Shown: piece by piece, positions 1-64,000 of the stretch
Layout of the letters: each line of letters opens with the position of its first letter
Position numbering within the stretch: the first letter of the stretch is position 1
NCBI GenBank assembly: GCA_020348445.1
Contig: CP070751.1
Span: 3,755,189-3,819,188, forward strand
Source of the DNA: Thermoplasmata archaeon
GTDB lineage: Archaea > Thermoplasmatota > Thermoplasmata > GCA-020350865
Reading direction: 5' to 3'
DNA length: 64,000 bases
Program-made: the position numbers and the translations under genes
Notes under the pieces: generated by a model
Databases searched by the model: none
What the model was told of the DNA's origin: nothing
What the model saw: the letters and a program-made list of their open reading frames with translations, nothing else

Positions 1-502
1 ACTGTATAAGACCGGGGGGCATGGATGAGATAAACTCTCGACCTCCAATTCTGATTCAGGTGAATTACTCATTACATTCTCGTTTCCAAAGGAAAAAAAA
101 ACAAAAGATAGCCCCAATATCAATGAAATTATGCCATGAATTTTTGCCAACATTATCAACCTCCCGGATTTTTATGATTTAATTAATATATCTTTGTAAT
201 ACGATTTTTAAATTATCCTTTTTAGATATAAATATATTGGCACAATCATCAAAATGTCAGCGATTATAATCTATTATAGCCTAGAGAATCCCCTCCTTAA
301 GAAAAAGCTTGCAGAAGAAAGGGGCCCCTTCACTATATTGATGATGGATTCAGGGAGGAACAATCCGAAACTTCGGAGTAGCAAAACCTTTATCTTCGCA
401 TGACAATGATGGTTTTGGGGCTTGGGCTTAGAAATGGCATATCGCGGATTACAAATGACATTTCCAAGGCATTTCCGTTAAACAACAAAATGAGGGGATT
501 AA

Positions 503-1711
503 ATGAAACACAATATCTTTAAGATAATGATGATCAACCTGTTAGTAATTACATTTGTTATTAACAGTGGTTGCATATCAGAAGATGATGACAAAGATGA
601 GGGTAGTGTTCCAGATAATAGCGAAGAAGCGCTTTTCCCTGAAGTCGTTCCCGCAACAGATGGTCCTCTTGCCGTAAATGAAATCGATACTTGGGCCTAT
701 GTGATCCAGGATGTAGAGGGAAACGCAGATCTTTTGGAGCGGTCCCGCTATGGGATGCTTGTAATAGAACCCACCCGGACAGATTTTTCAGATGAATCTT
801 CTCGTTCATATAAAACAAAGGATTTGGTAACCCGGCTCAAAGCCTCAGCCGGTAATAATGAGGTCAACCGTAAGCTTGTCATTGCCTATATCGACATAGG
901 TCAGGCTGAAGATTGGCGGTGGTATTGGGAGTGGTCTGTAGATAGCGACTGGGACCCTTCTGAAACAAGCAAGCAAAGCGACTGGCCTTCGTGGATAATT
1001 ACTCACGACCCTGATTGGATAGGATGTTTTCCTGTGTTATATTGGCATGAAGACTGGAAGAATATTGTCATCAATGGTGATTTTGTTTGGAATGATGATG
1101 TTGTGGAGGTTCCTTCCGGGGATGAATATGGGGGTGAAGGTTACAACAGCATCCTGGATGAGGTTATCATAGACGGGTTTGACGGCATTTATCTGGATTG
1201 GGTGGAAGCCTTCAGTGATGAATCTGTTGTTACAGCTGCGGAAGCAGCGGGTATCGACCCTGTCGAGACCATGTTCGATTTCATAGAAGAAATGAGAGAT
1301 TATGGGCGCACTCGATTTCAGGAGATGGGTAGAGATCCCAACGAGTGGGTATTAATACAACAAAATGCACCAGATCTTGCTGAGAGTAACGATCCAAGGA
1401 AATTTACAGTCATTGATGGCATTGCCCAAGAAGGTGTGTGGTGGGAAGGAACTGGTGATTCGGGTTGGGATGATCCCGAGGGTTATGATGTAAGTACTAA
1501 AGAGATATTGGGTGCCGATTGGTACAATGATGTTCTAAATGTATGGCTTCCGGCATACAAGGATGCGGGAATACCCGTATTTGCCTGTGAATATGCATTG
1601 GAAAACGCAGAAGATGTCTATGAAAACTTGGCACCCGATGCTGGTTTCATCCCTTACTGCACAAGACGGTCACTTTCAAAATTAACAACTACTCCACCAA
1701 GTTTTGAATAG
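503..1711 (+). CDS. Secreted lipoprotein-like protein, putative TIM-barrel glycoside hydrolase (GH114/TM1410-like), product uncertain
   Basis: RBS-like GAGGGGAT 8 nt upstream of ATG. The N-terminal hydrophobic segment ends in ..NSGC (lipobox-like). The mature part is acidic and Trp/Asp-rich without repeats. The family assignment is from memory of GH114-like proteins only. Confidence 0.5.
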   Translation: MKHNIFKIMMINLLVITFVINSGCISEDDDKDEGSVPDNSEEALFPEVVPATDGPLAVNEIDTWAYVIQDVEGNADLLERSRYGMLVIEPTRTDFSDESSRSYKTKDLVTRLKASAGNNEVNRKLVIAYIDIGQAEDWRWYWEWSVDSDWDPSETSKQSDWPSWIITHDPDWIGCFPVLYWHEDWKNIVINGDFVWNDDVVEVPSGDEYGGEGYNSILDEVIIDGFDGIYLDWVEAFSDESVVTAAEAAGIDPVETMFDFIEEMRDYGRTRFQEMGRDPNEWVLIQQNAPDLAESNDPRKFTVIDGIAQEGVWWEGTGDSGWDDPEGYDVSTKEILGADWYNDVLNVWLPAYKDAGIPVFACEYALENAEDVYENLAPDAGFIPYCTRRSLSKLTTTPPSFE

Positions 1712-1798
1712 GTTCGAAGTTGAATTTACTTTGAGCAGTTTGTCATTTCCAAGGTGTGCATCCATCTATAAGCAAAAGGAGGGGATTGGCGATATTTT

Positions 1799-3193
1799 TC
1801 ATTTTCCAGGATCAATGACCCTTATCTCATCGCTATATCCCTCAAACGATGTTCCATCTGCTAATTCCCCAGTAACCTTCAAATTGTAAGTCCCGGGTGA
1901 TAACATATCCTCTACTTCGCTTCTGTCGAATTTGACCATAAGCGTATCGCCTTGGATGTCACCCCATTTGGCTGGTAATGTATCCTCGAGTATCACAGTG
2001 CTGATATCTATATCGTTGACATCATAACCATTTGGGAGGCCAATGTAACATGTGATCCATTTGCCCTTTGATTTAAGATTGAGCGTGTCAGGATCGATAT
2101 CAATAAATGAAGTAATGATTGAGGCCCAAGGTCGCATAAGAGGATAATAATCATAATATCTATCGGGGTGAGGAATCAGAGTATCACCTATTCCATCACC
2201 TGCAATTGAATGTTTTCCTGTTCCGCTACCGTCATCTTCACCTGTATAATCTGACCAGTAATTGCCTTCTAAAAGAACAGGATGATACCAATTGTTTCTA
2301 CTTCTCGAAGGATCATCAACTCGGGCATTAAAGAAATTATTATGATATATGGTATTTCCCCTAGAACCATACCCTGTACATATACCCCAATCTCGACCTG
2401 AAATTGTATTATTCATTATTATATTATTATTGGAACGATCCCATAGATTAATATCAATGTCATTTGAGAGGATAATATCGGTGATTAAGTTGTAATTTGA
2501 ATGATAAATCAAAGAAATACCTACAAAATTATCTATTACAGTATTATAGGCAACAGTATTGTTATTACTATAAAAATATATATCGATACCATAGTAATTA
2601 TTGATTACTAGATTATATGTTATAATGTTATTGTTAGAATATTGTAAAATAATTCCACATTTATAATTCCAGGCCGAGTAATTCAAAGAGATGATGTTGT
2701 TTGTAATAATATTATATCTCGAATAGTACGCATAAATACCATAATTGCTGTCTAATAGCATGTTACTATAAATGTTGCATCTATCTGAATTTATTTGAAT
2801 TCCTGCGTCACCAGTTAAAGAGCCACTTTTTTTGATAGTGAAACCAGAGACATTTACCCAATCTGCATTAATATTAATAACATCCCCATTTCCACCACCA
2901 TCAATAACGGTAGTGATATTGTCTTCTCCTTGTAATGTAATAGTTTTATTTATGAATATATTCTCATGGTAATTTCCTGCCCTCACATATACGATGTCGC
3001 CATGATTTGCTGCATCTATTGCCTCTTGAATCGTGAAATAATCATCAGGAACGACGATTAATGTTGCACTAACTATTGGGGTATATATTACAATAAAGAA
3101 GGATACAATCAACAAAGCACATATTACAAAGCTTATTGCTTTTTTTCGCATTCTTACTCCCCCTCCATGAAAAATAAATGTATCTAGAGACAT
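1799..3193 (-). CDS. Membrane-anchored right-handed parallel beta-helix repeat protein (NosD/pectate-lyase fold), likely surface protein
   Basis: N-terminal TM/signal anchor (AISFVICALLIVSFFIVIYTPIVSA). The central region has many N/I/Y/G-rich ~22-aa beta-helix rungs (NNIISLNYSAWNY.., NNIITYNLVINNYYGIDIY..). Confidence 0.7.
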   Translation of the reverse strand: MSLDTFIFHGGGVRMRKKAISFVICALLIVSFFIVIYTPIVSATLIVVPDDYFTIQEAIDAANHGDIVYVRAGNYHENIFINKTITLQGEDNITTVIDGGGNGDVININADWVNVSGFTIKKSGSLTGDAGIQINSDRCNIYSNMLLDSNYGIYAYYSRYNIITNNIISLNYSAWNYKCGIILQYSNNNIITYNLVINNYYGIDIYFYSNNNTVAYNTVIDNFVGISLIYHSNYNLITDIILSNDIDINLWDRSNNNIIMNNTISGRDWGICTGYGSRGNTIYHNNFFNARVDDPSRSRNNWYHPVLLEGNYWSDYTGEDDGSGTGKHSIAGDGIGDTLIPHPDRYYDYYPLMRPWASIITSFIDIDPDTLNLKSKGKWITCYIGLPNGYDVNDIDISTVILEDTLPAKWGDIQGDTLMVKFDRSEVEDMLSPGTYNLKVTGELADGTSFEGYSDEIRVIDPGK

Positions 3194-3400
3194 ATAAAAC
3201 CTTCTTTAAAAGACAATCCGCTCCAGCGTGTCGAGTATGTGTGGGAAGGCCGAAACACACAAACCTCTATAAAGCAAGGAGCAATCCGTGAGCACAGAGT
3301 AGTAAAACCTAAACCCCCGTAGAGTGATAATGGTTTTAGGACTTAAAGCCGAGGAGTGAAAAAAAGATAAGGTCACTGTATCCGATAATAATGGGCTTAA

Positions 3401-4861
3401 TTAAACACCTTTCCCATATAGTTTGATCATAGATGGTTCTTTAACAGATAATAACTTTATTAATGGTCTAAGAAATTGATGTCTTTGATAAAAATAATGC
3501 ACCCCGGTTTTTAGGATGAATCCTTTAATGGATTTTCTTCTATATCTGTCTTTTACGATAAAAGATGTAAGTAAATATTTTCTTAAGTGAAATCGGAATA
3601 TTTTATCTAGTATATCACTTACAAATTCACTATGGTCATACTCTTCGATGTCTATCACAGGATGAACATAATTCCAATTTTGGTAGTCCCAATCTTTTAT
3701 CCATGCCTTGTTTTTCTTATAATATTGTGTCCATGGATAGGGGGTAAAAATATATGGCAATACCAAATCGGGATCCCATTTTTGAACAGTTTTAAATTTC
3801 ATATTTAACGAATTTTTTGTTTCATGTCTATCTCCTACAAGTAAGTTTACGATAGTCATGATATCGTGCTTTTTTAAGTAAGCGATGGCCTGTTTATTTT
3901 CATATACTGTTGTTCCTTTTCTTAATTCGTTTAGAAGATGTTGATCAGTTGCTTCAACTCCCAAATCAACAGTTACAATTCCAGATTTTTTATACAGGGG
4001 TAAATATTCTTTATCTCGAACTACATCAGTTACCCTTAAGTTTAAAGTCATATGTATTTGGAGATTGCGATTCACTACATCTTTTAGCATCTGAAGCCAT
4101 AATTTCTGGTCAAAAGACGGATTTTCATCAGCAAAGAAGAAATGGGTCACACCGAATTTTTTGTTTAATAGTTCCAATTCATCAACAAATAGTTTTGGAT
4201 TCCTTGTCCTGTACTTTTTCCAGAAATTCCATTGACCGCAAAACTCACAAAAAAATGGACATCCTCTTGAAAAACCAACCACAGCCATCTTTTCATTTGT
4301 GACTTTGTTTTTATAAATTTCCCAGTCTTCTATTAGCTCCCAAGCTGCACGCACAGAATCTAGATCTTTTATGGGCTCTCTGTCAGGATTCACTACATAA
4401 CCTTTTTCATTTCTCCAAACCAACCCATTGATTTTCTCCATGGAACGATTTCCATTTATAGCCTTTAACAATTCCTTGATAGTTATCTCACCTTCTCCTC
4501 TTATTATATAATCAACCTCTGGATGTTCCTTCATGATCTGATGAAATGTGAATGTTGGATGTATTCCCCCTAAAACCGTTATGATCTTACTGTTAACTTT
4601 CTTTGCATTTTTTAAGATAGCAAGTGATTTTTTAATGGTGGCAGTAGATGCACTACTGCCAGTGCACACCATATCAGGTCTTCCTTTTTTTAATATCGAA
4701 ATAATATCCCTTATTGAAAGGTTCTTTTTGGAAGCATCGATTAACTTCACATTATGATTATCATCAATCAATGCACCGCCGACATACAAAAGCCCCAAGG
4801 GAGTCATTGTGCCAACAGGAATCTCAGCCCCACCACAATGATAATTAGGATTTATAAGCAA
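3401..4861 (-). CDS. B12-binding domain radical SAM protein (class B radical SAM family)
   Basis: N-terminal cobalamin-binding-like Rossmann region (VGTMTPLGLLYVGGAL..DAS). Canonical radical SAM CxxxCxxC motif (GFSRGCPFFCEFCGQ). 486 aa. Confidence 0.85.
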   Translation of the reverse strand: MLINPNYHCGGAEIPVGTMTPLGLLYVGGALIDDNHNVKLIDASKKNLSIRDIISILKKGRPDMVCTGSSASTATIKKSLAILKNAKKVNSKIITVLGGIHPTFTFHQIMKEHPEVDYIIRGEGEITIKELLKAINGNRSMEKINGLVWRNEKGYVVNPDREPIKDLDSVRAAWELIEDWEIYKNKVTNEKMAVVGFSRGCPFFCEFCGQWNFWKKYRTRNPKLFVDELELLNKKFGVTHFFFADENPSFDQKLWLQMLKDVVNRNLQIHMTLNLRVTDVVRDKEYLPLYKKSGIVTVDLGVEATDQHLLNELRKGTTVYENKQAIAYLKKHDIMTIVNLLVGDRHETKNSLNMKFKTVQKWDPDLVLPYIFTPYPWTQYYKKNKAWIKDWDYQNWNYVHPVIDIEEYDHSEFVSDILDKIFRFHLRKYLLTSFIVKDRYRRKSIKGFILKTGVHYFYQRHQFLRPLIKLLSVKEPSMIKLYGKGV

Positions 4862-5170
4862 GATTCGGATTTATATCACCTTTATTCCTTATAGAAATAA
4901 TATATACTATAATTAAGAATTTCTAAAAGTCTCTTTGAAAGTTCCGAATATAGGGCAGATGGCCTGCGTATAAGGGAGGAATATAGAAAGTGCAGATTCC
5001 GCAGGCCTTCGTGAAGTGAGGACCAGTTCGAGAGGATTGATTGGCAAAAACTTTATCTTCGTAGGGAGATATTGGTACAAGATGCGGGGCTGTTAATGCC
5101 ATTCCATAATATAAGCGAGGTCGTAGGTATGCAAGATAATAAATGAGGAGAATTAATCGTATGTGATGAA

Positions 5171-5563
5171 GTGGATATTAAGGATCTTAGAAGAATGAAT
5201 CTTGTTGGGACAATTTTTTTTGCTCTTTTCGGGAGTATCGGTGTAGCATCTATTTTTAATAGTTATTACAGTATTCAAAGACAATTTCCAAAATATGACT
5301 TTTCTGGAACTTTAAACCTTGCAATAATTTTACTTTGCATAGTAGTAATTTTTACAATTCTTTTATATAGATTTACAGTGATTGGTTTAGATCGAGGGAA
5401 CTATAAAGGTGCCAAATTTTTCACATTGATAGGGATTCTTGTTGGATGGATAGGTTGGATCATTCCTTCAATTGTATTTATAAAATCCTTTCTCTCATTC
5501 GATGAAGCGATCGGACGTATTAAGAAAATTGAAAGCCCCAAAATGTCATTGAGAGATAAATAA
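5171..5563 (+). CDS. Small membrane protein (2-3 TM helices); paralog of ORF 11240..11605
   Basis: The ORF begins with GTG; an in-frame ATG (MNLVGT..) lies at 5195. Hydrophobic helices. The C-terminal block LDRGNYKGAKFFTLIGILVGWIGWIIPSIVFIKSFLSFDEAIGR matches DRGDYEAAKHWTLIGIIVGFAGGILPLIIFIISYISFDDAIR in ORF 11240. Confidence 0.5.
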   Translation: MDIKDLRRMNLVGTIFFALFGSIGVASIFNSYYSIQRQFPKYDFSGTLNLAIILLCIVVIFTILLYRFTVIGLDRGNYKGAKFFTLIGILVGWIGWIIPSIVFIKSFLSFDEAIGRIKKIESPKMSLRDK

Positions 5564-5702
5564 AGAAGATCTTTAAAAATAAAGTTAGGGTAAGACGGAG
5601 GTGGAAGGGCGAAAAAGATAAAATACATTAAAGCGTTGAATAAGAGTATTAAGCCAAGTTCATGGCTTAAAGGCGAAGGTGATTAACAGTTGAGGGATTC
5701 AC

Positions 5703-5933
5703 ATGGGAAATTTGTTACATTTATTCCATCATCATAAACGAAAAAAATACGAAACGGAGAAGATGAAAGAATCGACAAAAGAGCAATATGATAAGGAATT
5801 GAAGAATCAACCGAAAAAATTTGATTATTATTGCCCATCTTGTCTTTTTCAAACAGATACATATTCTAAAATCTGTCCTAAATGTAACAAAGGAAAATTA
5901 CAACAAACAACCGGGAATGTTACTTCAAAATAA
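5703..5933 (+). CDS. Small basic zinc-ribbon protein (hypothetical)
   Basis: CPSC...CPKC Cys4 zinc-ribbon motif; Lys-rich N-terminus; 76 aa. Confidence 0.4.
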   Translation: MGNLLHLFHHHKRKKYETEKMKESTKEQYDKELKNQPKKFDYYCPSCLFQTDTYSKICPKCNKGKLQQTTGNVTSK

Positions 5934-6085
5934 TGTATAATTAATACACTATGTAAAATCGGAATAATGAGGAAATAATGAAAACTGTTAAAGTACTTAA
6001 ATACAATAAAGGTGTGTAGGGAAGGGGTTAAAGCACGAGGCAAAAAGCTTCAAATATATCTGGAACTTAGGAGGAAAATGAAATA

Positions 6086-6367
6086 ATGGCAAGAAAATGC
6101 CCCCACTGTAAAGCCCGACTAGGGACATTAGCCACTTCATGTTGGAAATGTAAATCCCCCGTAGATTATTACAAATCTCAATCAAAAGAAGTTGATCATA
6201 AAGAGATAGAAGAGCCTAGAAATATCGGGAAACTAGTTATTGTTCCATATGTAATGGTCACGATTTTGGCAATTATTTTAGTATTGATTATTGCTGTTGG
6301 GGGGGGAATTATATCTACTTATTCTTCTAGTATATATGGGCATAATAGTATTCGGATCATTATTTAA
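6086..6367 (+). CDS. Small zinc-ribbon membrane protein (hypothetical)
   Basis: CPHC...CWKC zinc ribbon followed by one TM helix (VIVPYVMVTILAIILVLIIAVGGG). GGAGG RBS upstream. Confidence 0.45.
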   Translation: MARKCPHCKARLGTLATSCWKCKSPVDYYKSQSKEVDHKEIEEPRNIGKLVIVPYVMVTILAIILVLIIAVGGGIISTYSSSIYGHNSIRIII

Positions 6368-6731
6368 AAAATCTTGGAAAGCAGAAAAAGTGATGGAATT
6401 GAATAAGATGGACCCTTGGGAAGATTTTCCTTTTTGTGCCCATGGTAACATAATAGAGAACATTTTTACGGCACAGAAACTACCAGAATGGGAAGTAAAA
6501 AAATCGGGGTTAGTCGTAGACACTACCATTTTGATATTCGACTTTATTTTATGGATATTATTGATAATACTAATGCGCTTTCAAGGTCCAGATTTACATT
6601 GGTGGTCACATTTTGGCCCAATAATCGAAATTTTTGCCATATATGTTCTTTATCCAATATTTCTATTTATACTCATATTAATTTATTACAAGGATATCAA
6701 GATCTATAAATCTAAAAAACTTCAGCTGTAG
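6291..6731 (+). CDS. Hypothetical membrane protein (overlaps previous ORF; real start uncertain)
   Basis: Several hydrophobic helices. It overlaps 6086..6367 by ~77 nt in another frame, so one of the two calls may be partly wrong. Confidence 0.35.
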   Translation: MLLGGELYLLILLVYMGIIVFGSLFKKSWKAEKVMELNKMDPWEDFPFCAHGNIIENIFTAQKLPEWEVKKSGLVVDTTILIFDFILWILLIILMRFQGPDLHWWSHFGPIIEIFAIYVLYPIFLFILILIYYKDIKIYKSKKLQL

Positions 6732-6947
6732 TTATAAATATGAATTGCCATAAGGCATACTTTTTTTGCCCTTAGTATTTATATGCTGCACTGACATAAG
6801 CAGTGGGGGCTCCCAGGGCAATCCCACAAAAGGATAATAAGTATCCAATATACCATTTAATTTTAAGCCAAGATTTGAACTTAAGGCGAGGGTTTGCATC
6901 ACATAATTGTATGAAAGGGTGCATTGAACATCCTGAGGCGATAGCTG

Positions 6948-7379
6948 ATGAATAAGAGAATGGAAATAAAAGAGGAAGTTATTAAATTATTGATCGAGCT
7001 CTCAAAGGATTTTTATCCGAGACAATATATTTGTAAATTAGTGAGATCAGATGAAATCATCGATGAAATCTCGATTTTATCGAATCTTAAAAAGAAAATA
7101 CCAGAATTAAAACCTGTTCTACTGAATTTATTGGGTCCCTTTTCGTACAGCCCCTTTCTTGAACAATTTGCAGTAAGCCCCGACATATTATTTGAACAGG
7201 ATTTTGTTGGTTTTGCAATCAGCCATATTGATGACTCATCAACACCCACAGAATATGATAAAAAATTGTTTGCACATTGTGGTGATGTTCACATTATAAT
7301 CGCTCATCCTTTTAATAATTGTTCTTGGGCTGCTTATGATAATAATGGAAATAAAATCAATTTAGAAATAATAAATTGA
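6948..7379 (+). CDS. Hypothetical protein
   Basis: 143-aa ORF with no recognised motifs. A His-rich segment (HCGDVHIIIAHPF) only weakly resembles metal-binding motifs. Confidence 0.45.
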   Translation: MNKRMEIKEEVIKLLIELSKDFYPRQYICKLVRSDEIIDEISILSNLKKKIPELKPVLLNLLGPFSYSPFLEQFAVSPDILFEQDFVGFAISHIDDSSTPTEYDKKLFAHCGDVHIIIAHPFNNCSWAAYDNNGNKINLEIIN

Positions 7380-7476
7380 AATTAAAGTTGTATCCGACCA
7401 AAAGGAGCGGAGCCTAGAGGCTGGGAGTAAAAGAGTAAAACAGTATAGCCGTCATCTTCAATAGCGTCATAGAAAG

Positions 7477-7508
7477 TTTTAAATAGTTAAAATAACTATA
7501 ATAGTTAT
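7477..7508 (+). promoter_or_regulatory. Putative promoter and operator of the toxin-antitoxin operon: TATA-like TTTTAAATA plus three alternating half-sites ATAGTTA-aa-TAACTAT-a-ATAGTTA
   Basis: Two overlapping perfect palindromes lie immediately upstream of ATG 7515. An AT-rich box sits ~30 nt upstream, consistent with a leaderless archaeal transcript. This is the typical autoregulatory operator layout for a type II TA system. Confidence 0.4.
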
Positions 7509-7514
7509 GATAAC

Positions 7515-7742
7515 ATGGCATATAAAACAATTAATGTGACACCAGAAACATATGAAAAGCTGATACTCTATAAACATGCGGGAATGACTTTTGATGAAGT
7601 TATAAACGAAATGATGGATATGATGTCAGAAGAGGAATTCTATAAGCATGTATTAGAGGAACACAAAAAGCGCCTCAAGAAAATAAAAGCGGGAGAATAT
7701 ATAGAATCTGATGATCTTAGTAAGGCTTTAAATGAGGTCTGA
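7515..7742 (+). CDS. Putative antitoxin of a type II RelE/ParE toxin-antitoxin pair
   Basis: 75-aa acidic protein directly upstream of, and 6 nt from, a RelE/ParE-like gene. Assignment is by genomic context. Confidence 0.55.
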   Translation: MAYKTINVTPETYEKLILYKHAGMTFDEVINEMMDMMSEEEFYKHVLEEHKKRLKKIKAGEYIESDDLSKALNEV

Positions 7743-7748
7743 GGTGCT

Positions 7749-8045
7749 TTGTTGCCTAAATATAAAATTATTTATGGTAAGGATTTTTTAAAAGACCTTA
7801 AGAAAATCATAAAAAGTGGTGAGAAAAAGATAAAAGATAAAGTTGAGCAAGTTGTTGAAAAATTATTAATTGATCCACACAAGAAAAGATCTGGGGTCGA
7901 TATAAAACTAATATCGTCAAGAAAAGAAGCGGTGTATCGCGTTCGAATAGGCAAATATCGAATTATATATCAAATTGATGAAAAAGAAAAGAAATTATAC
8001 ATCACCATGATTTTTCTAAAAACAAGTAAGCAAGATTATAGATAA
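7749..8045 (+). CDS. RelE/ParE family toxin (type II TA mRNA interferase)
   Basis: 98 aa, Lys-rich. The C-terminal YRVRIGKYRIIYQIDEKEKKLYITMIFLKTS matches the RelE/ParE core (R..Y R.iY.id....i.i......R...Y). TTG start after a GGTG RBS. Confidence 0.7.
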   Translation: MLPKYKIIYGKDFLKDLKKIIKSGEKKIKDKVEQVVEKLLIDPHKKRSGVDIKLISSRKEAVYRVRIGKYRIIYQIDEKEKKLYITMIFLKTSKQDYR

Positions 8046-8174
8046 TCAATATACTCGGTGGTGTATAATTATGGTAACTATCATAATAGGAAATGGCAGA
8101 TTGGTAAAATATCATTAAAGTTAAATATATTCAGTTACATAGTAGCCATGGTTATTTAAAGGACACTAGGAGGT

Positions 8175-11100
8175 GTGCTAGTAATGGGTGAAGATATTAA
8201 GCGTATATTAATGGTAATTTTAGGGATGATATTGATATTATCGGCGATATCAATAATCCCTTTAAAGGAGCCCATTCTTGATTGTGCATCTGCAGGCTCA
8301 ATCTGGGTTCAAACCACTGAGACAGATTTCAATGCAGGGACTTTAGAAAATGTGACTGTCACACCTGAGGGTAATGTGACGCTTGCATTACAGACCAAAA
8401 ATATAGAAGAAGATTTCACCGACGAATCTAATATCAGTTATAAAATAAATGTGATTGTAGATAGCGTATTAGGGGAAGCTAGGCTGGTAAAAGGTATCAA
8501 TAAAACATTTGGCGGGCCAGATATAGATTGGGGTTGGTGGGTTCAACAAACCAGCGATTTTGGATATGCTCTTTTCAGCGAGACTGGATCTTTTGGGGCA
8601 GGTGATTTGGACGCATGGTTGATCAAGACCGACGAAAAAGGAAATGAAGAGATAAACAAAACATTTGGTGGTCCTGCAAAGGACGGAGCAAGATCAGGCC
8701 AGCAGACCAATGATGGCGGATATATTCTTGGCGGATATGCCGATTCCTTTGGTTTTCCTGGTCATGACGGTTGGTTGATAAGGACAGATTCACTTGGAAA
8801 TGAGCTATGGAACTATACATACGGCGGTCCCGGAACAGATGCTTTCTACTCTGTTGTGCAAACCACAGATGGCGGTTTCGTTGCAACTGGATATGAGACT
8901 TCATATGGACCTCCAGGTTATAACGTTTGGCTGTATAGAACAGACGCAGTGGGATCTGAGCTATGGACTAGATATTACGGGGAGGGAGGTTCAGAATATG
9001 GAATGTCTGTTAAGCAGACATCTGATGATGGATATATTATTACAGGTACCACAGATTCTTTTGGAACTGGAGACACCGATTTATGGTTGATAAAGACAGA
9101 TGTAATAGGAATTGAACAATGGAATCATACATTTGGAGGACTTGCTGATGATTGGGGTGGCTCGGTTTTTCAGACCTCTGATGGAGGATATATCGTCTCA
9201 GGCGATACAAGATCCTACGGCTCTGGTGGTTATGACGTATGGCTGATTAAAACCGATGAATTTGGTAATGAAGAATGGAATATGACATATGGTGAAGCAT
9301 TTGTCGATGACACGGGATATTGTGTTCATCAGACTTTTGATGGGGGATACGTCATAGCTGCAAGCGCGACCAATTTATTTACCGGCTACACAGATATCTG
9401 GTTGATAAAGACTGATAGTAATGGTAATGAACAGTGGAGGAGGATTTTTGGAGGGGCAGCTTCTGATTGGGGATACTCTGTTGATCAAACCGTTGATGGA
9501 GGTTTCATTCTCATTGGATATACAGCATCGTATGGAGCAGGAAGTATAGATGTGTGGTTGATTAAAACCGATACCCAAGGAAATATCAGTTCTGAAGGTG
9601 AACTGATTTCTGCCAACATGCTATCAGGGAAAAATGCATTTTCCATTGATACTTTTAATTGCACAGCATCCATTCCTCCTGGTACCCTTGTGCAAGTTCA
9701 ATTTTCACAGGACAAACTCGATTGGTATGATTCTGCCCGTGTACTAGATAGCTGGGATACTTTAACTGATGGCTTCAATTCCATTGACTTGTCTCTTCTT
9801 GGATGGGGTGGTTCTGAACTTTTCTACAAAATGTACTTTTTCTCAAATACTGTTGACATCCCTTCTGTAGAGAATGTTAATATTTCGTACAGTGTATATT
9901 CATCTTCGGGAGTGTTGACTTCGCAAACCTTTGATTGCGGTGAAACTAATGTTGACTGGAAGACTTTGAGTTGGATTGCATTAGAACCTCCGGGAACAGA
10001 AGTTAGATTTCAGTTAAGGGCTGCTGATACTCAAGCCAATTTATCGACAATGAATTTTTCGGGGCCAGACGGAAGCTCAGCAACTTATTACGATTTTTCA
10101 CCTGCAAATACCTGGTCGGGTCTTGATGGTTACCCATGGGTGCAATTCAAGGCTTTTTTAATAGGAACAAGTGAACTTACACCTATTTTGCAGGAGGTTA
10201 CCATATACTATGATTTCATACCAGATGCGCCAACCAACCTCACAATAGAGATCTGGGGAAATAACCTCACCCTAAACTGGACGGCCCCACAAAGCAGTCC
10301 AAGCCCTGTAAATCACTATTTGATTTATAGGGTTAACGATCCAAATAGTTTTACTTATTCAGATTCAGAGATAATCTACAATTCCTCCAACAATCCAGGA
10401 CACGAACTAGACACCATGTGGAATGATACCCAAGCTCTATTGGACCAAAGTAACAACTATTTTTATGTTGTCAGGGCAATATCTGATGATGGTGGTAACG
10501 ACACCAATGAGAATATCGTGGGGAAGTATGTGATTCAACTTTCTGCTGGCTGGAATTTGATCTCTTTACCTTTGACTCAAAAAGATACCAGTATCTCCGA
10601 GGTTCTAAGAACGATAGATGGTCAATTTAATGTTGTTCAGTGGTATGATGCAAAAAATGGAATTTGGCGTTCTACTTCAACAGGTTTGACTGATATCAAC
10701 AGAAGCATGGGTTTGTGGATTTATATGAAAAATAAACACAATTTAAGTGTGGTTGGCGCAGTTTCAGAGTCAACTGACATTGCTTTGTATAAAGGTTGGA
10801 ATTTAGTTGGGTATCCAAGTTTTACAATCAGAAATCTAAATGATGCTTTAATTGGAATAAATTGGCAGGCTGTGCAGCAGTATAACGCCTTTGATTCTAA
10901 TGATCCTTGGAAGCACAATAGTGTTAGCAAGCCTGATAGATTCAATGACCTAAAGGAAATGAAACCAGGCTATGGATATTGGGTATATGCTGCAATAGAT
11001 GATACCTGGGTGACAACAAGATCATATGATGACGCAAGAAGTGAGATTTGGAGAGTATATGGATTAAAGGAAAAAGACAAAGGGCAGCATAATTTTGAAT

Positions 11101-11282
11101 TAATAATTGAAGATCCATTAGAAATAACGAATGAAGAATACCTTGAAAATAATATCCCTCCAGGGAATTCAAACGATAAAAAAGAAATCAAGAGAATAGA
11201 TTTCTCTCTTCTCTCTTTTATGTTGCTTGTCATATTGGTTTGGATCGGGGGGATTATGAAGCTGCAAAGCATTGGACATTGA
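8175..11282 (+). CDS. Large (1035 aa) cell-surface glycoprotein with ~8 tandem beta-propeller-like repeats, an FN3-like region and a C-terminal TM anchor
   Basis: N-terminal signal/TM helix. Eight ~47-aa repeats share the consensus WLIKTD..GNE.WN.TFGG...D.G.SV.QT.DGGYi..G.T.S.G.G..D, resembling SBBP-type beta-propeller repeats. Many N-x-S/T sequons. An FN3-like block (PDAPTNLTIEIWGNNLTLNWTAP..YLIYRV). C-terminal hydrophobic helix LLSFMLLVILVWIGGIM. Confidence 0.8.
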   Translation: MLVMGEDIKRILMVILGMILILSAISIIPLKEPILDCASAGSIWVQTTETDFNAGTLENVTVTPEGNVTLALQTKNIEEDFTDESNISYKINVIVDSVLGEARLVKGINKTFGGPDIDWGWWVQQTSDFGYALFSETGSFGAGDLDAWLIKTDEKGNEEINKTFGGPAKDGARSGQQTNDGGYILGGYADSFGFPGHDGWLIRTDSLGNELWNYTYGGPGTDAFYSVVQTTDGGFVATGYETSYGPPGYNVWLYRTDAVGSELWTRYYGEGGSEYGMSVKQTSDDGYIITGTTDSFGTGDTDLWLIKTDVIGIEQWNHTFGGLADDWGGSVFQTSDGGYIVSGDTRSYGSGGYDVWLIKTDEFGNEEWNMTYGEAFVDDTGYCVHQTFDGGYVIAASATNLFTGYTDIWLIKTDSNGNEQWRRIFGGAASDWGYSVDQTVDGGFILIGYTASYGAGSIDVWLIKTDTQGNISSEGELISANMLSGKNAFSIDTFNCTASIPPGTLVQVQFSQDKLDWYDSARVLDSWDTLTDGFNSIDLSLLGWGGSELFYKMYFFSNTVDIPSVENVNISYSVYSSSGVLTSQTFDCGETNVDWKTLSWIALEPPGTEVRFQLRAADTQANLSTMNFSGPDGSSATYYDFSPANTWSGLDGYPWVQFKAFLIGTSELTPILQEVTIYYDFIPDAPTNLTIEIWGNNLTLNWTAPQSSPSPVNHYLIYRVNDPNSFTYSDSEIIYNSSNNPGHELDTMWNDTQALLDQSNNYFYVVRAISDDGGNDTNENIVGKYVIQLSAGWNLISLPLTQKDTSISEVLRTIDGQFNVVQWYDAKNGIWRSTSTGLTDINRSMGLWIYMKNKHNLSVVGAVSESTDIALYKGWNLVGYPSFTIRNLNDALIGINWQAVQQYNAFDSNDPWKHNSVSKPDRFNDLKEMKPGYGYWVYAAIDDTWVTTRSYDDARSEIWRVYGLKEKDKGQHNFELIIEDPLEITNEEYLENNIPPGNSNDKKEIKRIDFSLLSFMLLVILVWIGGIMKLQSIGH
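8500..9600 (+). repeat. Tandem ~141-bp coding repeats (8 copies) inside the surface-protein gene
   Basis: The WLIKTD....TFGG....QT.DGG motif is iterated in the protein sequence. Confidence 0.65.
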
Positions 11283-11605
11283 TAGGGATTATTGTGGGAT
11301 TTGCAGGAGGTATTCTCCCTTTGATCATATTTATAATATCTTATATTTCGTTCGATGATGCGATCCGAACACCGCAGCATAGCCCAACTAATTATGGCAT
11401 TTTTCAACAACCCAGTCCTATTAGATATTGTGATAGTTGTAGAAGACAGATTCCATTTGATAGTAAGCTTTGTCCTTATTGTGGTGTGCAACAATCCACT
11501 ATTGATTCATTCGAAAAACCACCTCCACCACCTACAGAATCTAAAAAAACTATACCTGTGGAAGAACAACATCATAAACCGCCACCCCCACCTCCACCGA
11601 AGTAA
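11240..11605 (+). CDS. Small membrane protein with zinc ribbon and Pro-rich tail; paralog of ORF 5171
   Basis: TTG start. The conserved DRGDYEAAKHWTLIGIIVGFAGGILPLIIFIISYISFDDAIR block is followed by CDSCRRQ...CPYCG and PPPPTESKK..HKPPPPPPPK. It overlaps the 3' end of 8175..11282 in another frame. Confidence 0.45.
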   Translation: MDRGDYEAAKHWTLIGIIVGFAGGILPLIIFIISYISFDDAIRTPQHSPTNYGIFQQPSPIRYCDSCRRQIPFDSKLCPYCGVQQSTIDSFEKPPPPPTESKKTIPVEEQHHKPPPPPPPK

Positions 11606-11637
11606 AAACTACCATTACAAAGGAGTATAAAAAAAAC

Positions 11638-11652
11638 AAATATATTTATAAC
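11638..11652 (+). promoter_or_regulatory. Putative TATA box (ATATTTATAA) for the hypCAD operon, probably leaderless
   Basis: AT-rich box ~25 nt upstream of hypC ATG 11674. No RBS between them. Confidence 0.3.
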
Positions 11653-11673
11653 CCCCCACCCATTCAGCCCCCC

Positions 11674-11898
11674 ATGTGCCTTGCAGTTCCTGGTAAGATA
11701 CTGAGTATAGACGAAGACCAAATCGCGAACGTGGATTTCGGGGGAGTAGAAAGACCTGTCAACGTCTCATTGGTGGATGTATATGAAGGAGACTATGTCA
11801 TAGTTCATGCAGGATATGCGATTCAGGTTTTAAGCGAGGAGGATGCACTCCAATCCTTGGAAATGTTCAGGCAGATTTTGGAGGAGCAAAATGCATGA
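11674..11898 (+). CDS. hypC: Hydrogenase assembly chaperone HypC/HupF
   Basis: Begins with the MCLAVPG signature (MC(L/I)(A/G)(I/V)P). 74 aa. Confidence 0.9.
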   Translation: MCLAVPGKILSIDEDQIANVDFGGVERPVNVSLVDVYEGDYVIVHAGYAIQVLSEEDALQSLEMFRQILEEQNA

Positions 11899-12307
11899 GT
11901 ACTCCATCATGGTGGACATCGTCAATGCAGCTCTGAAGTCCATTGAGAACTATGATGTGGAGAGTGTCCAGAAGATTTTTTTGGATGTGGGTGAATTGAC
12001 CTTCTTAAACCCAGAGCAGCTCAAATTCTGCTTCACAGTGTTGATCAAGGACAATATACTAAAAGGTGCTGAGCTTGAGATACAACAAAAGAGGGCCGAA
12101 ATAGAATGTAAATCATGTGAATACAAAGGGCCCCTCGAAAAACAACCAGAAGAGGATCATTTCAGGATACCTAGAATCTCCTGCCCGAAATGCGAAGGTG
12201 AGATCAAGTTGCTGAGTGGAAGGGAGTGCATTTTAAGGAACATCAAGATGACGTTAAGGGATGAGAATCCAAAGGAGCAAAAAGAGCAGGTGAGCAACAC
12301 GAGTTGA
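11891..12307 (+). CDS. hypA: Hydrogenase nickel incorporation protein HypA
   Basis: Start MHEYSIM... Two CxxC pairs (CKSC...CPKC) in a zinc-ribbon arrangement. The ATG overlaps the hypC stop (ATGCATGA). Confidence 0.85.
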   Translation: MHEYSIMVDIVNAALKSIENYDVESVQKIFLDVGELTFLNPEQLKFCFTVLIKDNILKGAELEIQQKRAEIECKSCEYKGPLEKQPEEDHFRIPRISCPKCEGEIKLLSGRECILRNIKMTLRDENPKEQKEQVSNTS

Positions 12308-12317
12308 GGGAATTTAA

Positions 12318-13430
12318 ATGATGGAGAAGTTCAGATTCAGGGATAAGGACCTCGCAGATGAGATCTTTCAAAAATTAAAGGATATGAATTTGAATATCAG
12401 ATTGATGCATGTCTGCGGAACACATCAGGACACACTTGTGAGGTTCGGATTGGAGGAGAATCTTAATAAAGTTGGTGTGGAGATCAGACAGGGCCCTGGG
12501 TGCCCGGTTTGTGTTACCACTCCAAAAGAGATAGAGGAGGCCATACTCCTTTCCAAAAAGGGCAAGAAGCTTGTTGTATTCGGTGACATGATCAAGGTCC
12601 CTGGAGCCTCAGGTTCACTTGCTGACGCAAGAGCCAGGGGAGGAGATATTCAGATCGCATACGGAGTGGACGATGCTGTGAACATAGCCTCCCAGGTAGA
12701 TAAAGAAGTTGTTTTCATGGCAGTGGGCTTTGAAACCACCATACCAAGCATCGCCATGGCAATTAAAAGGGTGCATGAAAAAAAGGAGAGCCAGTCTTCC
12801 AATTTCTCGATTCTAAGCTGCCACAGAATCGTGCCTCCCGCATTGAAGACATTGATTGAACTTGGAGAGGTGAAGTTGCACGGATTAATCGAGCCGGGCC
12901 ATGTGAGCACAATAATAGGTGCTAGACCATACGAGTTCCTCTCGGAAAAGTACAACGTTCCCCAGGTAATCGCTGGCTTCGAACCACTGGATCTTCTTAT
13001 GGGAATTTACATGCTAGCCAGGCAGATAGAAAAAGGGGAGGCCAAGGTGGAGATCGAGTATACACGAAGCGTGAAATACGAGGGTAATCCCAAGGCAGTC
13101 TCTGTTATAGACGAAGTTTTTGAGCCATTCGATATCAAATGGAGGGGATTTCCAGAAATTCCAGAAAGTGGACTTAGGCTTAAATCTGAATATGAGGATT
13201 ATGACGCAAGACAACTCTTTGCAGAGGATCTAAAGGATATTGAGGACATGGAATTCTCCGAACCTGCGGGCTGCAAGTGTGGGGATGTGTTAAGAGGTGT
13301 GATATATTCTGATGAATGCCCATTATTTGGAAAGGCCTGCACACCCGAACACCCTGTGGGGCCATGTATGGTGAGTGCCGAGGGAAGCTGTAATATTCTT
13401 TTGAAGTACGGAAGAAGAGGTAAAGAATAA
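12318..13430 (+). CDS. hypD: Hydrogenase maturation factor HypD
   Basis: CGTHQD, GPGCPVCV and FETT signature motifs. 370 aa. Confidence 0.9.
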   Translation: MMEKFRFRDKDLADEIFQKLKDMNLNIRLMHVCGTHQDTLVRFGLEENLNKVGVEIRQGPGCPVCVTTPKEIEEAILLSKKGKKLVVFGDMIKVPGASGSLADARARGGDIQIAYGVDDAVNIASQVDKEVVFMAVGFETTIPSIAMAIKRVHEKKESQSSNFSILSCHRIVPPALKTLIELGEVKLHGLIEPGHVSTIIGARPYEFLSEKYNVPQVIAGFEPLDLLMGIYMLARQIEKGEAKVEIEYTRSVKYEGNPKAVSVIDEVFEPFDIKWRGFPEIPESGLRLKSEYEDYDARQLFAEDLKDIEDMEFSEPAGCKCGDVLRGVIYSDECPLFGKACTPEHPVGPCMVSAEGSCNILLKYGRRGKE

Positions 13431-13435
13431 ATATC

Positions 13436-13448
13436 TGTTTTTTTTATC
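13436..13448 (+). terminator. Oligo-T tract (T8) after hypD, archaeal-type terminator
   Basis: ctgttttttttatc lies immediately after the hypD stop codon. Confidence 0.3.
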
Positions 13449-13497
13449 AAAACTAATTAGGATCAATAACTCATACAGCATGGTAAATCAATGGCAT

Positions 13498-14235
13498 TTA
13501 AAAAAGACTGGCTTGCTGAAATTTCAATTCTTCATATTCTTGCTTCTCTATTATCTCAGGCACATTTGTATTTCCCTTTCTATATGAAATCATCTTAGAT
13601 ACAGTGTGCGCATCCAAAACAGAATCGTCGATAGGCTCCAGCATCGAGTTGATATCGTCCCTGGTGATGTCAGAGTCCAGCCAACGTCTCTCATCATCCA
13701 GTCTTAATATCGCTGGCATCCTCTTTTTCTTGTTATGGATTTTTTCTAAAAGTGGGTTTGCTCTTGTGGTGATCACAGAAAAGGTATTGTATTTTTCATC
13801 TGTATCCTTGTTTGTCCATGTATCCCATATTCCGGCCATTGCGAAGGCTTCCTTGTCTGCCATTCTTATGTAATACGGATAATTCTTGCCCTTTACCTCT
13901 CTCCACTCGAAAAAGCCATCTGCGATCACAAGGCATCTTTTATTTTTTATGGGTCCTCTAAATGAGGGCTTTTCAAATAATGTTTCGGCCCTTGCATTGA
14001 ATGTTTTTGTTCTTATTTCATTTGCCTTTTCTTCATTTTTTATCCAAAATGGAATCAATCCCCATTTTAAGAACTGAATCAAGTTGACATTTTCGTTGGT
14101 TATCACAGGAACATCCGGAATGGAAAAAGCAGAAACATGATAGGCCGGCTCGTACAATTCAGGGGCATCGAACTTGGCATCAAAGCGCTCCTCAAGGCGA
14201 TCGCTTTTTAAAGCAAATGAGATGTCGAAACACAT
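13498..14235 (-). CDS. SOS-response associated peptidase (SRAP; HMCES/YedK family abasic-site DNA-protein crosslinking protein)
   Basis: Starts MCFD.. (Cys2 nucleophile). Clear similarity to E. coli YedK blocks: FNARAET, LVIADGFFEW, PYYIRMADKEAFAMAGIW, EKIHNKKKRMPAIL. The ORF track extends upstream to 14289, but ATG 14235 is the likely start. Confidence 0.8.
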   Translation of the reverse strand: MCFDISFALKSDRLEERFDAKFDAPELYEPAYHVSAFSIPDVPVITNENVNLIQFLKWGLIPFWIKNEEKANEIRTKTFNARAETLFEKPSFRGPIKNKRCLVIADGFFEWREVKGKNYPYYIRMADKEAFAMAGIWDTWTNKDTDEKYNTFSVITTRANPLLEKIHNKKKRMPAILRLDDERRWLDSDITRDDINSMLEPIDDSVLDAHTVSKMISYRKGNTNVPEIIEKQEYEELKFQQASLF

Positions 14236-14236
14236 T

Positions 14237-14605
14237 TTATTTACCTCCTTTTTTCTTCTTTTTTTCCTTTGGTGGCAGTGACGAGACATAGTTCACAGAC
14301 CTGTTAAGCCAGAATGAGAATTGCTTCTTATTATTAAAAAGGGACTTTGGAACAACGACATACTCCTTCATAAGCCTCCCGCTTACAGGCTCAAAGGGCA
14401 CCACTTCATCATGCTCATTTTTAATTCTTTCCCTATCCTCTTCAGATAATCTGATAAACAAATTTTCCTCGAAGGTACCGCAGAACATGTTGTTGTTTAT
14501 AAAATACGTTGGAAATCCGAACATTTTTCTCTTTTGGCATTCCACATCAGTTAAGCTCTTTTCGAGAAAGGAAGTCAATTCTTCAGGGGATTTTTTCCAG
14601 GCCAT
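14237..14605 (-). CDS. TfoX N-terminal domain-like protein (hypothetical)
   Basis: MFGFPTYFINNNMFCGTFEENLFIRL resembles the TfoX_N MFGG...Y.NG.MFa core. Lys-rich C-tail. Its stop lies 1 nt from the SRAP start. Confidence 0.4.
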   Translation of the reverse strand: MAWKKSPEELTSFLEKSLTDVECQKRKMFGFPTYFINNNMFCGTFEENLFIRLSEEDRERIKNEHDEVVPFEPVSGRLMKEYVVVPKSLFNNKKQFSFWLNRSVNYVSSLPPKEKKKKKGGK

Positions 14606-14649
14606 GATATCATATTTCCTTAATTATAAAGTCATATTTAAGTTTATTT

Positions 14650-16260
14650 TTACCTGGCCACAAGCCAAACAATCCCGATTTCATAGCTGTAATCATTTCC
14701 ACTATCCGTGGATCCAGTTATCCCAAAGGGATCTTCTTGATCTCCTGCATCCTCAAGGCTTATTGTCACTGTAACTTCGTATTCATCGCCTTCATTTGCA
14801 ATGACATTAGCAATATCCTCTATGGTGAAAGAAAGTTCAGTAGAAACACTTCCCTCCTCTCCATGGGCATTGGAACCAGTATCCTCGGAAGAAGTATTGA
14901 GGCCGGATATGATAACGTTAAATGTGTCTGGCTGGTTTTCATATGAAATTATAATACCTCCCCCATCAGGTTCATCTGTCCAAGTAACTGTTATCGTGAC
15001 TTCTTTGAGGTACCTATCTTTTTCAGATCTAAAAGACATTGTTTTTGATTGTCCTTCACCTAGAGAGCCGGAACCTGTTTCTAGCTCTGCGGACGCTATA
15101 AGTGATTCCAAATATCCAACATCTGCACCACCACCTCCTCCGCCATAATACATCTTGGAAAGGTCAGTTTCTCCAAAGGCATGTGTTATGCCCACAAAAG
15201 CGCTGCACACCACCATACAAAAGGCAACCAAGATGGCTAAAGTTGTAGTTACTGGCTTTTTCTCAAAATCGTGATCATGTACAAAGTCTTGCAGGGATAG
15301 GAATATTCCCCCGAATGCAGGTTCACCCCGTCTGTGAGGCTGCCAATAATATTTGTGGATGAAATAGAAAAACAGAATCATAATTGCGTCGGCAATGAGG
15401 CTGGTTCCTATGTTTACCAATGAATAGGTTGCAGGGTCCATTGATGTTTCTGCACTTTGAAAATAGAAAACCGAAAGCTGCCAGTTGCCCATGCCGTGCA
15501 TGACTATGCAGGCAAAGATATTTCTTGAATAGATATAAAGAACCCCGAACACGAAGCCAGCCGATATCCAACCCCAAAGGGCAGCCACAAATATATGGGG
15601 AGGAAGTTCATAGACAAAAAGGGCGATTGGAATATGGCTGCATCCAAACAAAACAGAAGAGAAAAACAGGGCCTGCCAATTTGGTAAAACCCGGGCTGAC
15701 TGGTCCTGGGCAAAGCTTCTAAATTCCAGCTCCTCCACAGGCCCAACTACAAAGAACTGGACGAAGGTCATTATACTGAACAATAATGGCGGGTCCAGTA
15801 AATTGAAGAATGTCATGGTTCCAGGTGCGGTTCCCCCTGCTGCACCTGCCAATGCATCGTATCCAAATTCCTCTAAAAGACGCCACATGATGGCCCCTAT
15901 GAAGCCAACTATGATTCCGCTCATAAGAAGTTTTTTCGTGAACTTAAATGGTAGGCCCCTTTCCTTTCTAACGTAGCGCCAGAAAACCAGAATCGGGATA
16001 AGATGTATCGTGGGTGAGAAAATGATATGGGCAATATAGAACTTAAGACTACCAAAGGGACTGATATAAGGTGCACTTATGTTTCTATATACTGCCCAAA
16101 TACATATTTGGACTATAATCACTCCTAAAATCAGCAATACATACTGCTGTTTTCCAGGAAGAGGCTTTTCACCTTTTGATGGTACACCATACCACTTGTT
16201 ATCTTCCTGGATTTCTTCCTTAATATCTGTAGAACTAGTTTCTTCGGAGCCCTCCATCAA
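14650..16260 (-). CDS. CPBP family (CAAX/Abi) intramembrane glutamic endopeptidase with a large C-terminal extracytoplasmic domain
   Basis: Multiple TM helices. Motifs EExxxR (GPVEELEFRSF), FxxxH (LFGCSHIP) and HxxxN (VMHGMGNW). The C-terminal ~200 aa is acidic and Gly/Thr-rich after a GGGGGG linker. Confidence 0.7.
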   Translation of the reverse strand: MMEGSEETSSTDIKEEIQEDNKWYGVPSKGEKPLPGKQQYVLLILGVIIVQICIWAVYRNISAPYISPFGSLKFYIAHIIFSPTIHLIPILVFWRYVRKERGLPFKFTKKLLMSGIIVGFIGAIMWRLLEEFGYDALAGAAGGTAPGTMTFFNLLDPPLLFSIMTFVQFFVVGPVEELEFRSFAQDQSARVLPNWQALFFSSVLFGCSHIPIALFVYELPPHIFVAALWGWISAGFVFGVLYIYSRNIFACIVMHGMGNWQLSVFYFQSAETSMDPATYSLVNIGTSLIADAIMILFFYFIHKYYWQPHRRGEPAFGGIFLSLQDFVHDHDFEKKPVTTTLAILVAFCMVVCSAFVGITHAFGETDLSKMYYGGGGGGADVGYLESLIASAELETGSGSLGEGQSKTMSFRSEKDRYLKEVTITVTWTDEPDGGGIIISYENQPDTFNVIISGLNTSSEDTGSNAHGEEGSVSTELSFTIEDIANVIANEGDEYEVTVTISLEDAGDQEDPFGITGSTDSGNDYSYEIGIVWLVAR

Positions 16261-16444
16261 CTGTGCCCCCGGAATTCAATATCCAAATTCATACTCAGCG
16301 CTCTCATCCTCATAATAAGCGTTACTTGCCCATAAACTCTTCGCCATTCTTTTTCCGATGGACATCACCTTTTACATACAGTTTGTTAAGCCAAAAAATT
16401 GTTCTACCACCTCATCCAACTCGTTATTTTCTCGCTAAACTGAT

Positions 16445-17005
16445 CTAACTTTTATCTAATCCCATGGCCTTTGCATTTGGACACATTATCTTTGCTCTGC
16501 AGTGGACACATGCTGTCTTTCTAAACACAACTAACATTCGGAACAAGAGCAACCCCACAACCATTATGAATACACCCAAAAGTAAGATCGAGAAGTCAAT
16601 AATCAAGGCTGGGATTATGGCAACGATGGGAATAAAAAGGGAAGCCATATACAGTTTGTTATGGCTGAACCCTCCAGCTCGTTTTGGGAAGTTCTTTAAG
16701 TCACCTTCCTTTGCAATTTTCCTTGAAACAAGGTTCAATCCCGATGTGCAAACCGAATTTTTAAGTTTGTAGTATATACAATTTGGGCACACGGTAAGGG
16801 GCATAATAACATACATCTGGGTAAATGCAAATACGAGGTATATGATCCCCAATAAGATACCCAAACCTGTGAAGTGATAACCAAGTATTATGCCGATACT
16901 TCCAAGTGAATAATGAAAAATCGTAACTCCATTGTATATTATTATATTTGGCAATGGATATCTCGTATAAAGCTCTGCTTTTGGAATATGTTCTGCCTCA
17001 TTCAT
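16445..17005 (-). CDS. Hypothetical integral membrane protein with Cys-rich C-terminus
   Basis: 4-5 hydrophobic helices. CPNC...C and CVHCRAKIMCP cysteine clusters. Confidence 0.45.
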   Translation of the reverse strand: MNEAEHIPKAELYTRYPLPNIIIYNGVTIFHYSLGSIGIILGYHFTGLGILLGIIYLVFAFTQMYVIMPLTVCPNCIYYKLKNSVCTSGLNLVSRKIAKEGDLKNFPKRAGGFSHNKLYMASLFIPIVAIIPALIIDFSILLLGVFIMVVGLLLFRMLVVFRKTACVHCRAKIMCPNAKAMGLDKS

Positions 17006-17162
17006 TTTTATTCCTGCAATCTAATTACTATATCACTCGGCACAGGCAAAGAGCTTTATTTTGTTTTCGCTCTTCTTTAAATAATTTAGTACACAACAAA
17101 ATGCTAGATAAAAATAGAATCCAAGTAAGTAAGAATTTATTTCCAACATATATAATCAAATA

Positions 17163-18227
17163 TCAGCATATCCTTGGAACAGGGTCCCCAATAGGCATAT
17201 CCACTATTCTCTTCCCGCCTACCGAGGTATTTAAAATAACTATTTCCTCACCTTTTTTTACTTCACCAATTATTGAAGCATCCTTACCCTCTTGAGTTTT
17301 TTTCAAAACCTCCACAACGTCCTCGGCCTTCTCAGAAACCACCGCCATCACGGCTTTCCCCTCATTTGCTATGTTCAGCACCTCGATTCCCAGCATCTCA
17401 CATGCTGCAATAACAGGTTCTTTAATTGGTATATCATTTTCGTTGATATCTATGTTCACCTTGGATTTTTGGCTCCATTCATTCAGGGTATTGGCAAGTC
17501 CACCTCTTGTTGGATCTTTCATGGCAACGATGCCACCCACCTCCAAAGCCTTGGATATCATAAAGTTGAGTGGACATGAATCGCTCTCTAACTTGGTTTC
17601 ATAACCATAACCTTCCCTTGTTGAGAGGACGGTAATGCCATGATCCCCGATACTTCCAGATATGATGATCTTATCCCCCTCTCTAAGATTAGAATCAAGG
17701 AGCCATTTTCCCTCAAACTCCCGAAACTTCTTTACCTCTTCTATATTGGAATCCAAATGTCGCGACCTTTTTCCAATGCCTGAGGTATTTATGCATATCT
17801 TATCCAAAGCTCCCTTCTCCATGACTTTTGTATCTCCAGTAATTATTGGGATACCTGTCTCCTTTGAGACTTTTCCCACACTATCAAGTATCTTATCAAG
17901 ATCAGAAATTAAAAGTCCCTCTTCAAGAATCAGGCCTAGGGATAGAGCAAGAGGTTGTGCACCCATGACTGATATATCGTTAATGGTGCCTGAAACAGCC
18001 AAATGGCCGATATCCCCTCCTGGAAAAAAGATGGGCTTTACAACGTAAGAGTCGGTGGTAAAGATGATCCCCTCGATAATTCCAGCATCTTCCAAATCCT
18101 CGAGGGGAATTTCAATATCCCCATCTGATTTTACACCTGAAACCCGGTTTAAAATATTCTTTGCAATCAACTTCTGCATCACGGCCCCGCCGGCACCATG
18201 GGACAGTGTTATACGGTCTTCACCCAT
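17163..18227 (-). CDS. hypE: Hydrogenase expression/formation protein HypE
   Basis: AIR-synthase-related fold with the N-terminal GAGG motif. The C-terminus ends with the conserved PRIC motif (...DPVPRIC). Confidence 0.9.
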   Translation of the reverse strand: MGEDRITLSHGAGGAVMQKLIAKNILNRVSGVKSDGDIEIPLEDLEDAGIIEGIIFTTDSYVVKPIFFPGGDIGHLAVSGTINDISVMGAQPLALSLGLILEEGLLISDLDKILDSVGKVSKETGIPIITGDTKVMEKGALDKICINTSGIGKRSRHLDSNIEEVKKFREFEGKWLLDSNLREGDKIIISGSIGDHGITVLSTREGYGYETKLESDSCPLNFMISKALEVGGIVAMKDPTRGGLANTLNEWSQKSKVNIDINENDIPIKEPVIAACEMLGIEVLNIANEGKAVMAVVSEKAEDVVEVLKKTQEGKDASIIGEVKKGEEIVILNTSVGGKRIVDMPIGDPVPRIC

Positions 18228-18297
18228 TTAAACCACTCGCATAAAGGATTTTTATGTTCTTTGCCCAATGGAAGAAAAGGTAAGAAGAAATTAGGAA

Positions 18298-18558
18298 CTA
18301 AGCTGGTGGGGCTTCTCCCTCAACCACGACCTCGGTTACCACCCTTCGGGTATACACGTGAGGCTTTCCCCCTTCATCCTCGATTATCATTGCCTCGAAA
18401 TTATCTTTTTTATATGCCTCTTCCGCTTTTTTTGCGTGTTCCATACCCTCGTAATCTTCTCCGTCCCACATGAATTTCTTTCCGTCTATGATTTTGAAGC
18501 TGTCGGGCATTACTCTCATCCCCCAGTTGAATTTTCGGCCGTGTATTATCTTCATCAT
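18298..18558 (-). CDS. Small acidic hypothetical protein
   Basis: 86-aa ORF between hypE and the maturation protease. No recognised motif. Confidence 0.35.
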   Translation of the reverse strand: MMKIIHGRKFNWGMRVMPDSFKIIDGKKFMWDGEDYEGMEHAKKAEEAYKKDNFEAMIIEDEGGKPHVYTRRVVTEVVVEGEAPPA

Positions 18559-18591
18559 ATATCATTTTTGCTGACTTTTAAGTGTAAAATA

Positions 18592-19071
18592 TTAAAAGAA
18601 TTTTTCCTCGATTAATTTACACATCTCACCAACTTTTTCTTCCAAGGTTTTTGATAATCCGGGCTCAACCTCTTCTGGTATCTTCTCCACCTGACAAGAG
18701 AGTATCCTCACATCCACATTACAAAGATCCCTAAGCTCCCTTAAAAGATTGGATGTTGGCATTTGATGCATGGAGAAATCATCGATTTTATTCTCAGGAA
18801 GCTCCTCCAAATCGATTTCAAATATCTCTCCGTAAGGCCTTCCAAAATCCACTGCATCAACTATGATTATGGTATCGGGTCTTTGTTCGTCCAAGGTGAT
18901 GTTGAACAACAATTCCCTCACAGAAAGACCTGCATTGATCACATACACATTCTCTGGGATTTTGTAGTTCTTTTGAAGCTCCTCTACAACTGCAGACCCG
19001 AAACCATCATCTCCAAATAGGATGTTTCCGCACCCAAAGATCACTATAGATTTTCCCTTGTATTCTGGCAT
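18592..19071 (-). CDS. Hydrogenase maturation endopeptidase (HycI/HyaD/FrhD family)
   Basis: SIVIFGCGNILFGDDGFGSAVVEEL matches the (G)IGN.L..DDG.G signature. Likely start at MPEYKG. Confidence 0.85.
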   Translation of the reverse strand: MPEYKGKSIVIFGCGNILFGDDGFGSAVVEELQKNYKIPENVYVINAGLSVRELLFNITLDEQRPDTIIIVDAVDFGRPYGEIFEIDLEELPENKIDDFSMHQMPTSNLLRELRDLCNVDVRILSCQVEKIPEEVEPGLSKTLEEKVGEMCKLIEEKFF

Positions 19072-19275
19072 ATCATCCAAATAAGGAACCTCCCAGCTCC
19101 GACACATCTGTACTTCTAATAAAGTTTATGGTCGATTCAAGGATTTTTATAGGTTTCTATTTTCCCCCGTTCTGAAGGATAACAAACATAATAAAGCCAT
19201 AATGAAACGATTTCAGTTAGTTTATCAAATATTTATACCATATTTCGTCAGTAATATATCGGTATGCGTAGTAGC

Positions 19276-19284
19276 TTTTATATA
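19276..19284 (+). promoter_or_regulatory. Putative TATA box (TTTTATATA) upstream of mvhGA
   Basis: ~45 nt upstream of the mvhG ATG, with the GGAAGGAGGGAG RBS in between. Confidence 0.3.
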
Positions 19285-19324
19285 CTTTCAAGCTATACCC
19301 ATTCCTACCTTCGGAAGGAGGGAG

Positions 19325-20278
19325 ATGATGGTAAAAGTAGCAGAAGAATGGCTAAACATTTGTGGCGGTTGTGAAGTGACTGTTTTGGACATCGGCGAAC
19401 CCTTGCTGGATTTGCTTCCATCCTTGGATTTCGTTCACATACCAGTGCTCATGGACCATAAGTACTTTGGACAGACTGGTGAGGATGATCCCAATGTGAT
19501 ACAGATTCCAGAGGCAGACGTAGGGATTATCTCCGGCGGCATTAGAAATGAGAAGGAAAAGCATGTTGCCGAAGCCATGCGTAAAAGCTGTAAGACCTTG
19601 ATTGCTCTGGGCTCTTGTGCATGCTTTGGTGGTATCCCTGCATTGGCAAACATGTATACCTTAGATGATCTGACCAACAAAGTGTACAGAGAATCAATGA
19701 CTACTGAGTCAGCTGATACCCCCTCGGACAACTTACCTCCTCTTTTAGACAGGGTTTATGCAGTGGACGAAGTCGTAAAAGTGGACCTTCAAATCCCAGG
19801 GTGTCCAACAAATCCGGGACTTCTCGTTGAAGCTTTGACTGCGCTTTTAGAGGGTAAACCCTTCACTTTGCCAGAAAGGAGCGTATGCGATGATTGCCCT
19901 GTAAAAAGGGAGAAGAAGGCTGAAGTGGCAATAAAACGGCCCTTGCAGGATGCACAGTTCACCCCAGGTCAGTACGAGAGCATGAGATGCTTTAACGAAC
20001 AGGGAATACTATGCTTAGGTCCAGTGACAAAATCAGGATGCGGCAAGCCCTACGAAGAAGGGGATGCCATGGTTCCACGCTGTGTCAAGGGTTACATGCC
20101 CTGTAGAGGTTGCTTCGGACCCATAAGAAAAGGCGCAAATCCACTTGTGGATATGATGAGCGCAATGTCAAGCATTGGTTTGGATGCCAAACAGGTAGAT
20201 GACAGACGAGCACTCCTAAACAGATATATTGGAGGACAGAAGAGATTAAGGCCCTTACCTGCGAGGCCACCGAGGTGA
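19325..20278 (+). CDS. mvhG: [NiFe] hydrogenase small subunit, F420-non-reducing (MvhG-like)
   Basis: N-terminal CGGCEVTVLD Cys motif of hydrogenase small subunits. Additional Cys clusters (GSCACFGG, CPTNPG, CDDCPVKRE, CLGPVTKSGCG). A strong RBS precedes ATGATG at 19325. Confidence 0.85.
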   Translation: MMVKVAEEWLNICGGCEVTVLDIGEPLLDLLPSLDFVHIPVLMDHKYFGQTGEDDPNVIQIPEADVGIISGGIRNEKEKHVAEAMRKSCKTLIALGSCACFGGIPALANMYTLDDLTNKVYRESMTTESADTPSDNLPPLLDRVYAVDEVVKVDLQIPGCPTNPGLLVEALTALLEGKPFTLPERSVCDDCPVKREKKAEVAIKRPLQDAQFTPGQYESMRCFNEQGILCLGPVTKSGCGKPYEEGDAMVPRCVKGYMPCRGCFGPIRKGANPLVDMMSAMSSIGLDAKQVDDRRALLNRYIGGQKRLRPLPARPPR

Positions 20279-20283
20279 TATGA

Positions 20284-21729
20284 ATGGGAAAAACACTAAC
20301 AATAGCACCGGTTTCAAGACTTGAAGGACACGCAAAAGTGACCATAAATTTGGATGATGCAGGCAATGTTGCAGACACCTTCGTAAATGTGGTGGAATTA
20401 AGAGGATTCGAGAAGTTCTGCATTGGAAGACCAGTGGAGGAGCTGCCCAGAATAACCACCAGTATATGCGGTGTCTGCCCGTGGTCCCATCATCTTGCCT
20501 CGGCAAAGGCAAATGATGCGGTATTCGGGGTTCAGCCACCACCTGCAGGCGCGAAACTAAGAGACCTTTGCAACAGTATAGCCTATACAGAAGAGCATAT
20601 CCTGCACTTCTATTTCCTGGCAGGTGCGGACTTTGTCATGGGCCCGTCAGCTGCATATGCGGTAAGGAATGTGATAGGCATTGCAGGGCAACATCCAGAT
20701 ATCGCGAAGACGGTGGTTCGTAATCGTCATCTTGGGGCAAGGATGCTTGAGATTATCTCGGGCAAGGCTATACATCCAGTAACTGCCGTGCCTGGAGGTT
20801 ATAGCAAACCGCTCACCGAGGATGAGAGACAGAAAGTGCTACCCATGGCGGAAGAGGTACTGGAATTTGCCAAGTTCACAATCAAGTATGCAAAGGAGAA
20901 CATCTTCCCCAAGTACTTGGATACAGTGAAAACATTGGGTGTGATCAAAACCGGTTTTCTGGGTACCATTGCCGAGGACGGTTCTTTGAACTGTTATGAT
21001 GGAAAACTACGCATGATGAAACCTGACGGTAGCTACGAGGACTTCACTTACGAGGAGTACACAGATCATATTGGCGAGAAGGTTCTTCCCTGGAGCTACC
21101 TGAAATTCCCGTATGCTAAAAAATGGGGTGAAGGCTTCGACATGAATCTGGAAGCTCCAAAGGGTATCTATCGAACCAATACGTTGGCAAGAATAAACGT
21201 AGCAGACAAGATGGCAACACCACTGGCACAGGAAGAATTCACAGAATTTAGGAACCAGTTCGGAAGACCAGCCCAATTGACCCTACTCTATCACTGGGCC
21301 AGGCTCATTGAGCTACTGTATCATGCAGAGCACATGGTAGAGCTACTAAACGACCCAGAGATTACAAGCACTGAAACAAGAGTTGCGGTCACTCCAAGAG
21401 CTGCAAGAGGTATAGGTTGCACTGAGGCACCAAGAGGAACACTCATCCATGATTACGAGACTGACGAAAAGGGTATGATAAAGAACGTGAACCTTATCGT
21501 CGGTACAACCCACAACAACGCACCGATAAACATGTCAGTGAAACAAGCAGCTACAACCCTGATAAAGGGCGGTGCTTACGACGAGGGCATACTGAATCAG
21601 GTGGAAATGAGCATAAGGGCTTATGACCCGTGTCTCTCGTGCGCCACCCACAACCTTGACGGCACCATACCAGTAAAACTGGATATAATCGACCACAAGG
21701 GAAAACTCATAAAAACCTTTAAAAACTAA
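20284..21729 (+). CDS. mvhA: [NiFe] hydrogenase large subunit (MvhA-like)
   Basis: N-terminal RLEGHAKV (R.EGH L1 motif). CGVCP motif. C-terminal DPCLSCATH Ni-binding motif. The start lies 6 nt after the mvhG stop. Confidence 0.9.
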   Translation: MGKTLTIAPVSRLEGHAKVTINLDDAGNVADTFVNVVELRGFEKFCIGRPVEELPRITTSICGVCPWSHHLASAKANDAVFGVQPPPAGAKLRDLCNSIAYTEEHILHFYFLAGADFVMGPSAAYAVRNVIGIAGQHPDIAKTVVRNRHLGARMLEIISGKAIHPVTAVPGGYSKPLTEDERQKVLPMAEEVLEFAKFTIKYAKENIFPKYLDTVKTLGVIKTGFLGTIAEDGSLNCYDGKLRMMKPDGSYEDFTYEEYTDHIGEKVLPWSYLKFPYAKKWGEGFDMNLEAPKGIYRTNTLARINVADKMATPLAQEEFTEFRNQFGRPAQLTLLYHWARLIELLYHAEHMVELLNDPEITSTETRVAVTPRAARGIGCTEAPRGTLIHDYETDEKGMIKNVNLIVGTTHNNAPINMSVKQAATTLIKGGAYDEGILNQVEMSIRAYDPCLSCATHNLDGTIPVKLDIIDHKGKLIKTFKN

Positions 21730-21737
21730 ACTCCAAT

Positions 21738-21760
21738 CTTTTTTCTTTTTTTTATTTTTC
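21738..21760 (+). terminator. T-rich tract after mvhA (archaeal oligo-T terminator)
   Basis: tcttttttcttttttttatttttc follows the mvhA stop. Confidence 0.35.
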
Positions 21761-21776
21761 TCTAATTATACCCTAT

Positions 21777-22202
21777 TTAGGAGGCTATATCAACGATCTT
21801 TACTTTAAAGTTCAAAACCTTTCCTGCTAATGGATGGTTTATATCCACAGTTATCCATTGCTCTGTTACATCCAATATCTTCACAGGTATCTGCATACCC
21901 GCGGGTAGGGTGGTAATCAGAATCATTCCCGGCCTGATATGTTCTGGAACCCGCTCTCTTGGAGCTTTTAGAATTAACTGAGGATTATGTTCACCATATG
22001 CATCCTCTGGTTTTATTTTGAATTCCTTTTCTTCCCCATTTTCCATTCCTATCACGGCTTTTTCAAAGCCAGGTAGCATATACCCTATACCAACTTCAAA
22101 TTCCAATGGTTCTCCATTTATTTTGGAGCTATCAAATACAACTCCATCATCGAACCTTCCTTCAAATTCGACCCTGATAATATCTCCTTTTTTAATGGAC
22201 AT
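21777..22202 (-). CDS. FKBP-type peptidyl-prolyl cis-trans isomerase (SlyD-like, with IF insert)
   Basis: GDIIRVEFEGRFDDGVVFDSS..EPLEFEVGIGYMLPGFEKAVIGM..GEEKEF is the classical FKBP core. 141 aa. Confidence 0.85.
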   Translation of the reverse strand: MSIKKGDIIRVEFEGRFDDGVVFDSSKINGEPLEFEVGIGYMLPGFEKAVIGMENGEEKEFKIKPEDAYGEHNPQLILKAPRERVPEHIRPGMILITTLPAGMQIPVKILDVTEQWITVDINHPLAGKVLNFKVKIVDIAS

Positions 22203-22464
22203 TTTACCGACTCCTTAAGGGTAAAAATGGAAAATACCCTTTTTTCAACATCAGTTACTGTTTTCATTTGATGTTATATAATTATTTGTTCCCCATTTCC
22301 ATTTTCGAATATCAATTTTAAAAATATCATTGGAATCATGAGATTATAAGTGAAAATTTTAAAAACCTTCAAAAACCAAATCCAAACCTTATTTTTTTTA
22401 AATCTTTATCTATCTTGAAGTAAAGATTCTATTGATTTAAATCGTATATTCGGTCAAAAGAAAA

Positions 22465-22890
22465 TTAAGACGAAATATCCACAACCTTGATTTTAAAGTT
22501 CAGGCTCTCTCCTGCCAAAGGATGATTCATATCTATTGTTACCATTTCCTCTGTTACTTCTGATACCCGAACTGGCATCTGCAGGCCATTTGGAAGGGCC
22601 ACAACCAACATCATCCCGCAAACCACACCGGGTGGCACTTGGTCTTTTGGGACCTTCTGGACAAGCTGAGGATTTCTGTCGCCGTACGCTTCGGACGGCC
22701 CAAGCTTGAATTCCTTTTCCTCCCCAGTTTCCATTCCAATTACAGCATTTTCAAAACCAGGGATTATTTGCCCCGTCCCCACCTCAAATTCTAAAGGTTC
22801 GCCGTGTTTTTTGGAACTATCAAATACGGTTCCATCGTCCAAGGTCCCTTCATATTCCACTTTTACTTTATCCCCATTTTTTACTGGCAT
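22465..22890 (-). CDS. FKBP-type peptidyl-prolyl cis-trans isomerase (SlyD-like), tandem paralog
   Basis: ~65-70% identical to the neighbouring FKBP (GDKVKVEYEGTLDDGTVFDSS..EPLEFEVGTGQIIPGFENAVIGM). Probable start MPVKNG. Confidence 0.85.
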   Translation of the reverse strand: MPVKNGDKVKVEYEGTLDDGTVFDSSKKHGEPLEFEVGTGQIIPGFENAVIGMETGEEKEFKLGPSEAYGDRNPQLVQKVPKDQVPPGVVCGMMLVVALPNGLQMPVRVSEVTEEMVTIDMNHPLAGESLNFKIKVVDISS

Positions 22891-23058
22891 AAAGTCATCT
22901 CCATAATCGCAAAACAAGTAAAAAACCAATTTTACGATCTTTTAGACCTACAGGTTAATTTTATTTAAGCCTTTGGTTACAATTATCGGCCAGGGGAAAA
23001 ATAGGAATAATCTGTCTATAATCCGGTAATTAGCCTGGAGTTCTATATAAAGTGACTT

Positions 23059-23505
23059 TCAGTACATCTTATACGGGCTCGGTCCCAGAGATTTAATGGT
23101 ATCAGTGAAATCCTTCATCAGCTCAGCAAATCTCTGTCCCTCGGAGGCAGATACCCATTCCAGGCGGTATCGCTCGGGCTCGATTCCAAGGTCCTCTAAC
23201 ATTAGAAAGAGGGCATCTGCCCTTTTTTCTGCCTTAAGGTTACCCTCTAGGTAATGGCAATCCCCTGGGTGGCAGCCGCACATGAGCACTCCGTCGGCAC
23301 CTTTTGAGAGTGCATCGATAACAAGGTTTGGATGCACCATGCCAGAGCACATTACACGAATTATACGTATATTGTGGGGGTATTGCAGTCTAGAAGTACC
23401 TGCCAAATCAGCCCCTGTATATGAACACCAATTGCAGCATATTGCCAGTATTAACGGCTCGAATTCCTCTTCTTGCGTTACACCCTCAGCAGCCCCTTCT
23501 TCCAT
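23059..23505 (-). CDS. mvhD: MvhD-type [2Fe-2S] subunit (methyl-viologen-reducing hydrogenase delta subunit family), short form
   Basis: FEPLILAICCNWCSYTGADLAG..IRIIRVMCSG..GCHPGDCHY is the MvhD signature. Translationally coupled to the upstream hdrA. Confidence 0.85.
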   Translation of the reverse strand: MEEGAAEGVTQEEEFEPLILAICCNWCSYTGADLAGTSRLQYPHNIRIIRVMCSGMVHPNLVIDALSKGADGVLMCGCHPGDCHYLEGNLKAEKRADALFLMLEDLGIEPERYRLEWVSASEGQRFAELMKDFTDTIKSLGPSPYKMY

Positions 23506-26500
23506 TTATACCACCTCCAGTGCAGCTCCAATCATTGCAGATATTTGATCCAGTGTAAAACCTTTGACCATAACGCCCCTCTTCGGGCATGTGGCCATGC
23601 ACACACCGCAGCCCTTACAAGCAGCCTCGTTTCGCTCCACAGTCTTCTTCACATTTCCGTTTCTCATGTACTCTATCAACGTCAGAGCATTGAATGGGCA
23701 GGGATCAATACAATATGCACATCCATCACAGTTTTCGTCGATGATCTCCGATATCGTTGGCTCAAGCTCCATGATCTCATCAGAAAGAATCGTGCATGCC
23801 CTGGATACAGCTCCACAAGCCTGGGATATACTCTCATCAATGAATTTTGGGCTGTGTGCCAGGCCACATAAAAACACCCCTTCGGTTGCGAAGTCCACGG
23901 GCCGAAGTTTCATATGGGCCTCCAGGAAGAACTTGTCCTTTGAGAGCGGGATCTTGAGCATCTTAGCCAATTCTTCATTATCTGGCTGCGGCAAAGTGGC
24001 TGCTGAAAGCACCACATATTCTGGTTTTATTTTGATATGCTCTCCTAGGATCGGATCGTTTATAGATACTACCAGATCATCGCCTTCTTTGGTAACCTCA
24101 GGTTTGTTTTCGTCATCGTACCTAATGAACCTCACTCCCTTGTCAGCAGCTTCCCTGTAGTAGTCCTCCCTGAAACCATAAGATCTGATGTCCTTGTAGA
24201 GTACGATTATTTGAGCATCTGGATTCTTTTCCTTGATCTTCAAGGCATTTTTAATGGCATCTGCACAGCATATCCTGCTGCAGTAAGGTCTTTCCTCTAT
24301 CCTTGAGCCAACGCATTGGATCATTACAACACTGTTTGGTTTGATTTCATCCTTAGCAAGTTTCCCCTCAAGGTCCATTTGGGTAAGAACGCGGCTATCT
24401 TCCCTGTATAAATATTCAGTAGGTTTGTATTCTTGACCTCCTGTAGCTACAATAACAACTCCATGCTCGATTTTTGTGTCATCGGAAAGTTCGGTTGTGA
24501 AGCTGCCCATGAATCCTTCTATGCTTTTTACAGTGGTTTCAAGATGTAACTTTATTTTATCGTCATTTTTAACCTTCTCGATAATCTCCTTTAACATCTT
24601 CTGCGGATCCTCACCTTTCTCGCTTAACACATGGTAAATATTTCTGAGATTTCCCCCGAGCTCCTTCTCCCTTTCCACAAGATGAACTTCAAATCCCTGC
24701 TTTGCCATCTCAAGTGCTGCGGTCATGCCAGAAAGTCCACCACCTATGACAAGTCCAGATTGGAATACATTCAGTTCCAGTTTATACAATGGCTCAAGCA
24801 GTCTTGATTTTGCTACAGCCATTCTAACGAGGTCCTTTGCCTTTTTAGTAGCGTTATCAGCATCATGCATGTGCACCCATGAGCACTGGTCCCTGATATT
24901 TGCCATTTCAAAGAGATAGGGATTCAATCCACCTTCCTTTGTGGTGCTCCTGAAAAGAGGCTCATGGGTTCTTGGTGTGCATGATGCCACGATTACTCTG
25001 TTCAGGTTGTGCTCCACAATTTTCTCCTTGATTCCCTTTTGGGTGTCCTCGGAACAGGTATAGAGGTTGTGTTCGGCATGTTCAACATTTGGTAACGTTT
25101 TTGCATATTCCACGACATCTGGAACGTTCACCACACCACCGATGTTGATTCCACAGTGGCAGATAAAGACTCCGATTCTGGGATCCTCACCTAAAACATC
25201 CCTTTCTGGTGGGTACTCCTTGGGAGTGATCATCTTCCCTCTCTCAGAGGAGATAATGGATGATGCTTTGGCTGCTGCTCCACTTGCCTGGGCCACCGTA
25301 TCTGGGATGTCCTTGGGACCGTTGAAAACACCGCTCACATAAACTCCTTCCCTTGATGTTTCCAAGGGTGAGAAAACTCCAGTTGAGCAGAAGTCATACT
25401 TGTTCAAATCAATACCCAGTGTCTCTGCAAATTCCTTCACGTTTTCAGGGGGTCTGAAACCTGTGGATAAAACAACCATGTTGAATTCTTCTTCCTTAAC
25501 CTCCCCATCTTCTACATATTTGATTATGAGGTTGTTAGTTTCAGGTACCTCACGAACCTCGGCCACCCTGCATCGTGTGAACTTGATCTTGTGCTCCTCC
25601 TGGGCTCTCGTGTAGTAATCATCGAATTCCTTACCAAAGGCTCTCAGGTCCATGAAGAAAATATGGGATTTCAAGCCCTCTGAATGCTCCTGAGCAATTA
25701 TCGCCTCTTTCATTGCGAACATGCAACATACTGAGGAACAATATTCGCTTCCTGCTTGGCTGTCTCTGCTTCCCACGCATTGTAAGAACGCCACCTTTTC
25801 TGGAATGTCCCCGTCAGAAGGTCGCATCACTGTACCTGCGAAGGGTCCTGTTGCAGAAAGGAATCTTTCAAATTCCATACTCGATACTACATTCTTGTAT
25901 CTGCCGTAGCCATATTCGGTTTTCAGAGAAGGATCGAACATACTATATCCCGGGGATAAAACGATGGAACCCACATTCAAATCGAACTTCTGCTCCTCTT
26001 GGTCGTACTCCACTGCCTCGGCCTTGCATTCCTCCTGGCAGATGCCGCATCCTATGCATTTTTCCTTGTCTATCATGAATTTCAGAGGAACTGATTGAGG
26101 GTAACGAATAAAGGTCGCCCCCCTTCTAGTCAATCCCCAGTTGTACTCATCTATTGCTTCAACGGGACATTTTGCACCACAGACTCCGCATCCTGTACAT
26201 TTTTCTTCATTGATCCTCCTTGGCCTTCTTACGAGATTAACGTTGAAATTTCCTGCCTCACCTTCAATTGATTCGATCTCTGTGTTGCTGATGACCTCGA
26301 TATTATGATGTCTTCCCGTTCCCACGAGCTTTGGAGCCATGATGCACATGGCGCAGTCGTTTGTTGGAAAGGTTTTATCCAACTGGGACATCACACCTCC
26401 TATTGAGGGGAGCTTATCTATTAGATAAACCTTGAATCCTGCATCTGCAAGATCAAGTGATGATTGCATTCCGGAAATTCCACCCCCGACAACAAGAACC

Positions 26501-26523
26501 GCTCCCACCTTATCATTGCTCAT
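23506..26523 (-). CDS. hdrA: Heterodisulfide reductase subunit A-like flavoprotein, two-module long form (1005 aa)
   Basis: Module 1 has GGGISGMQSSLDLA (FAD GxGxxG), FPTNDCAMC, two CxxCxxCxxxCP ferredoxin motifs and CVGSRD..YCSSVCC. Module 2 has the HdrA N-domain Cys signature (VFICHCGINIGG, ASCTPRTHEPLF, IRDQCSWVH), a second GGGLSG FAD motif and C-terminal ferredoxin motifs. Confidence 0.9.
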   Translation of the reverse strand: MSNDKVGAVLVVGGGISGMQSSLDLADAGFKVYLIDKLPSIGGVMSQLDKTFPTNDCAMCIMAPKLVGTGRHHNIEVISNTEIESIEGEAGNFNVNLVRRPRRINEEKCTGCGVCGAKCPVEAIDEYNWGLTRRGATFIRYPQSVPLKFMIDKEKCIGCGICQEECKAEAVEYDQEEQKFDLNVGSIVLSPGYSMFDPSLKTEYGYGRYKNVVSSMEFERFLSATGPFAGTVMRPSDGDIPEKVAFLQCVGSRDSQAGSEYCSSVCCMFAMKEAIIAQEHSEGLKSHIFFMDLRAFGKEFDDYYTRAQEEHKIKFTRCRVAEVREVPETNNLIIKYVEDGEVKEEEFNMVVLSTGFRPPENVKEFAETLGIDLNKYDFCSTGVFSPLETSREGVYVSGVFNGPKDIPDTVAQASGAAAKASSIISSERGKMITPKEYPPERDVLGEDPRIGVFICHCGINIGGVVNVPDVVEYAKTLPNVEHAEHNLYTCSEDTQKGIKEKIVEHNLNRVIVASCTPRTHEPLFRSTTKEGGLNPYLFEMANIRDQCSWVHMHDADNATKKAKDLVRMAVAKSRLLEPLYKLELNVFQSGLVIGGGLSGMTAALEMAKQGFEVHLVEREKELGGNLRNIYHVLSEKGEDPQKMLKEIIEKVKNDDKIKLHLETTVKSIEGFMGSFTTELSDDTKIEHGVVIVATGGQEYKPTEYLYREDSRVLTQMDLEGKLAKDEIKPNSVVMIQCVGSRIEERPYCSRICCADAIKNALKIKEKNPDAQIIVLYKDIRSYGFREDYYREAADKGVRFIRYDDENKPEVTKEGDDLVVSINDPILGEHIKIKPEYVVLSAATLPQPDNEELAKMLKIPLSKDKFFLEAHMKLRPVDFATEGVFLCGLAHSPKFIDESISQACGAVSRACTILSDEIMELEPTISEIIDENCDGCAYCIDPCPFNALTLIEYMRNGNVKKTVERNEAACKGCGVCMATCPKRGVMVKGFTLDQISAMIGAALEVV

Positions 26524-27311
26524 GCTTTCACCTCCGGTACAATGGAGATGTATTTGGGTGTAAATCCTTCGATTGAGTCCAGTGCAAGCTGATTTCTCTT
26601 TCTAAGAAAGACCACATGATCCAGAATTCTGTCTGTAGGAAGATCAATCTCAGAGGCGAGCTCCTTTACTGACATTGGTTTTTCGGTAATTAGGCCAAGT
26701 AGTCTCTTCCTTTCAAACTCGGCCTCGATGGCGTCCTCCATAAACTCGTCCCACTCCTCCTGACTCTTGGTTTCATTATATACATTACCCTGTTCCACTA
26801 TCTTTCTCTCTTTTGAAACAATGGCTCTGAGTCTGAAATCCAGTGCTGCGAGCTTGGCCGCATTTATATTGGCCATTAGTTTCTCATCCGGTTTCTCTCC
26901 AGATAACGGGCTCGGCCCCAATTCCTGAATTTGCTTGGGAAATTCTCTCATGAGTATAGCAAATCTTTCACCTTCTGATGCTGCAACCCATTCCATTCTG
27001 AGCCTTTCAGGCTCCAATCCAGCTTTCTTAACAAGCTGTCTCGTCATCTTTATCTTTCTTTCAGCCTGGTAGTTGCCCTCAAGGTAATGGCAGTCTCCAG
27101 GGTGGCATCCACCTATAAACACACCATCCACACCCTGGGTAAAGGCTTCGAGGACGATATAGGGATCGATTCTTCCTGAACACATGACTCTGATGATCCT
27201 GATGTTTGGAGGATACTGGAATCTGGAAACACCTGCCAAATCGGCTCCTGCATATGAACACCAGTTGCATAAGAAGCCAACAATTTTCGGTTCAAATTCA
27301 GTCTCAGCCAT
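26520..27311 (-). CDS. mvhD: MvhD-type [2Fe-2S] protein with C-terminal winged-helix-like extension (263 aa)
   Basis: N-terminal MvhD core (FEPKIVGFLCNWCSYAGADLAG..GCHPGDCHY). The C-terminal ~70 aa is SVKELASEIDLPTDRILDHVVFLRKRNQLALDSIEGFTPKY, a helix-turn-helix plus wing pattern. Confidence 0.8.
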   Translation of the reverse strand: MAETEFEPKIVGFLCNWCSYAGADLAGVSRFQYPPNIRIIRVMCSGRIDPYIVLEAFTQGVDGVFIGGCHPGDCHYLEGNYQAERKIKMTRQLVKKAGLEPERLRMEWVAASEGERFAILMREFPKQIQELGPSPLSGEKPDEKLMANINAAKLAALDFRLRAIVSKERKIVEQGNVYNETKSQEEWDEFMEDAIEAEFERKRLLGLITEKPMSVKELASEIDLPTDRILDHVVFLRKRNQLALDSIEGFTPKYISIVPEVKA

Positions 27312-30300
27312 CTAGTTCACCTCCTTTACAGCAGCAACAACCTGTGCAATAAGTTGCTCGTCAGTGAACTGTTTAATAGAGGCTGCCTTCTCGGGACAAC
27401 TTGCAGCGCATGTCCCACAGCCTTTGCAGAGCACTTCGGTTACCCTTGCTATACCATTTTCATCTTTTTCGATTGCATTGAAGGGACATATGACCACGCA
27501 CGTTCCGCATCCTGAACATATATCTTCATCTATACTGGAAACCATTCCTTCAGCTTCCAAGGTTTTCTTGGAAAGTATTGTTGCGGCTCTGGAAACAGCT
27601 GCACTTGCCTGGGATACACATTCCTCAAAGAATTTCGGTGAATGGGCAAGCCCGCATAGGAATATACCCTCTGTTGCAAATTCAACTGGACGAAGTTTCA
27701 TGTGGGCTTCCAAGAAGAATTTATGTTTGGAAAGGGGCACCTTCAACATCTGTGCCAAATCAGCATTATCTGGGTGAGGGATAGTGGCTGCACTCAAAAC
27801 TAAAACGTCGGGTTTGATTGTTATTTCCTCTCCTAAAAAGGGCTCCCAGATCTTCACCTCCAATCCCTTCTTATCAGCAACCTTTGGCTTGGTTTCGTCA
27901 TCGTATCTTATGAACTTGACTCCATTTTTTGCAGCCTCCTCGTAGAATACCTCGCTGAATCCATATGTTCTTATATCCTTGAATAAGACATAAACACTCG
28001 TTGCTGGATTCATTTCCTTGACCTTCAAGGCGTTCTTCACGGCCTCGGTGCAGCATACCCTGCTGCAATATGGTCTCTCATCATTTCTGCAGCCAACGCA
28101 TTGAATCATCACAACTGTGTCTGCATCCATCTTCTTCTTTGCCAGCTTTCCTTCAAATTCCAGTTGAGTCATTACGTTGTCGTTCTCCCCGTAAAGGTAC
28201 TCTTTTGGTTTGTGCTCCATCCCTCCCGTGGCAACTATCACTATACCATGCTCGATTTCCTTTTCTTCGCCATTTTGGTCGATTGTTGTCTTGAAGTTTC
28301 CGATGTAACCAGATATATCCTTTACTGTGCTGTTTGTAAACACATGAATCTTCTTATCTGAATTTACGTTTTTAATCAATTCCTTCAGTTTTTTCTGGAC
28401 ATCCTTTTTTTCACCCACCATTTCATAGTGGACCCTCTTCATGAGGCCTCCAAGTTCGTTTTCTCTTTCCACAATGAACGCCTCGAAACCTTGTTTTGAA
28501 AGCTCCTGTGCCGCTGTGATACCAGAAAGACCACCGCCTATAACAAGACCTGATGGTTTGACTTCAATTGGGACCCTTGTGAGAGGTTCTAATAATCCTG
28601 CCTTTGCCACCACCATTCGAACCAGGTCTTTTGCCTTCTGTGTGGCTTTTGCAGGTTCATGCATGTGAACCCATGAGCATTGGTCACGAATATTTGCCAT
28701 CTCGAATAAATAAGGATTCAGGCCCGCTTCTGCACACGTATTTTGGAATAAGGGTTGATGGGTTCTTGGAGTACAGGAAGCCACAATAACCCTGTTTAGA
28801 TTGTTCTCTTCAATTTTCTCTCGTATTTTTTTCTGGGTATCCTGTGAACATGTATACAAATTGTTCTCTGCATAAGCAACATTCGGTAGGGTCTTTGCAT
28901 ATTCCACGACACCAGGCACATCCACAACCCCGCCTATGTTGATTCCGCAGTGGCATATGAAGACACCTATGCGCGGCTCCTCACCACTTACTTCTTTTTC
29001 AGGGGGGTATTCCTTTACTGTAACCAGTTTCCCCCTCTCGGAAGCGATGACAGAAGATGCTTTAGCCGCAGCACCACTAGCCTCTGATACACTATCGGGA
29101 ATGTCCTTTGGAGCCCCGAATGCTCCACCCACAAATATACCAGGTTTGGAGGTTTCCAGTGGTGAGAACAGAATGTCTGTTGAGCAAAAATCATATGGAT
29201 TTAATTGTACCCCAAGTTTTTCTGAAAGGTCCTTTGCATCCTTTGGTGCCGTCATGCCAACGGCAAGGGCAACCATATCGAAGACCTCCGAGACAAGGTT
29301 ACCCTTGTCTATAAAGGTCACCAGCAGATTATTTGTGATAGGATCCTCTGCAATGGATGATATTCTATTGTTTTTAACAAATCTAATGCCGTGTTCTTTT
29401 TCTGCCCTCACATAATAATCGTCGAACTCCTTTCCAAAGGCTCTCATATCCATGAAGAATATGGTGGCTTCCAAACCTGGATTATGCTCTTGAGCAATAA
29501 CAGCCTCCTTTATCGCGAACATACAGCATACTGAAGAACAGTAGGGATTACCTATGCTTCTATCCCTGGAACCAACACATTGAACGAAGGCTATCTTCTT
29601 TACCACTTCACCGTCTGAGGGTCTTAATACTAATCCGCCAAACGGACCCGTTGCAGAAAGCATTCTCTCAAGTTCAAGGCTTGATACAACGTTTGGAAAT
29701 CGACCATAACCGTATTCTTTTCTTTTTTGAACTAAATCGAACTCGTCAAAACCAGGGGAAAGAATGATTGATCCCACTTCCAATACCTTTGTTTCGGGCT
29801 CCTGGCTGTAAACTATGGCCCCGGCTTTGCAAAGTCTCTCACAGTTACCGCAACCAATGCAGTAATCCTTGTCTATTGAAAAAATCAGTGGTACGGCTTG
29901 GGGGTATTTGACAAATATGGCTTTGCGGACTTTTAATCCTTTATTGTATTCGTCCACCACCTCCACAGGGCATTTTTGTGTACAAATGCCGCACCCTGTA
30001 CATTTGCTTTCATCTATGAATCTCGACTTTTTGGAAACAGTGACCTTGAAATTTCCTGCTTTTCCCTCGATTTTGTCGATGGTTGAATTGGTAATCAAAT
30101 CTATGTTCCTATGTCGTCCAGTTTCCACCAATTTTGGGGCCATTATACACATTGCACAGTCATTTGTTGGGAATGTTTTGTCAAGCTGGGCCATGGCTCC
30201 ACCAATACTAGGACTCTTGTCCACAAGATAGACTCGATATCCTGAATCCGCCAGATCCAATGAGGACTGCATCCCTGCAATACCGCCTCCGACGACCATA

Positions 30301-30323
30301 ACTGCTCCAACAGAGTCTGTCAT
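27312..30323 (-). CDS. hdrA: HdrA-like flavoprotein, two-module long form (1003 aa)
   Basis: Same motif set as 23506..26523; roughly 55% identity estimated by eye. Confidence 0.9.
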   Translation of the reverse strand: MTDSVGAVMVVGGGIAGMQSSLDLADSGYRVYLVDKSPSIGGAMAQLDKTFPTNDCAMCIMAPKLVETGRHRNIDLITNSTIDKIEGKAGNFKVTVSKKSRFIDESKCTGCGICTQKCPVEVVDEYNKGLKVRKAIFVKYPQAVPLIFSIDKDYCIGCGNCERLCKAGAIVYSQEPETKVLEVGSIILSPGFDEFDLVQKRKEYGYGRFPNVVSSLELERMLSATGPFGGLVLRPSDGEVVKKIAFVQCVGSRDRSIGNPYCSSVCCMFAIKEAVIAQEHNPGLEATIFFMDMRAFGKEFDDYYVRAEKEHGIRFVKNNRISSIAEDPITNNLLVTFIDKGNLVSEVFDMVALAVGMTAPKDAKDLSEKLGVQLNPYDFCSTDILFSPLETSKPGIFVGGAFGAPKDIPDSVSEASGAAAKASSVIASERGKLVTVKEYPPEKEVSGEEPRIGVFICHCGINIGGVVDVPGVVEYAKTLPNVAYAENNLYTCSQDTQKKIREKIEENNLNRVIVASCTPRTHQPLFQNTCAEAGLNPYLFEMANIRDQCSWVHMHEPAKATQKAKDLVRMVVAKAGLLEPLTRVPIEVKPSGLVIGGGLSGITAAQELSKQGFEAFIVERENELGGLMKRVHYEMVGEKKDVQKKLKELIKNVNSDKKIHVFTNSTVKDISGYIGNFKTTIDQNGEEKEIEHGIVIVATGGMEHKPKEYLYGENDNVMTQLEFEGKLAKKKMDADTVVMIQCVGCRNDERPYCSRVCCTEAVKNALKVKEMNPATSVYVLFKDIRTYGFSEVFYEEAAKNGVKFIRYDDETKPKVADKKGLEVKIWEPFLGEEITIKPDVLVLSAATIPHPDNADLAQMLKVPLSKHKFFLEAHMKLRPVEFATEGIFLCGLAHSPKFFEECVSQASAAVSRAATILSKKTLEAEGMVSSIDEDICSGCGTCVVICPFNAIEKDENGIARVTEVLCKGCGTCAASCPEKAASIKQFTDEQLIAQVVAAVKEVN

Positions 30324-31105
30324 GCCTCCACCTCCTGGGTTTGAGCTAGGTACATTGGTGTTGTACCTTCGATACCCTCTAGTCTAATCAGATTCCTGTC
30401 CCTCAATGTAACGATATGTTTAAGAATGTCCCTTGAAGGGACTTTCATCTTATCAGCAAGCCCTTTGACAGATTGTGGTTTGTCTTTAGCTAGAAGAAGG
30501 ATTCTTGTACGTACGAGCTCTTCATCGATTGCATTTTCCATCAACTCATCTATCCTTTCCTGGGGTATTTTTTCATCATAGACGTTTTCCTTTTCAACCA
30601 GAGCAAGCTCTTTGCCAACAAGTGTTCTTAACCTGAAATCTTCTACAGCGTTTCTTGCGGCATAAAGGGATTCCATGATTAGCAAATTGGGTTTCTCTCC
30701 AGCTACTGGATTTGGTCCCAAGGATCTGACCTGTTCTGTGAAATCCCTCATGGTCTTGGCAAATCTCTCACCTTCGGAGGCGGCTATCCATTCAAGGCTT
30801 AATCTCTCTGGTTCGAGACCGGACTTTGCAAGGACCTTCTTCAGCATTTTCACTCTCCTCTCAGTATGATAATTCCCCTCCATGTAATGGCAATCACCTG
30901 GGTGACATCCGCCAATGAGCACCCCGTCAGCACCTTGGATGAACATCTCGATAACAAACAGGGGATCAACCCTACCGGAGCACATCACCCTCACGATTCT
31001 GATATTGGGTGGATACTGAAATCTGCTAACACCTGCCAAATCTGCTCCTGCGTAACTACACCAATTGCACAAGAAACCAACAATCTTCGGTTCAAATGCC
31101 TTCAT
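30320..31105 (-). CDS. mvhD: MvhD-type protein with C-terminal wHTH-like extension (261 aa)
   Basis: MvhD core plus C-terminal SVKGLADKMKVPSRDILKHIVTLRDRNLIRLEGIEGTTPMY. Confidence 0.8.
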   Translation of the reverse strand: MKAFEPKIVGFLCNWCSYAGADLAGVSRFQYPPNIRIVRVMCSGRVDPLFVIEMFIQGADGVLIGGCHPGDCHYMEGNYHTERRVKMLKKVLAKSGLEPERLSLEWIAASEGERFAKTMRDFTEQVRSLGPNPVAGEKPNLLIMESLYAARNAVEDFRLRTLVGKELALVEKENVYDEKIPQERIDELMENAIDEELVRTRILLLAKDKPQSVKGLADKMKVPSRDILKHIVTLRDRNLIRLEGIEGTTPMYLAQTQEVEA

Positions 31106-31128
31106 CTTCTACACCCCTATTTTTATTA

Positions 31129-31413
31129 TCACTCATCCTCCACTCCCGACATCAATCCTCTTACACAAACTGAGAAATTACATGAATCTGATCTTGCCCT
31201 CTCACAGTAATGACATCTTAAAGTCAGAAGCACTTCTCTTACGATCCATTCCTTTGTCTCGTCATCAACATCTGGAAGGTTCTTTTTAATCTCCATAATA
31301 CTTTTACTCTGTACATCCTTCCATTTTGGTTGTGTTGATAGGTGCATTCTCTTTTTCCATGCATTCCTCATCTCTTCGATCTTCTTTTGTTCTTCTTCGT
31401 TTAATTCACTCAA
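31129..31413 (-). CDS. Conserved small Cys4 protein (uncharacterised family; 4 paralogs in window)
   Basis: C-terminal block VLLTLRCHYCERARSDSCNFSVCVRGLMSG (CxxCx7Cx4C). Preceded by LPD(V/I)D(D/E)ETK. The stop overlaps the hdrA start. Confidence 0.6.
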   Translation of the reverse strand: MSELNEEEQKKIEEMRNAWKKRMHLSTQPKWKDVQSKSIMEIKKNLPDVDDETKEWIVREVLLTLRCHYCERARSDSCNFSVCVRGLMSGVEDE

Positions 31414-34400
31414 GTTGATCCCTCCTTTAGGGCAGCAATGGCCTGAGAGAGAAGTTGAATGTCGGTGAAATGTGCAATATCTATGGCCTTCTCAGGGCAT
31501 GCTGCGCCACAAGTCCCGCATCCCTTGCATAGAACCTCGGCTACCTTTGCCTTCAATTCTTCCATATCAACTCTAATTGCACCATATGGACATACCATCT
31601 CGCAGGTTCCACACCCTGTACATTTATCCTCGTTAACTGAAGATACAGTGCCTTCCACAAAGAGTTTTTCCTTGGATAGGATGGTGGCTGCTCTTGATAC
31701 TGCTGCACTTGATTGAGCAACACATTCCTCGAAGAATTTTGGTGAATGAGCAAGACCACAAAGGAATATACCTTCTGTTGCAAATTCTACTGGGCGAAGT
31801 TTCATATGTGCTTCCAAAAAGAATTTGTGCTTGCTGAGGGGGACCTTCAATATCTGTGCCAAATCTGTATTATCCGTGTGAGGGATCGTTGCTGCACTCA
31901 GAATTAATAGGTCTGGTCGAAGCACCAGGTCCTCGTTAAGGAATTGCTCTTTGATCTTTACCTCAATTCCTTTTTTATCGCTTACCTTGGGCTTTGTTTC
32001 ATCATCGTATCTAATGAACTTTATACCCTTTCTCGCTGCTTCCTCATAAAATATCTCGCTGAATCCATAGGTTCTGATGTCCTTGAATAGAACATATATG
32101 TTTGCATCTGGTTTTAATTCCTTTATGTTCAAGGCGTTTTTCACCGCCTCGGTACAGCAAACCCTGCTGCAATAAGGTCTCTCTGGCGTTCTGGAACCTA
32201 CACATTGAATCATCACTATCGTGTTTGCATCGATTTTTTGCTCTTTAGCCATTTTTTCTTCCAGCTCGAGCTGAGTTAGAACGTTTTCGTTTTTACCATA
32301 GAGGTATTCAGAGGGCTTGTACTCCTCCCCTCCAGTAGAGACTATGACGATTCCATGTTCGATTTCCTTATCTTCACCGTTATGATCTATTATTGTTTTG
32401 AAGTTGCCAATATATCCGGATACATCTTTTACAGTGCTATTTGTGAATACATGGATTCTTTCATCAGAATCGATGTTCATGACGATTTCTTTCAATTTCT
32501 TTTGTATGTCTTTTTGCTCGCCCATTAATTCGTGATGTATTCTCTTCATGAGTCCTCCAAGCTCATTCTCTCTCTCAACGATAAAGGCTTCATAACCTTG
32601 TTTGGATAGTTCCAAGGCTGAATTCATACCGCTTATCCCACCACCTATGACCAAGGCAGATGGTTTTACTTCAATGGGAACCTTTGGCAATGGTGAATTC
32701 AATCTTGCCTTGGTTACAGCCATTCTAACTAAATCCTTTGCTTTCTCTGTAGCGGCATCAGGTTCTCGCATATGAACCCATGAGCACTGATCACGAATAT
32801 TAGCCATCTCGAAAAGATACGGATTTAATCCTGCTTCTGCCACCGTATTTTGGAACAATGGTTGATGGGTCCTTGGGGTGCAAGAAGCCACTATCACCCT
32901 ATTCAGCCCATGCTCCTCGATTTTTTCTTTTATCTTTTGTTGAGTATCCTGTGAGCAGGTGTAAAGGTTATTCTCAGCATATGCTACGTTCGGCATAGTT
33001 TTTGCATACTCAACCACATCGGGTACATCCACTACACCGCCGATGTTGATGCCACAATGACAAACAAAAACGCCTATACGAGGTTCCTCCTCACCTATCT
33101 CTCTCTCAGGCGGGTACTCCTTTACAGTTACCAATTTCCCCCGCTCAGAGGAAATAACTGACGATGCTTTTGCTGCCGCGCCACTTGCCTCTGATACACT
33201 GTCGGGAATGTCCTTTGGTGCCCCAAATGCCCCACCAACAAATATTCCTGGGCGTGAGGTCTCTAACGGGGAAAATAAAATATCTGTTGAGCAAAAATTA
33301 TATTCATTCAAATCTACATTAAGCTTCTCGCTGAGGTTCTTTGCATCTTTAGGTGCCGTCATCCCAACTGCAAGTGTTACGAGGTCGAACTCTTCTGTGA
33401 CAAGTTCCCCCTCTTCGATATAGTTTATAATCAAATTATTGGTATTTGGATTTTCAGCGATTGCGGATATCCTATTGTTCTTTACGAACCTTATACCGTG
33501 CTCTTTCTCAGCTCTGATATAATAATCATCGAACTCCTTACCAAAGGCTCGCATGTCCATGAAGAATATAGTGGCTTCCAACCCAGGGTTATGTTCCTGA
33601 GCTATCACCGCCTCTTTTATTGCGAACATACAGCATACAGAGGAGCAGTATGGATTGCCAATTGATCTATCGCGGGAACCAACGCACTGGATGAACGCCA
33701 TCTTCTTTGAGACCTTTCCGTCAGAAGGTCTTAGAACCAGTCCCCCATAAGGACCTGTTGCGCTCAACATGCGCTCTAGCTCAAGACTTGATACCACATT
33801 CAGATATTTTCCATAACCGTACTCTTTGCGTTTTTTGGTGAGGTCGAACTCATCGAAGCCTGGCGTGACGATAATAGAGCCCACCTCCAGTTGCATTTTT
33901 TCCTCGGTTTGATCATACGCAATGGCCCCTGCTCCACAAACCTCGGAGCAGACGCCGCATCCGATACATATATCCTTATCGATAGCATACACTGACGGCA
34001 CAGCTTGGGGATACCTAACAAAAATTGCTTTTCTAAGTTTGAATCCTTTATTGTACTCATCTGGCACCTCAACGGGGCATCTTTGGGTACATATTCCACA
34101 ACCCGTACATTTTGTCTCATCCACTCGTCGAGAGTGTTTTGATATAGTGACCGTAAAATGCCCTGCATCACCCACAACCTCTTCCATATCTGCGTTGGTT
34201 ATCAACTTAATATTTTGATGTCTTCCCGTCTCTACCAATTTTGGAGCCATTATACACATGGCACAATCGTTGGTAGGGAAAGTTTTATCCAATTGGGACA
34301 TAGCCCCTCCGATGGTTGGTGATTTTTCCAATAAATATACTTTAAATCCTGAATCCGCTAGATCAAGAGATGATTGCATGCCGGAAATTCCTCCTCCGAT

Positions 34401-34433
34401 GACCAAGACCGCACCAACTTTGTCGTTGCTCAT
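31410..34433 (-). CDS. hdrA: HdrA-like flavoprotein, two-module long form (1007 aa)
   Basis: Same motif architecture. Closest paralog of 27312..30323. Confidence 0.9.
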   Translation of the reverse strand: MSNDKVGAVLVIGGGISGMQSSLDLADSGFKVYLLEKSPTIGGAMSQLDKTFPTNDCAMCIMAPKLVETGRHQNIKLITNADMEEVVGDAGHFTVTISKHSRRVDETKCTGCGICTQRCPVEVPDEYNKGFKLRKAIFVRYPQAVPSVYAIDKDICIGCGVCSEVCGAGAIAYDQTEEKMQLEVGSIIVTPGFDEFDLTKKRKEYGYGKYLNVVSSLELERMLSATGPYGGLVLRPSDGKVSKKMAFIQCVGSRDRSIGNPYCSSVCCMFAIKEAVIAQEHNPGLEATIFFMDMRAFGKEFDDYYIRAEKEHGIRFVKNNRISAIAENPNTNNLIINYIEEGELVTEEFDLVTLAVGMTAPKDAKNLSEKLNVDLNEYNFCSTDILFSPLETSRPGIFVGGAFGAPKDIPDSVSEASGAAAKASSVISSERGKLVTVKEYPPEREIGEEEPRIGVFVCHCGINIGGVVDVPDVVEYAKTMPNVAYAENNLYTCSQDTQQKIKEKIEEHGLNRVIVASCTPRTHQPLFQNTVAEAGLNPYLFEMANIRDQCSWVHMREPDAATEKAKDLVRMAVTKARLNSPLPKVPIEVKPSALVIGGGISGMNSALELSKQGYEAFIVERENELGGLMKRIHHELMGEQKDIQKKLKEIVMNIDSDERIHVFTNSTVKDVSGYIGNFKTIIDHNGEDKEIEHGIVIVSTGGEEYKPSEYLYGKNENVLTQLELEEKMAKEQKIDANTIVMIQCVGSRTPERPYCSRVCCTEAVKNALNIKELKPDANIYVLFKDIRTYGFSEIFYEEAARKGIKFIRYDDETKPKVSDKKGIEVKIKEQFLNEDLVLRPDLLILSAATIPHTDNTDLAQILKVPLSKHKFFLEAHMKLRPVEFATEGIFLCGLAHSPKFFEECVAQSSAAVSRAATILSKEKLFVEGTVSSVNEDKCTGCGTCEMVCPYGAIRVDMEELKAKVAEVLCKGCGTCGAACPEKAIDIAHFTDIQLLSQAIAALKEGST

Positions 34434-34741
34434 TAATAAATCCCCCCTATTTCTCTTCCTGACATAAGTCCTCGGATACAGATTGAGAAGTTACATTGAT
34501 CTGTTCTTGCCCGCTCGCAACTATGGCATCTTAAAGTTAACAAAAGTTCTCGGGTTATCTTTTTCTTTGTTTCCTCGTCGATGTCTGGGAGACTTGTTTT
34601 ACAAAGTTGTATGATCTTATTTTGTGTTTGTCCCCAACTTGGTATGGTGGATATACGGCTTTTGTAATCCCATCTGCTTCTTATTTCATCAACAGTTTTC
34701 TTATCCTTTTTGCTCAATTCGCTTTTAGTGTTCTTGGTCAC
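34433..34741 (-). CDS. Conserved small Cys4 protein (paralog)
   Basis: ..LPDIDEETKKKITRELLLTLRCHSCERARTDQCNFSICIRGLMSG. Overlaps the mvhD stop upstream and the hdrA start downstream. Confidence 0.6.
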   Translation of the reverse strand: MTKNTKSELSKKDKKTVDEIRSRWDYKSRISTIPSWGQTQNKIIQLCKTSLPDIDEETKKKITRELLLTLRCHSCERARTDQCNFSICIRGLMSGREIGGIY

Positions 34742-35523
34742 TTTATCCCCTCCTCTACTGCTAAATATAAAGGAGTATCATTGTCAATCCTGTCAAGCAT
34801 CACCAGACCTCGGTCCCTTAACGTCACAATATGTTGTAATACTCGATTGGGGGGAAGTTCTAGGCGCTGAGCCAGTTCATCTACTGATAACGCTTCATCC
34901 CTAACTTCAAAAATAATACTACATCTATCTAATTCATAATTGATGGCGGCGTCAAGTACGGTGTCTATTTCCTCCTGAGGAACTTTCTCATTGTATACAT
35001 TTCCTTCCATAACCAAATCCAATTCTCTTGAAACAAGTAACTTCAATCTAAAGTCCTTCACAGCATTTTTTGCTGCAAATAATGCCTTAAGAATATCAAC
35101 GTTAGGTGTTGTTCCGCTAACGGGTGATGGCCCAATTTCTTTTATTTGCTTTGTGAATTCTCGGATAGTTTCTGCAAATCGTTCGCCTTCGGAAGCAGAA
35201 ATCCATTCTAGTCTGAGTCGCTCCTCTTCAAACCCTATCCTCTTCAATAATTTCTTTGTCAGTTTTACCCTCTTTTCAGCAAAATAATTACCTGTTTGAT
35301 AATGGCAATCTCCAAAATGACATCCACCAACAAGGATCCCATCTGCACCTTGGATGAACATTTCCAAGATAAGAGATGGTTCGACCCTACCACTACACAT
35401 TACCCTTACTATCCTAAGATTTGCAGGATATTGATATCTGCTCACACCTGCCAGATCAGCACCTGCATATGAGCACCAGTTGCATAAAAATCCCAGAATT
35501 TTAGGTTCGAATTTTGTTGCCAT
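34738..35523 (-). CDS. mvhD: MvhD-type protein with C-terminal wHTH-like extension (261 aa)
   Basis: MvhD core plus C-terminal SVDELAQRLELPPNRVLQHIVTLRDRGLVMLDRIDNDTPLY. Confidence 0.8.
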   Translation of the reverse strand: MATKFEPKILGFLCNWCSYAGADLAGVSRYQYPANLRIVRVMCSGRVEPSLILEMFIQGADGILVGGCHFGDCHYQTGNYFAEKRVKLTKKLLKRIGFEEERLRLEWISASEGERFAETIREFTKQIKEIGPSPVSGTTPNVDILKALFAAKNAVKDFRLKLLVSRELDLVMEGNVYNEKVPQEEIDTVLDAAINYELDRCSIIFEVRDEALSVDELAQRLELPPNRVLQHIVTLRDRGLVMLDRIDNDTPLYLAVEEGIK

Positions 35524-38500
35524 TAGATCGCCTCCCTTAAAGCGGCCATGGCTTGTGCAGTAAGTTGTGTTTCAGTGTAGTTCCGAATTGTAATTGCGTT
35601 CTCTGGACATGAACCTGCACAAATACCACAACCCTTACATAGCACTTCCATAACCTTTGCCACCAATTCCTCTTCATCTTTGCGGACAGCACCGTATGGA
35701 CAAACGAACTCGCAGGTTCTGCACCCTATACACAGTTCCTCATCCACGGAGGATACCATTCCTTCGACGAATAGTTTCTCCTTCGAGAGAATTGTGGCGG
35801 CTCTTGAAACTGCTGCACTGGATTGTGAAATGCACTCATTAAAGAATTTTGGTGAATGGGCCAAACCACAAACGAAGATACCATCGGTTGCGAACTCCAC
35901 AGGACGCAGTTTCATATGTGCTTCCAAGAAGAATCCGTCTTTTGTCAATGGAACCTTTAATATCTTTGCTAAATCATAATTATCAGGATTAGGTACTGTT
36001 GCAGCGCTCAATACCAGGTAATCTGGCTTTATAACTACATCCTCATTTAGGAAATGATCATAGACCTTAACTTCCAAGCCATTATCATCCGTAACAACGG
36101 GTTTTGTATTGTCAAAGAATCTAATGAACTGGATACCCTGTCTTGCAGCTTCCTCGTAATATATTTCCCGAAATCCATATGTTCTCATATCCTTGAACAG
36201 GACGAACACGCTGATTTGGGGATTCTTCTCTTTGGCCTTCAACGCATTTTTTACAGCCTCGACACAGCATACCCTACTGCAATACGTTCTGATTTCATCT
36301 CTGCACCCAACACATTGGATCATAACAACAGTCTTGGCATTGGGATCCAATTCATTGTTATAAAGTATATTGTCGAATTCGAGCTGGGTGAGCACTTTAT
36401 CATTTTTTCCGTATAGGAACTCTTTTGGTTGGTATTCGGCACCACCTGAAGCAACGATTATTGCTCCATGTTCAATTTCCTTTTCCTCTCCATTTTGATC
36501 TAAGGTTGTGACGAAGTTACCAACGTAACCGTTTACATCCTTCACCGTTGTATTTTTATAGATTTTGATCTTATCATTTGAATTAACGTTTTCTATGGTC
36601 TTATTAAGCCATGTGGGTATATCCTCTCCTTTCAAACCATAATGCAATCTATTTACCAAACCTCCTAACTCGCTCTCCTTCTCAACAATATGGGCCTCGA
36701 AACCTTGACTTGCCAGCTCCAAAGCCGCATTCATACCTGAGATCCCACCTCCTATAACCAATGCAGATGGTTTTACATCAATGGGCACCTTGGGTAATGC
36801 AGTGCTCAATCTGGCCTTTGCTAAAGCCATTCTTACCAGATCCTTAGCCTTCTCTGTTGCTCTTTCTGGCTCTTCCATATGCACCCATGAGCATTGGTCA
36901 CGAATATTGGCCATCTCGAAAAGATAGGGATTAAGCCCACTTTCTGCCACCGTGTTTTGGAACAGGGGTCCATGGGTTCTAGGAGTGCAGCTTGCCACCA
37001 TTACGCGGTTGAGGTTGTGCTCTTTGATCTTCTCTTTTATATGCTCCTGGGTATCTTGGGAACACGTGTACAGGTTCTCCTCTGCAAATATAACATTGGG
37101 CAAGGTCTTTGCATATTCTACGACCTTAGGAACATTCACAACTCCGCCAATATTTATTCCGCAATGACAGATGAAAGCTCCAATGCGCGGTTCCTCCTCA
37201 CCAACCTCTTTTTCAGGAGGATACTCCTTTACTGTTGTGAGGGTATTTCTTTGGGATGCGATTATACTGGATACTTTGGTTGCGGCACCGCTTGCCTGAG
37301 CCACGCTATCTGGAATATCCTTTGGATCCTGAAATACCCCGCAGACATATATCCCTGGTTTGTTGGTGCTTATGGGGGAGAATATTGTTGTATTGCAGAA
37401 ATCGAAGTCGTTAAGTTCTATTCCCAATTTCTCTCCTAATTCATGGGCTCCCTTTGGTTTTTCCATACCCACAGAAAGAACCACCAAATCAAATTCTTCC
37501 TCCTTTAATTCCCCTCCAAAGATGTATACTATCTTCAGATTCTTTGTTTTGGGCATCTCCTCAACAGAGGAAATGCGATTGTTTGAAACAAACCTAACCT
37601 TATGCTCTTTAGCAGCCCGAATGTAATAATCGTCGAACTCCTTGCCAAAGGCACGCATGTCCATGAAGAATATAGTTGAGCTTAATTCGGGGGTATGCTC
37701 CTGGGCAATCACAGCTTCCTTTATGGCGAACATGCAGCATACTGAGGAGCAGTATGGATTGCCGATGCTTCTGTCCCTTGATCCAACACATTGTATAAAA
37801 GCGATTTTTTGGGCAACTTTTCCATCTGAAGGTCGAAGAACCACACCACCATATGGTCCTGTTGCAGAAAGCATTCTCTCCAGTTCAAGGCTTGATACGA
37901 CGTTGGGAAATCTACCGTAGCCGTACTCCCTTCGCATCGTCCTCAAATCGAACTCTTCAAAACCAGGAGAGACAATAATCGAGCCTACATTCAGATCGAT
38001 TTTTTCCTGTGTTTGTGAGTATTTTATGGCTCCTGCCCTGCATTGGGTCTCACAGATTCCACAACCTATGCAATGGTCTTGGTCTATGCAATGGATAGGC
38101 GGCACAGCCTGTGGATATTTTATATAAACCGCTTTTCTGATCTTAAAGCCCCTGTTATACTCGTCTTTGACCTCCACGGGGCAGCGCTGTGTACAGAGAC
38201 CACAACCTGTACATTTGCTTTCGTCCACATATCTTGGTCTCTTATTGATGGTGACCTTGAAGTTTCCTGCTTCACCTTCCACATTCTCCACATTGGCATT
38301 GGTGATGAGCTTGATATTCTGATGTCTTCCTGTTTCCACAAGTTTGGGAGCCATTATGCACATTGCGCAGTCATTTGTTGGGAAGGTTTTATCCAACTGG
38401 GCCATAGCACCCCCTATACTTGGAGAGTAATCAACGATATAAACATAGAATCCCGAATCAGCCAGATCCAGTGCGGATTGCATACCGGCTATTCCTCCTC

Positions 38501-38534
38501 CAATGACCAGTGCGGCTCCTATAGTTTCATCCAT
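35523..38534 (-). CDS. hdrA: HdrA-like flavoprotein, two-module long form (~1003 aa from MDETIG; the ORF track extends to 38588)
   Basis: Same motif architecture. The likely ATG overlaps the stop of the small Cys4 gene (TGATG). Confidence 0.9.
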   Translation of the reverse strand: MDETIGAALVIGGGIAGMQSALDLADSGFYVYIVDYSPSIGGAMAQLDKTFPTNDCAMCIMAPKLVETGRHQNIKLITNANVENVEGEAGNFKVTINKRPRYVDESKCTGCGLCTQRCPVEVKDEYNRGFKIRKAVYIKYPQAVPPIHCIDQDHCIGCGICETQCRAGAIKYSQTQEKIDLNVGSIIVSPGFEEFDLRTMRREYGYGRFPNVVSSLELERMLSATGPYGGVVLRPSDGKVAQKIAFIQCVGSRDRSIGNPYCSSVCCMFAIKEAVIAQEHTPELSSTIFFMDMRAFGKEFDDYYIRAAKEHKVRFVSNNRISSVEEMPKTKNLKIVYIFGGELKEEEFDLVVLSVGMEKPKGAHELGEKLGIELNDFDFCNTTIFSPISTNKPGIYVCGVFQDPKDIPDSVAQASGAATKVSSIIASQRNTLTTVKEYPPEKEVGEEEPRIGAFICHCGINIGGVVNVPKVVEYAKTLPNVIFAEENLYTCSQDTQEHIKEKIKEHNLNRVMVASCTPRTHGPLFQNTVAESGLNPYLFEMANIRDQCSWVHMEEPERATEKAKDLVRMALAKARLSTALPKVPIDVKPSALVIGGGISGMNAALELASQGFEAHIVEKESELGGLVNRLHYGLKGEDIPTWLNKTIENVNSNDKIKIYKNTTVKDVNGYVGNFVTTLDQNGEEKEIEHGAIIVASGGAEYQPKEFLYGKNDKVLTQLEFDNILYNNELDPNAKTVVMIQCVGCRDEIRTYCSRVCCVEAVKNALKAKEKNPQISVFVLFKDMRTYGFREIYYEEAARQGIQFIRFFDNTKPVVTDDNGLEVKVYDHFLNEDVVIKPDYLVLSAATVPNPDNYDLAKILKVPLTKDGFFLEAHMKLRPVEFATDGIFVCGLAHSPKFFNECISQSSAAVSRAATILSKEKLFVEGMVSSVDEELCIGCRTCEFVCPYGAVRKDEEELVAKVMEVLCKGCGICAGSCPENAITIRNYTETQLTAQAMAALREAI

Positions 38535-38839
38535 CAGATCACCTCCTGACCAGAAAGAAGACCGCGAATACAAACTGAGAAGTTGCATTCATCGCTACGG
38601 GCTCTTTCGCAACTGTGACATCTAAGTGTTAGAAGCATATTTCTTGTGATTTTCTTCTTTGTCTCTTCATCGATATCAGGTAACGAGCTCAGGCATTCCT
38701 GGATGATCTTTGTTTGAACCTGTCCCCATCTGGGAAGTGTGGATATTCTATCCTGGTTTCGCCATGAATCCTTTATCATCCTGACCTTAGCCTCTGAACC
38801 TTTTTTAGATGTTTTTGAAGGAGCCTTTTCTTTCTTCAT
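38534..38839 (-). CDS. Conserved small Cys4 protein (paralog)
   Basis: ..LPDIDEETKKKITRNMLLTLRCHSCERARSDECNFSVCIRGLLSG. Confidence 0.6.
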   Translation of the reverse strand: MKKEKAPSKTSKKGSEAKVRMIKDSWRNQDRISTLPRWGQVQTKIIQECLSSLPDIDEETKKKITRNMLLTLRCHSCERARSDECNFSVCIRGLLSGQEVI

Positions 38840-39642
38840 CTAAGCACCTCCTCTTTTGGAGTTATGTAAAGGGGCATCACACCGTCGAATCTATCCACCA
38901 CGACAAGGCCTCTGTCTTTGAGGGTAACAATATGCTGCAATACTATTTCAGGGGATAGATTAATCTGTGAGGCGATGTCCAAAACTGAATAAGGCCCGTC
39001 TATGGTCATCAATAGTATTTTCTGCCTGGCCATCTCCTCATCAATGGCAGAGTCCATGAGATTATCGAACTCCTCTTGTGAAATTGTTTTGTCGTAGACA
39101 TTGCCTTTTTCTGTTAGGTTGATTTCTCGGGCCACCAAGGACCTCAATCTAAAATCTCTTGCTGCATTTTTGGCAACAAAAAGACCTTCCAGTTTATCAA
39201 CATCAGGATTCTTCCCAGCAACAGGGCTTGGCCCTAAAGTTTTTACCTCGTTTACAAAATCCTCCACAACCTTGGAAAACCTCTCACCCTCAGATGCTGA
39301 TACCCATTCCAGGCGCAATCTGTTAGGATTAAGACCAGACTTTTCGATTAATTTCTTTGCGAGTTTTATTTTCTTCTCAGTGTAGTAATTACCAGTAATA
39401 TAATGGCAGTCACCAAGGTGACAACCACCTACAAGTACTCCATCTGCACCATGTATCAACATCTCGATTATGAGAACTGGATCCACTCTTGAACTGCACA
39501 TGACCCTGACAGTTCTTGTGTTTGTCGGGTACTGGTACCTGGAAACTCCAGCCAAATCAGCTCCTGCATATGAGCACCAGTTGCATAGAAATGCAATGAT
39601 CTTGGGTTCGAATCCAGATGCTGTTGCTTCTTCTTCACTCAT
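38836..39642 (-). CDS. mvhD: MvhD-type protein with C-terminal wHTH-like extension (268 aa)
   Basis: MvhD core plus C-terminal SVLDIASQINLSPEIVLQHIVTLKDRGLVVVDRFDGVMPLY. Confidence 0.8.
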   Translation of the reverse strand: MSEEEATASGFEPKIIAFLCNWCSYAGADLAGVSRYQYPTNTRTVRVMCSSRVDPVLIIEMLIHGADGVLVGGCHLGDCHYITGNYYTEKKIKLAKKLIEKSGLNPNRLRLEWVSASEGERFSKVVEDFVNEVKTLGPSPVAGKNPDVDKLEGLFVAKNAARDFRLRSLVAREINLTEKGNVYDKTISQEEFDNLMDSAIDEEMARQKILLMTIDGPYSVLDIASQINLSPEIVLQHIVTLKDRGLVVVDRFDGVMPLYITPKEEVLR

Positions 39643-41543
39643 GTCCCTACCTCCTCCAACGCCGCAAGGGCCTCAGCCGTGAGCTGCTCATCTGTATAGT
39701 GAGTCATTGTAATGGCCTTCTCAGGACATATGGAGCCGCAAGTTCCGCAGCCTTTGCATGCCGCTACAATGACCTCTGCAAGCCCTTCCTCATCAAATTG
39801 AATCGCACCATATGGGCATACCACTTCACATGACTTGCACCCCGAGCAGCGCTCCCTGTCCACATAGGAAACTATGGCCTCAGCCTGAACATAACCCAGG
39901 CTCATGGGTATTGAAGCACGGGATGCGGCACCATATGCTTGGGCAACGGCCTCGGTGATGTTTGCAGGTCCGTGAGCAGTCCCGCAAAGGAAAATACCGT
40001 CAGTAGCAAAATCAACTGGACGAAGTTTAACATGGGCCTCCAAGAAGAATTCATCTCTACCCAAGGGAACCTTGAGCATCTTTGAAAGTTCCTGGGCATC
40101 TGGTCTCTGGGTAAGAGGTGTTGCCAATATTATCAGATCAGGATTCATCTTTCTGTCGGCCTTCAATGTCTCGTGGTAATAGGATACTGTGAGTTTTCCA
40201 TCCTCCATTGAGACCTTTGGTGGATTCTCAGGGACGAAGCGAACGAACTTTACCCTCTGCTCCCTGGATTTATTGTATAGCAGCTCCTGCTCTATACCAT
40301 ATGTTGTGATTCCTCTGTTGAAGACCGTGACATCCACTGCTGCCCCTCTTTCTTTGGGTCTTTCCTCGCCTCTTTCTGCACCCCTTCTTCTTCCACCTCT
40401 CCTTCCCCTTCTGTCCCTTCTGCTTCTTCTTCTGGATTCACCCTCCTCCTCCTCTGGTTCCTCTGCTTTTTCCTCTTCTTTATCCGAAACCGCCTTTTCA
40501 TCCACACTGGCTTCCTCTACTTTAGCTTCTGCATCACCGCCCTTTGAGGCCATCTCCATGACCTTCATTGCGTTCTTGACTGTAACAGTGCAGCATATTC
40601 TAGAGCAGTATTCCTTGTCCTGACCCCTTGCTCCCGAACATGTTATGAAGGCAACACTCTTTAAATCCGCGGGGACTTTGTCTTCCTTTACCATCTTCTC
40701 AAAGTCCGTTAATGTTATTATATTGTCGTGTTCTCCAAGACCATAGAGTCCCTTTGGTCTGTATTCATCGGCACCTGTTGCAACGATGATGGTTCCCACA
40801 CCAATTTCCTTGTCCTCCCCATTCACATTTAAAACGGCATCGTACTTGCCGATGTAACCGGTAAGTGATTTTAAGGTGGTATTCTTGTAAAGTTGAATCT
40901 TGTCATTTGCCTCCACTTTTTTAATCAATCCCTCATAGGCTTTTGCACTGCTTTCTTGGGTTTGATAAAGGGTGCTCAATTTTCTTAGAAATCCTCCGAG
41001 TTCAGGTTCTTTTTCTATCAAATGTGTTTCAAAACCCTGATTGGCCAGATTGAGGGCCGCTGTCATACCTGCTATACCACCACCTATCACCAGAGAAGAG
41101 GGTCTAACATCGATTTTCACCTCCTCTTGAGGCTCCAAGAGCACGGCCCTTGCCACACCCATTTTTATCAGATCCTTGGACTTTGCCGTGGCTTTCTCCT
41201 GCTCTTTCATATGAACCCATGAGCAGTGCTCCCTGATGTTCACGAATGTGAAAAGGTATTTGTTCAGTCCTGCCTCCTCGCAGATTCTCATAAAAAGTGG
41301 AGCATGTGTTCTGGGTGTGCATGATGCCACAATCACCCTGGTAAGATTCTTCTCCTTAATCGCATTTTTTATGGCTGTCAAACCATCATCAGCACATGTA
41401 TAAAGATTGTTCTCGGCGTGAACCACATTTGGCAATGTTTTTGCGTACTCTGCAACGTCCGGTACATCAACAAATCCCCCGATGTTCACACCGCAGTGAC
41501 ATACGAATACACCGATTCTGGGCTCTTTTATCTCCATGGCCAT
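39639..41543 (-). CDS. hdrA: HdrA, classical single-module form (634 aa) carrying a ~70-aa Glu/Arg-rich low-complexity insertion
   Basis: N-terminal VFVCHCGVNIGG / ASCTPRTHAPLF / IREHCSWVH. GGGIAGMTAAL FAD motif. C-terminal CSGCKSCEVVCP / CKGCGTCGSICP. The insertion is EAKVEEASVDEKAVSDKEEEKAEEPEEEEGESRRRSRRDRRGRRGGRRRGAERGEERPKERG. Confidence 0.9.
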   Translation of the reverse strand: MAMEIKEPRIGVFVCHCGVNIGGFVDVPDVAEYAKTLPNVVHAENNLYTCADDGLTAIKNAIKEKNLTRVIVASCTPRTHAPLFMRICEEAGLNKYLFTFVNIREHCSWVHMKEQEKATAKSKDLIKMGVARAVLLEPQEEVKIDVRPSSLVIGGGIAGMTAALNLANQGFETHLIEKEPELGGFLRKLSTLYQTQESSAKAYEGLIKKVEANDKIQLYKNTTLKSLTGYIGKYDAVLNVNGEDKEIGVGTIIVATGADEYRPKGLYGLGEHDNIITLTDFEKMVKEDKVPADLKSVAFITCSGARGQDKEYCSRICCTVTVKNAMKVMEMASKGGDAEAKVEEASVDEKAVSDKEEEKAEEPEEEEGESRRRSRRDRRGRRGGRRRGAERGEERPKERGAAVDVTVFNRGITTYGIEQELLYNKSREQRVKFVRFVPENPPKVSMEDGKLTVSYYHETLKADRKMNPDLIILATPLTQRPDAQELSKMLKVPLGRDEFFLEAHVKLRPVDFATDGIFLCGTAHGPANITEAVAQAYGAASRASIPMSLGYVQAEAIVSYVDRERCSGCKSCEVVCPYGAIQFDEEGLAEVIVAACKGCGTCGSICPEKAITMTHYTDEQLTAEALAALEEVGT

Positions 41544-42850
41544 CAGCTCACCCCCTTTGTCGAAAGGAGCTCTGCCGCCCTTGCCGCAGCTCCAGATGCC
41601 TGGGCAACTGCCTCGGGTATATCCATGGGCTCATGACAGTATCCTGCAATGAAGATGCCGGGACGTTTGGTATCCACGGGATTGAGCAACTTATCAGCTG
41701 ATTCGTAGAAGCCGAACTCATCCACATCAATATCAAGGAGCTTGGCCAGTTCTTTTGCACCCTTACGGGGCACAAGTGTAGTGGCAAGAATAACCATGTC
41801 TACCTCCATTTTCTCCTGTTTGCCAGCAACATCGTAAACAACTATTGGATTTTGGTTGGCAGGATTTTCCTGCACTGTGGCATCTGAATTGATGTAGGTG
41901 ATTCCATATTCGCTTTTTCCTCGCTCCATATATTCATTGAAACCTTTTCCAAATGTCCTCATATCTTTGTAGAAAATGAATGATTCCATATCATCGTGAT
42001 GTTCCCTTGCCAAAATCGCCTCCTTGGTTGAATGCATGCAGCATACACTGCAGCAGTACGGATGATCCAGCTGGGGATTTCTTGAGCCAACGCATTGTAT
42101 AAATCCTATCTTCTTTGGCCTTTCCCCGTCTGAACGTCTTTGGATATGACCTCCCGTGGGACCTGCAGCATTTATCATACGCTCGAATTCCATGGCAGTG
42201 AAGACGTTCTGAACCTTTTTATAACCATATTCCTTGGCTGGGGTCGGGTCCCATACATCGTAGCCTGTGGCAACGATTATTGATCCAACATTAAGCTTCA
42301 ATTCCTCAGGACCCTTGTCGAATTCTATTGCACCAATTTTACACGCCTTCTCGCAGAGCCTGCACTTTCCTTTTGTATAAAAAATGCAGTTCTCTTCGTC
42401 GATGGTCATGACCCTGGGCACTGCTTGAAGAAAGGGAAGGTAAATCGCTTTTCGCATCCCAAGTTCCATATCAAATTCGTTGGGGACCTTAACTGGACAT
42501 TTGGCATTACAATCACCGCATCCAGTGCAGACATCTTCGTTCACATGTCTGGCTTTTCTTGTTACCGTTGCATTATAGTTACCCGCATCCCCGGCAATTT
42601 CAGAGACCTCTGAGTAGGTCATTACATTTATGTTATCATGGCCAAAACAATCCGCCATTTTCGGGGCTAAGATACAAATGGAGCAGTCATTTGTGGGGAA
42701 GGTCTTATCCAATTGTGCCATTCTTCCCCCGATAGAGGGTTCCCTCTCAACAAGATAGACCTGCATACCTTTATCAGCCAAATCCAAGGATGCCTGGATT
42801 CCTGCGATGCCTCCACCAATTACTAAGACATTTTTCTTTTCCATTTTCAT
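41543..42850 (-). CDS. HdrA-like N-module flavoprotein (435 aa; stand-alone counterpart of module 1 of the long HdrA forms)
   Basis: VLVIGGGIAGIQASLDLA, FPTNDCSIC, CTGCGDCNAKCP, CRLCEKACK, CVGSRN..YCCSVCC. Aligns with residues ~1-440 of the long HdrA paralogs. Its start overlaps the stop of 39639..41543. Confidence 0.85.
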   Translation of the reverse strand: MKMEKKNVLVIGGGIAGIQASLDLADKGMQVYLVEREPSIGGRMAQLDKTFPTNDCSICILAPKMADCFGHDNINVMTYSEVSEIAGDAGNYNATVTRKARHVNEDVCTGCGDCNAKCPVKVPNEFDMELGMRKAIYLPFLQAVPRVMTIDEENCIFYTKGKCRLCEKACKIGAIEFDKGPEELKLNVGSIIVATGYDVWDPTPAKEYGYKKVQNVFTAMEFERMINAAGPTGGHIQRRSDGERPKKIGFIQCVGSRNPQLDHPYCCSVCCMHSTKEAILAREHHDDMESFIFYKDMRTFGKGFNEYMERGKSEYGITYINSDATVQENPANQNPIVVYDVAGKQEKMEVDMVILATTLVPRKGAKELAKLLDIDVDEFGFYESADKLLNPVDTKRPGIFIAGYCHEPMDIPEAVAQASGAAARAAELLSTKGVS

Positions 42851-43049
42851 GCCCCCTTAAGGATCGAACATGATTACATATTACCTTCCCTTTATACACT
42901 GTACATAGGGGAGGAGGGAATTGCTCTTTTATGATATATATTTTATGACGATATATAACACTTTTTAGATGGTATTCGCCGAAATACCACTGGTATTTTT
43001 CCATATCTCGTCATGGATATCTGCGGTATATTTTTCAATAGTTATGGTA

Positions 43050-44177
43050 TCATTTTTCATTATCATCCATATTTTTATTTTTCAATGCCCTTTCTCTCTT
43101 CATATTTGCAAATTCTGAAATTTTTTCTAATTGTTCCTGGGCAAGATTATCGGATCCTCCTTGGCTTTTATCTAACTCTTCTATGAACCTGTGGCGAATT
43201 GCATCTTGATAAATCGCCTCTCCCAAATCTGTTCTGATCAATACAGTGGTCCATCCCTCAGGTGAACCCAAACCGCCAAAAGAAAGGTCTGCAAAGTCGT
43301 TTGCAAAATCTGAGCAGGCAAGACAGGCAGAGCGGGCAAATTCCTCCATTTTTTCCAAGGGAATGTGTTTTGTATCACCATTTTTTTGCTTGATTATGAA
43401 ATCCTCCCTGATATTCATATTCTCGATGTCATCAAAATTCACGCCAAGGATTTTTTCCATATCTCTTTTTTTAGATACATCAAAGGAAAAATTCTCGGTG
43501 CAAAAAAGGCCGAAAACGAACTTCACTACATGGGAGGGTACAACATGCAAACTTTGCATCTTTCTCAGGGTATGTACTTGACACGGTGTGCTCACAACAA
43601 CTATTTTCACCAAATCCATATTGGTAATTTCTTTTATTGCAAACATGGTTGGAGAATATGTGGAGAACCTGCTAAGCTCCTCGACACCACAAATTCCCGT
43701 GAATCTCGAGCCGGCAGCAGAGAGAACCTCTTCGTAGGAGGTGGCTATCATGGGCTCTCTGGCAAATTGCGCAGTCTTCTTGGATACCACAGCACCATCG
43801 ATCATTTTTTTTTCCAATAAGAAATGTAGAATTGAAGTGACAACTCCACCATCTGTTGCATTTTTTCGAATCTCTGGGTTTGTACTTCTGGCAGATACAA
43901 TATTTTTAAACCTACCAACGGGTGAAACCCAATGATAAGTGTCTTTTAGATCCTGGTCAAGAATACTAATCTGTGGGCAGATAATATAGCAGATACCACA
44001 TTCAAGGCAGCTTTCTTCATCCAAATATTTTGGCCTTCCATCCTCGCCAAAACCGATGGCCATAAGCTCTCCTGCAGAGCAAAACGAGACACACCCTCCA
44101 CAGGATCCGCATAATCCAGGTTCATGAACTTCTTTGACCAGGTCCTTGAATGTCTTTGTCTCATCAATTTCGTCCAA
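43050..44177 (-). CDS. Coenzyme F420-dependent oxidoreductase beta subunit family protein (FrhB/FdhB/FpoF-like)
   Basis: N-terminal 2x[4Fe-4S] motifs (CGSCGGCVSFCS, CLECGICYIICP) followed by the FrhB-type core (NATDGGVVTSILHFLLEKKMIDGAVV). Confidence 0.75.
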   Translation of the reverse strand: MDEIDETKTFKDLVKEVHEPGLCGSCGGCVSFCSAGELMAIGFGEDGRPKYLDEESCLECGICYIICPQISILDQDLKDTYHWVSPVGRFKNIVSARSTNPEIRKNATDGGVVTSILHFLLEKKMIDGAVVSKKTAQFAREPMIATSYEEVLSAAGSRFTGICGVEELSRFSTYSPTMFAIKEITNMDLVKIVVVSTPCQVHTLRKMQSLHVVPSHVVKFVFGLFCTENFSFDVSKKRDMEKILGVNFDDIENMNIREDFIIKQKNGDTKHIPLEKMEEFARSACLACSDFANDFADLSFGGLGSPEGWTTVLIRTDLGEAIYQDAIRHRFIEELDKSQGGSDNLAQEQLEKISEFANMKRERALKNKNMDDNEK

Positions 44178-44309
44178 AACCCCAATGCCCCCAATCCCAG
44201 GTATAAAATTGGAGATTAAAAAACTTATTATTATCCGAAAGCTATGAATTTTGAAAGCAAGTAATAGTTAAAATAGTTCGTAACAAATAAGAAAATATTT
44301 TAAAGGAAC

Positions 44310-44888
44310 TTATTTCGAAGATCCGAGGGGATTTGGACCAAGAGCCTTTATTTGCTCAACAAATTCGTTCATGGTCTGTGCAAACTTCTCTGCTTCAGAA
44401 GCAGAAAGCCATTCACCCCTCAATCTCCCAGAGCCCAAACCCAGCATGTCAAGTATTTGCTGTGTGGTTTCAATCCTCTCTTTTGCACGAAGATTGCCAG
44501 ATATGTAATGGCAATCGTCCAACTTGCATCCAGTCACCATTACACCGTCGGCCCCGTACTCAAAGGCCTTCATAATGAATTCAGGTTCGATTCTTCCTGA
44601 GCACATGAACCTTATGATATTGACACAGGAAGGATATTTATATCGATTGATACCTGCTAAATCAGCGGATGTGTAAGAGCACCAATTACAGGAGAATGCA
44701 ATTATCTTTGGTTCGAACTCAGTCAGTCTCCCACCTCCTAATCGCCGAAGGAGCATTAATATCATATGTAAAATTCGAGCAGGTGAGGGCGAGTTTCTTT
44801 TTCCCCCATGTTCCGATGAAAAACTGATGTTTTTCAAGGCCTCGGGAAATCTTTGATTTCCCAAGGTTTCTTTGCGAGCCCGAGCCAT
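44310..44888 (-). CDS. mvhD: MvhD-type [2Fe-2S] protein, short form (start uncertain)
   Basis: LTEFEPKIIAFSCNWCSYTSADLAG..GCKLDDCHY. No ATG at the conserved N-terminal position (CTG preceded by GGAGGTGGGAGA). Upstream in-frame ATGs exist at ~44768/44759. Confidence 0.75.
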   Translation of the reverse strand: MARARKETLGNQRFPEALKNISFSSEHGGKRNSPSPARILHMILMLLRRLGGGRLTEFEPKIIAFSCNWCSYTSADLAGINRYKYPSCVNIIRFMCSGRIEPEFIMKAFEYGADGVMVTGCKLDDCHYISGNLRAKERIETTQQILDMLGLGSGRLRGEWLSASEAEKFAQTMNEFVEQIKALGPNPLGSSK

Positions 44889-45027
44889 CGTGGTGGACAG
44901 AAATTGAATCTAAACACTTACTGTCCTCCACTGTGTAGTGGAAAACATATTTAGTATTAGGGGTATTGTTTTCCACGACAGCAGAGAATTTTACCTCAAA
45001 GAAAAAGGCGGGTTCGAAATCAGTCAA
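44719..45027 (-). CDS. Hypothetical 102-aa protein between hdrA and mvhD (TTG start; doubtful)
   Basis: RBS AGGGGGT lies 9 nt upstream of TTG. It begins MTDFEP like MvhD N-termini but does not continue as MvhD. Its stop overlaps the mvhD RBS/start region. Confidence 0.25.
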   Translation of the reverse strand: MTDFEPAFFFEVKFSAVVENNTPNTKYVFHYTVEDSKCLDSISVHHDGSGSQRNLGKSKISRGLEKHQFFIGTWGKKKLALTCSNFTYDINAPSAIRRWETD

Positions 45028-45054
45028 TTATGGTACCCCCTTTTTTTGAGCAGG

Positions 45055-46845
45055 TCACCCCTCCACCTCCATCTTATATTCTAAAATCGCTTTGATCATT
45101 GGAAGTATCTGCTCTCTTTTGAAGTGGCGAATTGAAATGGCCTTGTTACAGCATCCTGCCGAGCATTTACCATCCCCTTGACAAAGAATGGGGTCCACAT
45201 GGGATACTTTTCTCCCATCCTTGACTACAATCACTGCGGCATTGAATTCGCAATTTTCTGCACATTTACCGCAGCCAACACACATTTCTTCATCAACAAC
45301 TGCAACCCCGCCTCCAATGTATGTTGAGCCCTTTTGAAGCAGTTTTATGGCATTGGATGCAGAAAGCCTGGCATCCTCGATTGAATATCTGATTCCCTTT
45401 GGTCCCTGGGCGCAGCCCGCAATGAAAATTCCCCTACGCTCTTCAGGAGTGAGCATGGGATTCATGTATTTTATAAAACCGTCTATGTCCAATGGCAGGT
45501 GTAAAGTTTCAGCCAATTTTGTGGTTGCATCTCTTGCCTCCTGACCCACAGAGAGCACGACAAGATCACTTTCGATCTCAAGGGGTGTTCCGGCATCCAC
45601 ATCCTCACATCTTAGAATTACCTTGCCCTCCTTCTCGAAAATCTCTCCAACCCTTCCCCTAACGAAATTTACTCCCGCAGCTTTAGCTTCCTCATAGAAT
45701 TCCTCAAAGCCCCTGTAAGGGCCCCTTAAGTCCATGTAGTGAATGTAAACTTCAGTACCAGGATAGCGTTTTTTGATTTCCATGGCCTGGCCAATTGCGT
45801 ATGTGCAGCATACCAGTGAGCAGTGGGGATTTCCCTTGTTGGCATCTCTTGAGCCCACACATTGAATGAAGTTAACGGTCTTGGGTATCTTGCCGTCCGA
45901 GGGTCGGTGAAGTTTTCCCCCTTTATCTCTTTGGGCCATGATCATCCTTTCGAGTTCGATTGTGGAAATAACATTCTTGTGGTCATAGCTGTATTCCTTC
46001 AATTTTGAGGGATCGAAGATCTGGGAACCAGTAGCAATTATTATCGTGCCAACATCGATTTCCTTTTCCCCATCAGGAGTTTTTATTTTCACATGTCGGT
46101 TTCCCAAACCACCTGTGATTTCGGTAACTTCCGAGGATAGGAGGACCTCTATTTTATCATGCTGATTAACATCCTCGATCTTCGGTGTTAGGACGCAGCT
46201 TTTACAGGATTGAATGCAGCATATCCCGCAGTTGTGCGTGGGAAAAGTCATGGAGAGCTCGTATGCCCTTCCACCGAGTTTTTCAGTTTTTTCCACGAGG
46301 TACACCTGATACCCTGCGTTTGCGATATCCAAGGCGGCCTGCATTCCCGCCACACCACCACCGATCACCAATGTTGATGGAATTATGTCCACCTTTGTAT
46401 CCTCAAGTGCTTCAAGAGTATTTGCTCTGGCAACTGAACCTGCGATTATGCGCTTTGCCTTTTGTGTAGCTTCGTTTTTATCCTCGTGTATCCATGCACA
46501 TTGTTCTCTTATATTTGCCTGCTCATATTGATATTTGTTAAGGCCTCCTTCAACAACTCCTCCCCCGATCGTGGATTCGTAAATCTTTGGAGTACAGGCA
46601 GCAACAACCACCGCATCAAAATTTTCTTTTTCACATTCCTCAGAAAGAAACTTCTGGCCGGAAACCGAGCATAGGGAATCATGCTTCTTTACAACTTCTA
46701 CTCCCGGTAATGCCTCAGCAAATTTAATGATTTCATCAAAATCGATTTTATCTGTGATGTTATCATAACAACTGCATATAAAGAGTCCAACTTTTTTCTC
46801 TTTTTTTTGGTCCAAGACCATACACCCCTTCAGCAATCGCAGCAT
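45055..46845 (-). CDS. hdrA: HdrA, classical single-module form (596 aa)
   Basis: N-terminal Cys domain (LFICSCYDN.., AACTPKIYE.., IREQCAWIH). GGGVAGMQAALDIA FAD motif. C-terminal CVGCGKCAENCE and CQGDGKCSAGCC clusters. Confidence 0.85.
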   Translation of the reverse strand: MLRLLKGCMVLDQKKEKKVGLFICSCYDNITDKIDFDEIIKFAEALPGVEVVKKHDSLCSVSGQKFLSEECEKENFDAVVVAACTPKIYESTIGGGVVEGGLNKYQYEQANIREQCAWIHEDKNEATQKAKRIIAGSVARANTLEALEDTKVDIIPSTLVIGGGVAGMQAALDIANAGYQVYLVEKTEKLGGRAYELSMTFPTHNCGICCIQSCKSCVLTPKIEDVNQHDKIEVLLSSEVTEITGGLGNRHVKIKTPDGEKEIDVGTIIIATGSQIFDPSKLKEYSYDHKNVISTIELERMIMAQRDKGGKLHRPSDGKIPKTVNFIQCVGSRDANKGNPHCSLVCCTYAIGQAMEIKKRYPGTEVYIHYMDLRGPYRGFEEFYEEAKAAGVNFVRGRVGEIFEKEGKVILRCEDVDAGTPLEIESDLVVLSVGQEARDATTKLAETLHLPLDIDGFIKYMNPMLTPEERRGIFIAGCAQGPKGIRYSIEDARLSASNAIKLLQKGSTYIGGGVAVVDEEMCVGCGKCAENCEFNAAVIVVKDGRKVSHVDPILCQGDGKCSAGCCNKAISIRHFKREQILPMIKAILEYKMEVEG

Positions 46846-46874
46846 CTTATGGTCATATTACCAATATCACTTCT

Positions 46875-48020
46875 TTACTTTATTCTTTCTATTATAGCCG
46901 ATATCAGATCACCAACAGGAATATCCACTTTCTCCTTCTCAACAGGTATCTCCTTCCATGTGGCACAAGTGAAGTGAATCACACATTTAGGACAAGTTGT
47001 AATGAGCTTATCGGCCCCTGTATTTTTCGCCTCCATTAACCGATCTATCTGCATTATCTTAGAGAGGGATTCACAGGTTGCAAAGGCATTTACTCCGCAG
47101 CATGCACTGTTCTCCTTTATGTTCTCCATTTCAATCAATTCAAATCCCGCAGCTTCAATGAGTTCCCTGGGGCTGTCGTAGATCTCCAAATGCCTTCCAA
47201 GTCTGCACGGGTCATGGTATGTAACTTTCTCATTTCCATCGCTTTTAAATTCCAGTTTCCCGTCATCCACCAAATCCATTAGATAATCTGTGATGTAAAC
47301 CAGCTCAAAATCCAGATCACCTGCAATATCCTGATAATCGAAATCAAATGTTCTCATCCCTTCTGGGCAGGAAAAAACCACGGTCTTTGCACCAGCTTCC
47401 TTTATTGCCTTGATATTGAGATTCATTAATTTGTCAAAATTATCTTCATCCCCTGTCCAATTGAGATCGTGACCGCAGCATACCTCGTTTTTGCTCATTG
47501 CTGGTGTGATACCGGCTTTGTTCAACACCCTTACATTGTTTTTAGCAATATCAAGGATACCGGCCTTCCTTTCCTCGAAAATCTTATCTAGATGAGCCTG
47601 GCAGCCAGAGAAATAGTACACATCACCCTTTTCTGCAACCTTTAAATCATCGGTAACCCAGCTTAACCTGTTCTGTGGTAACTGGTGAGATTGGATTCTG
47701 GCAATTGTCTGCATCAATCCTCCCTGGGAGCACGTGGGCTCAAATCCGTCTAAAACAGATTCACTTCTAAGTCCTCTGATGAACTCGGTGTAATCCACTT
47801 TGTAAGGACACATCTGACTGCACATGGCACATGTAGTACAGCGCCATATGTCCATGTTCTGGGCAAGGCCCCCCTCCACACCCTCCAATGCCTTAACCAC
47901 TATCAGTCTTGGAGCAAAGTTCTGGTCCAGTTTGGCAACGGGACATACAGTCGTGCATTTACCGCATTCAACACAATCATATGCTCCTGTGTCATCGATG
48001 AGATCATCTATTGCGGACAT
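46875..48020 (-). CDS. HdrD-like / fused HdrC-HdrB-type iron-sulfur protein with CCG domains (GlcF-like)
   Basis: N-terminal 2x[4Fe-4S] (CVECGKCTTVCP, CTTCAMCSQMCP) followed by two cysteine-rich CCG-type segments (EVCCGHDLNW, SACCGVNAF). Confidence 0.75.
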   Translation of the reverse strand: MSAIDDLIDDTGAYDCVECGKCTTVCPVAKLDQNFAPRLIVVKALEGVEGGLAQNMDIWRCTTCAMCSQMCPYKVDYTEFIRGLRSESVLDGFEPTCSQGGLMQTIARIQSHQLPQNRLSWVTDDLKVAEKGDVYYFSGCQAHLDKIFEERKAGILDIAKNNVRVLNKAGITPAMSKNEVCCGHDLNWTGDEDNFDKLMNLNIKAIKEAGAKTVVFSCPEGMRTFDFDYQDIAGDLDFELVYITDYLMDLVDDGKLEFKSDGNEKVTYHDPCRLGRHLEIYDSPRELIEAAGFELIEMENIKENSACCGVNAFATCESLSKIMQIDRLMEAKNTGADKLITTCPKCVIHFTCATWKEIPVEKEKVDIPVGDLISAIIERIK

Positions 48021-51000
48021 TCGATTTCCTCCTTCTGAGGTTTAATGGATTGTTCTATCGGATTCAATGGATTGGGCCCGAGCTCTTTGACCTTGTTTAC
48101 GAACTCTGTCATGACCTCTGCAAATCTTTTTCCTTCGGATGCAGAGATCCATTCTAATCGAACACGCCTTTCATCCATACCCAACAATCCTATAAGTTCT
48201 TTTACGTTTTTGACCCTAATTTCCGCCTTCTCATTTCCTGATATATAATGGCAGTCGCCGATATGACAGCCTGCAACCAGTATACCATCCACTCCTTTAT
48301 GAAGTGCTTCCATAATAAATGATGGGGAGATTCTTCCCGAGCACATCACCCTTATCACCCTGATATTTGGCGGGTACTGAAATCTGGAAACACCTGCCAA
48401 ATCAGCCCCGGCATAGGCACACCAATTGCAGCAGAATGCTAGTATGAAGGGTTCAAATTCCTCCCTCAATTTATGCCCTTCAAGTGCAGAGTCTATCATG
48501 GTATGAATCTGATCATTTTTGAAATGCTTTGTAATGATGGCGTTATTGCAGCAACTTGCAGCACATGCTCCGCAGCCCTTGCATAAAGCCTCATTGATTT
48601 TCGAATGCTTTTTCCCTTCATCATCTGTAATGAGCTCGGGGGCGCCGAACTCACAGATATCGACGCATTCTCCACATCCTCGACATTTTGACTCGTCAAC
48701 AACAGAGATTACAGCATTTGCTTCAAAGAATTTTTTAGAAAGCAAAGTTGCAGCCCTTGATACCGTCCCCTTAGCCTGTGAAATACATTCCTCCAAGAAT
48801 TTTGGTGAATGCGCAAGCCCGCACAAAAAGACCCCCTCGGTTGCGAAATCCAAAGGACGTAATTTCATATGAGCCTCCAGGAAAAATCCATCCTTGGAGA
48901 GGGGAACCTTAAGCATCTTGGCGATTTTTTCATTGTCGACACTGGGTATTGTGGCTGTGCTTAGAACCAAAAGATCTGGATTGATATCGATATTTTCACC
49001 TAGAAAATGATCGAAAATTGATACAGAAAGCTCACCACCTGCAAGCTGAACATCGGGCTTTGAATCGTCATAGTACCTGATGAATATTATACCTGATCTT
49101 GCAGCCTCTTCATAGAAGATCTCGCGAAAGCCGTATGTTCTCATGTCCTTGTATAGGATGTATATATTTGCTTCGGGATTCAATTCCTTCAACTTCAAAG
49201 CATTTTTCACGGCCTCTGAGCAGCAGACCCTGCTGCAATATGTCCGTGTCTCATCCCTGCTTCCCACACACTGAATCATAACTACTGTCTTTGCATCCAC
49301 TTGGCCTTTTCCTAATCTCTCTTCAAAATCCAGTTGGGTGATGATCCTCTCATCCTGGCCGTATAGGTACTCTTTAGGCTCGTAACTGATGCCGCCGGTA
49401 GCAACGATAACGGCTCCATGTTCCAATGTCTTCTCCTCGCCGTTTTCAGAAATAGTGGTTTTAAAATCTCCCACACAACCCTCGATATTCTTGATTTCAG
49501 AATTTACATACACATTTATCTTATCATTGGAATTGATCTTGTCTATGGTTTCCTTTAAAAATTCCTGAAGATTTTCTCCGGTGAGCATATAATGCAGCCG
49601 CTTGAGATTTCCTCCAAGTTCCTTCTCTTTTTCAACGATATGAGCAGCAAATCCATGCTCAGCCAATTCCAAGACAGCCATCATACCCGATATTCCACCG
49701 CCTATGACAAGGGCCGATTGATTTATGGGAATTTCCACTTTATACAATGGTTCAAGCAATCTCGTTTTTGAAATGGCCATTCTCACAAGGTCCTTAGCCT
49801 TCCTTGTTGCAGCCTCTGGCTCGTGCATGTGAACCCATGAGCACTGATCGCGGATATTAGCCATTTCAAAGAAGTATGGATTCAACCCCGCCTCTCTTAC
49901 AGTATTCTGAAAAAGCGGTTCATGGGTTCGGGGTGTACAGCTGGCCACGACAACGCGGTTGAGATTATGCTCCTCTATTTTTGATTTGATTTTTTGCTGC
50001 GTGTCCTGTGAACATGTGTAGGGGTTACTCTCTGCATAAACAACATTAGGTAGGTTTTTAACGTACTCCACAACCTCTGGAACCTTAACTACACCACCTA
50101 TGTTGATTCCGCAGTGGCAAATGAATACTCCCAAACGGGGCTCCTCCTGGGCTACCTCTTTTTCAGGTGGATACTCCTTTACTTCAACAAGTTTGTCCCT
50201 CTCGGACGCAATCAAGGACGAAGCACATGCAGCAGCACCGCTTGCTTGGGCCACAGTATCTGGAATATCCTTTGGAGCCGAAAATGCCCCTGAGACGAAA
50301 ACCCCTTTCCTGTTTGTCTCAAGAGGTGAAGTAACACTTGTTTCGCAAAAGTTGTAATCATTTAACTCAACACCCAATTTCTCGGCGAGCTCCAAGGCAG
50401 TATCTGGTGAGTCCATGCCAACAGAAAGAACAACCAGATCGAACTCTTCTTCCTTTAACTCCCCCTCGTCAACATAATTCAATATTAAATTGTTGGTGTT
50501 TTTATCCTCTTTTACTCCCGAGACCCTGTTGTTCTTCACAAACCCGATTCCATGCTCCTCTTCTGCTCTAATGTAATAATCATCAAATTCCTTGCCAAAT
50601 GCCCGCATGTCCATAAAGAATATGGTTGATTTTAACCCAGGTGCATGCTCCTGTGCTATTACAGCCTCCTTGATTGCGAACATGCAACATACAGATGAGC
50701 AATATGGATTTCCAGACGTCCTATCTCTGGAACCAACACATTGAATAAATGCAACTTTTTTTGGAATCTCGCCGTCAGAGGGTCGCAGAACCAATCCATT
50801 GAAGGGTCCTGTGGCACTGAGCATGCGCTCCATTTCCAAACTTGAGATCACATTTGGGAATTTTCCATAACCATATTCCTTGCGTTTTGATAGAATGTCA
50901 AATTCCTTAAATCCAGGTGACATGATGATGGAGCCAACTTGTATATTGATCTCCTTTTTTTCCTGGGAATATTTTATGGCCTCTGCCTCACACTGGGTCT

Positions 51001-51433
51001 CGCAGAGCCCGCAGCCAATGCATATCTCCTGGTCAATACAATGAACAGGTGGAACAGCTTGAGGATACTTTACATGGATGGCTTTTCTTCTCTTTAGGCC
51101 CTTGTTGTACTCGTCCTTTACTTCAATGGGGCATCTTTGTGTACAAATACCGCATCCCGTACAACGACTTTCATCCACATATCTCGGCCTCTTGGTGAGG
51201 GTGACCTTGAAATTTCCTGCTCCTCCTTCTACATTCTCCAAATCTGCATTTGTGATGAGCTGGATATTGTGATGGCGTCCAGTCTCCACAAGTTTGGGAG
51301 CCATGATGCACATTGCACAATCATTTGTAGGGAAGGTCTTATCAAGCTGGGACATTGCCCCACCGATGCTGGGGCTGTTATCGAGGACATAGACTTTGAA
51401 TCCTGAATCTGCCAGATCCAGTGCAGACTGCAT
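48008..51433 (-). CDS. hdrA: HdrA (two-module long form) fused C-terminally to an MvhD domain (1141 aa as called); N-terminus lacks a canonical start
   Basis: Full HdrA motif set, then a C-terminal FEPFILAFCCNWCAYAGADLAG..GCHIGDCHY MvhD domain. The called ATG (MQSALDLA) falls after the GGGISG FAD motif. The in-frame upstream stretch KKVGAILIIGGGISG contains no ATG/GTG/TTG before the stop at 51572. Confidence 0.8.
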   Translation of the reverse strand: MQSALDLADSGFKVYVLDNSPSIGGAMSQLDKTFPTNDCAMCIMAPKLVETGRHHNIQLITNADLENVEGGAGNFKVTLTKRPRYVDESRCTGCGICTQRCPIEVKDEYNKGLKRRKAIHVKYPQAVPPVHCIDQEICIGCGLCETQCEAEAIKYSQEKKEINIQVGSIIMSPGFKEFDILSKRKEYGYGKFPNVISSLEMERMLSATGPFNGLVLRPSDGEIPKKVAFIQCVGSRDRTSGNPYCSSVCCMFAIKEAVIAQEHAPGLKSTIFFMDMRAFGKEFDDYYIRAEEEHGIGFVKNNRVSGVKEDKNTNNLILNYVDEGELKEEEFDLVVLSVGMDSPDTALELAEKLGVELNDYNFCETSVTSPLETNRKGVFVSGAFSAPKDIPDTVAQASGAAACASSLIASERDKLVEVKEYPPEKEVAQEEPRLGVFICHCGINIGGVVKVPEVVEYVKNLPNVVYAESNPYTCSQDTQQKIKSKIEEHNLNRVVVASCTPRTHEPLFQNTVREAGLNPYFFEMANIRDQCSWVHMHEPEAATRKAKDLVRMAISKTRLLEPLYKVEIPINQSALVIGGGISGMMAVLELAEHGFAAHIVEKEKELGGNLKRLHYMLTGENLQEFLKETIDKINSNDKINVYVNSEIKNIEGCVGDFKTTISENGEEKTLEHGAVIVATGGISYEPKEYLYGQDERIITQLDFEERLGKGQVDAKTVVMIQCVGSRDETRTYCSRVCCSEAVKNALKLKELNPEANIYILYKDMRTYGFREIFYEEAARSGIIFIRYYDDSKPDVQLAGGELSVSIFDHFLGENIDINPDLLVLSTATIPSVDNEKIAKMLKVPLSKDGFFLEAHMKLRPLDFATEGVFLCGLAHSPKFLEECISQAKGTVSRAATLLSKKFFEANAVISVVDESKCRGCGECVDICEFGAPELITDDEGKKHSKINEALCKGCGACAASCCNNAIITKHFKNDQIHTMIDSALEGHKLREEFEPFILAFCCNWCAYAGADLAGVSRFQYPPNIRVIRVMCSGRISPSFIMEALHKGVDGILVAGCHIGDCHYISGNEKAEIRVKNVKELIGLLGMDERRVRLEWISASEGKRFAEVMTEFVNKVKELGPNPLNPIEQSIKPQKEEIECPQ

Positions 51434-51537
51434 GCCTGAGATTCCGCCACCTATTATGAGAATCGCGCCTACCTTTTTTGATTCAGCTTCCTTAATGACT
51501 GAAGCAGCTTCTACCTCGACCTGTCCATCCTTTGCCT

Positions 51538-51861
51538 CTATCCCACCACCCCCTTCCCTGAAAGCAATCCTCTAATGCACACCGAGAAATGACAGGCATC
51601 GCTTCTTGCCCTCTCGCAGCTGTGGCATCTTAACGTGAGAAGTAATTCTCTTGTGATTTTCTTTCTTGTCTCTTCATCTATATCGGGGAGGTTTTCCTTG
51701 CAATCCTGAATGATCTTATTTTGAACCTGAGCCCAGGCGGGTAAGGTGGAGACCTTGTATTTTTTTCTCCAAGAGTTGCGAATATTTTTGATCTTGTCCA
51801 ACTCTTCTTCTTTTATTTCCTTGTCACCATTATTAATTTCCATTTTTGTTCCCCTATTCAA
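51538..51861 (-). CDS. Conserved small Cys4 protein (paralog)
   Basis: ..LPDIDEETRKKITRELLLTLRCHSCERARSDACHFSVCIRGLLSG. Confidence 0.6.
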   Translation of the reverse strand: MNRGTKMEINNGDKEIKEEELDKIKNIRNSWRKKYKVSTLPAWAQVQNKIIQDCKENLPDIDEETRKKITRELLLTLRCHSCERARSDACHFSVCIRGLLSGKGVVG

Positions 51862-52652
51862 TCACTTTGGACATAGTTATATATTGGAGATGAGCCTTCG
51901 ATTTTCTCCAGGCCCACCAATCCCCTGTCCCGAAGTACCACCAGGTGTTCTAGGACCTCTCTTGAGGGGGTTTTAATGTCCTGGGCTATATCTTTGACTG
52001 ACCTGGACTTTTTCATAAGTGACCTCAGAATTCTTTGTCTGAGCATCTCCTCCTCAATAATTTCATCCAGTATCCCATCAAATCGTTCATCTTCGATTTT
52101 GTTGTTGTAGACATTCCCCTTTTCAATTATGTTGTATGCTTTTGCGCAAAGTAATCTCAACCTGAAATCGTTGGCTGCATCCCTTGCTATTAACAATTGC
52201 TCCATAATTTTCAGGTCAGGGGATTTGCCCGAGATCGGGCTTGGCCCAAGTTCCTTAATTTTGTTGGTCATGTCCTTCATTATTTCGGCAAATCTAACAG
52301 ATTCTGATGCAGAGACCCATTCCAATCTTAGCCTCTCTGGGTTCAACCCTACCCTTTGAAGCAGACTCTTGGTCATTTCTATCCTATACACTGTATGATA
52401 ATTACCCTCCATGTAGTGACAGTCCCCGGGATGGCACCCGCCAATAAATACTCCATCAATACCCTGTATGAACATCTCCAGTATTATGGAAGGCTCGATT
52501 CTGGAACTGCACATGACCCTAACGATTCTGATATTATGGGGGTACTGTATCCTGCTCACACCTGCCAAATCGGCTCCGGCATAACAGCACCAATTACAAA
52601 GGTAGCCTATTATCTTTGGATCGAACTCATCCAATGCCCCATCCCCATTCAC
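51858..52652 (-). CDS. mvhD: MvhD-type protein with C-terminal wHTH-like extension (264 aa)
   Basis: MvhD core (FDPKIIGYLCNWCCYAGADLAG..GCHPGDCHY) plus C-terminal SVKDIAQDIKTPSREVLEHLVVLRDRGLVGLEKIEGSSPIY. Confidence 0.8.
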   Translation of the reverse strand: MNGDGALDEFDPKIIGYLCNWCCYAGADLAGVSRIQYPHNIRIVRVMCSSRIEPSIILEMFIQGIDGVFIGGCHPGDCHYMEGNYHTVYRIEMTKSLLQRVGLNPERLRLEWVSASESVRFAEIMKDMTNKIKELGPSPISGKSPDLKIMEQLLIARDAANDFRLRLLCAKAYNIIEKGNVYNNKIEDERFDGILDEIIEEEMLRQRILRSLMKKSRSVKDIAQDIKTPSREVLEHLVVLRDRGLVGLEKIEGSSPIYNYVQSD

Positions 52653-55600
52653 TTGATCTCCTCCTCAAGCAATGGCAACCCTTGAGCTATTAGCTGGTCC
52701 AAGGTGTAATGATTCATGGTAATTGCCCGCTCGGGACACGCGGCGGCACAAGAACCACAACCTTGGCAAAGGGCCTCCATGGTTCTCATTTTCTTCTTCC
52801 CTTCCACTGGCTGTATGGCTCCATAAGGGCATACCTGCTCGCATGTTTTACATCCAATACACCTTTCCTCATCTATCCATGAGGTGATGGGTTCGTTTTG
52901 GGCAAATCCTCTAATCATTGGAATTGCCGCCTTCATTGCGGCTCCACTTCCCTGTACAAGGGACTCGGCTATATTCTTGGGGCTCTGAAGGCATCCTGCA
53001 AGATAAATTCCCTCGACACTGGCCTCGATGGGTGCCAGTTTGATGTGCTTTTCCATACAAAAGCCGCTTCCGCATTGAGTCACCTTAAAATGTCGAAGCA
53101 AATCAGAAGTATCAGGATGATGTGCAACCATTCCCAAAACGAGAATAACTGTGTCCACATTGAGCTCCAATTCCTCTTCTGAGAGTTCATCGAAAACGAG
53201 AATCCTGGCTGATCCCTTCAGATCTTCAACCTTTGGTTTGTTATTGAATTCATATTTTATGAACTGGACACCGAGCTCACAGGCCTTCCTGTACATCTCC
53301 TCCCCGCCTTTACCATAGGTTCTGATATCTCGGTAAAGAACCATCACATTGATTCCCATCTTTTTCAGCTGGATTGCCTGTTTCATGGTGGTTTTACAGC
53401 AGTATCTCGAGCAATCACCAATTCCTTCAGTGCCCTTGCGATCAAAGAGCCGCTCGCACAAAGGATCTCGGGAGCCTACACACATGATAAATGCTATGCT
53501 TTTTGGCTCTCTATCGTTGATTACGATCTCGCCCTTTGTGGGGCCTTCGGGATTCAGTAACCTCTCAAGGCCAATATTGCTGATTACGGTGATTGCCTCA
53601 AGGCTATCTGGGCTGTCCTCGTAACAGTATTCCCCCTGTGGATCGTATACATCAGAGCCGATCGCCAAGACAACTGTTCCGGCCTTAAGCCGTTTAAAGT
53701 CGTTATCAAGGTACTTGATTGATTCTGGGGTTATGGCTCCTGTGGGACATACTTCGGCACATTTACCACATTGATTGCAATCCCTGACCACGATGTTGTA
53801 AGACTTGGGCCATGAATTTGGGTGCATGTATATGGCTTTGCGTGTTGATATCCTCCTGTCAAACAGGTAATGGGATGTAACAGGACACACATCTTCACAT
53901 CTACCGCATGCATCACATTTTTCAATATCCACTCCCCTTGCCCTTTGTGTTATCTCAACCTCGAAATTGCCAAGGTAGCCTTCCACATTCGTAACCTCGG
54001 ATTTCAAATGGACCTTGATATTGGGTCTTCTATCTATTGCTTGGTACATCCTGTCCAATATTATATGGGATGGTTGGCTTTCTGGAAATACCTCTCCCAG
54101 CTGTGCCACCCTACCTCCGAGGTATGCGGCCTTCTCAACAAGATTCACATCAAAACCCATGTTAGCAAGGTCAATTGCACTGCGCATCCCTGCTATTCCA
54201 CCTCCAATTACCAGGGCACTTCTTTCGATCTCGATACTTTTCGGATAGAGCGGTTGTAGATAAGCAGCCTTGGCAACAACCATGCTGATAAGGTCCTTGG
54301 CCTTTTCTGTGGCTTTCTCAGGCTCCTGCATGTGAACCCAGGAGCATTGATCCCTGATATTTGCCATCTCAAATAGGAATGGATTTAGCCCGGCTTTCTC
54401 GCAGGTATCCCTAAATATCGGTTCATGTGTTTTTGGTGTGCATGAGGCAATGACCACCCTATTTAGATTCTTTTCCTTTATCATATTTCCTAGATGTGTC
54501 TGGGAATCCTCTGAACACGTGTAGAGATTCTCCTCGGCATAGACCACATAAGGTAGGGTATTGGCATGCTCAACCACCTTGGGCACATCCACTATACCGC
54601 CTATATTTATGCCACACCGGCATACAAAAACACCAATTCTAAGCTCCTCTGGCTCCCCACCTTCCTCGGGTTTTGTAATATCTTCTTTTATCTCTTCCCT
54701 CTCTATGACGTCCTTTAACCATAACATCGTCCTGGAAGCTGCGGCACTTGCCTCGGCAACACTGTCAGGAATATCCTTCGGGCCAAGGGCACAACCTGCA
54801 AGGGAGATACCGGGTTTAGTGGAATCCACGGGCAATGCATTGATGTGCCTCTCTTTGAAAAATCCGTTTTCATCCAGTTGAATACCAAGAATCTCGGCCA
54901 ATTTACCGTTACTTTTATTGGGGATGATGGTCGTGGAAAGTATTACCAAATCCCCTTTGATTTCCATGGTCTCTCCTTTCTTTATATCACCGACCCGAAC
55001 GAGGATATCATTAGTGTCTGGATCCTCGATAATCTCAGCAGGCTTGCCTTTTACAAAATCGATTAAGATTTCGTCTTTGGCCCTGAGATAGTAATTTTCA
55101 AAGTGCTTGCCATAGGCTCTGATATCCATGTATAAAATGTGCATCTCCTCGATATTTGGGTCATGCTCCTTGGCTATCATGGCCTCCTTTATGGAATGCA
55201 TGCAGCAAACGGCAGAGCAGTAGCTGCATCTGTTAACATCACGAGAGCCGACACATTGAATAAATACAACGCTCTTCGGTGGTTTGCCGTCAGACGGTCT
55301 AAGAATCTTGCCCTGAGTAGGACCCGATGCACTCATGAGCCTTTCGAACTCTAATGAAGAGATAATATTCACGTACTGGTCATATTTATACTGGGGAACC
55401 ATGGAGGGAGGCAGGATATCGTATCCTGTGGCAACTATTATCGCACCCACATCCAATAGAATTTCTATATCCTTTTGCTCAAAGTCTATGGCACCCCGTA
55501 AGCAAGCTTTTTCGCATAACCTGCACTTCCCTTTTAAAAAATAGGTGCAATTCTCAGAATCGATGGTATATATCAACGGTACCGCCTGTGGAAATGGGAT

Positions 55601-56002
55601 GTAAATTGCCTTTCTATGGGTCATTCCCATATCAAATTCAGAGGGTACTTTCTTAGGACATTTCTCAGCACATGTTCCACAACCAGTGCACTTTTCTTCG
55701 TCGATGTACCGTGCATGCTTCAATATCTTAACTTTAAACTCCCCAGCCTTTCCTTGGCACTCCAAAAGCTCTGAATTTGCCAGAATCTCGATATTTGGAT
55801 GTCTTCCAGCCTCTACTAATTTAGGCGAGAGAATGCACATAGAGCAATCGTTTGTCGGGAAGGTCTTGTCAAGTTGTGCCATCTTGCCCCCCAGTGAGGG
55901 GGACTTCTCAACAAGATATGTCTTAACACCAGCATTTGCCAAATCCAGTGCCGCTTGAACACCGGCAATACCGCCACCTATTACAAGCACACCTTTATTC
56001 AT
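52649..56002 (-). CDS. hdrA: HdrA-like flavoprotein, long variant with extra ferredoxin insert (1117 aa)
   Basis: N-module (VLVIGGGIAGVQAALDLA, FPTNDCSMC). HdrA Cys-domain (VFVCRCGINIGG, ASCTPKTHEPIF, IRDQCSWVH). Second FAD motif (GGGIAGMRSAIDLA). Additional CDACGRCEDVCP / CNQCGKCAEVCP and C-terminal CIGCKTCEQVCP / CQGCGSCAAACP clusters. Confidence 0.85.
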   Translation of the reverse strand: MNKGVLVIGGGIAGVQAALDLANAGVKTYLVEKSPSLGGKMAQLDKTFPTNDCSMCILSPKLVEAGRHPNIEILANSELLECQGKAGEFKVKILKHARYIDEEKCTGCGTCAEKCPKKVPSEFDMGMTHRKAIYIPFPQAVPLIYTIDSENCTYFLKGKCRLCEKACLRGAIDFEQKDIEILLDVGAIIVATGYDILPPSMVPQYKYDQYVNIISSLEFERLMSASGPTQGKILRPSDGKPPKSVVFIQCVGSRDVNRCSYCSAVCCMHSIKEAMIAKEHDPNIEEMHILYMDIRAYGKHFENYYLRAKDEILIDFVKGKPAEIIEDPDTNDILVRVGDIKKGETMEIKGDLVILSTTIIPNKSNGKLAEILGIQLDENGFFKERHINALPVDSTKPGISLAGCALGPKDIPDSVAEASAAASRTMLWLKDVIEREEIKEDITKPEEGGEPEELRIGVFVCRCGINIGGIVDVPKVVEHANTLPYVVYAEENLYTCSEDSQTHLGNMIKEKNLNRVVIASCTPKTHEPIFRDTCEKAGLNPFLFEMANIRDQCSWVHMQEPEKATEKAKDLISMVVAKAAYLQPLYPKSIEIERSALVIGGGIAGMRSAIDLANMGFDVNLVEKAAYLGGRVAQLGEVFPESQPSHIILDRMYQAIDRRPNIKVHLKSEVTNVEGYLGNFEVEITQRARGVDIEKCDACGRCEDVCPVTSHYLFDRRISTRKAIYMHPNSWPKSYNIVVRDCNQCGKCAEVCPTGAITPESIKYLDNDFKRLKAGTVVLAIGSDVYDPQGEYCYEDSPDSLEAITVISNIGLERLLNPEGPTKGEIVINDREPKSIAFIMCVGSRDPLCERLFDRKGTEGIGDCSRYCCKTTMKQAIQLKKMGINVMVLYRDIRTYGKGGEEMYRKACELGVQFIKYEFNNKPKVEDLKGSARILVFDELSEEELELNVDTVILVLGMVAHHPDTSDLLRHFKVTQCGSGFCMEKHIKLAPIEASVEGIYLAGCLQSPKNIAESLVQGSGAAMKAAIPMIRGFAQNEPITSWIDEERCIGCKTCEQVCPYGAIQPVEGKKKMRTMEALCQGCGSCAAACPERAITMNHYTLDQLIAQGLPLLEEEIK

Positions 56003-56043
56003 CTGTTACTATCACCTTCTTTGAGGCTGTCAATTTATTTTGA

Positions 56044-56062
56044 GCGTAAAGTATATAATGCT
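56044..56062 (-). promoter_or_regulatory. Putative TATA box (TTATATAC on the minus strand) and promoter of the hdrA array
   Basis: AT-rich box ~50 nt upstream of the 56002 ATG, with a GAAGGTGATAG RBS in between. It sits in a 275-bp AT-rich intergenic region. Confidence 0.25.
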
Positions 56063-56277
56063 TTGTACTCCCATTTGGTTACTCATTGAATTATTATACT
56101 ATTAAAGACTTAATAATTATTAATATACATAACTTTTTCGTTGTAATTTTTGCGATATATAGAAGAAATTATGAACAATATCAACGATTATCGTCTCATA
56201 CATATCGTATAAGATATATGAAAACAGAATTCATTTAAGAATAAAAACAATTAAAAAAACTGCTTGCAATCAAGTTA

Positions 56278-56736
56278 TTATTCGGAAGCAGTTTCCACAG
56301 CTTCTAACATCTTCAAGTATCCAACAGGAAAATCGGGCTGTTGTGCACCTCTTATTAGATAATCAAGATATAATTTGGCGGGTCTTAAGTCAGATCCACA
56401 ATCTAAAGCCATATAGGTTACTGCCTCGAAATGCTCGTTGTTCCCATCCCTCACGGTAATGATGTTTCTCTGATATAGACCCTGGGGAACCCCTTCGTAA
56501 TCATCAAGTATTTCCAGCTGCTTTTCTGTCAACTCGTATAACACCCCTATAACCACCATATTTTTGTCTGGGATGATATTGGCATAACCGATTTTAGGAG
56601 TAGCTGAATTTACATTAAAAACCAGGCGATGTCTCTCTAAAAACGCTATCTTTCCCTCCTCAAAATCGCCTATTCTCTCCCAAAGTCTGGCTTCATCCAT
56701 GTTCGATCCATAGGCGAAGTATTTGTACTTCTTCAC
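56278..56736 (-). CDS. Gamma-glutamyl cyclotransferase / AIG2-like family protein
   Basis: N-terminal YFAYGSNM matches the YGSNL hallmark. 152 aa. Confidence 0.7.
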   Translation of the reverse strand: MKKYKYFAYGSNMDEARLWERIGDFEEGKIAFLERHRLVFNVNSATPKIGYANIIPDKNMVVIGVLYELTEKQLEILDDYEGVPQGLYQRNIITVRDGNNEHFEAVTYMALDCGSDLRPAKLYLDYLIRGAQQPDFPVGYLKMLEAVETASE

Positions 56737-56903
56737 TTAATCACATCATTTTGGGCAAGGCATCCAGATTAAATAATCGTTTTGCTGAATTTGTAATTAT
56801 TTTATTGGATAATCAAACAGAAGGTTTATAAAACCCCACTTTTATATAGATAAATTGCGCATTGGAGAGGGGAATCAAATATTACACATGAAAGTGGTTA
56901 CAT

Positions 56904-57434
56904 ATGACACCCGAACAGTTGAATCAAATTCTTCCGATGCTCATTATTGCTATAATTATCGAGGGTATTGGCCTTACGGCTCTCACATATTTTGTATTGA
57001 GATCTAAGGGTGAAACACCCGTGATCGAGGAGGTATTCACCGTCTATAAGGATGGTAGATTGATCAAACATGTAAGCAACAAGAATGAAAATTACCCTGA
57101 TAACGACATATTCACTGGCATGATGACGGCAGCCCAGGAATTTATAAAGGACTCTTTTGCGACCAGGGACTCCTCTGGTCTAAAGAAGATCGAATTGGGG
57201 AAGAAAAGAATTATTTTTGAGAGAGGGGACAATATCTATATGGCCCTTGTTTACACGGGCGATGCCAATGAAAAGATGAAAGATAGTATAAACAACAAAA
57301 TAGAAGTCATAGAATCAAAATATGGAAATATTTTGAATAAATGGAAGGGTGACATAGGAAAATTGGATGGTATTGAAGAGATCATAAAACCTCTTCTTGA
57401 TACTGATGGTACAGAATTGGAGGATTCAATATAA
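56904..57434 (+). CDS. Hypothetical protein with N-terminal TM helix
   Basis: ILPMLIIAIIIEGIGLTALTYFVL TM helix followed by a soluble alpha/beta-looking domain. No recognised motif. Confidence 0.45.
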   Translation: MTPEQLNQILPMLIIAIIIEGIGLTALTYFVLRSKGETPVIEEVFTVYKDGRLIKHVSNKNENYPDNDIFTGMMTAAQEFIKDSFATRDSSGLKKIELGKKRIIFERGDNIYMALVYTGDANEKMKDSINNKIEVIESKYGNILNKWKGDIGKLDGIEEIIKPLLDTDGTELEDSI

Positions 57435-57473
57435 AAGCTCAGAAATAAAGAAAATGAACTATATTTGTTAGAA

Positions 57474-57854
57474 TCATCTGTACTCTAGGTACCTGAGTTT
57501 ATCCCATTCGACCTTGTGATCTATATCGTTATCAATTAAGAATTTACTGAGACTCTCTGTTACCTTAGTTATTTCGGAAGATCTGGTGTTGCCTTTTATA
57601 TAAAATTGTACATTTCCCTTTGGTACGATGGGGAATACCATCTTGGTCCTACAGTTTCTGTTGTGCCCTTCGGGTTTTCTATTCTTCTCAAGGTCCAGAA
57701 GGTTCAACCTGATGAGCATGTAGTTTCTGTCCTCTTCCTCTTCAATCTGACCTGTTTCCGAAAGGAACCTCATGTAAAGGTCCCTATAGATAGGAACGAG
57801 GTCCTTATACTTCATCTTCTTGGGAAATATGATGTGTCCCGTTTTAGACCGCAT
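57474..57854 (-). CDS. Hypothetical protein
   Basis: 126-aa basic ORF. No recognised motif. Confidence 0.4.
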   Translation of the reverse strand: MRSKTGHIIFPKKMKYKDLVPIYRDLYMRFLSETGQIEEEEDRNYMLIRLNLLDLEKNRKPEGHNRNCRTKMVFPIVPKGNVQFYIKGNTRSSEITKVTESLSKFLIDNDIDHKVEWDKLRYLEYR

Positions 57855-57986
57855 GATAACCCCTTTGTTCGGATGAGGTTTATCATATTTAAGATTTGTT
57901 ATTAACTTCAGGGAAAAGCGAACCTGAAAATATCAGAGATTATCTAAGGTAAATAAGATATAAAATATAAACAGGAAGAGTTTTTT

Positions 57987-59144
57987 TTACTCCTTCAAAA
58001 TCCACTTCTTCCCATTTCGCATGATTCTTGGACTCTTGTTTAAAACCTCGATGATCTCCTGTATGCTCGCATCCTTGTTATCGATTAGAATGCTCTTTAT
58101 GGCCCGTGGAGAAGATAGACCTTCTGGAAAGTAAGAGAGATGATATAGAATTTCATCCTCGAGCTCCTCATCAAATTCTTCTTTAATGAGCTCTTGTATT
58201 TCAATTTTATCCTCAGTGTCCTCGACAATCCCCCCTCCGTTCGGGGCCACTTCAACATATTTTTTCAATTCCTCTTCGATTATTGTGGGATTCTTAAAGC
58301 ACTTTGCAATTGGATTTCCCCTGTTCTTTTTTACCCAACCTCTCACCTTCTCCTTGTCTATTTGGAGAATTTTTGAGATCTTCGAATACTTCCAGTTGTA
58401 ATGGTCATATAATGCCTTTGCTATATGATAATCCATATGTTCAAGTGTGAGTTCATCCACGATTTTACTGTATTCATTCTCCAGATACTCATCATCCTTC
58501 AGCACCCGGAAAGCGTTTTTGGGAACCCTGCGTCCGTTGATCCAGCATGTTATAGTTTCCTTGGGTATTGGCCTAAATAGATTGAAATGCTCAGTCAAGA
58601 TCATACTGATAGTTTTACCGCCTATTCTCATTCTCCCGACATTTTCTTTGGCGGTTTCATTGAGCCGAAGGGAAAGATAATAGAGCTTGTTCTCCCTTGT
58701 GGATTTAGCCGAGAGAAACTGCATGAGATTATTGAATTCCTTATCAAAAAAATCTCTGTCAATGAACAACCTTTTAACGCCTTTGGGGGTAACTCCTTCT
58801 TTCCATGTTCGTATCGTGCTTGTGGGAATGCCTAGGTGTTTTCCGATATACTCTGGATGTAGGTTCAGATCCAGGAGTTTCACTGCTAAAAGATAGTATA
58901 TGTTCTCCTGAGTTATTCTACGCCTAACATTTTTAAGTTTCTTTTCAAAGGCCCCCAACTTGAACTGTTGCTCAGCCAAAGCATGTGATTCGCCGGCCTG
59001 CATCCAGCTTTGAACCAGACCCCGGGGCTTTCCCAGATATCTGGCAACTGTGTTTGAACCGAATTTGTATCTTTTTAACATTAATGCAACCCGAAATGGC
59101 ACCACATCATCTTTTGTTTTGGTATGCATTCTTTCAACTCTCAA
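57987..59144 (-). CDS. Hypothetical protein with 3-4 degenerate helix-turn-helix repeats (putative DNA-binding)
   Basis: Recurrent HTH-like units: NTVARYLGKPRGLVQSWMQ, IGKHLGIPTSTIRTWKEG, ISKILQIDKEKVRGWVKKN, IKSILIDNKDASIQEIIEVL. 385 aa. Confidence 0.5.
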   Translation of the reverse strand: MRVERMHTKTKDDVVPFRVALMLKRYKFGSNTVARYLGKPRGLVQSWMQAGESHALAEQQFKLGAFEKKLKNVRRRITQENIYYLLAVKLLDLNLHPEYIGKHLGIPTSTIRTWKEGVTPKGVKRLFIDRDFFDKEFNNLMQFLSAKSTRENKLYYLSLRLNETAKENVGRMRIGGKTISMILTEHFNLFRPIPKETITCWINGRRVPKNAFRVLKDDEYLENEYSKIVDELTLEHMDYHIAKALYDHYNWKYSKISKILQIDKEKVRGWVKKNRGNPIAKCFKNPTIIEEELKKYVEVAPNGGGIVEDTEDKIEIQELIKEEFDEELEDEILYHLSYFPEGLSSPRAIKSILIDNKDASIQEIIEVLNKSPRIMRNGKKWILKE

Positions 59145-59235
59145 AACAATTCGTACTTGAGGGCAAATAAACTATCGTTTGTTACCTGGCCAAGTGACGT
59201 AGAACCTCAATTGACTGGCTCAAAATGGATTCCCC

Positions 59236-60495
59236 TTGCATTTCCCTTTCAAAGAAACTTTTATATATGGAAATTTCTTACCATTTTCGGGGATAGCTTT
59301 GCTCACCTATTTCGAGAGATTAAAGAAGCTAGAGGATTTTGGATTGACTGAGTATCAGGCTAGGGTTTATCTGGCCCTGTTGGAATTCGATGTTGCTACA
59401 GCAGGTCAAATTCCTGCTGCATCCAAGGTTCCTAGGACGAAGATTTACGGCATAATGAGGCAGCTTCATGATAAGGGTCTTGTACAAATCGTTCCAGAGA
59501 CACCGCTTAAATACAGAGCAGTTACTTTTGATAGATATCTGGAGAAGCAGATCAAGGATATGAGAGAAAAATCCGATGAACTGGAGGCTAATAAAGAGGA
59601 CTTATCAAAGGAATTTGAATTTGGACATAAAAAACCTGAAAAGCAAGGGAAATTCGAGGTACTTTATGGAAGAAGGAACGTTCGGGACAGGCTCAATAAG
59701 ATATACTCAGCGGCAAAAGAGGAGATTTTATCGATAGGTACCTCCAACAGCCCAGCCAGGATAGTAAATACGACTCTCTGGGTGATAGAGGATAAGAAGG
59801 GAATCGATATAAAATACGCTTTTCCCGTAAATGCTGGTAACAAGGAGAAGGTGGAAAAGATAGCTAAATTTGCCCAGATCAAACACATCGACCGGGATCC
59901 CCCCATGCATTTTGTTGTTGTAGATAATAAAGAATGCATGCTCATTCACCGTGTACCTGATGATCCCGACCCAGTGAGAGGGGATGATGTTGCGATATGG
60001 ACAGACGACGAGGCCATCGTGAGTGCAATGGACGAAATCGCCCATAGTTTTCTAAACGGGGGCGTGGGATACTCCTCCTTTAACGCACTTGGTCCAACAT
60101 TGGGTACAATCGGGAACTGGATCGACGCAACCGGTGTAAAAACTGATGAGGCACTGGTGAGCCTTGGACAGGAGATTGGAAGACAGATAGCAGGCCAATT
60201 GAGGTCAAGGAATAAAGAGCCGCTTTTAAAAGAGATCGCAAGTTTCTGGAAAAAGCACAATCTAGGAGAGGTCAAGGTAGTTAAAAAAAGGCCCCTTATC
60301 ATCACAATGGAAAACTACATGAACTGCAGAGATAGCCCAGAGATCGCCAAATCCTTGTGCGGCTTCGTTAAGGCCAGTATGGAAACCATAATCAAATCCA
60401 GATTGAATGCGGAATGTATAGTTAAGAGAATGAGCTGTCCCGATGGGGGAAGGACCTTCTGCAGATTGGAATTGGATATTAAAAAAGGTTCTTAA
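59236..60495 (+). CDS. TrmB family transcriptional regulator (N-terminal wHTH plus C-terminal effector domain)
   Basis: LTEYQARVYLALLEFDVATAGQIPAASKVPRTKIYGIMRQLHDKGLV matches the TrmB wHTH. The ORF starts with TTG; the true start may lie further downstream (~59308). Confidence 0.7.
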   Translation: MHFPFKETFIYGNFLPFSGIALLTYFERLKKLEDFGLTEYQARVYLALLEFDVATAGQIPAASKVPRTKIYGIMRQLHDKGLVQIVPETPLKYRAVTFDRYLEKQIKDMREKSDELEANKEDLSKEFEFGHKKPEKQGKFEVLYGRRNVRDRLNKIYSAAKEEILSIGTSNSPARIVNTTLWVIEDKKGIDIKYAFPVNAGNKEKVEKIAKFAQIKHIDRDPPMHFVVVDNKECMLIHRVPDDPDPVRGDDVAIWTDDEAIVSAMDEIAHSFLNGGVGYSSFNALGPTLGTIGNWIDATGVKTDEALVSLGQEIGRQIAGQLRSRNKEPLLKEIASFWKKHNLGEVKVVKKRPLIITMENYMNCRDSPEIAKSLCGFVKASMETIIKSRLNAECIVKRMSCPDGGRTFCRLELDIKKGS

Positions 60496-60522
60496 CTCGA
60501 TTTTGATCACCTGGGTATTGTC

Positions 60523-61884
60523 TTACGGCATCATCCTGGTCATGGTCCTTGGGAAAGGAATGGCATCCTTGATGTTGGGAATACCGCATATCCACATTAT
60601 GAGCCTCTCCATTCCAAGACCGTACCCTGAATGTGGAATCGAGCCATATTTTCTCGTATCAAAGTAGAATTTATAGTCTGAGGGGGACTCCCCGTCCTTT
60701 TCTAGGTATTTTTTCAGCTCATCAATATCGGTATCCCTCTCTGAACCACCGATCAATTCACCGTAACCCTCGGGAGCAAGCATGTCAAAGCACTTGGCCA
60801 CAGGTCCGGGGGCATCAGCATCGGAATCAACTGGTTTGTAGAAGGCCATAACGTCCTTGGGATAATGTGTCACAACAACCGGGGTATCGAAATGCTTCAT
60901 GAGTTCGTCTTCCTCTACTGTCCGAAGATCCTTTCCCCAGGGAATCTCATGTCCGCTTTTTTCCTTGAGGATTTCAAGGGCGTTGGTGTAGGTTAAGGTG
61001 GGGAAGGGTTTTTCCAACGAGACCTTTAATTTCGATTTGTCCCTCTCTAGGATATCCAATTCCCCTTGATTCTTGTCCAGGACTTCCTTGACTATGAATT
61101 TCACTTCCTCCTTGGCAACCTCAGTGCACTCCTCAAGTTCCATCCAGGCCGCCTCCATCTCCGCCATCCAGAACTCGCACAGATGTCTTGATGTCTTGGA
61201 TTTCTCGGCCCTAAACGTTGGTCCCACATCGTAAACCTTCTCAAGGGCGAATATGGCGGCCTCGGCATAAAGCTGCCAGGACTGGGAAAGGTAGGTTTGG
61301 GTGTCATAGTACTTGACCTCAAAAAGTGTGGCCCCGCCTTCACTTTGCATGGGCTGGAAAATCGGGGGTGTGAATTCATAATATCCCCTTTCCCGAAAGA
61401 ACTGATGAATGGCTCCAGTTACCGTACTTCTGATCTTCATCATGGCCGTTATCTTTCGAGAGCGCAGCCACAGATGCCTGTTGTCCCTAAGGAACTCCTC
61501 GCTTTGATCCTTTGTGATGGGAAAAGTCTCGGCAAAACCAACAACATCGAAGCTTTTTGCCTGGATTTCGAACCCGCCTGGGGCTCTTTTGTCTTCCTTT
61601 ACCGTACCTTTTACGATTACAGAGGATTCCACAAGAGCGCGTTTTGCATTCTCGAAATCGGTGTCATCAACTGATCCTTTTATCACGGTGGTTTGAAGGA
61701 TCCCAGTATGATCTCGAATTTGTGCAAATACGATCTTGCCGCTGCTTCGAATTCGGTAAATCCAACCCCTGACCTCCACCTCTTTTTCTATACATTGGCC
61801 TTTTAATATTTCTTCTATTGATGTCCAACTCTGCATGAGACTACGATCCCTGTTGAGATGGCTAGGAAATGTATAATACCGCAT
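60523..61884 (-). CDS. asnS: Asparaginyl-tRNA synthetase (class IIb, archaeal type)
   Basis: OB-fold N-domain. Class II motif 2 FRAEKSKTSRHLCEFWMAEME and motif 3 GSIPHSGYGLGMERLIMWI. Block-wise close to archaeal AsnRS (Pyrococcus-type). Likely start MQSWTS at ~61836. Confidence 0.8.
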   Translation of the reverse strand: MRYYTFPSHLNRDRSLMQSWTSIEEILKGQCIEKEVEVRGWIYRIRSSGKIVFAQIRDHTGILQTTVIKGSVDDTDFENAKRALVESSVIVKGTVKEDKRAPGGFEIQAKSFDVVGFAETFPITKDQSEEFLRDNRHLWLRSRKITAMMKIRSTVTGAIHQFFRERGYYEFTPPIFQPMQSEGGATLFEVKYYDTQTYLSQSWQLYAEAAIFALEKVYDVGPTFRAEKSKTSRHLCEFWMAEMEAAWMELEECTEVAKEEVKFIVKEVLDKNQGELDILERDKSKLKVSLEKPFPTLTYTNALEILKEKSGHEIPWGKDLRTVEEDELMKHFDTPVVVTHYPKDVMAFYKPVDSDADAPGPVAKCFDMLAPEGYGELIGGSERDTDIDELKKYLEKDGESPSDYKFYFDTRKYGSIPHSGYGLGMERLIMWICGIPNIKDAIPFPRTMTRMMP

Positions 61885-62403
61885 ATATTCATTTTGGTGT
61901 CCATGAAATTCGGGATTGTTGTGTGTCCATGGTGTATAACAGCAAGGGGGGTGAGGCTTGAGGCAAAAACAGCTTTATGTCCAAAATGTGGAAAGAGGAT
62001 GAATTTGAAAAAAACAAGGATTATTTGTGAGGTGAATTCAGAAAAAGAAGTTGCATTCGCCGTGATGAAGCATAATACTAAACTCAAGGGCGGGGAGGAA
62101 ATATATGCCAGAGACTTACGACTTCTGGGTGAAAAAGAAGCTGATGATATCTTGGGTGAATCTCAGGACATCTACCTTGAAGTGATTAAAAAAATAAGCC
62201 AAATAAGAGGCAGGGATAGGAGGATAGAGGCTGCGGTGAGGGAGTTGTGCCGTAGATTGGATGGATTCACTGAGGATGATTTAGCTGAAGTGCTCAAACA
62301 AATCGGGATTATCAAAAACCATGATTGTAGTGAATATATCGATAGGTTGATGGCTGATAATGTGATATACCGGCCAAAAAACGGGATTTATAAATGTTTA
62401 TAG
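61858..62403 (+). CDS. Hypothetical zinc-ribbon protein
   Basis: CPWC...CPKCG zinc ribbon near the N-terminus (likely start MKFGIV at ~61903). Charged helical C-terminal part. Confidence 0.45.
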   Translation: MARKCIIPHIFILVSMKFGIVVCPWCITARGVRLEAKTALCPKCGKRMNLKKTRIICEVNSEKEVAFAVMKHNTKLKGGEEIYARDLRLLGEKEADDILGESQDIYLEVIKKISQIRGRDRRIEAAVRELCRRLDGFTEDDLAEVLKQIGIIKNHDCSEYIDRLMADNVIYRPKNGIYKCL

Positions 62404-62405
62404 GT

Positions 62406-63659
62406 TTATCTCTTACGAAGATGTTTTTTTCTCCGTAATATCAAGGCTGTGATTAAAATAGCGGACACTACCAACATACCTTCAAATCCGGGTACCTTTT
62501 CATCCATGGGCCTTCCTTCCTCACTGATCCTAGTGGTTTTTGAGGAAGTTTTCAAACTTAGGGTTGTGTAGGTCTCTGAAGATAGGTAATTGCTGCCATT
62601 GAATAGGTAATAATAATCTTCCAGATGATCACCATTTCCGTCACTTTCCCATTCTGTGAATCGAAATGAATCCCTGAATAGGAAATGATCGTTTACAATA
62701 TCTATATTATACCAGTAAACCTCGCCTGAGTAATGAGGAATGTAAGTTTTGATCCAGGCATGACCTCCCCACTCTTCCTGTTTCTGGTTGTAAAGTGCTC
62801 CAAATTCAAGCTTGCAGGGTATACCTGCTGCTCTGGCCAATGAGATGAAAAGCACGGATTGATCATCACAATCTCCAAACCTGTCCTTAAGTGTCTGATA
62901 GCAGACTTTAGGCTCTCCGATGTTGCTGGTTACGTATTCAAAATGATCGTTCATATAATCAAATATAGCCCAAAGTTTATCATATACCGTGACTTTGCCA
63001 CCAGTCAATTGGTTGGACAGGTCTTTTATCTCAGGGTCAGTGGGTAGAATCTTCCATTCATCTCTGGTTTTGTTGCCGAATTTGTCGATTAGATTCTGAG
63101 AATAATCATTAACGGAACCAGAATCACTTGAATCCATTGTCCATATGGCATTCTCGGTGCGCATGGAATATACTATAGTTATCTTTTTCTCTGATGTGAT
63201 ATCGGAACCGTTCCAGAACATCCACATATAATTCCCAGAGTAATAATCCTTGGTGTCCTCGTATGGTGTTGGATATTTTTCAATACCCCTAATAGATTGA
63301 ATGATGGTTTCATTTGATCCAATATTCTGAGGTGTGGGTATATCGACCTCGTAATTCATGGGTGAACCGCGATTTCTTGGTGTCACGGTAATCTCTCTTT
63401 CCACCTCAAATTCGGCCCATTCTGGGTACTCCCGATAGCCCCCAACCTCAGGGGAGAATGCACTTTTTACAGCGTCCCGAAAACCAGCATCCAGTAGTAT
63501 TAAAAGGAGGAGGATGATAACCGCAAGAATCACGATTGTGCTTATTATCTCCCCAACACGCCTTCGAGGCATTCGAGATTTTTTCTTTTTATCGTAGTAT
63601 GCGTAATCTTCCTCATATGTCTCGGTGGTGGCCTCTGTTGGTTGATTGGAGTTCGCCAT
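62406..63659 (-). CDS. Transglutaminase-like domain membrane protein with PGF-CTERM archaeal sorting signal
   Basis: N-terminal signal-anchor TM. Transglutaminase core (FGDCDDQSVLFISLARAAGIPCKLEFG ... GHAWIKTYI). C-terminal VPGFEGMLVVSAILITALILRRKKHLRKR (PGF + TM + basic tail). Confidence 0.75.
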   Translation of the reverse strand: MANSNQPTEATTETYEEDYAYYDKKKKSRMPRRRVGEIISTIVILAVIILLLLILLDAGFRDAVKSAFSPEVGGYREYPEWAEFEVEREITVTPRNRGSPMNYEVDIPTPQNIGSNETIIQSIRGIEKYPTPYEDTKDYYSGNYMWMFWNGSDITSEKKITIVYSMRTENAIWTMDSSDSGSVNDYSQNLIDKFGNKTRDEWKILPTDPEIKDLSNQLTGGKVTVYDKLWAIFDYMNDHFEYVTSNIGEPKVCYQTLKDRFGDCDDQSVLFISLARAAGIPCKLEFGALYNQKQEEWGGHAWIKTYIPHYSGEVYWYNIDIVNDHFLFRDSFRFTEWESDGNGDHLEDYYYLFNGSNYLSSETYTTLSLKTSSKTTRISEEGRPMDEKVPGFEGMLVVSAILITALILRRKKHLRKR

Positions 63660-63887
63660 CGATGGATTATAAGATTTTGGGGGGTATTAATGTTTCGGTT
63701 TTTATATTATTTTTGAAATTTAACGTTTGGATGGCCTTGAGGTGAATTGAGTATGTGCGAAATTATTATAAATTCTCAGAATTTGATGTCAGACATTTTG
63801 TCAGAAAATTTTATATATAAAGATTCCCATTACCTTATACCTTTCTTTTGTGAAAAAGGATGGGAATAAAAGGGATGGTGATGTAAA

Positions 63888-64000
63888 ATGATACCAGTAT
63901 TTGTAGCAATCGGCGTAGTTATAGCAGGCCTGGCTATAACAACGACTTACGTCGCACTAGAGGTACAAAAGAAGATGAAAAATAGTGAGGACATGGATTT
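63888..64000 (+). CDS. Partial CDS (5' end) of a hypothetical membrane protein
   Basis: MIPVFVAIGVVIAGLAITTTYVALEV... hydrophobic start. Runs off the window. Confidence 0.3.
   Translation, partial: MIPVFVAIGVVIAGLAITTTYVALEVQKKMKNSEDMD

Follow-up and report, generated by a model that had tools for sequence, protein, structure and literature searches.

Known HdrA variants

In the energy metabolism of methanogens and methanotrophs, HdrA forms the core at which flavin-based electron bifurcation takes place. A close parallel to the locus analysed here is the tandem HdrA of the ANME archaea (HdrA5/6 and HdrA12/13), which is encoded by adjacent hdrA genes that are complementary with respect to the N-terminal domain and Cys197; the member that bears the N-terminal Fe-S domain lacks Cys197, and MvhD and FdhB/FrhB-like genes are often found clustered with the pair (Chadwick et al. 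2022, PMC9012536). The same study describes domain loss and an NfnB-like insertion of 500 amino acids, and no charged disordered loop. Long fused HdrA proteins with two FAD sites are known from the Methanomassiliicoccales (Borrel et al. 2014, PMC4153887). Finally, disordered regions have been reported in proteins of Borgs and Methanoperedens, where, according to the account cited in PMC13079737, they stem from perfect nucleotide tandem repeats and evolve fast (Schoelmerich et al. 2023).

A split HdrA within a conserved gene cluster

The ORF at 39639..41543 on the minus strand of the 64-kb stretch of DNA that was analysed (the window) encodes an HdrA-like flavo-iron-sulfur subunit of 634 amino acids, as identified by phmmer against PDB, Pfam and Foldseek. 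The protein matches the HdrA structures 8rvu, 5odc and 7bkb at E-values of 1e-105 to 1e-134, and Foldseek returned TM-scores of 0.72-0.76 to HdrA chains. It has in common with the solved HdrA proteins the fold, the FAD motif, the N-terminal cysteines, the CSRxCC motif and the C-terminal 2x[4Fe-4S] domain. More explicitly, residues 5-236 align with residues 9-240 of 8rvu (1e-68), and C15, C17, C50, C75 and C107 of this N-terminal Fe-S domain are invariant among 61 sequences. The thioredoxin-reductase-like FAD domain with its GxGxxG motif was recovered at residues 151-289 (Pfam Pyr_redox_2, FAD_binding_2 and NAD_binding_8), with G154, G155, G156 and G159 invariant in the same 61 sequences. The [4Fe-4S] site of the second subdomain (CxGxR...CSRxCC) aligns with the motif of 8rvu and its cysteines C302, C313, C317 and C318 are invariant. 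The C-terminal ferredoxin domain with two [4Fe-4S] clusters lies at residues 560-613 (Pfam Fer4_21 and Fer4_7); all 61 sequences share C566, C569, C572, C596, C599, C602 and C606, and at least 90% of them also have C576.

Unlike the solved HdrA proteins, the 634-aa protein lacks two elements: the inserted ferredoxin domain with its two [4Fe-4S] clusters (residues 241-322 of 8rvu are unmatched and the query skips from 236 to 243) and Cys197 of the DCSMC motif, which in classical HdrA serves as a ligand to the N-terminal cluster of the partner subunit (LYQTQESSAKAY in the query versus FPTLDCSMCILA in 8rvu). An earlier sequence-only reading had called it a 'classical HdrA', a label that cannot be kept with both elements missing. 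The two are present in the product of the directly adjacent gene, a partner HdrA' of 435 amino acids (41543..42850, minus strand), which was delimited from the ORF list, Pfam and an alignment with orthologues and with the N-terminal halves of fused paralogues. This partner carries the DCSIC motif (NDCSIC, equivalent to Cys197) and the inserted ferredoxin domain, and itself has neither the N-terminal domain nor a C-terminal ferredoxin domain. As it supplies Cys197 and the inserted ferredoxin domain, the two would form a tandem, heterodimeric type of HdrA, and the pair 41543-42850 / 39639-41543 fits the pattern of the ANME tandem HdrA exactly. Judged from the sequences, the 634-aa protein is the N-domain-bearing half of a split HdrA that is probably heterodimeric rather than homodimeric. 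Between the stop codon of the HdrA' gene and the start of the 634-aa gene there is an overlap of 1 base, and the second gene is translationally coupled to the first. The arrangement recurs in other genomes: a gene for a protein of 430-463 amino acids (907 in L085) is located directly upstream in loci L001, L082, L084, L085, L086, L087 and L088.

The gene cluster has a conserved order, namely FrhB-like, HdrA', loop-bearing HdrA and MvhD. The MvhD/FlpD-like protein (38836..39642, minus strand; 268 amino acids) is a [2Fe-2S] connector with a C-terminal winged helix (Pfam FlpD, 5.7e-52; HTH_5, 2.2e-4); its gene shares 4 bases with the end of the 634-aa gene and is conserved as downstream neighbour. 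The N-termini of the MvhD proteins carry variable extensions that are rich in K/E or in P/T. Upstream of the split pair lies the gene for an FrhB/FdhB-like F420-binding subunit (43050..44177, minus strand; 375 amino acids; Pfam FrhB_FdhB_N and FrhB_FdhB_C), which occupies the same position in four Thermoplasmata loci (L084, L086, L087 and L088). By analogy to Elp-Hdr (PMC12350162), which has the same FrhB-like and MvhD neighbours, the metabolic context is probably an F420H2- or H2-fed bifurcation. A fused protein resembling HdrC/B, the partners of classical HdrA in CoM-S-S-CoB:ferredoxin bifurcation, is encoded at 46875-48020. In addition, the window holds five fused HdrA paralogues of ~1000-1141 amino acids, with C-terminal halves homologous to the 634-aa protein; in all, 8 or more proteins of the HdrA type are encoded at the locus. 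The five fused ones resemble the long fused HdrA of the Methanomassiliicoccales and come from the same lineage neighbourhood.

A charged insertion in the thioredoxin-reductase-like core

What sets the 634-aa protein apart from the ANME tandem HdrA is an acidic/poly-Arg insertion of ~65 residues in the thioredoxin-reductase-like core of the N-domain-bearing subunit. The translation contains the exact low-complexity stretch that had been picked out before, in which an acidic tract gives way to a cluster of Arg. This family-specific disordered insertion, as delimited by translation and a pLDDT below 50, covers residues 337-400 (40344..40535, minus strand) and reads DAEAKVEE...EEEEGES RRRSRRDRRGRRGGRRRGAERGEERPKERG. 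It consists of an acidic block (residues 337-370; 40434..40535, minus strand), which drifts, is prone to indels and compensates the charge of the Arg residues, and an arginine block (residues 371-400; 40344..40433, minus strand), which constitutes the selected core.

In the phmmer alignments, query residues 330-400 have no counterpart in the solved HdrA structures: the match to 8rvu skips from chain residue 423 to 427 at the insertion, and the solved proteins have 3-4 residues at the loop site where the 634-aa protein has 71. The insertion itself amounts to ~65-66 residues and is located between the helix at 316-335 and the strand at 404-409. Since the strand that follows it is retained (VTVFNRGITTYG being the equivalent of IIVLYKDIRSYG), the loop is an insertion and not a replacement. 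The sequence-only reading, in which low complexity had replaced a segment of the paralogues, was thus right about an extra stretch at this site and wrong about the loss of the original one.

The loop interrupts the thioredoxin-reductase-like domain in its second Rossmann-like subdomain, the one that bears the CSRICC [4Fe-4S] site, at a crossover from helix to strand. By Rossmann topology, the crossover is on the face opposite the cofactor. The tract thus lies on a surface-type connection of the flavoprotein fold, in line with the surface loop proposed earlier. The connection is not discussed in the structural papers PMC13518236 and PMC12350162.

Disorder had also been anticipated, and the predictions agree: for two divergent orthologues AlphaFold2 gave a pLDDT of 27-34 and coil, over residues 337-400 of the window protein and residues 345-390 of P0077. 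An ER/K-type charged single alpha-helix was considered and rejected, as the tract is coil according to DSSP, at the same low pLDDT. We also considered a genome-wide compositional habit, which can be rejected for the 64-kb window, as the tract is unique among its 184 six-frame ORFs of at least 80 amino acids: solely this ORF contains 6 or more Arg within 12 residues, or 12 or more Asp/Glu within 20.

Distribution of the insertion

The best 120 homologues, drawn from four sources (JGI, NCBI, ENA and Logan), constitute a single 50%-identity cluster (55-91% identity to the window protein). In all 120 an insertion of 44-104 residues occupies the same site and includes a stretch of 12 residues with 6 Arg or more. 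An exact look-up found no record of the sequence of the window protein itself. It is absent from the 149 next-closest 50%-identity representatives (at most 54% identity), in which the 68 recognisable sites have a spacing of 15-18 residues, exactly 18 at 66 of them; none of the 149 has a poly-Arg run at the loop site (16 inspected by eye). The same connection measures 18 residues in the paralogues of the window. The fused paralogues have it in its canonical 18-residue form without Arg, and the loop is confined to the split version. The qualification 'very unusual' is therefore well deserved within the HdrA superfamily.

Because the insertion is common to orthologues down to 55% identity, it must be old. 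The names of the cluster members indicate that the orthogroup comprises uncultured Thermoplasmata (Methanomassiliicoccales-related MAGs) and Candidatus Methanoperedens. A GTDB genome scan with the family alignment, in which the back-translated patterns were generic HdrA N-domain motifs, recovered at least 3 loop-bearing loci (L011, L017 and L066) among the 80 loci listed. We found no description of an Arg-rich or disordered HdrA loop in the searchable literature. With respect to the question whether the stretch might be a broadly conserved, known HdrA loop, it is indeed conserved, within its own orthologues, and is not a described feature of HdrA. The loop is the hallmark of one undescribed HdrA subfamily, ancient and inherited.

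Nucleotide composition and length variation

The coding DNA had been described as purine-rich, CT-rich on the plus strand and (GAR)n-like, and triplet-repeat expansion had been suggested as its origin. The composition was seen correctly: at positions 40350-40499 the plus strand has a GC skew of -0.63 and an AT skew of -0.78, and purines make up a fraction of 0.81 of the coding strand within the insertion versus 0.56 in the rest of the gene. These values, together with the small in-frame indels of near-identical relatives that map to the tract, are what one would cite for a recent (GAR)n expansion or an assembly artefact. The expansion is contradicted by the sequence itself. Tandem Repeats Finder detected no (GAR)n array in the insertion, and the sole tandem repeat in the whole gene is a 12-bp unit in 2.3 copies (40458..40485, unstranded; score 42). 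The codon choice in the tract is the normal AGA/AGG and GAA/GAG of the genome, AGA/AGG accounting for 18 of the 22 Arg codons outside the insertion in the same gene; the purine bias thus follows from the use of Glu, Lys, Arg (AGA/AGG) and Gly codons, i.e. from the amino-acid composition. Furthermore, synonymous sites have diverged as much within the tract as elsewhere (dS 0.6-1.0), whereas a recent expansion would have produced near-identical repeat units. The same-site insertion in 120 homologues down to 55% identity, recovered from the independent JGI, NCBI, ENA and Logan assemblies, disposes of the artefact. We consider both the recent expansion and the artefact refuted.

Among sequences that cluster at 90% identity or more, the internal indels are nearly all located in the insertion, which implies that a slippage-like drift in length does occur, on top of an ancient selected core. 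In being archaeal, disordered, compositionally biased and variable in length by slippage, the loop resembles the amino-acid tandem repeats of the Borg type, as far as these are characterized in the source cited above. It differs from them by the lack of a repeat array, by its age and by the strong purifying selection on the Arg core.

Selection on the Arg block and charge balance

One functional explanation is that the loop is a tolerated low-complexity spacer, neutral or acting as an entropic or solubility 'bristle' without a specific partner, in which constraint acts only on bulk composition and charge neutrality, so that a toxic naked poly-Arg is avoided. Several observations are compatible with this. 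The insertion is predicted to be fully disordered and is a hotspot of indels, its identity between clades is 0.11-0.26 versus 0.61-0.66 for the rest of the protein, its net charge is kept near zero, and in some lineages low-complexity extensions also accrue at the termini of neighbouring proteins. Nevertheless, the Arg block keeps to the slow evolutionary rate of the folded domains, with a dN/dS of 0.06-0.07 at dS 0.63-0.75 (an estimate from 30 codons with an Nd of about 3) against 0.05-0.06 for the folded parts. Six columns (R372, R373, R375, R378, R379 and R381) retain Arg in at least 90% of 61 sequences from different clades. The preference for Arg over Lys is around 10:1 in the densest windows of the 120 homologues (1103:108), in a protein that otherwise prefers Lys (22:43, around 1:2, outside the block). 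Conservation thus applies to a cluster of arginines (at least 6-15) and not to lysines. Moreover, the largest clade shows 71% identity over the entire insertion, and since the superfamily otherwise hardly departs from the 18-residue connection, the gain and retention of 50-100 residues need explaining. Taken together, we regard the mere spacer as rather unlikely. For one modelled orthologue, with an insertion that is 71% identical in its own clade, the prediction amounts to constrained disorder.

The acidic block behaves differently, with a dN/dS of 0.08-0.28, and holds every gap column relative to close relatives; the indels seen within the 90% clusters map to it as well. The numbers of positive and negative residues are correlated (r=0.86 across 121 sequences, which are phylogenetically non-independent), and the net charge of the insertion is -2.2 +/- 1.9 while the positive count spans 7-25. 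The acidic flanks thus vary via small in-frame indels and yet hold the loop near electroneutrality. The charges are segregated only moderately beyond expectation, with a kappa of ~0.26 versus a mean of 0.12 for composition-matched shuffles, 340 of 20000 of which reach ~0.26. It is just as conceivable that such a near-neutral polyampholyte acts as an entropic spacer, constrained in composition rather than in binding.

In our judgement it is very probable that the tract is a genuine, conserved, selected and disordered family marker of one HdrA orthogroup.

Possible roles of the loop

Mixed-charge (RD/RE), RGG and RS domains of eukaryotes combine Arg blocks with Asp/Glu, are disordered and show a strong preference for Arg over Lys. 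The likeness had led to the description 'RGG/RS-like', which does not survive comparison: the window protein contains one RGG and one RS, both absent in other clades, and what is conserved in the orthologues is the Arg cluster alone, as RRxRR, RRERRERR or R6-7. In contrast to the eukaryotic domains, the loop has no conserved RGG or RS periodicity, and it is an internal part of a redox enzyme where the former are tails of RNA-processing factors. A rival reading is moonlighting, in which the Arg cluster would bind nucleic acid, polyphosphate or anionic archaeal lipids, and would tether the bifurcating complex to RNA, DNA or the membrane, or drive a condensate-like self-assembly of the Hdr paralogues. 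The Arg-specific conservation (guanidinium-phosphate chemistry) and the block polyampholyte architecture would suit such binding, the adjacent MvhD proteins bear winged-helix domains (HTH_5/HTH_20), and at least 8 HdrA-type proteins at one locus might need spatial organisation. However, HdrA itself has no RNA- or DNA-binding domain, the RGG and RS motifs are not conserved, the charge is neutralised by the acidic flanks, the conserved cluster contains no membrane protein, the winged-helix MvhD fusion is also found beside paralogues without the loop, and the searchable literature holds no experimental hint in this direction. We therefore consider polyanion binding as a second job of HdrA improbable.

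A related and still less probable option is that the loop is a dedicated module for assembly or localisation, clustering the heterodimeric HdrA with neighbouring Hdr/MvhD modules via intermolecular pairing of Arg and acidic blocks or via a polyanion (RNA, polyphosphate or anionic lipid). If true, electron bifurcation would be gathered in a hub of the supercomplex or condensate-like kind, and archaeal flavin-based bifurcating enzymes would have an organising principle so far undescribed for them.

The role that we tentatively put first, while giving it somewhat less than an even chance, is electrostatic docking, or 'fly-casting', by a flexible arm. Its guanidinium cluster would catch a partner of negative charge, candidates being a ferredoxin or polyferredoxin of acidic character, a further Hdr module, or a ligand rich in phosphate or carboxylate, and the acidic flanks would shield the Arg cluster as long as nothing is bound. 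In the partner HdrA', the MvhD orthologues and the small Cys protein of the gene cluster we saw no acidic patch that would obviously complement it. As a compromise between the very probable family marker and the less probable docking arm, we put the overall confidence at roughly 0.55.

Implications for HdrA diversity

The uncharacterised HdrA paralogues of ANME archaea and non-methanogenic Thermoplasmata are an open problem. The present data sharply define one group among them, a single 50%-identity cluster with a split heterodimer and FrhB/MvhD synteny, and with a selected Arg cluster on a disordered loop as its signature, at a site where the length is almost invariant in the superfamily. The loop provides a simple sequence marker for annotation and a concrete experimental handle, the more so as an orthologue of the loop-bearing HdrA is present in the enrichable Ca. 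Methanoperedens. Should the loop be inert, it would still be a useful phylogenetic marker. If it recruits ferredoxin or organises Hdr supercomplexes, it would represent a new, disorder-based element in the way bifurcating complexes find their partners.

Charged insertion in an HdrA-like protein

The low-complexity stretch quoted in the sequence-only reading is present verbatim in a 634-aa HdrA-like protein (ORF 39639..41543, minus strand), where 40344..40535(-) translates as DAEAKVEEASVDEKAVSDKEEEKAEEPEEEEGESRRRSRRDRRGRRGGRRRGAERGEERPKERG. It covers residues 337-400, an acidic block (337-370; 40434..40535) being followed by an Arg block (371-400; 40344..40433), and is unique of its kind among the 184 six-frame ORFs of the window. 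The purine share of the coding strand is 81% in the tract versus 56% in the remainder of the gene, and the plus strand is strongly C/T-rich at this point (GC skew -0.63, AT skew -0.78). The 144-aa Leu/Ser/Pro-rich ORF found there (40189-40623, plus strand) mirrors the purine-rich tract of the coding strand and is no gene.

Compared with solved structures (phmmer), the protein matched the HdrA of Methanothermobacter, Methanothermococcus and Methanospirillum (E 1e-105 to 1e-134). In the 8rvu alignment, the stretch 330-400 of the query falls between chain residues 423 and 427, which amounts to ~66 extra residues, and the distance from the CSRxCC motif to the next strand is 86 residues versus 18 in the window paralogues. 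Although the stretch was initially described as replacing a segment of the paralogues, it is an insertion, because the downstream strand VTVFNRGITTYG matches the IIVLYKDIRSYG of the paralogues.

Age and distribution

In a search of 5.8 billion proteins, an insertion of 44-104 residues was recovered at the same site in 120 of the 120 best matches (55-91% identity; JGI, NCBI, ENA and Logan assemblies), every one of them with six or more Arg within a stretch of 12 residues, which speaks against an artefact. The proposed triplet-repeat expansion did not hold either: the sole tandem repeat reported by Tandem Repeats Finder at the lowest threshold was one 12-bp unit in 2.3 copies, and codon choice is as elsewhere in the gene. 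The Arg codons are AGA/AGG in 15 of 15 cases inside the tract and in 18 of 22 outside it, so that the purine bias is a product of the genome's Glu, Lys, Arg and Gly codons. When codons were compared with those of the two closest relatives, dS inside the tract (0.6-1.0) was as high as outside. Given this equality and the presence of the insertion in the 120 best matches, the tract is old, and a recent expansion or an artefact is effectively excluded.

In a library of 50%-identity representatives, the loop-bearing group was reduced to one representative (P0008). The next ones show at most 54% identity, with alignments that break at residue ~331; the 16 examined visually all keep the short, canonical form of the connection, and a scan of all 149 revealed no poly-Arg. 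At the 68 recognisable sites among these 149, the spacing was 18 residues in 66 cases and 15-16 in the other two. As judged from these comparisons, the loop is confined to, and a synapomorphy of, a single split-HdrA orthogroup, the connection being otherwise nearly invariant in the superfamily. The named carriers among the matches listed were MAGs labelled Thermoplasmata, Methanomassiliicoccales or Methanobacteriota, some of which are closed genomes of 1.7-4.2 Mb; these matches also included one loop-bearing clade from Candidatus Methanoperedens and one loop-bearing locus labelled ANME-2 cluster.

Host protein, partner and gene order

The host is not the 'classical HdrA' for which it was taken, as both the inserted ferredoxin domain (8rvu chain residues 241-322 are unmatched) and the Cys197 ligand (QTQESS where 8rvu has LDCSMC) are missing. 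[quoted passage not shown] The pair thus displays exactly the complementary pattern that was read as heterodimeric HdrA in ANME (Chadwick et al. 2022, PMC9012536). The loop is absent from the fused paralogues that typify cultured Methanomassiliicoccales (Borrel et al. 2014, PMC4153887).

In relatives at 58-91% identity a common order recurs: FrhB-like gene (here 43050..44177(-)), HdrA', loop-bearing HdrA, MvhD-winged-helix gene, a ~101-aa Cys protein and a ~1005-aa fused HdrA, with locus L085 as a variant. In Methanoperedens the split pair comes after hdrC, hdrB, hdrA, mvhD and an hdrD-like gene. The presence of FrhB-like and MvhD neighbours recalls the F420H2-fed Elp-Hdr arrangement (PMC12350162), a resemblance only.

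In the variant locus L085 the partner HdrA' (2125-4848) is 907 aa long, with Fer4_20 and a second Pyr_redox_2 match; its extra segment is an insertion of GltD/NfnB-like type that recalls the NfnB-like one reported for ANME-1 HdrA9-11. The closest named orthologue (L087 8001-9677, CP070739.1; 87% identity, Methanomassiliicoccales MAG) ends at residue 558, just ahead of the C-terminal ferredoxin domain, and is followed by unrelated genes; the truncation is a sign that this genome was locally rearranged or that the gene became a pseudogene. In one clade (P0019-P0032, P0040) the loop-bearing HdrA also has a Pro/Thr/Ala/Glu-rich N-terminal extension of 60-300 residues (P0030 measures 919 aa), and the downstream MvhD orthologues (L088 4905-5849, L084 8986-9855, L085 7071-7997) show variable K/E- or P/T/Q-rich N-terminal extensions. 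The proteins of the loop-HdrA operon repeatedly gain disordered low-complexity segments.

Surrounding Hdr array

A co-directional Hdr-type gene array of ~33 kb (23506-56002(-)) holds at least eight HdrA-type proteins in one locus. It comprises four units in tandem, each with a fused two-FAD HdrA (1003-1021 aa) and an MvhD-winged-helix protein (261-268 aa), together with the split HdrA pair, the FrhB-like gene, a 596-aa HdrA, a short MvhD, a fused HdrC/B-like protein, a 1141-aa HdrA-MvhD fusion and a 1117-aa HdrA, all on the minus strand. The five long MvhD/FlpD paralogues (38836-39642, 34738-35523, 30320-31105, 26520-27311 and 51858-52652, minus strand) all share a C-terminal extension of ~120 residues, which in the one scanned (38836-39642) matched the winged-helix families HTH_5 (2.2e-4) and HTH_20 (1.3e-3). 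A relative's 261-aa MvhD gave a weak HTH_20 match, and in the related locus L001 a 123-aa gene of its own, placed after a short FlpD, encodes the winged-helix domain.

The ~101-aa protein encoded between MvhD and the following fused hdrA (38534-38839(-)) has the motif LLTLRCxSCER.R...CNFSVCIRGLLSG and no Pfam match. A second copy lies in the 51434-51857 gap, upstream of the 1141-aa gene, and two gaps of 304 bp (31106-31409 and 34434-34737) have the right size for more. L084 9855-10214 is a homologue by sequence, while the 101-102-aa ORFs of L086 and L088 are alike by position and size. The start listed for the 1021-aa HdrA (35523-38588(-)) gives it 55 bases in common with the small Cys-protein gene, and translation probably begins at the internal Met in MDETIGAALVIGGG. 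At 51433-51560(-), the mechanical start of the 1141-aa ORF (MQSALDLADSG) leaves out the GxGxxG FAD motif, and the frame runs on upstream as ...KKVGAILIIGGGISG without ATG, GTG or TTG, which suggests that the start codon is non-canonical, that the sequence contains an error or that the gene is decaying.

Two adjacent ORFs of 358 and 481 aa are found at 19202-21729(+), the second of which (20284-21729) matches NiFeSe_Hases. They may represent an Mvh-type hydrogenase serving the array, since the same cluster in L001 is closed by an Oxidored_q6 gene and a [NiFe]-hydrogenase large-subunit gene.

Conservation, disorder and possible function of the loop

R372, R373, R375, R378, R379 and R381 are each at least 90% conserved in a 61-sequence alignment. 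Relative to the two closest relatives, the Arg block, of only 30 codons, has a dN/dS of 0.06-0.07, indistinguishable from that of the folded parts (0.05-0.06); the acidic block reaches 0.08-0.28 and holds every gap column. The R:K ratio is 1103:108 in the densest 20-residue windows of the 120 homologues and 22:43 in the window protein outside the tract. Across 121 phylogenetically non-independent sequences, the counts of positive (7-25) and negative (9-28) residues correlate (r=0.86), and the insertion has a net charge of -2.2 +/- 1.9. Its identity is 11-26% between clades, versus 61-66% for the other parts of the protein, and 71% inside the largest clade; among sequences clustered at 90% identity or more, the insertion takes almost all internal indels and the Arg core is retained. 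The alignments thus point to an Arg cluster under purifying selection, with acidic flanks that drift and slip in length yet keep the charge compensated. A merely tolerated or entropic spacer, to which the drift of the flanks would conform and the constancy of the Arg core would not, seems unlikely.

AlphaFold2 with the family alignment modelled an HdrA fold with confidence (mean pLDDT 78; Foldseek TM-score 0.72-0.76 to the HdrA structures 8rvu, 5odc and 7bkb). The disorder suggested in the sequence-only reading is supported by the model: residues 337-400 have a pLDDT of 27-34 and no secondary structure, and the divergent orthologue P0077 behaves alike (27-28 over residues 345-390). The segment connects helix 316-335, which begins at the CSRICC cluster motif, to strand 404-409. 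A helix-to-strand crossover in a Rossmann topology is situated opposite the cofactor-binding edge, and the modelled position fits a permissive site on the surface.

The insertion is thus genuine, ancient, disordered and charge-balanced; the observation made in the sequence-only reading was right, its interpretation only partly so. Our tentative reading, with a probability of about 0.4, is that of a docking arm. The conservation of arginine in particular, on a flexible tether, suggests a guanidinium-dependent contact with an anionic partner, for which an acidic ferredoxin/polyferredoxin or another Hdr module would be the most economical candidate in a bifurcating complex; the acidic flanks would shield the unbound Arg cluster. 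Polyanion binding or self-assembly is improbable. No mention of an Arg-rich or disordered HdrA loop was found in the literature searched. The loop protein is apparently a new, undescribed variant of the tandem heterodimeric HdrA, for which the loop offers a clean experimental handle.
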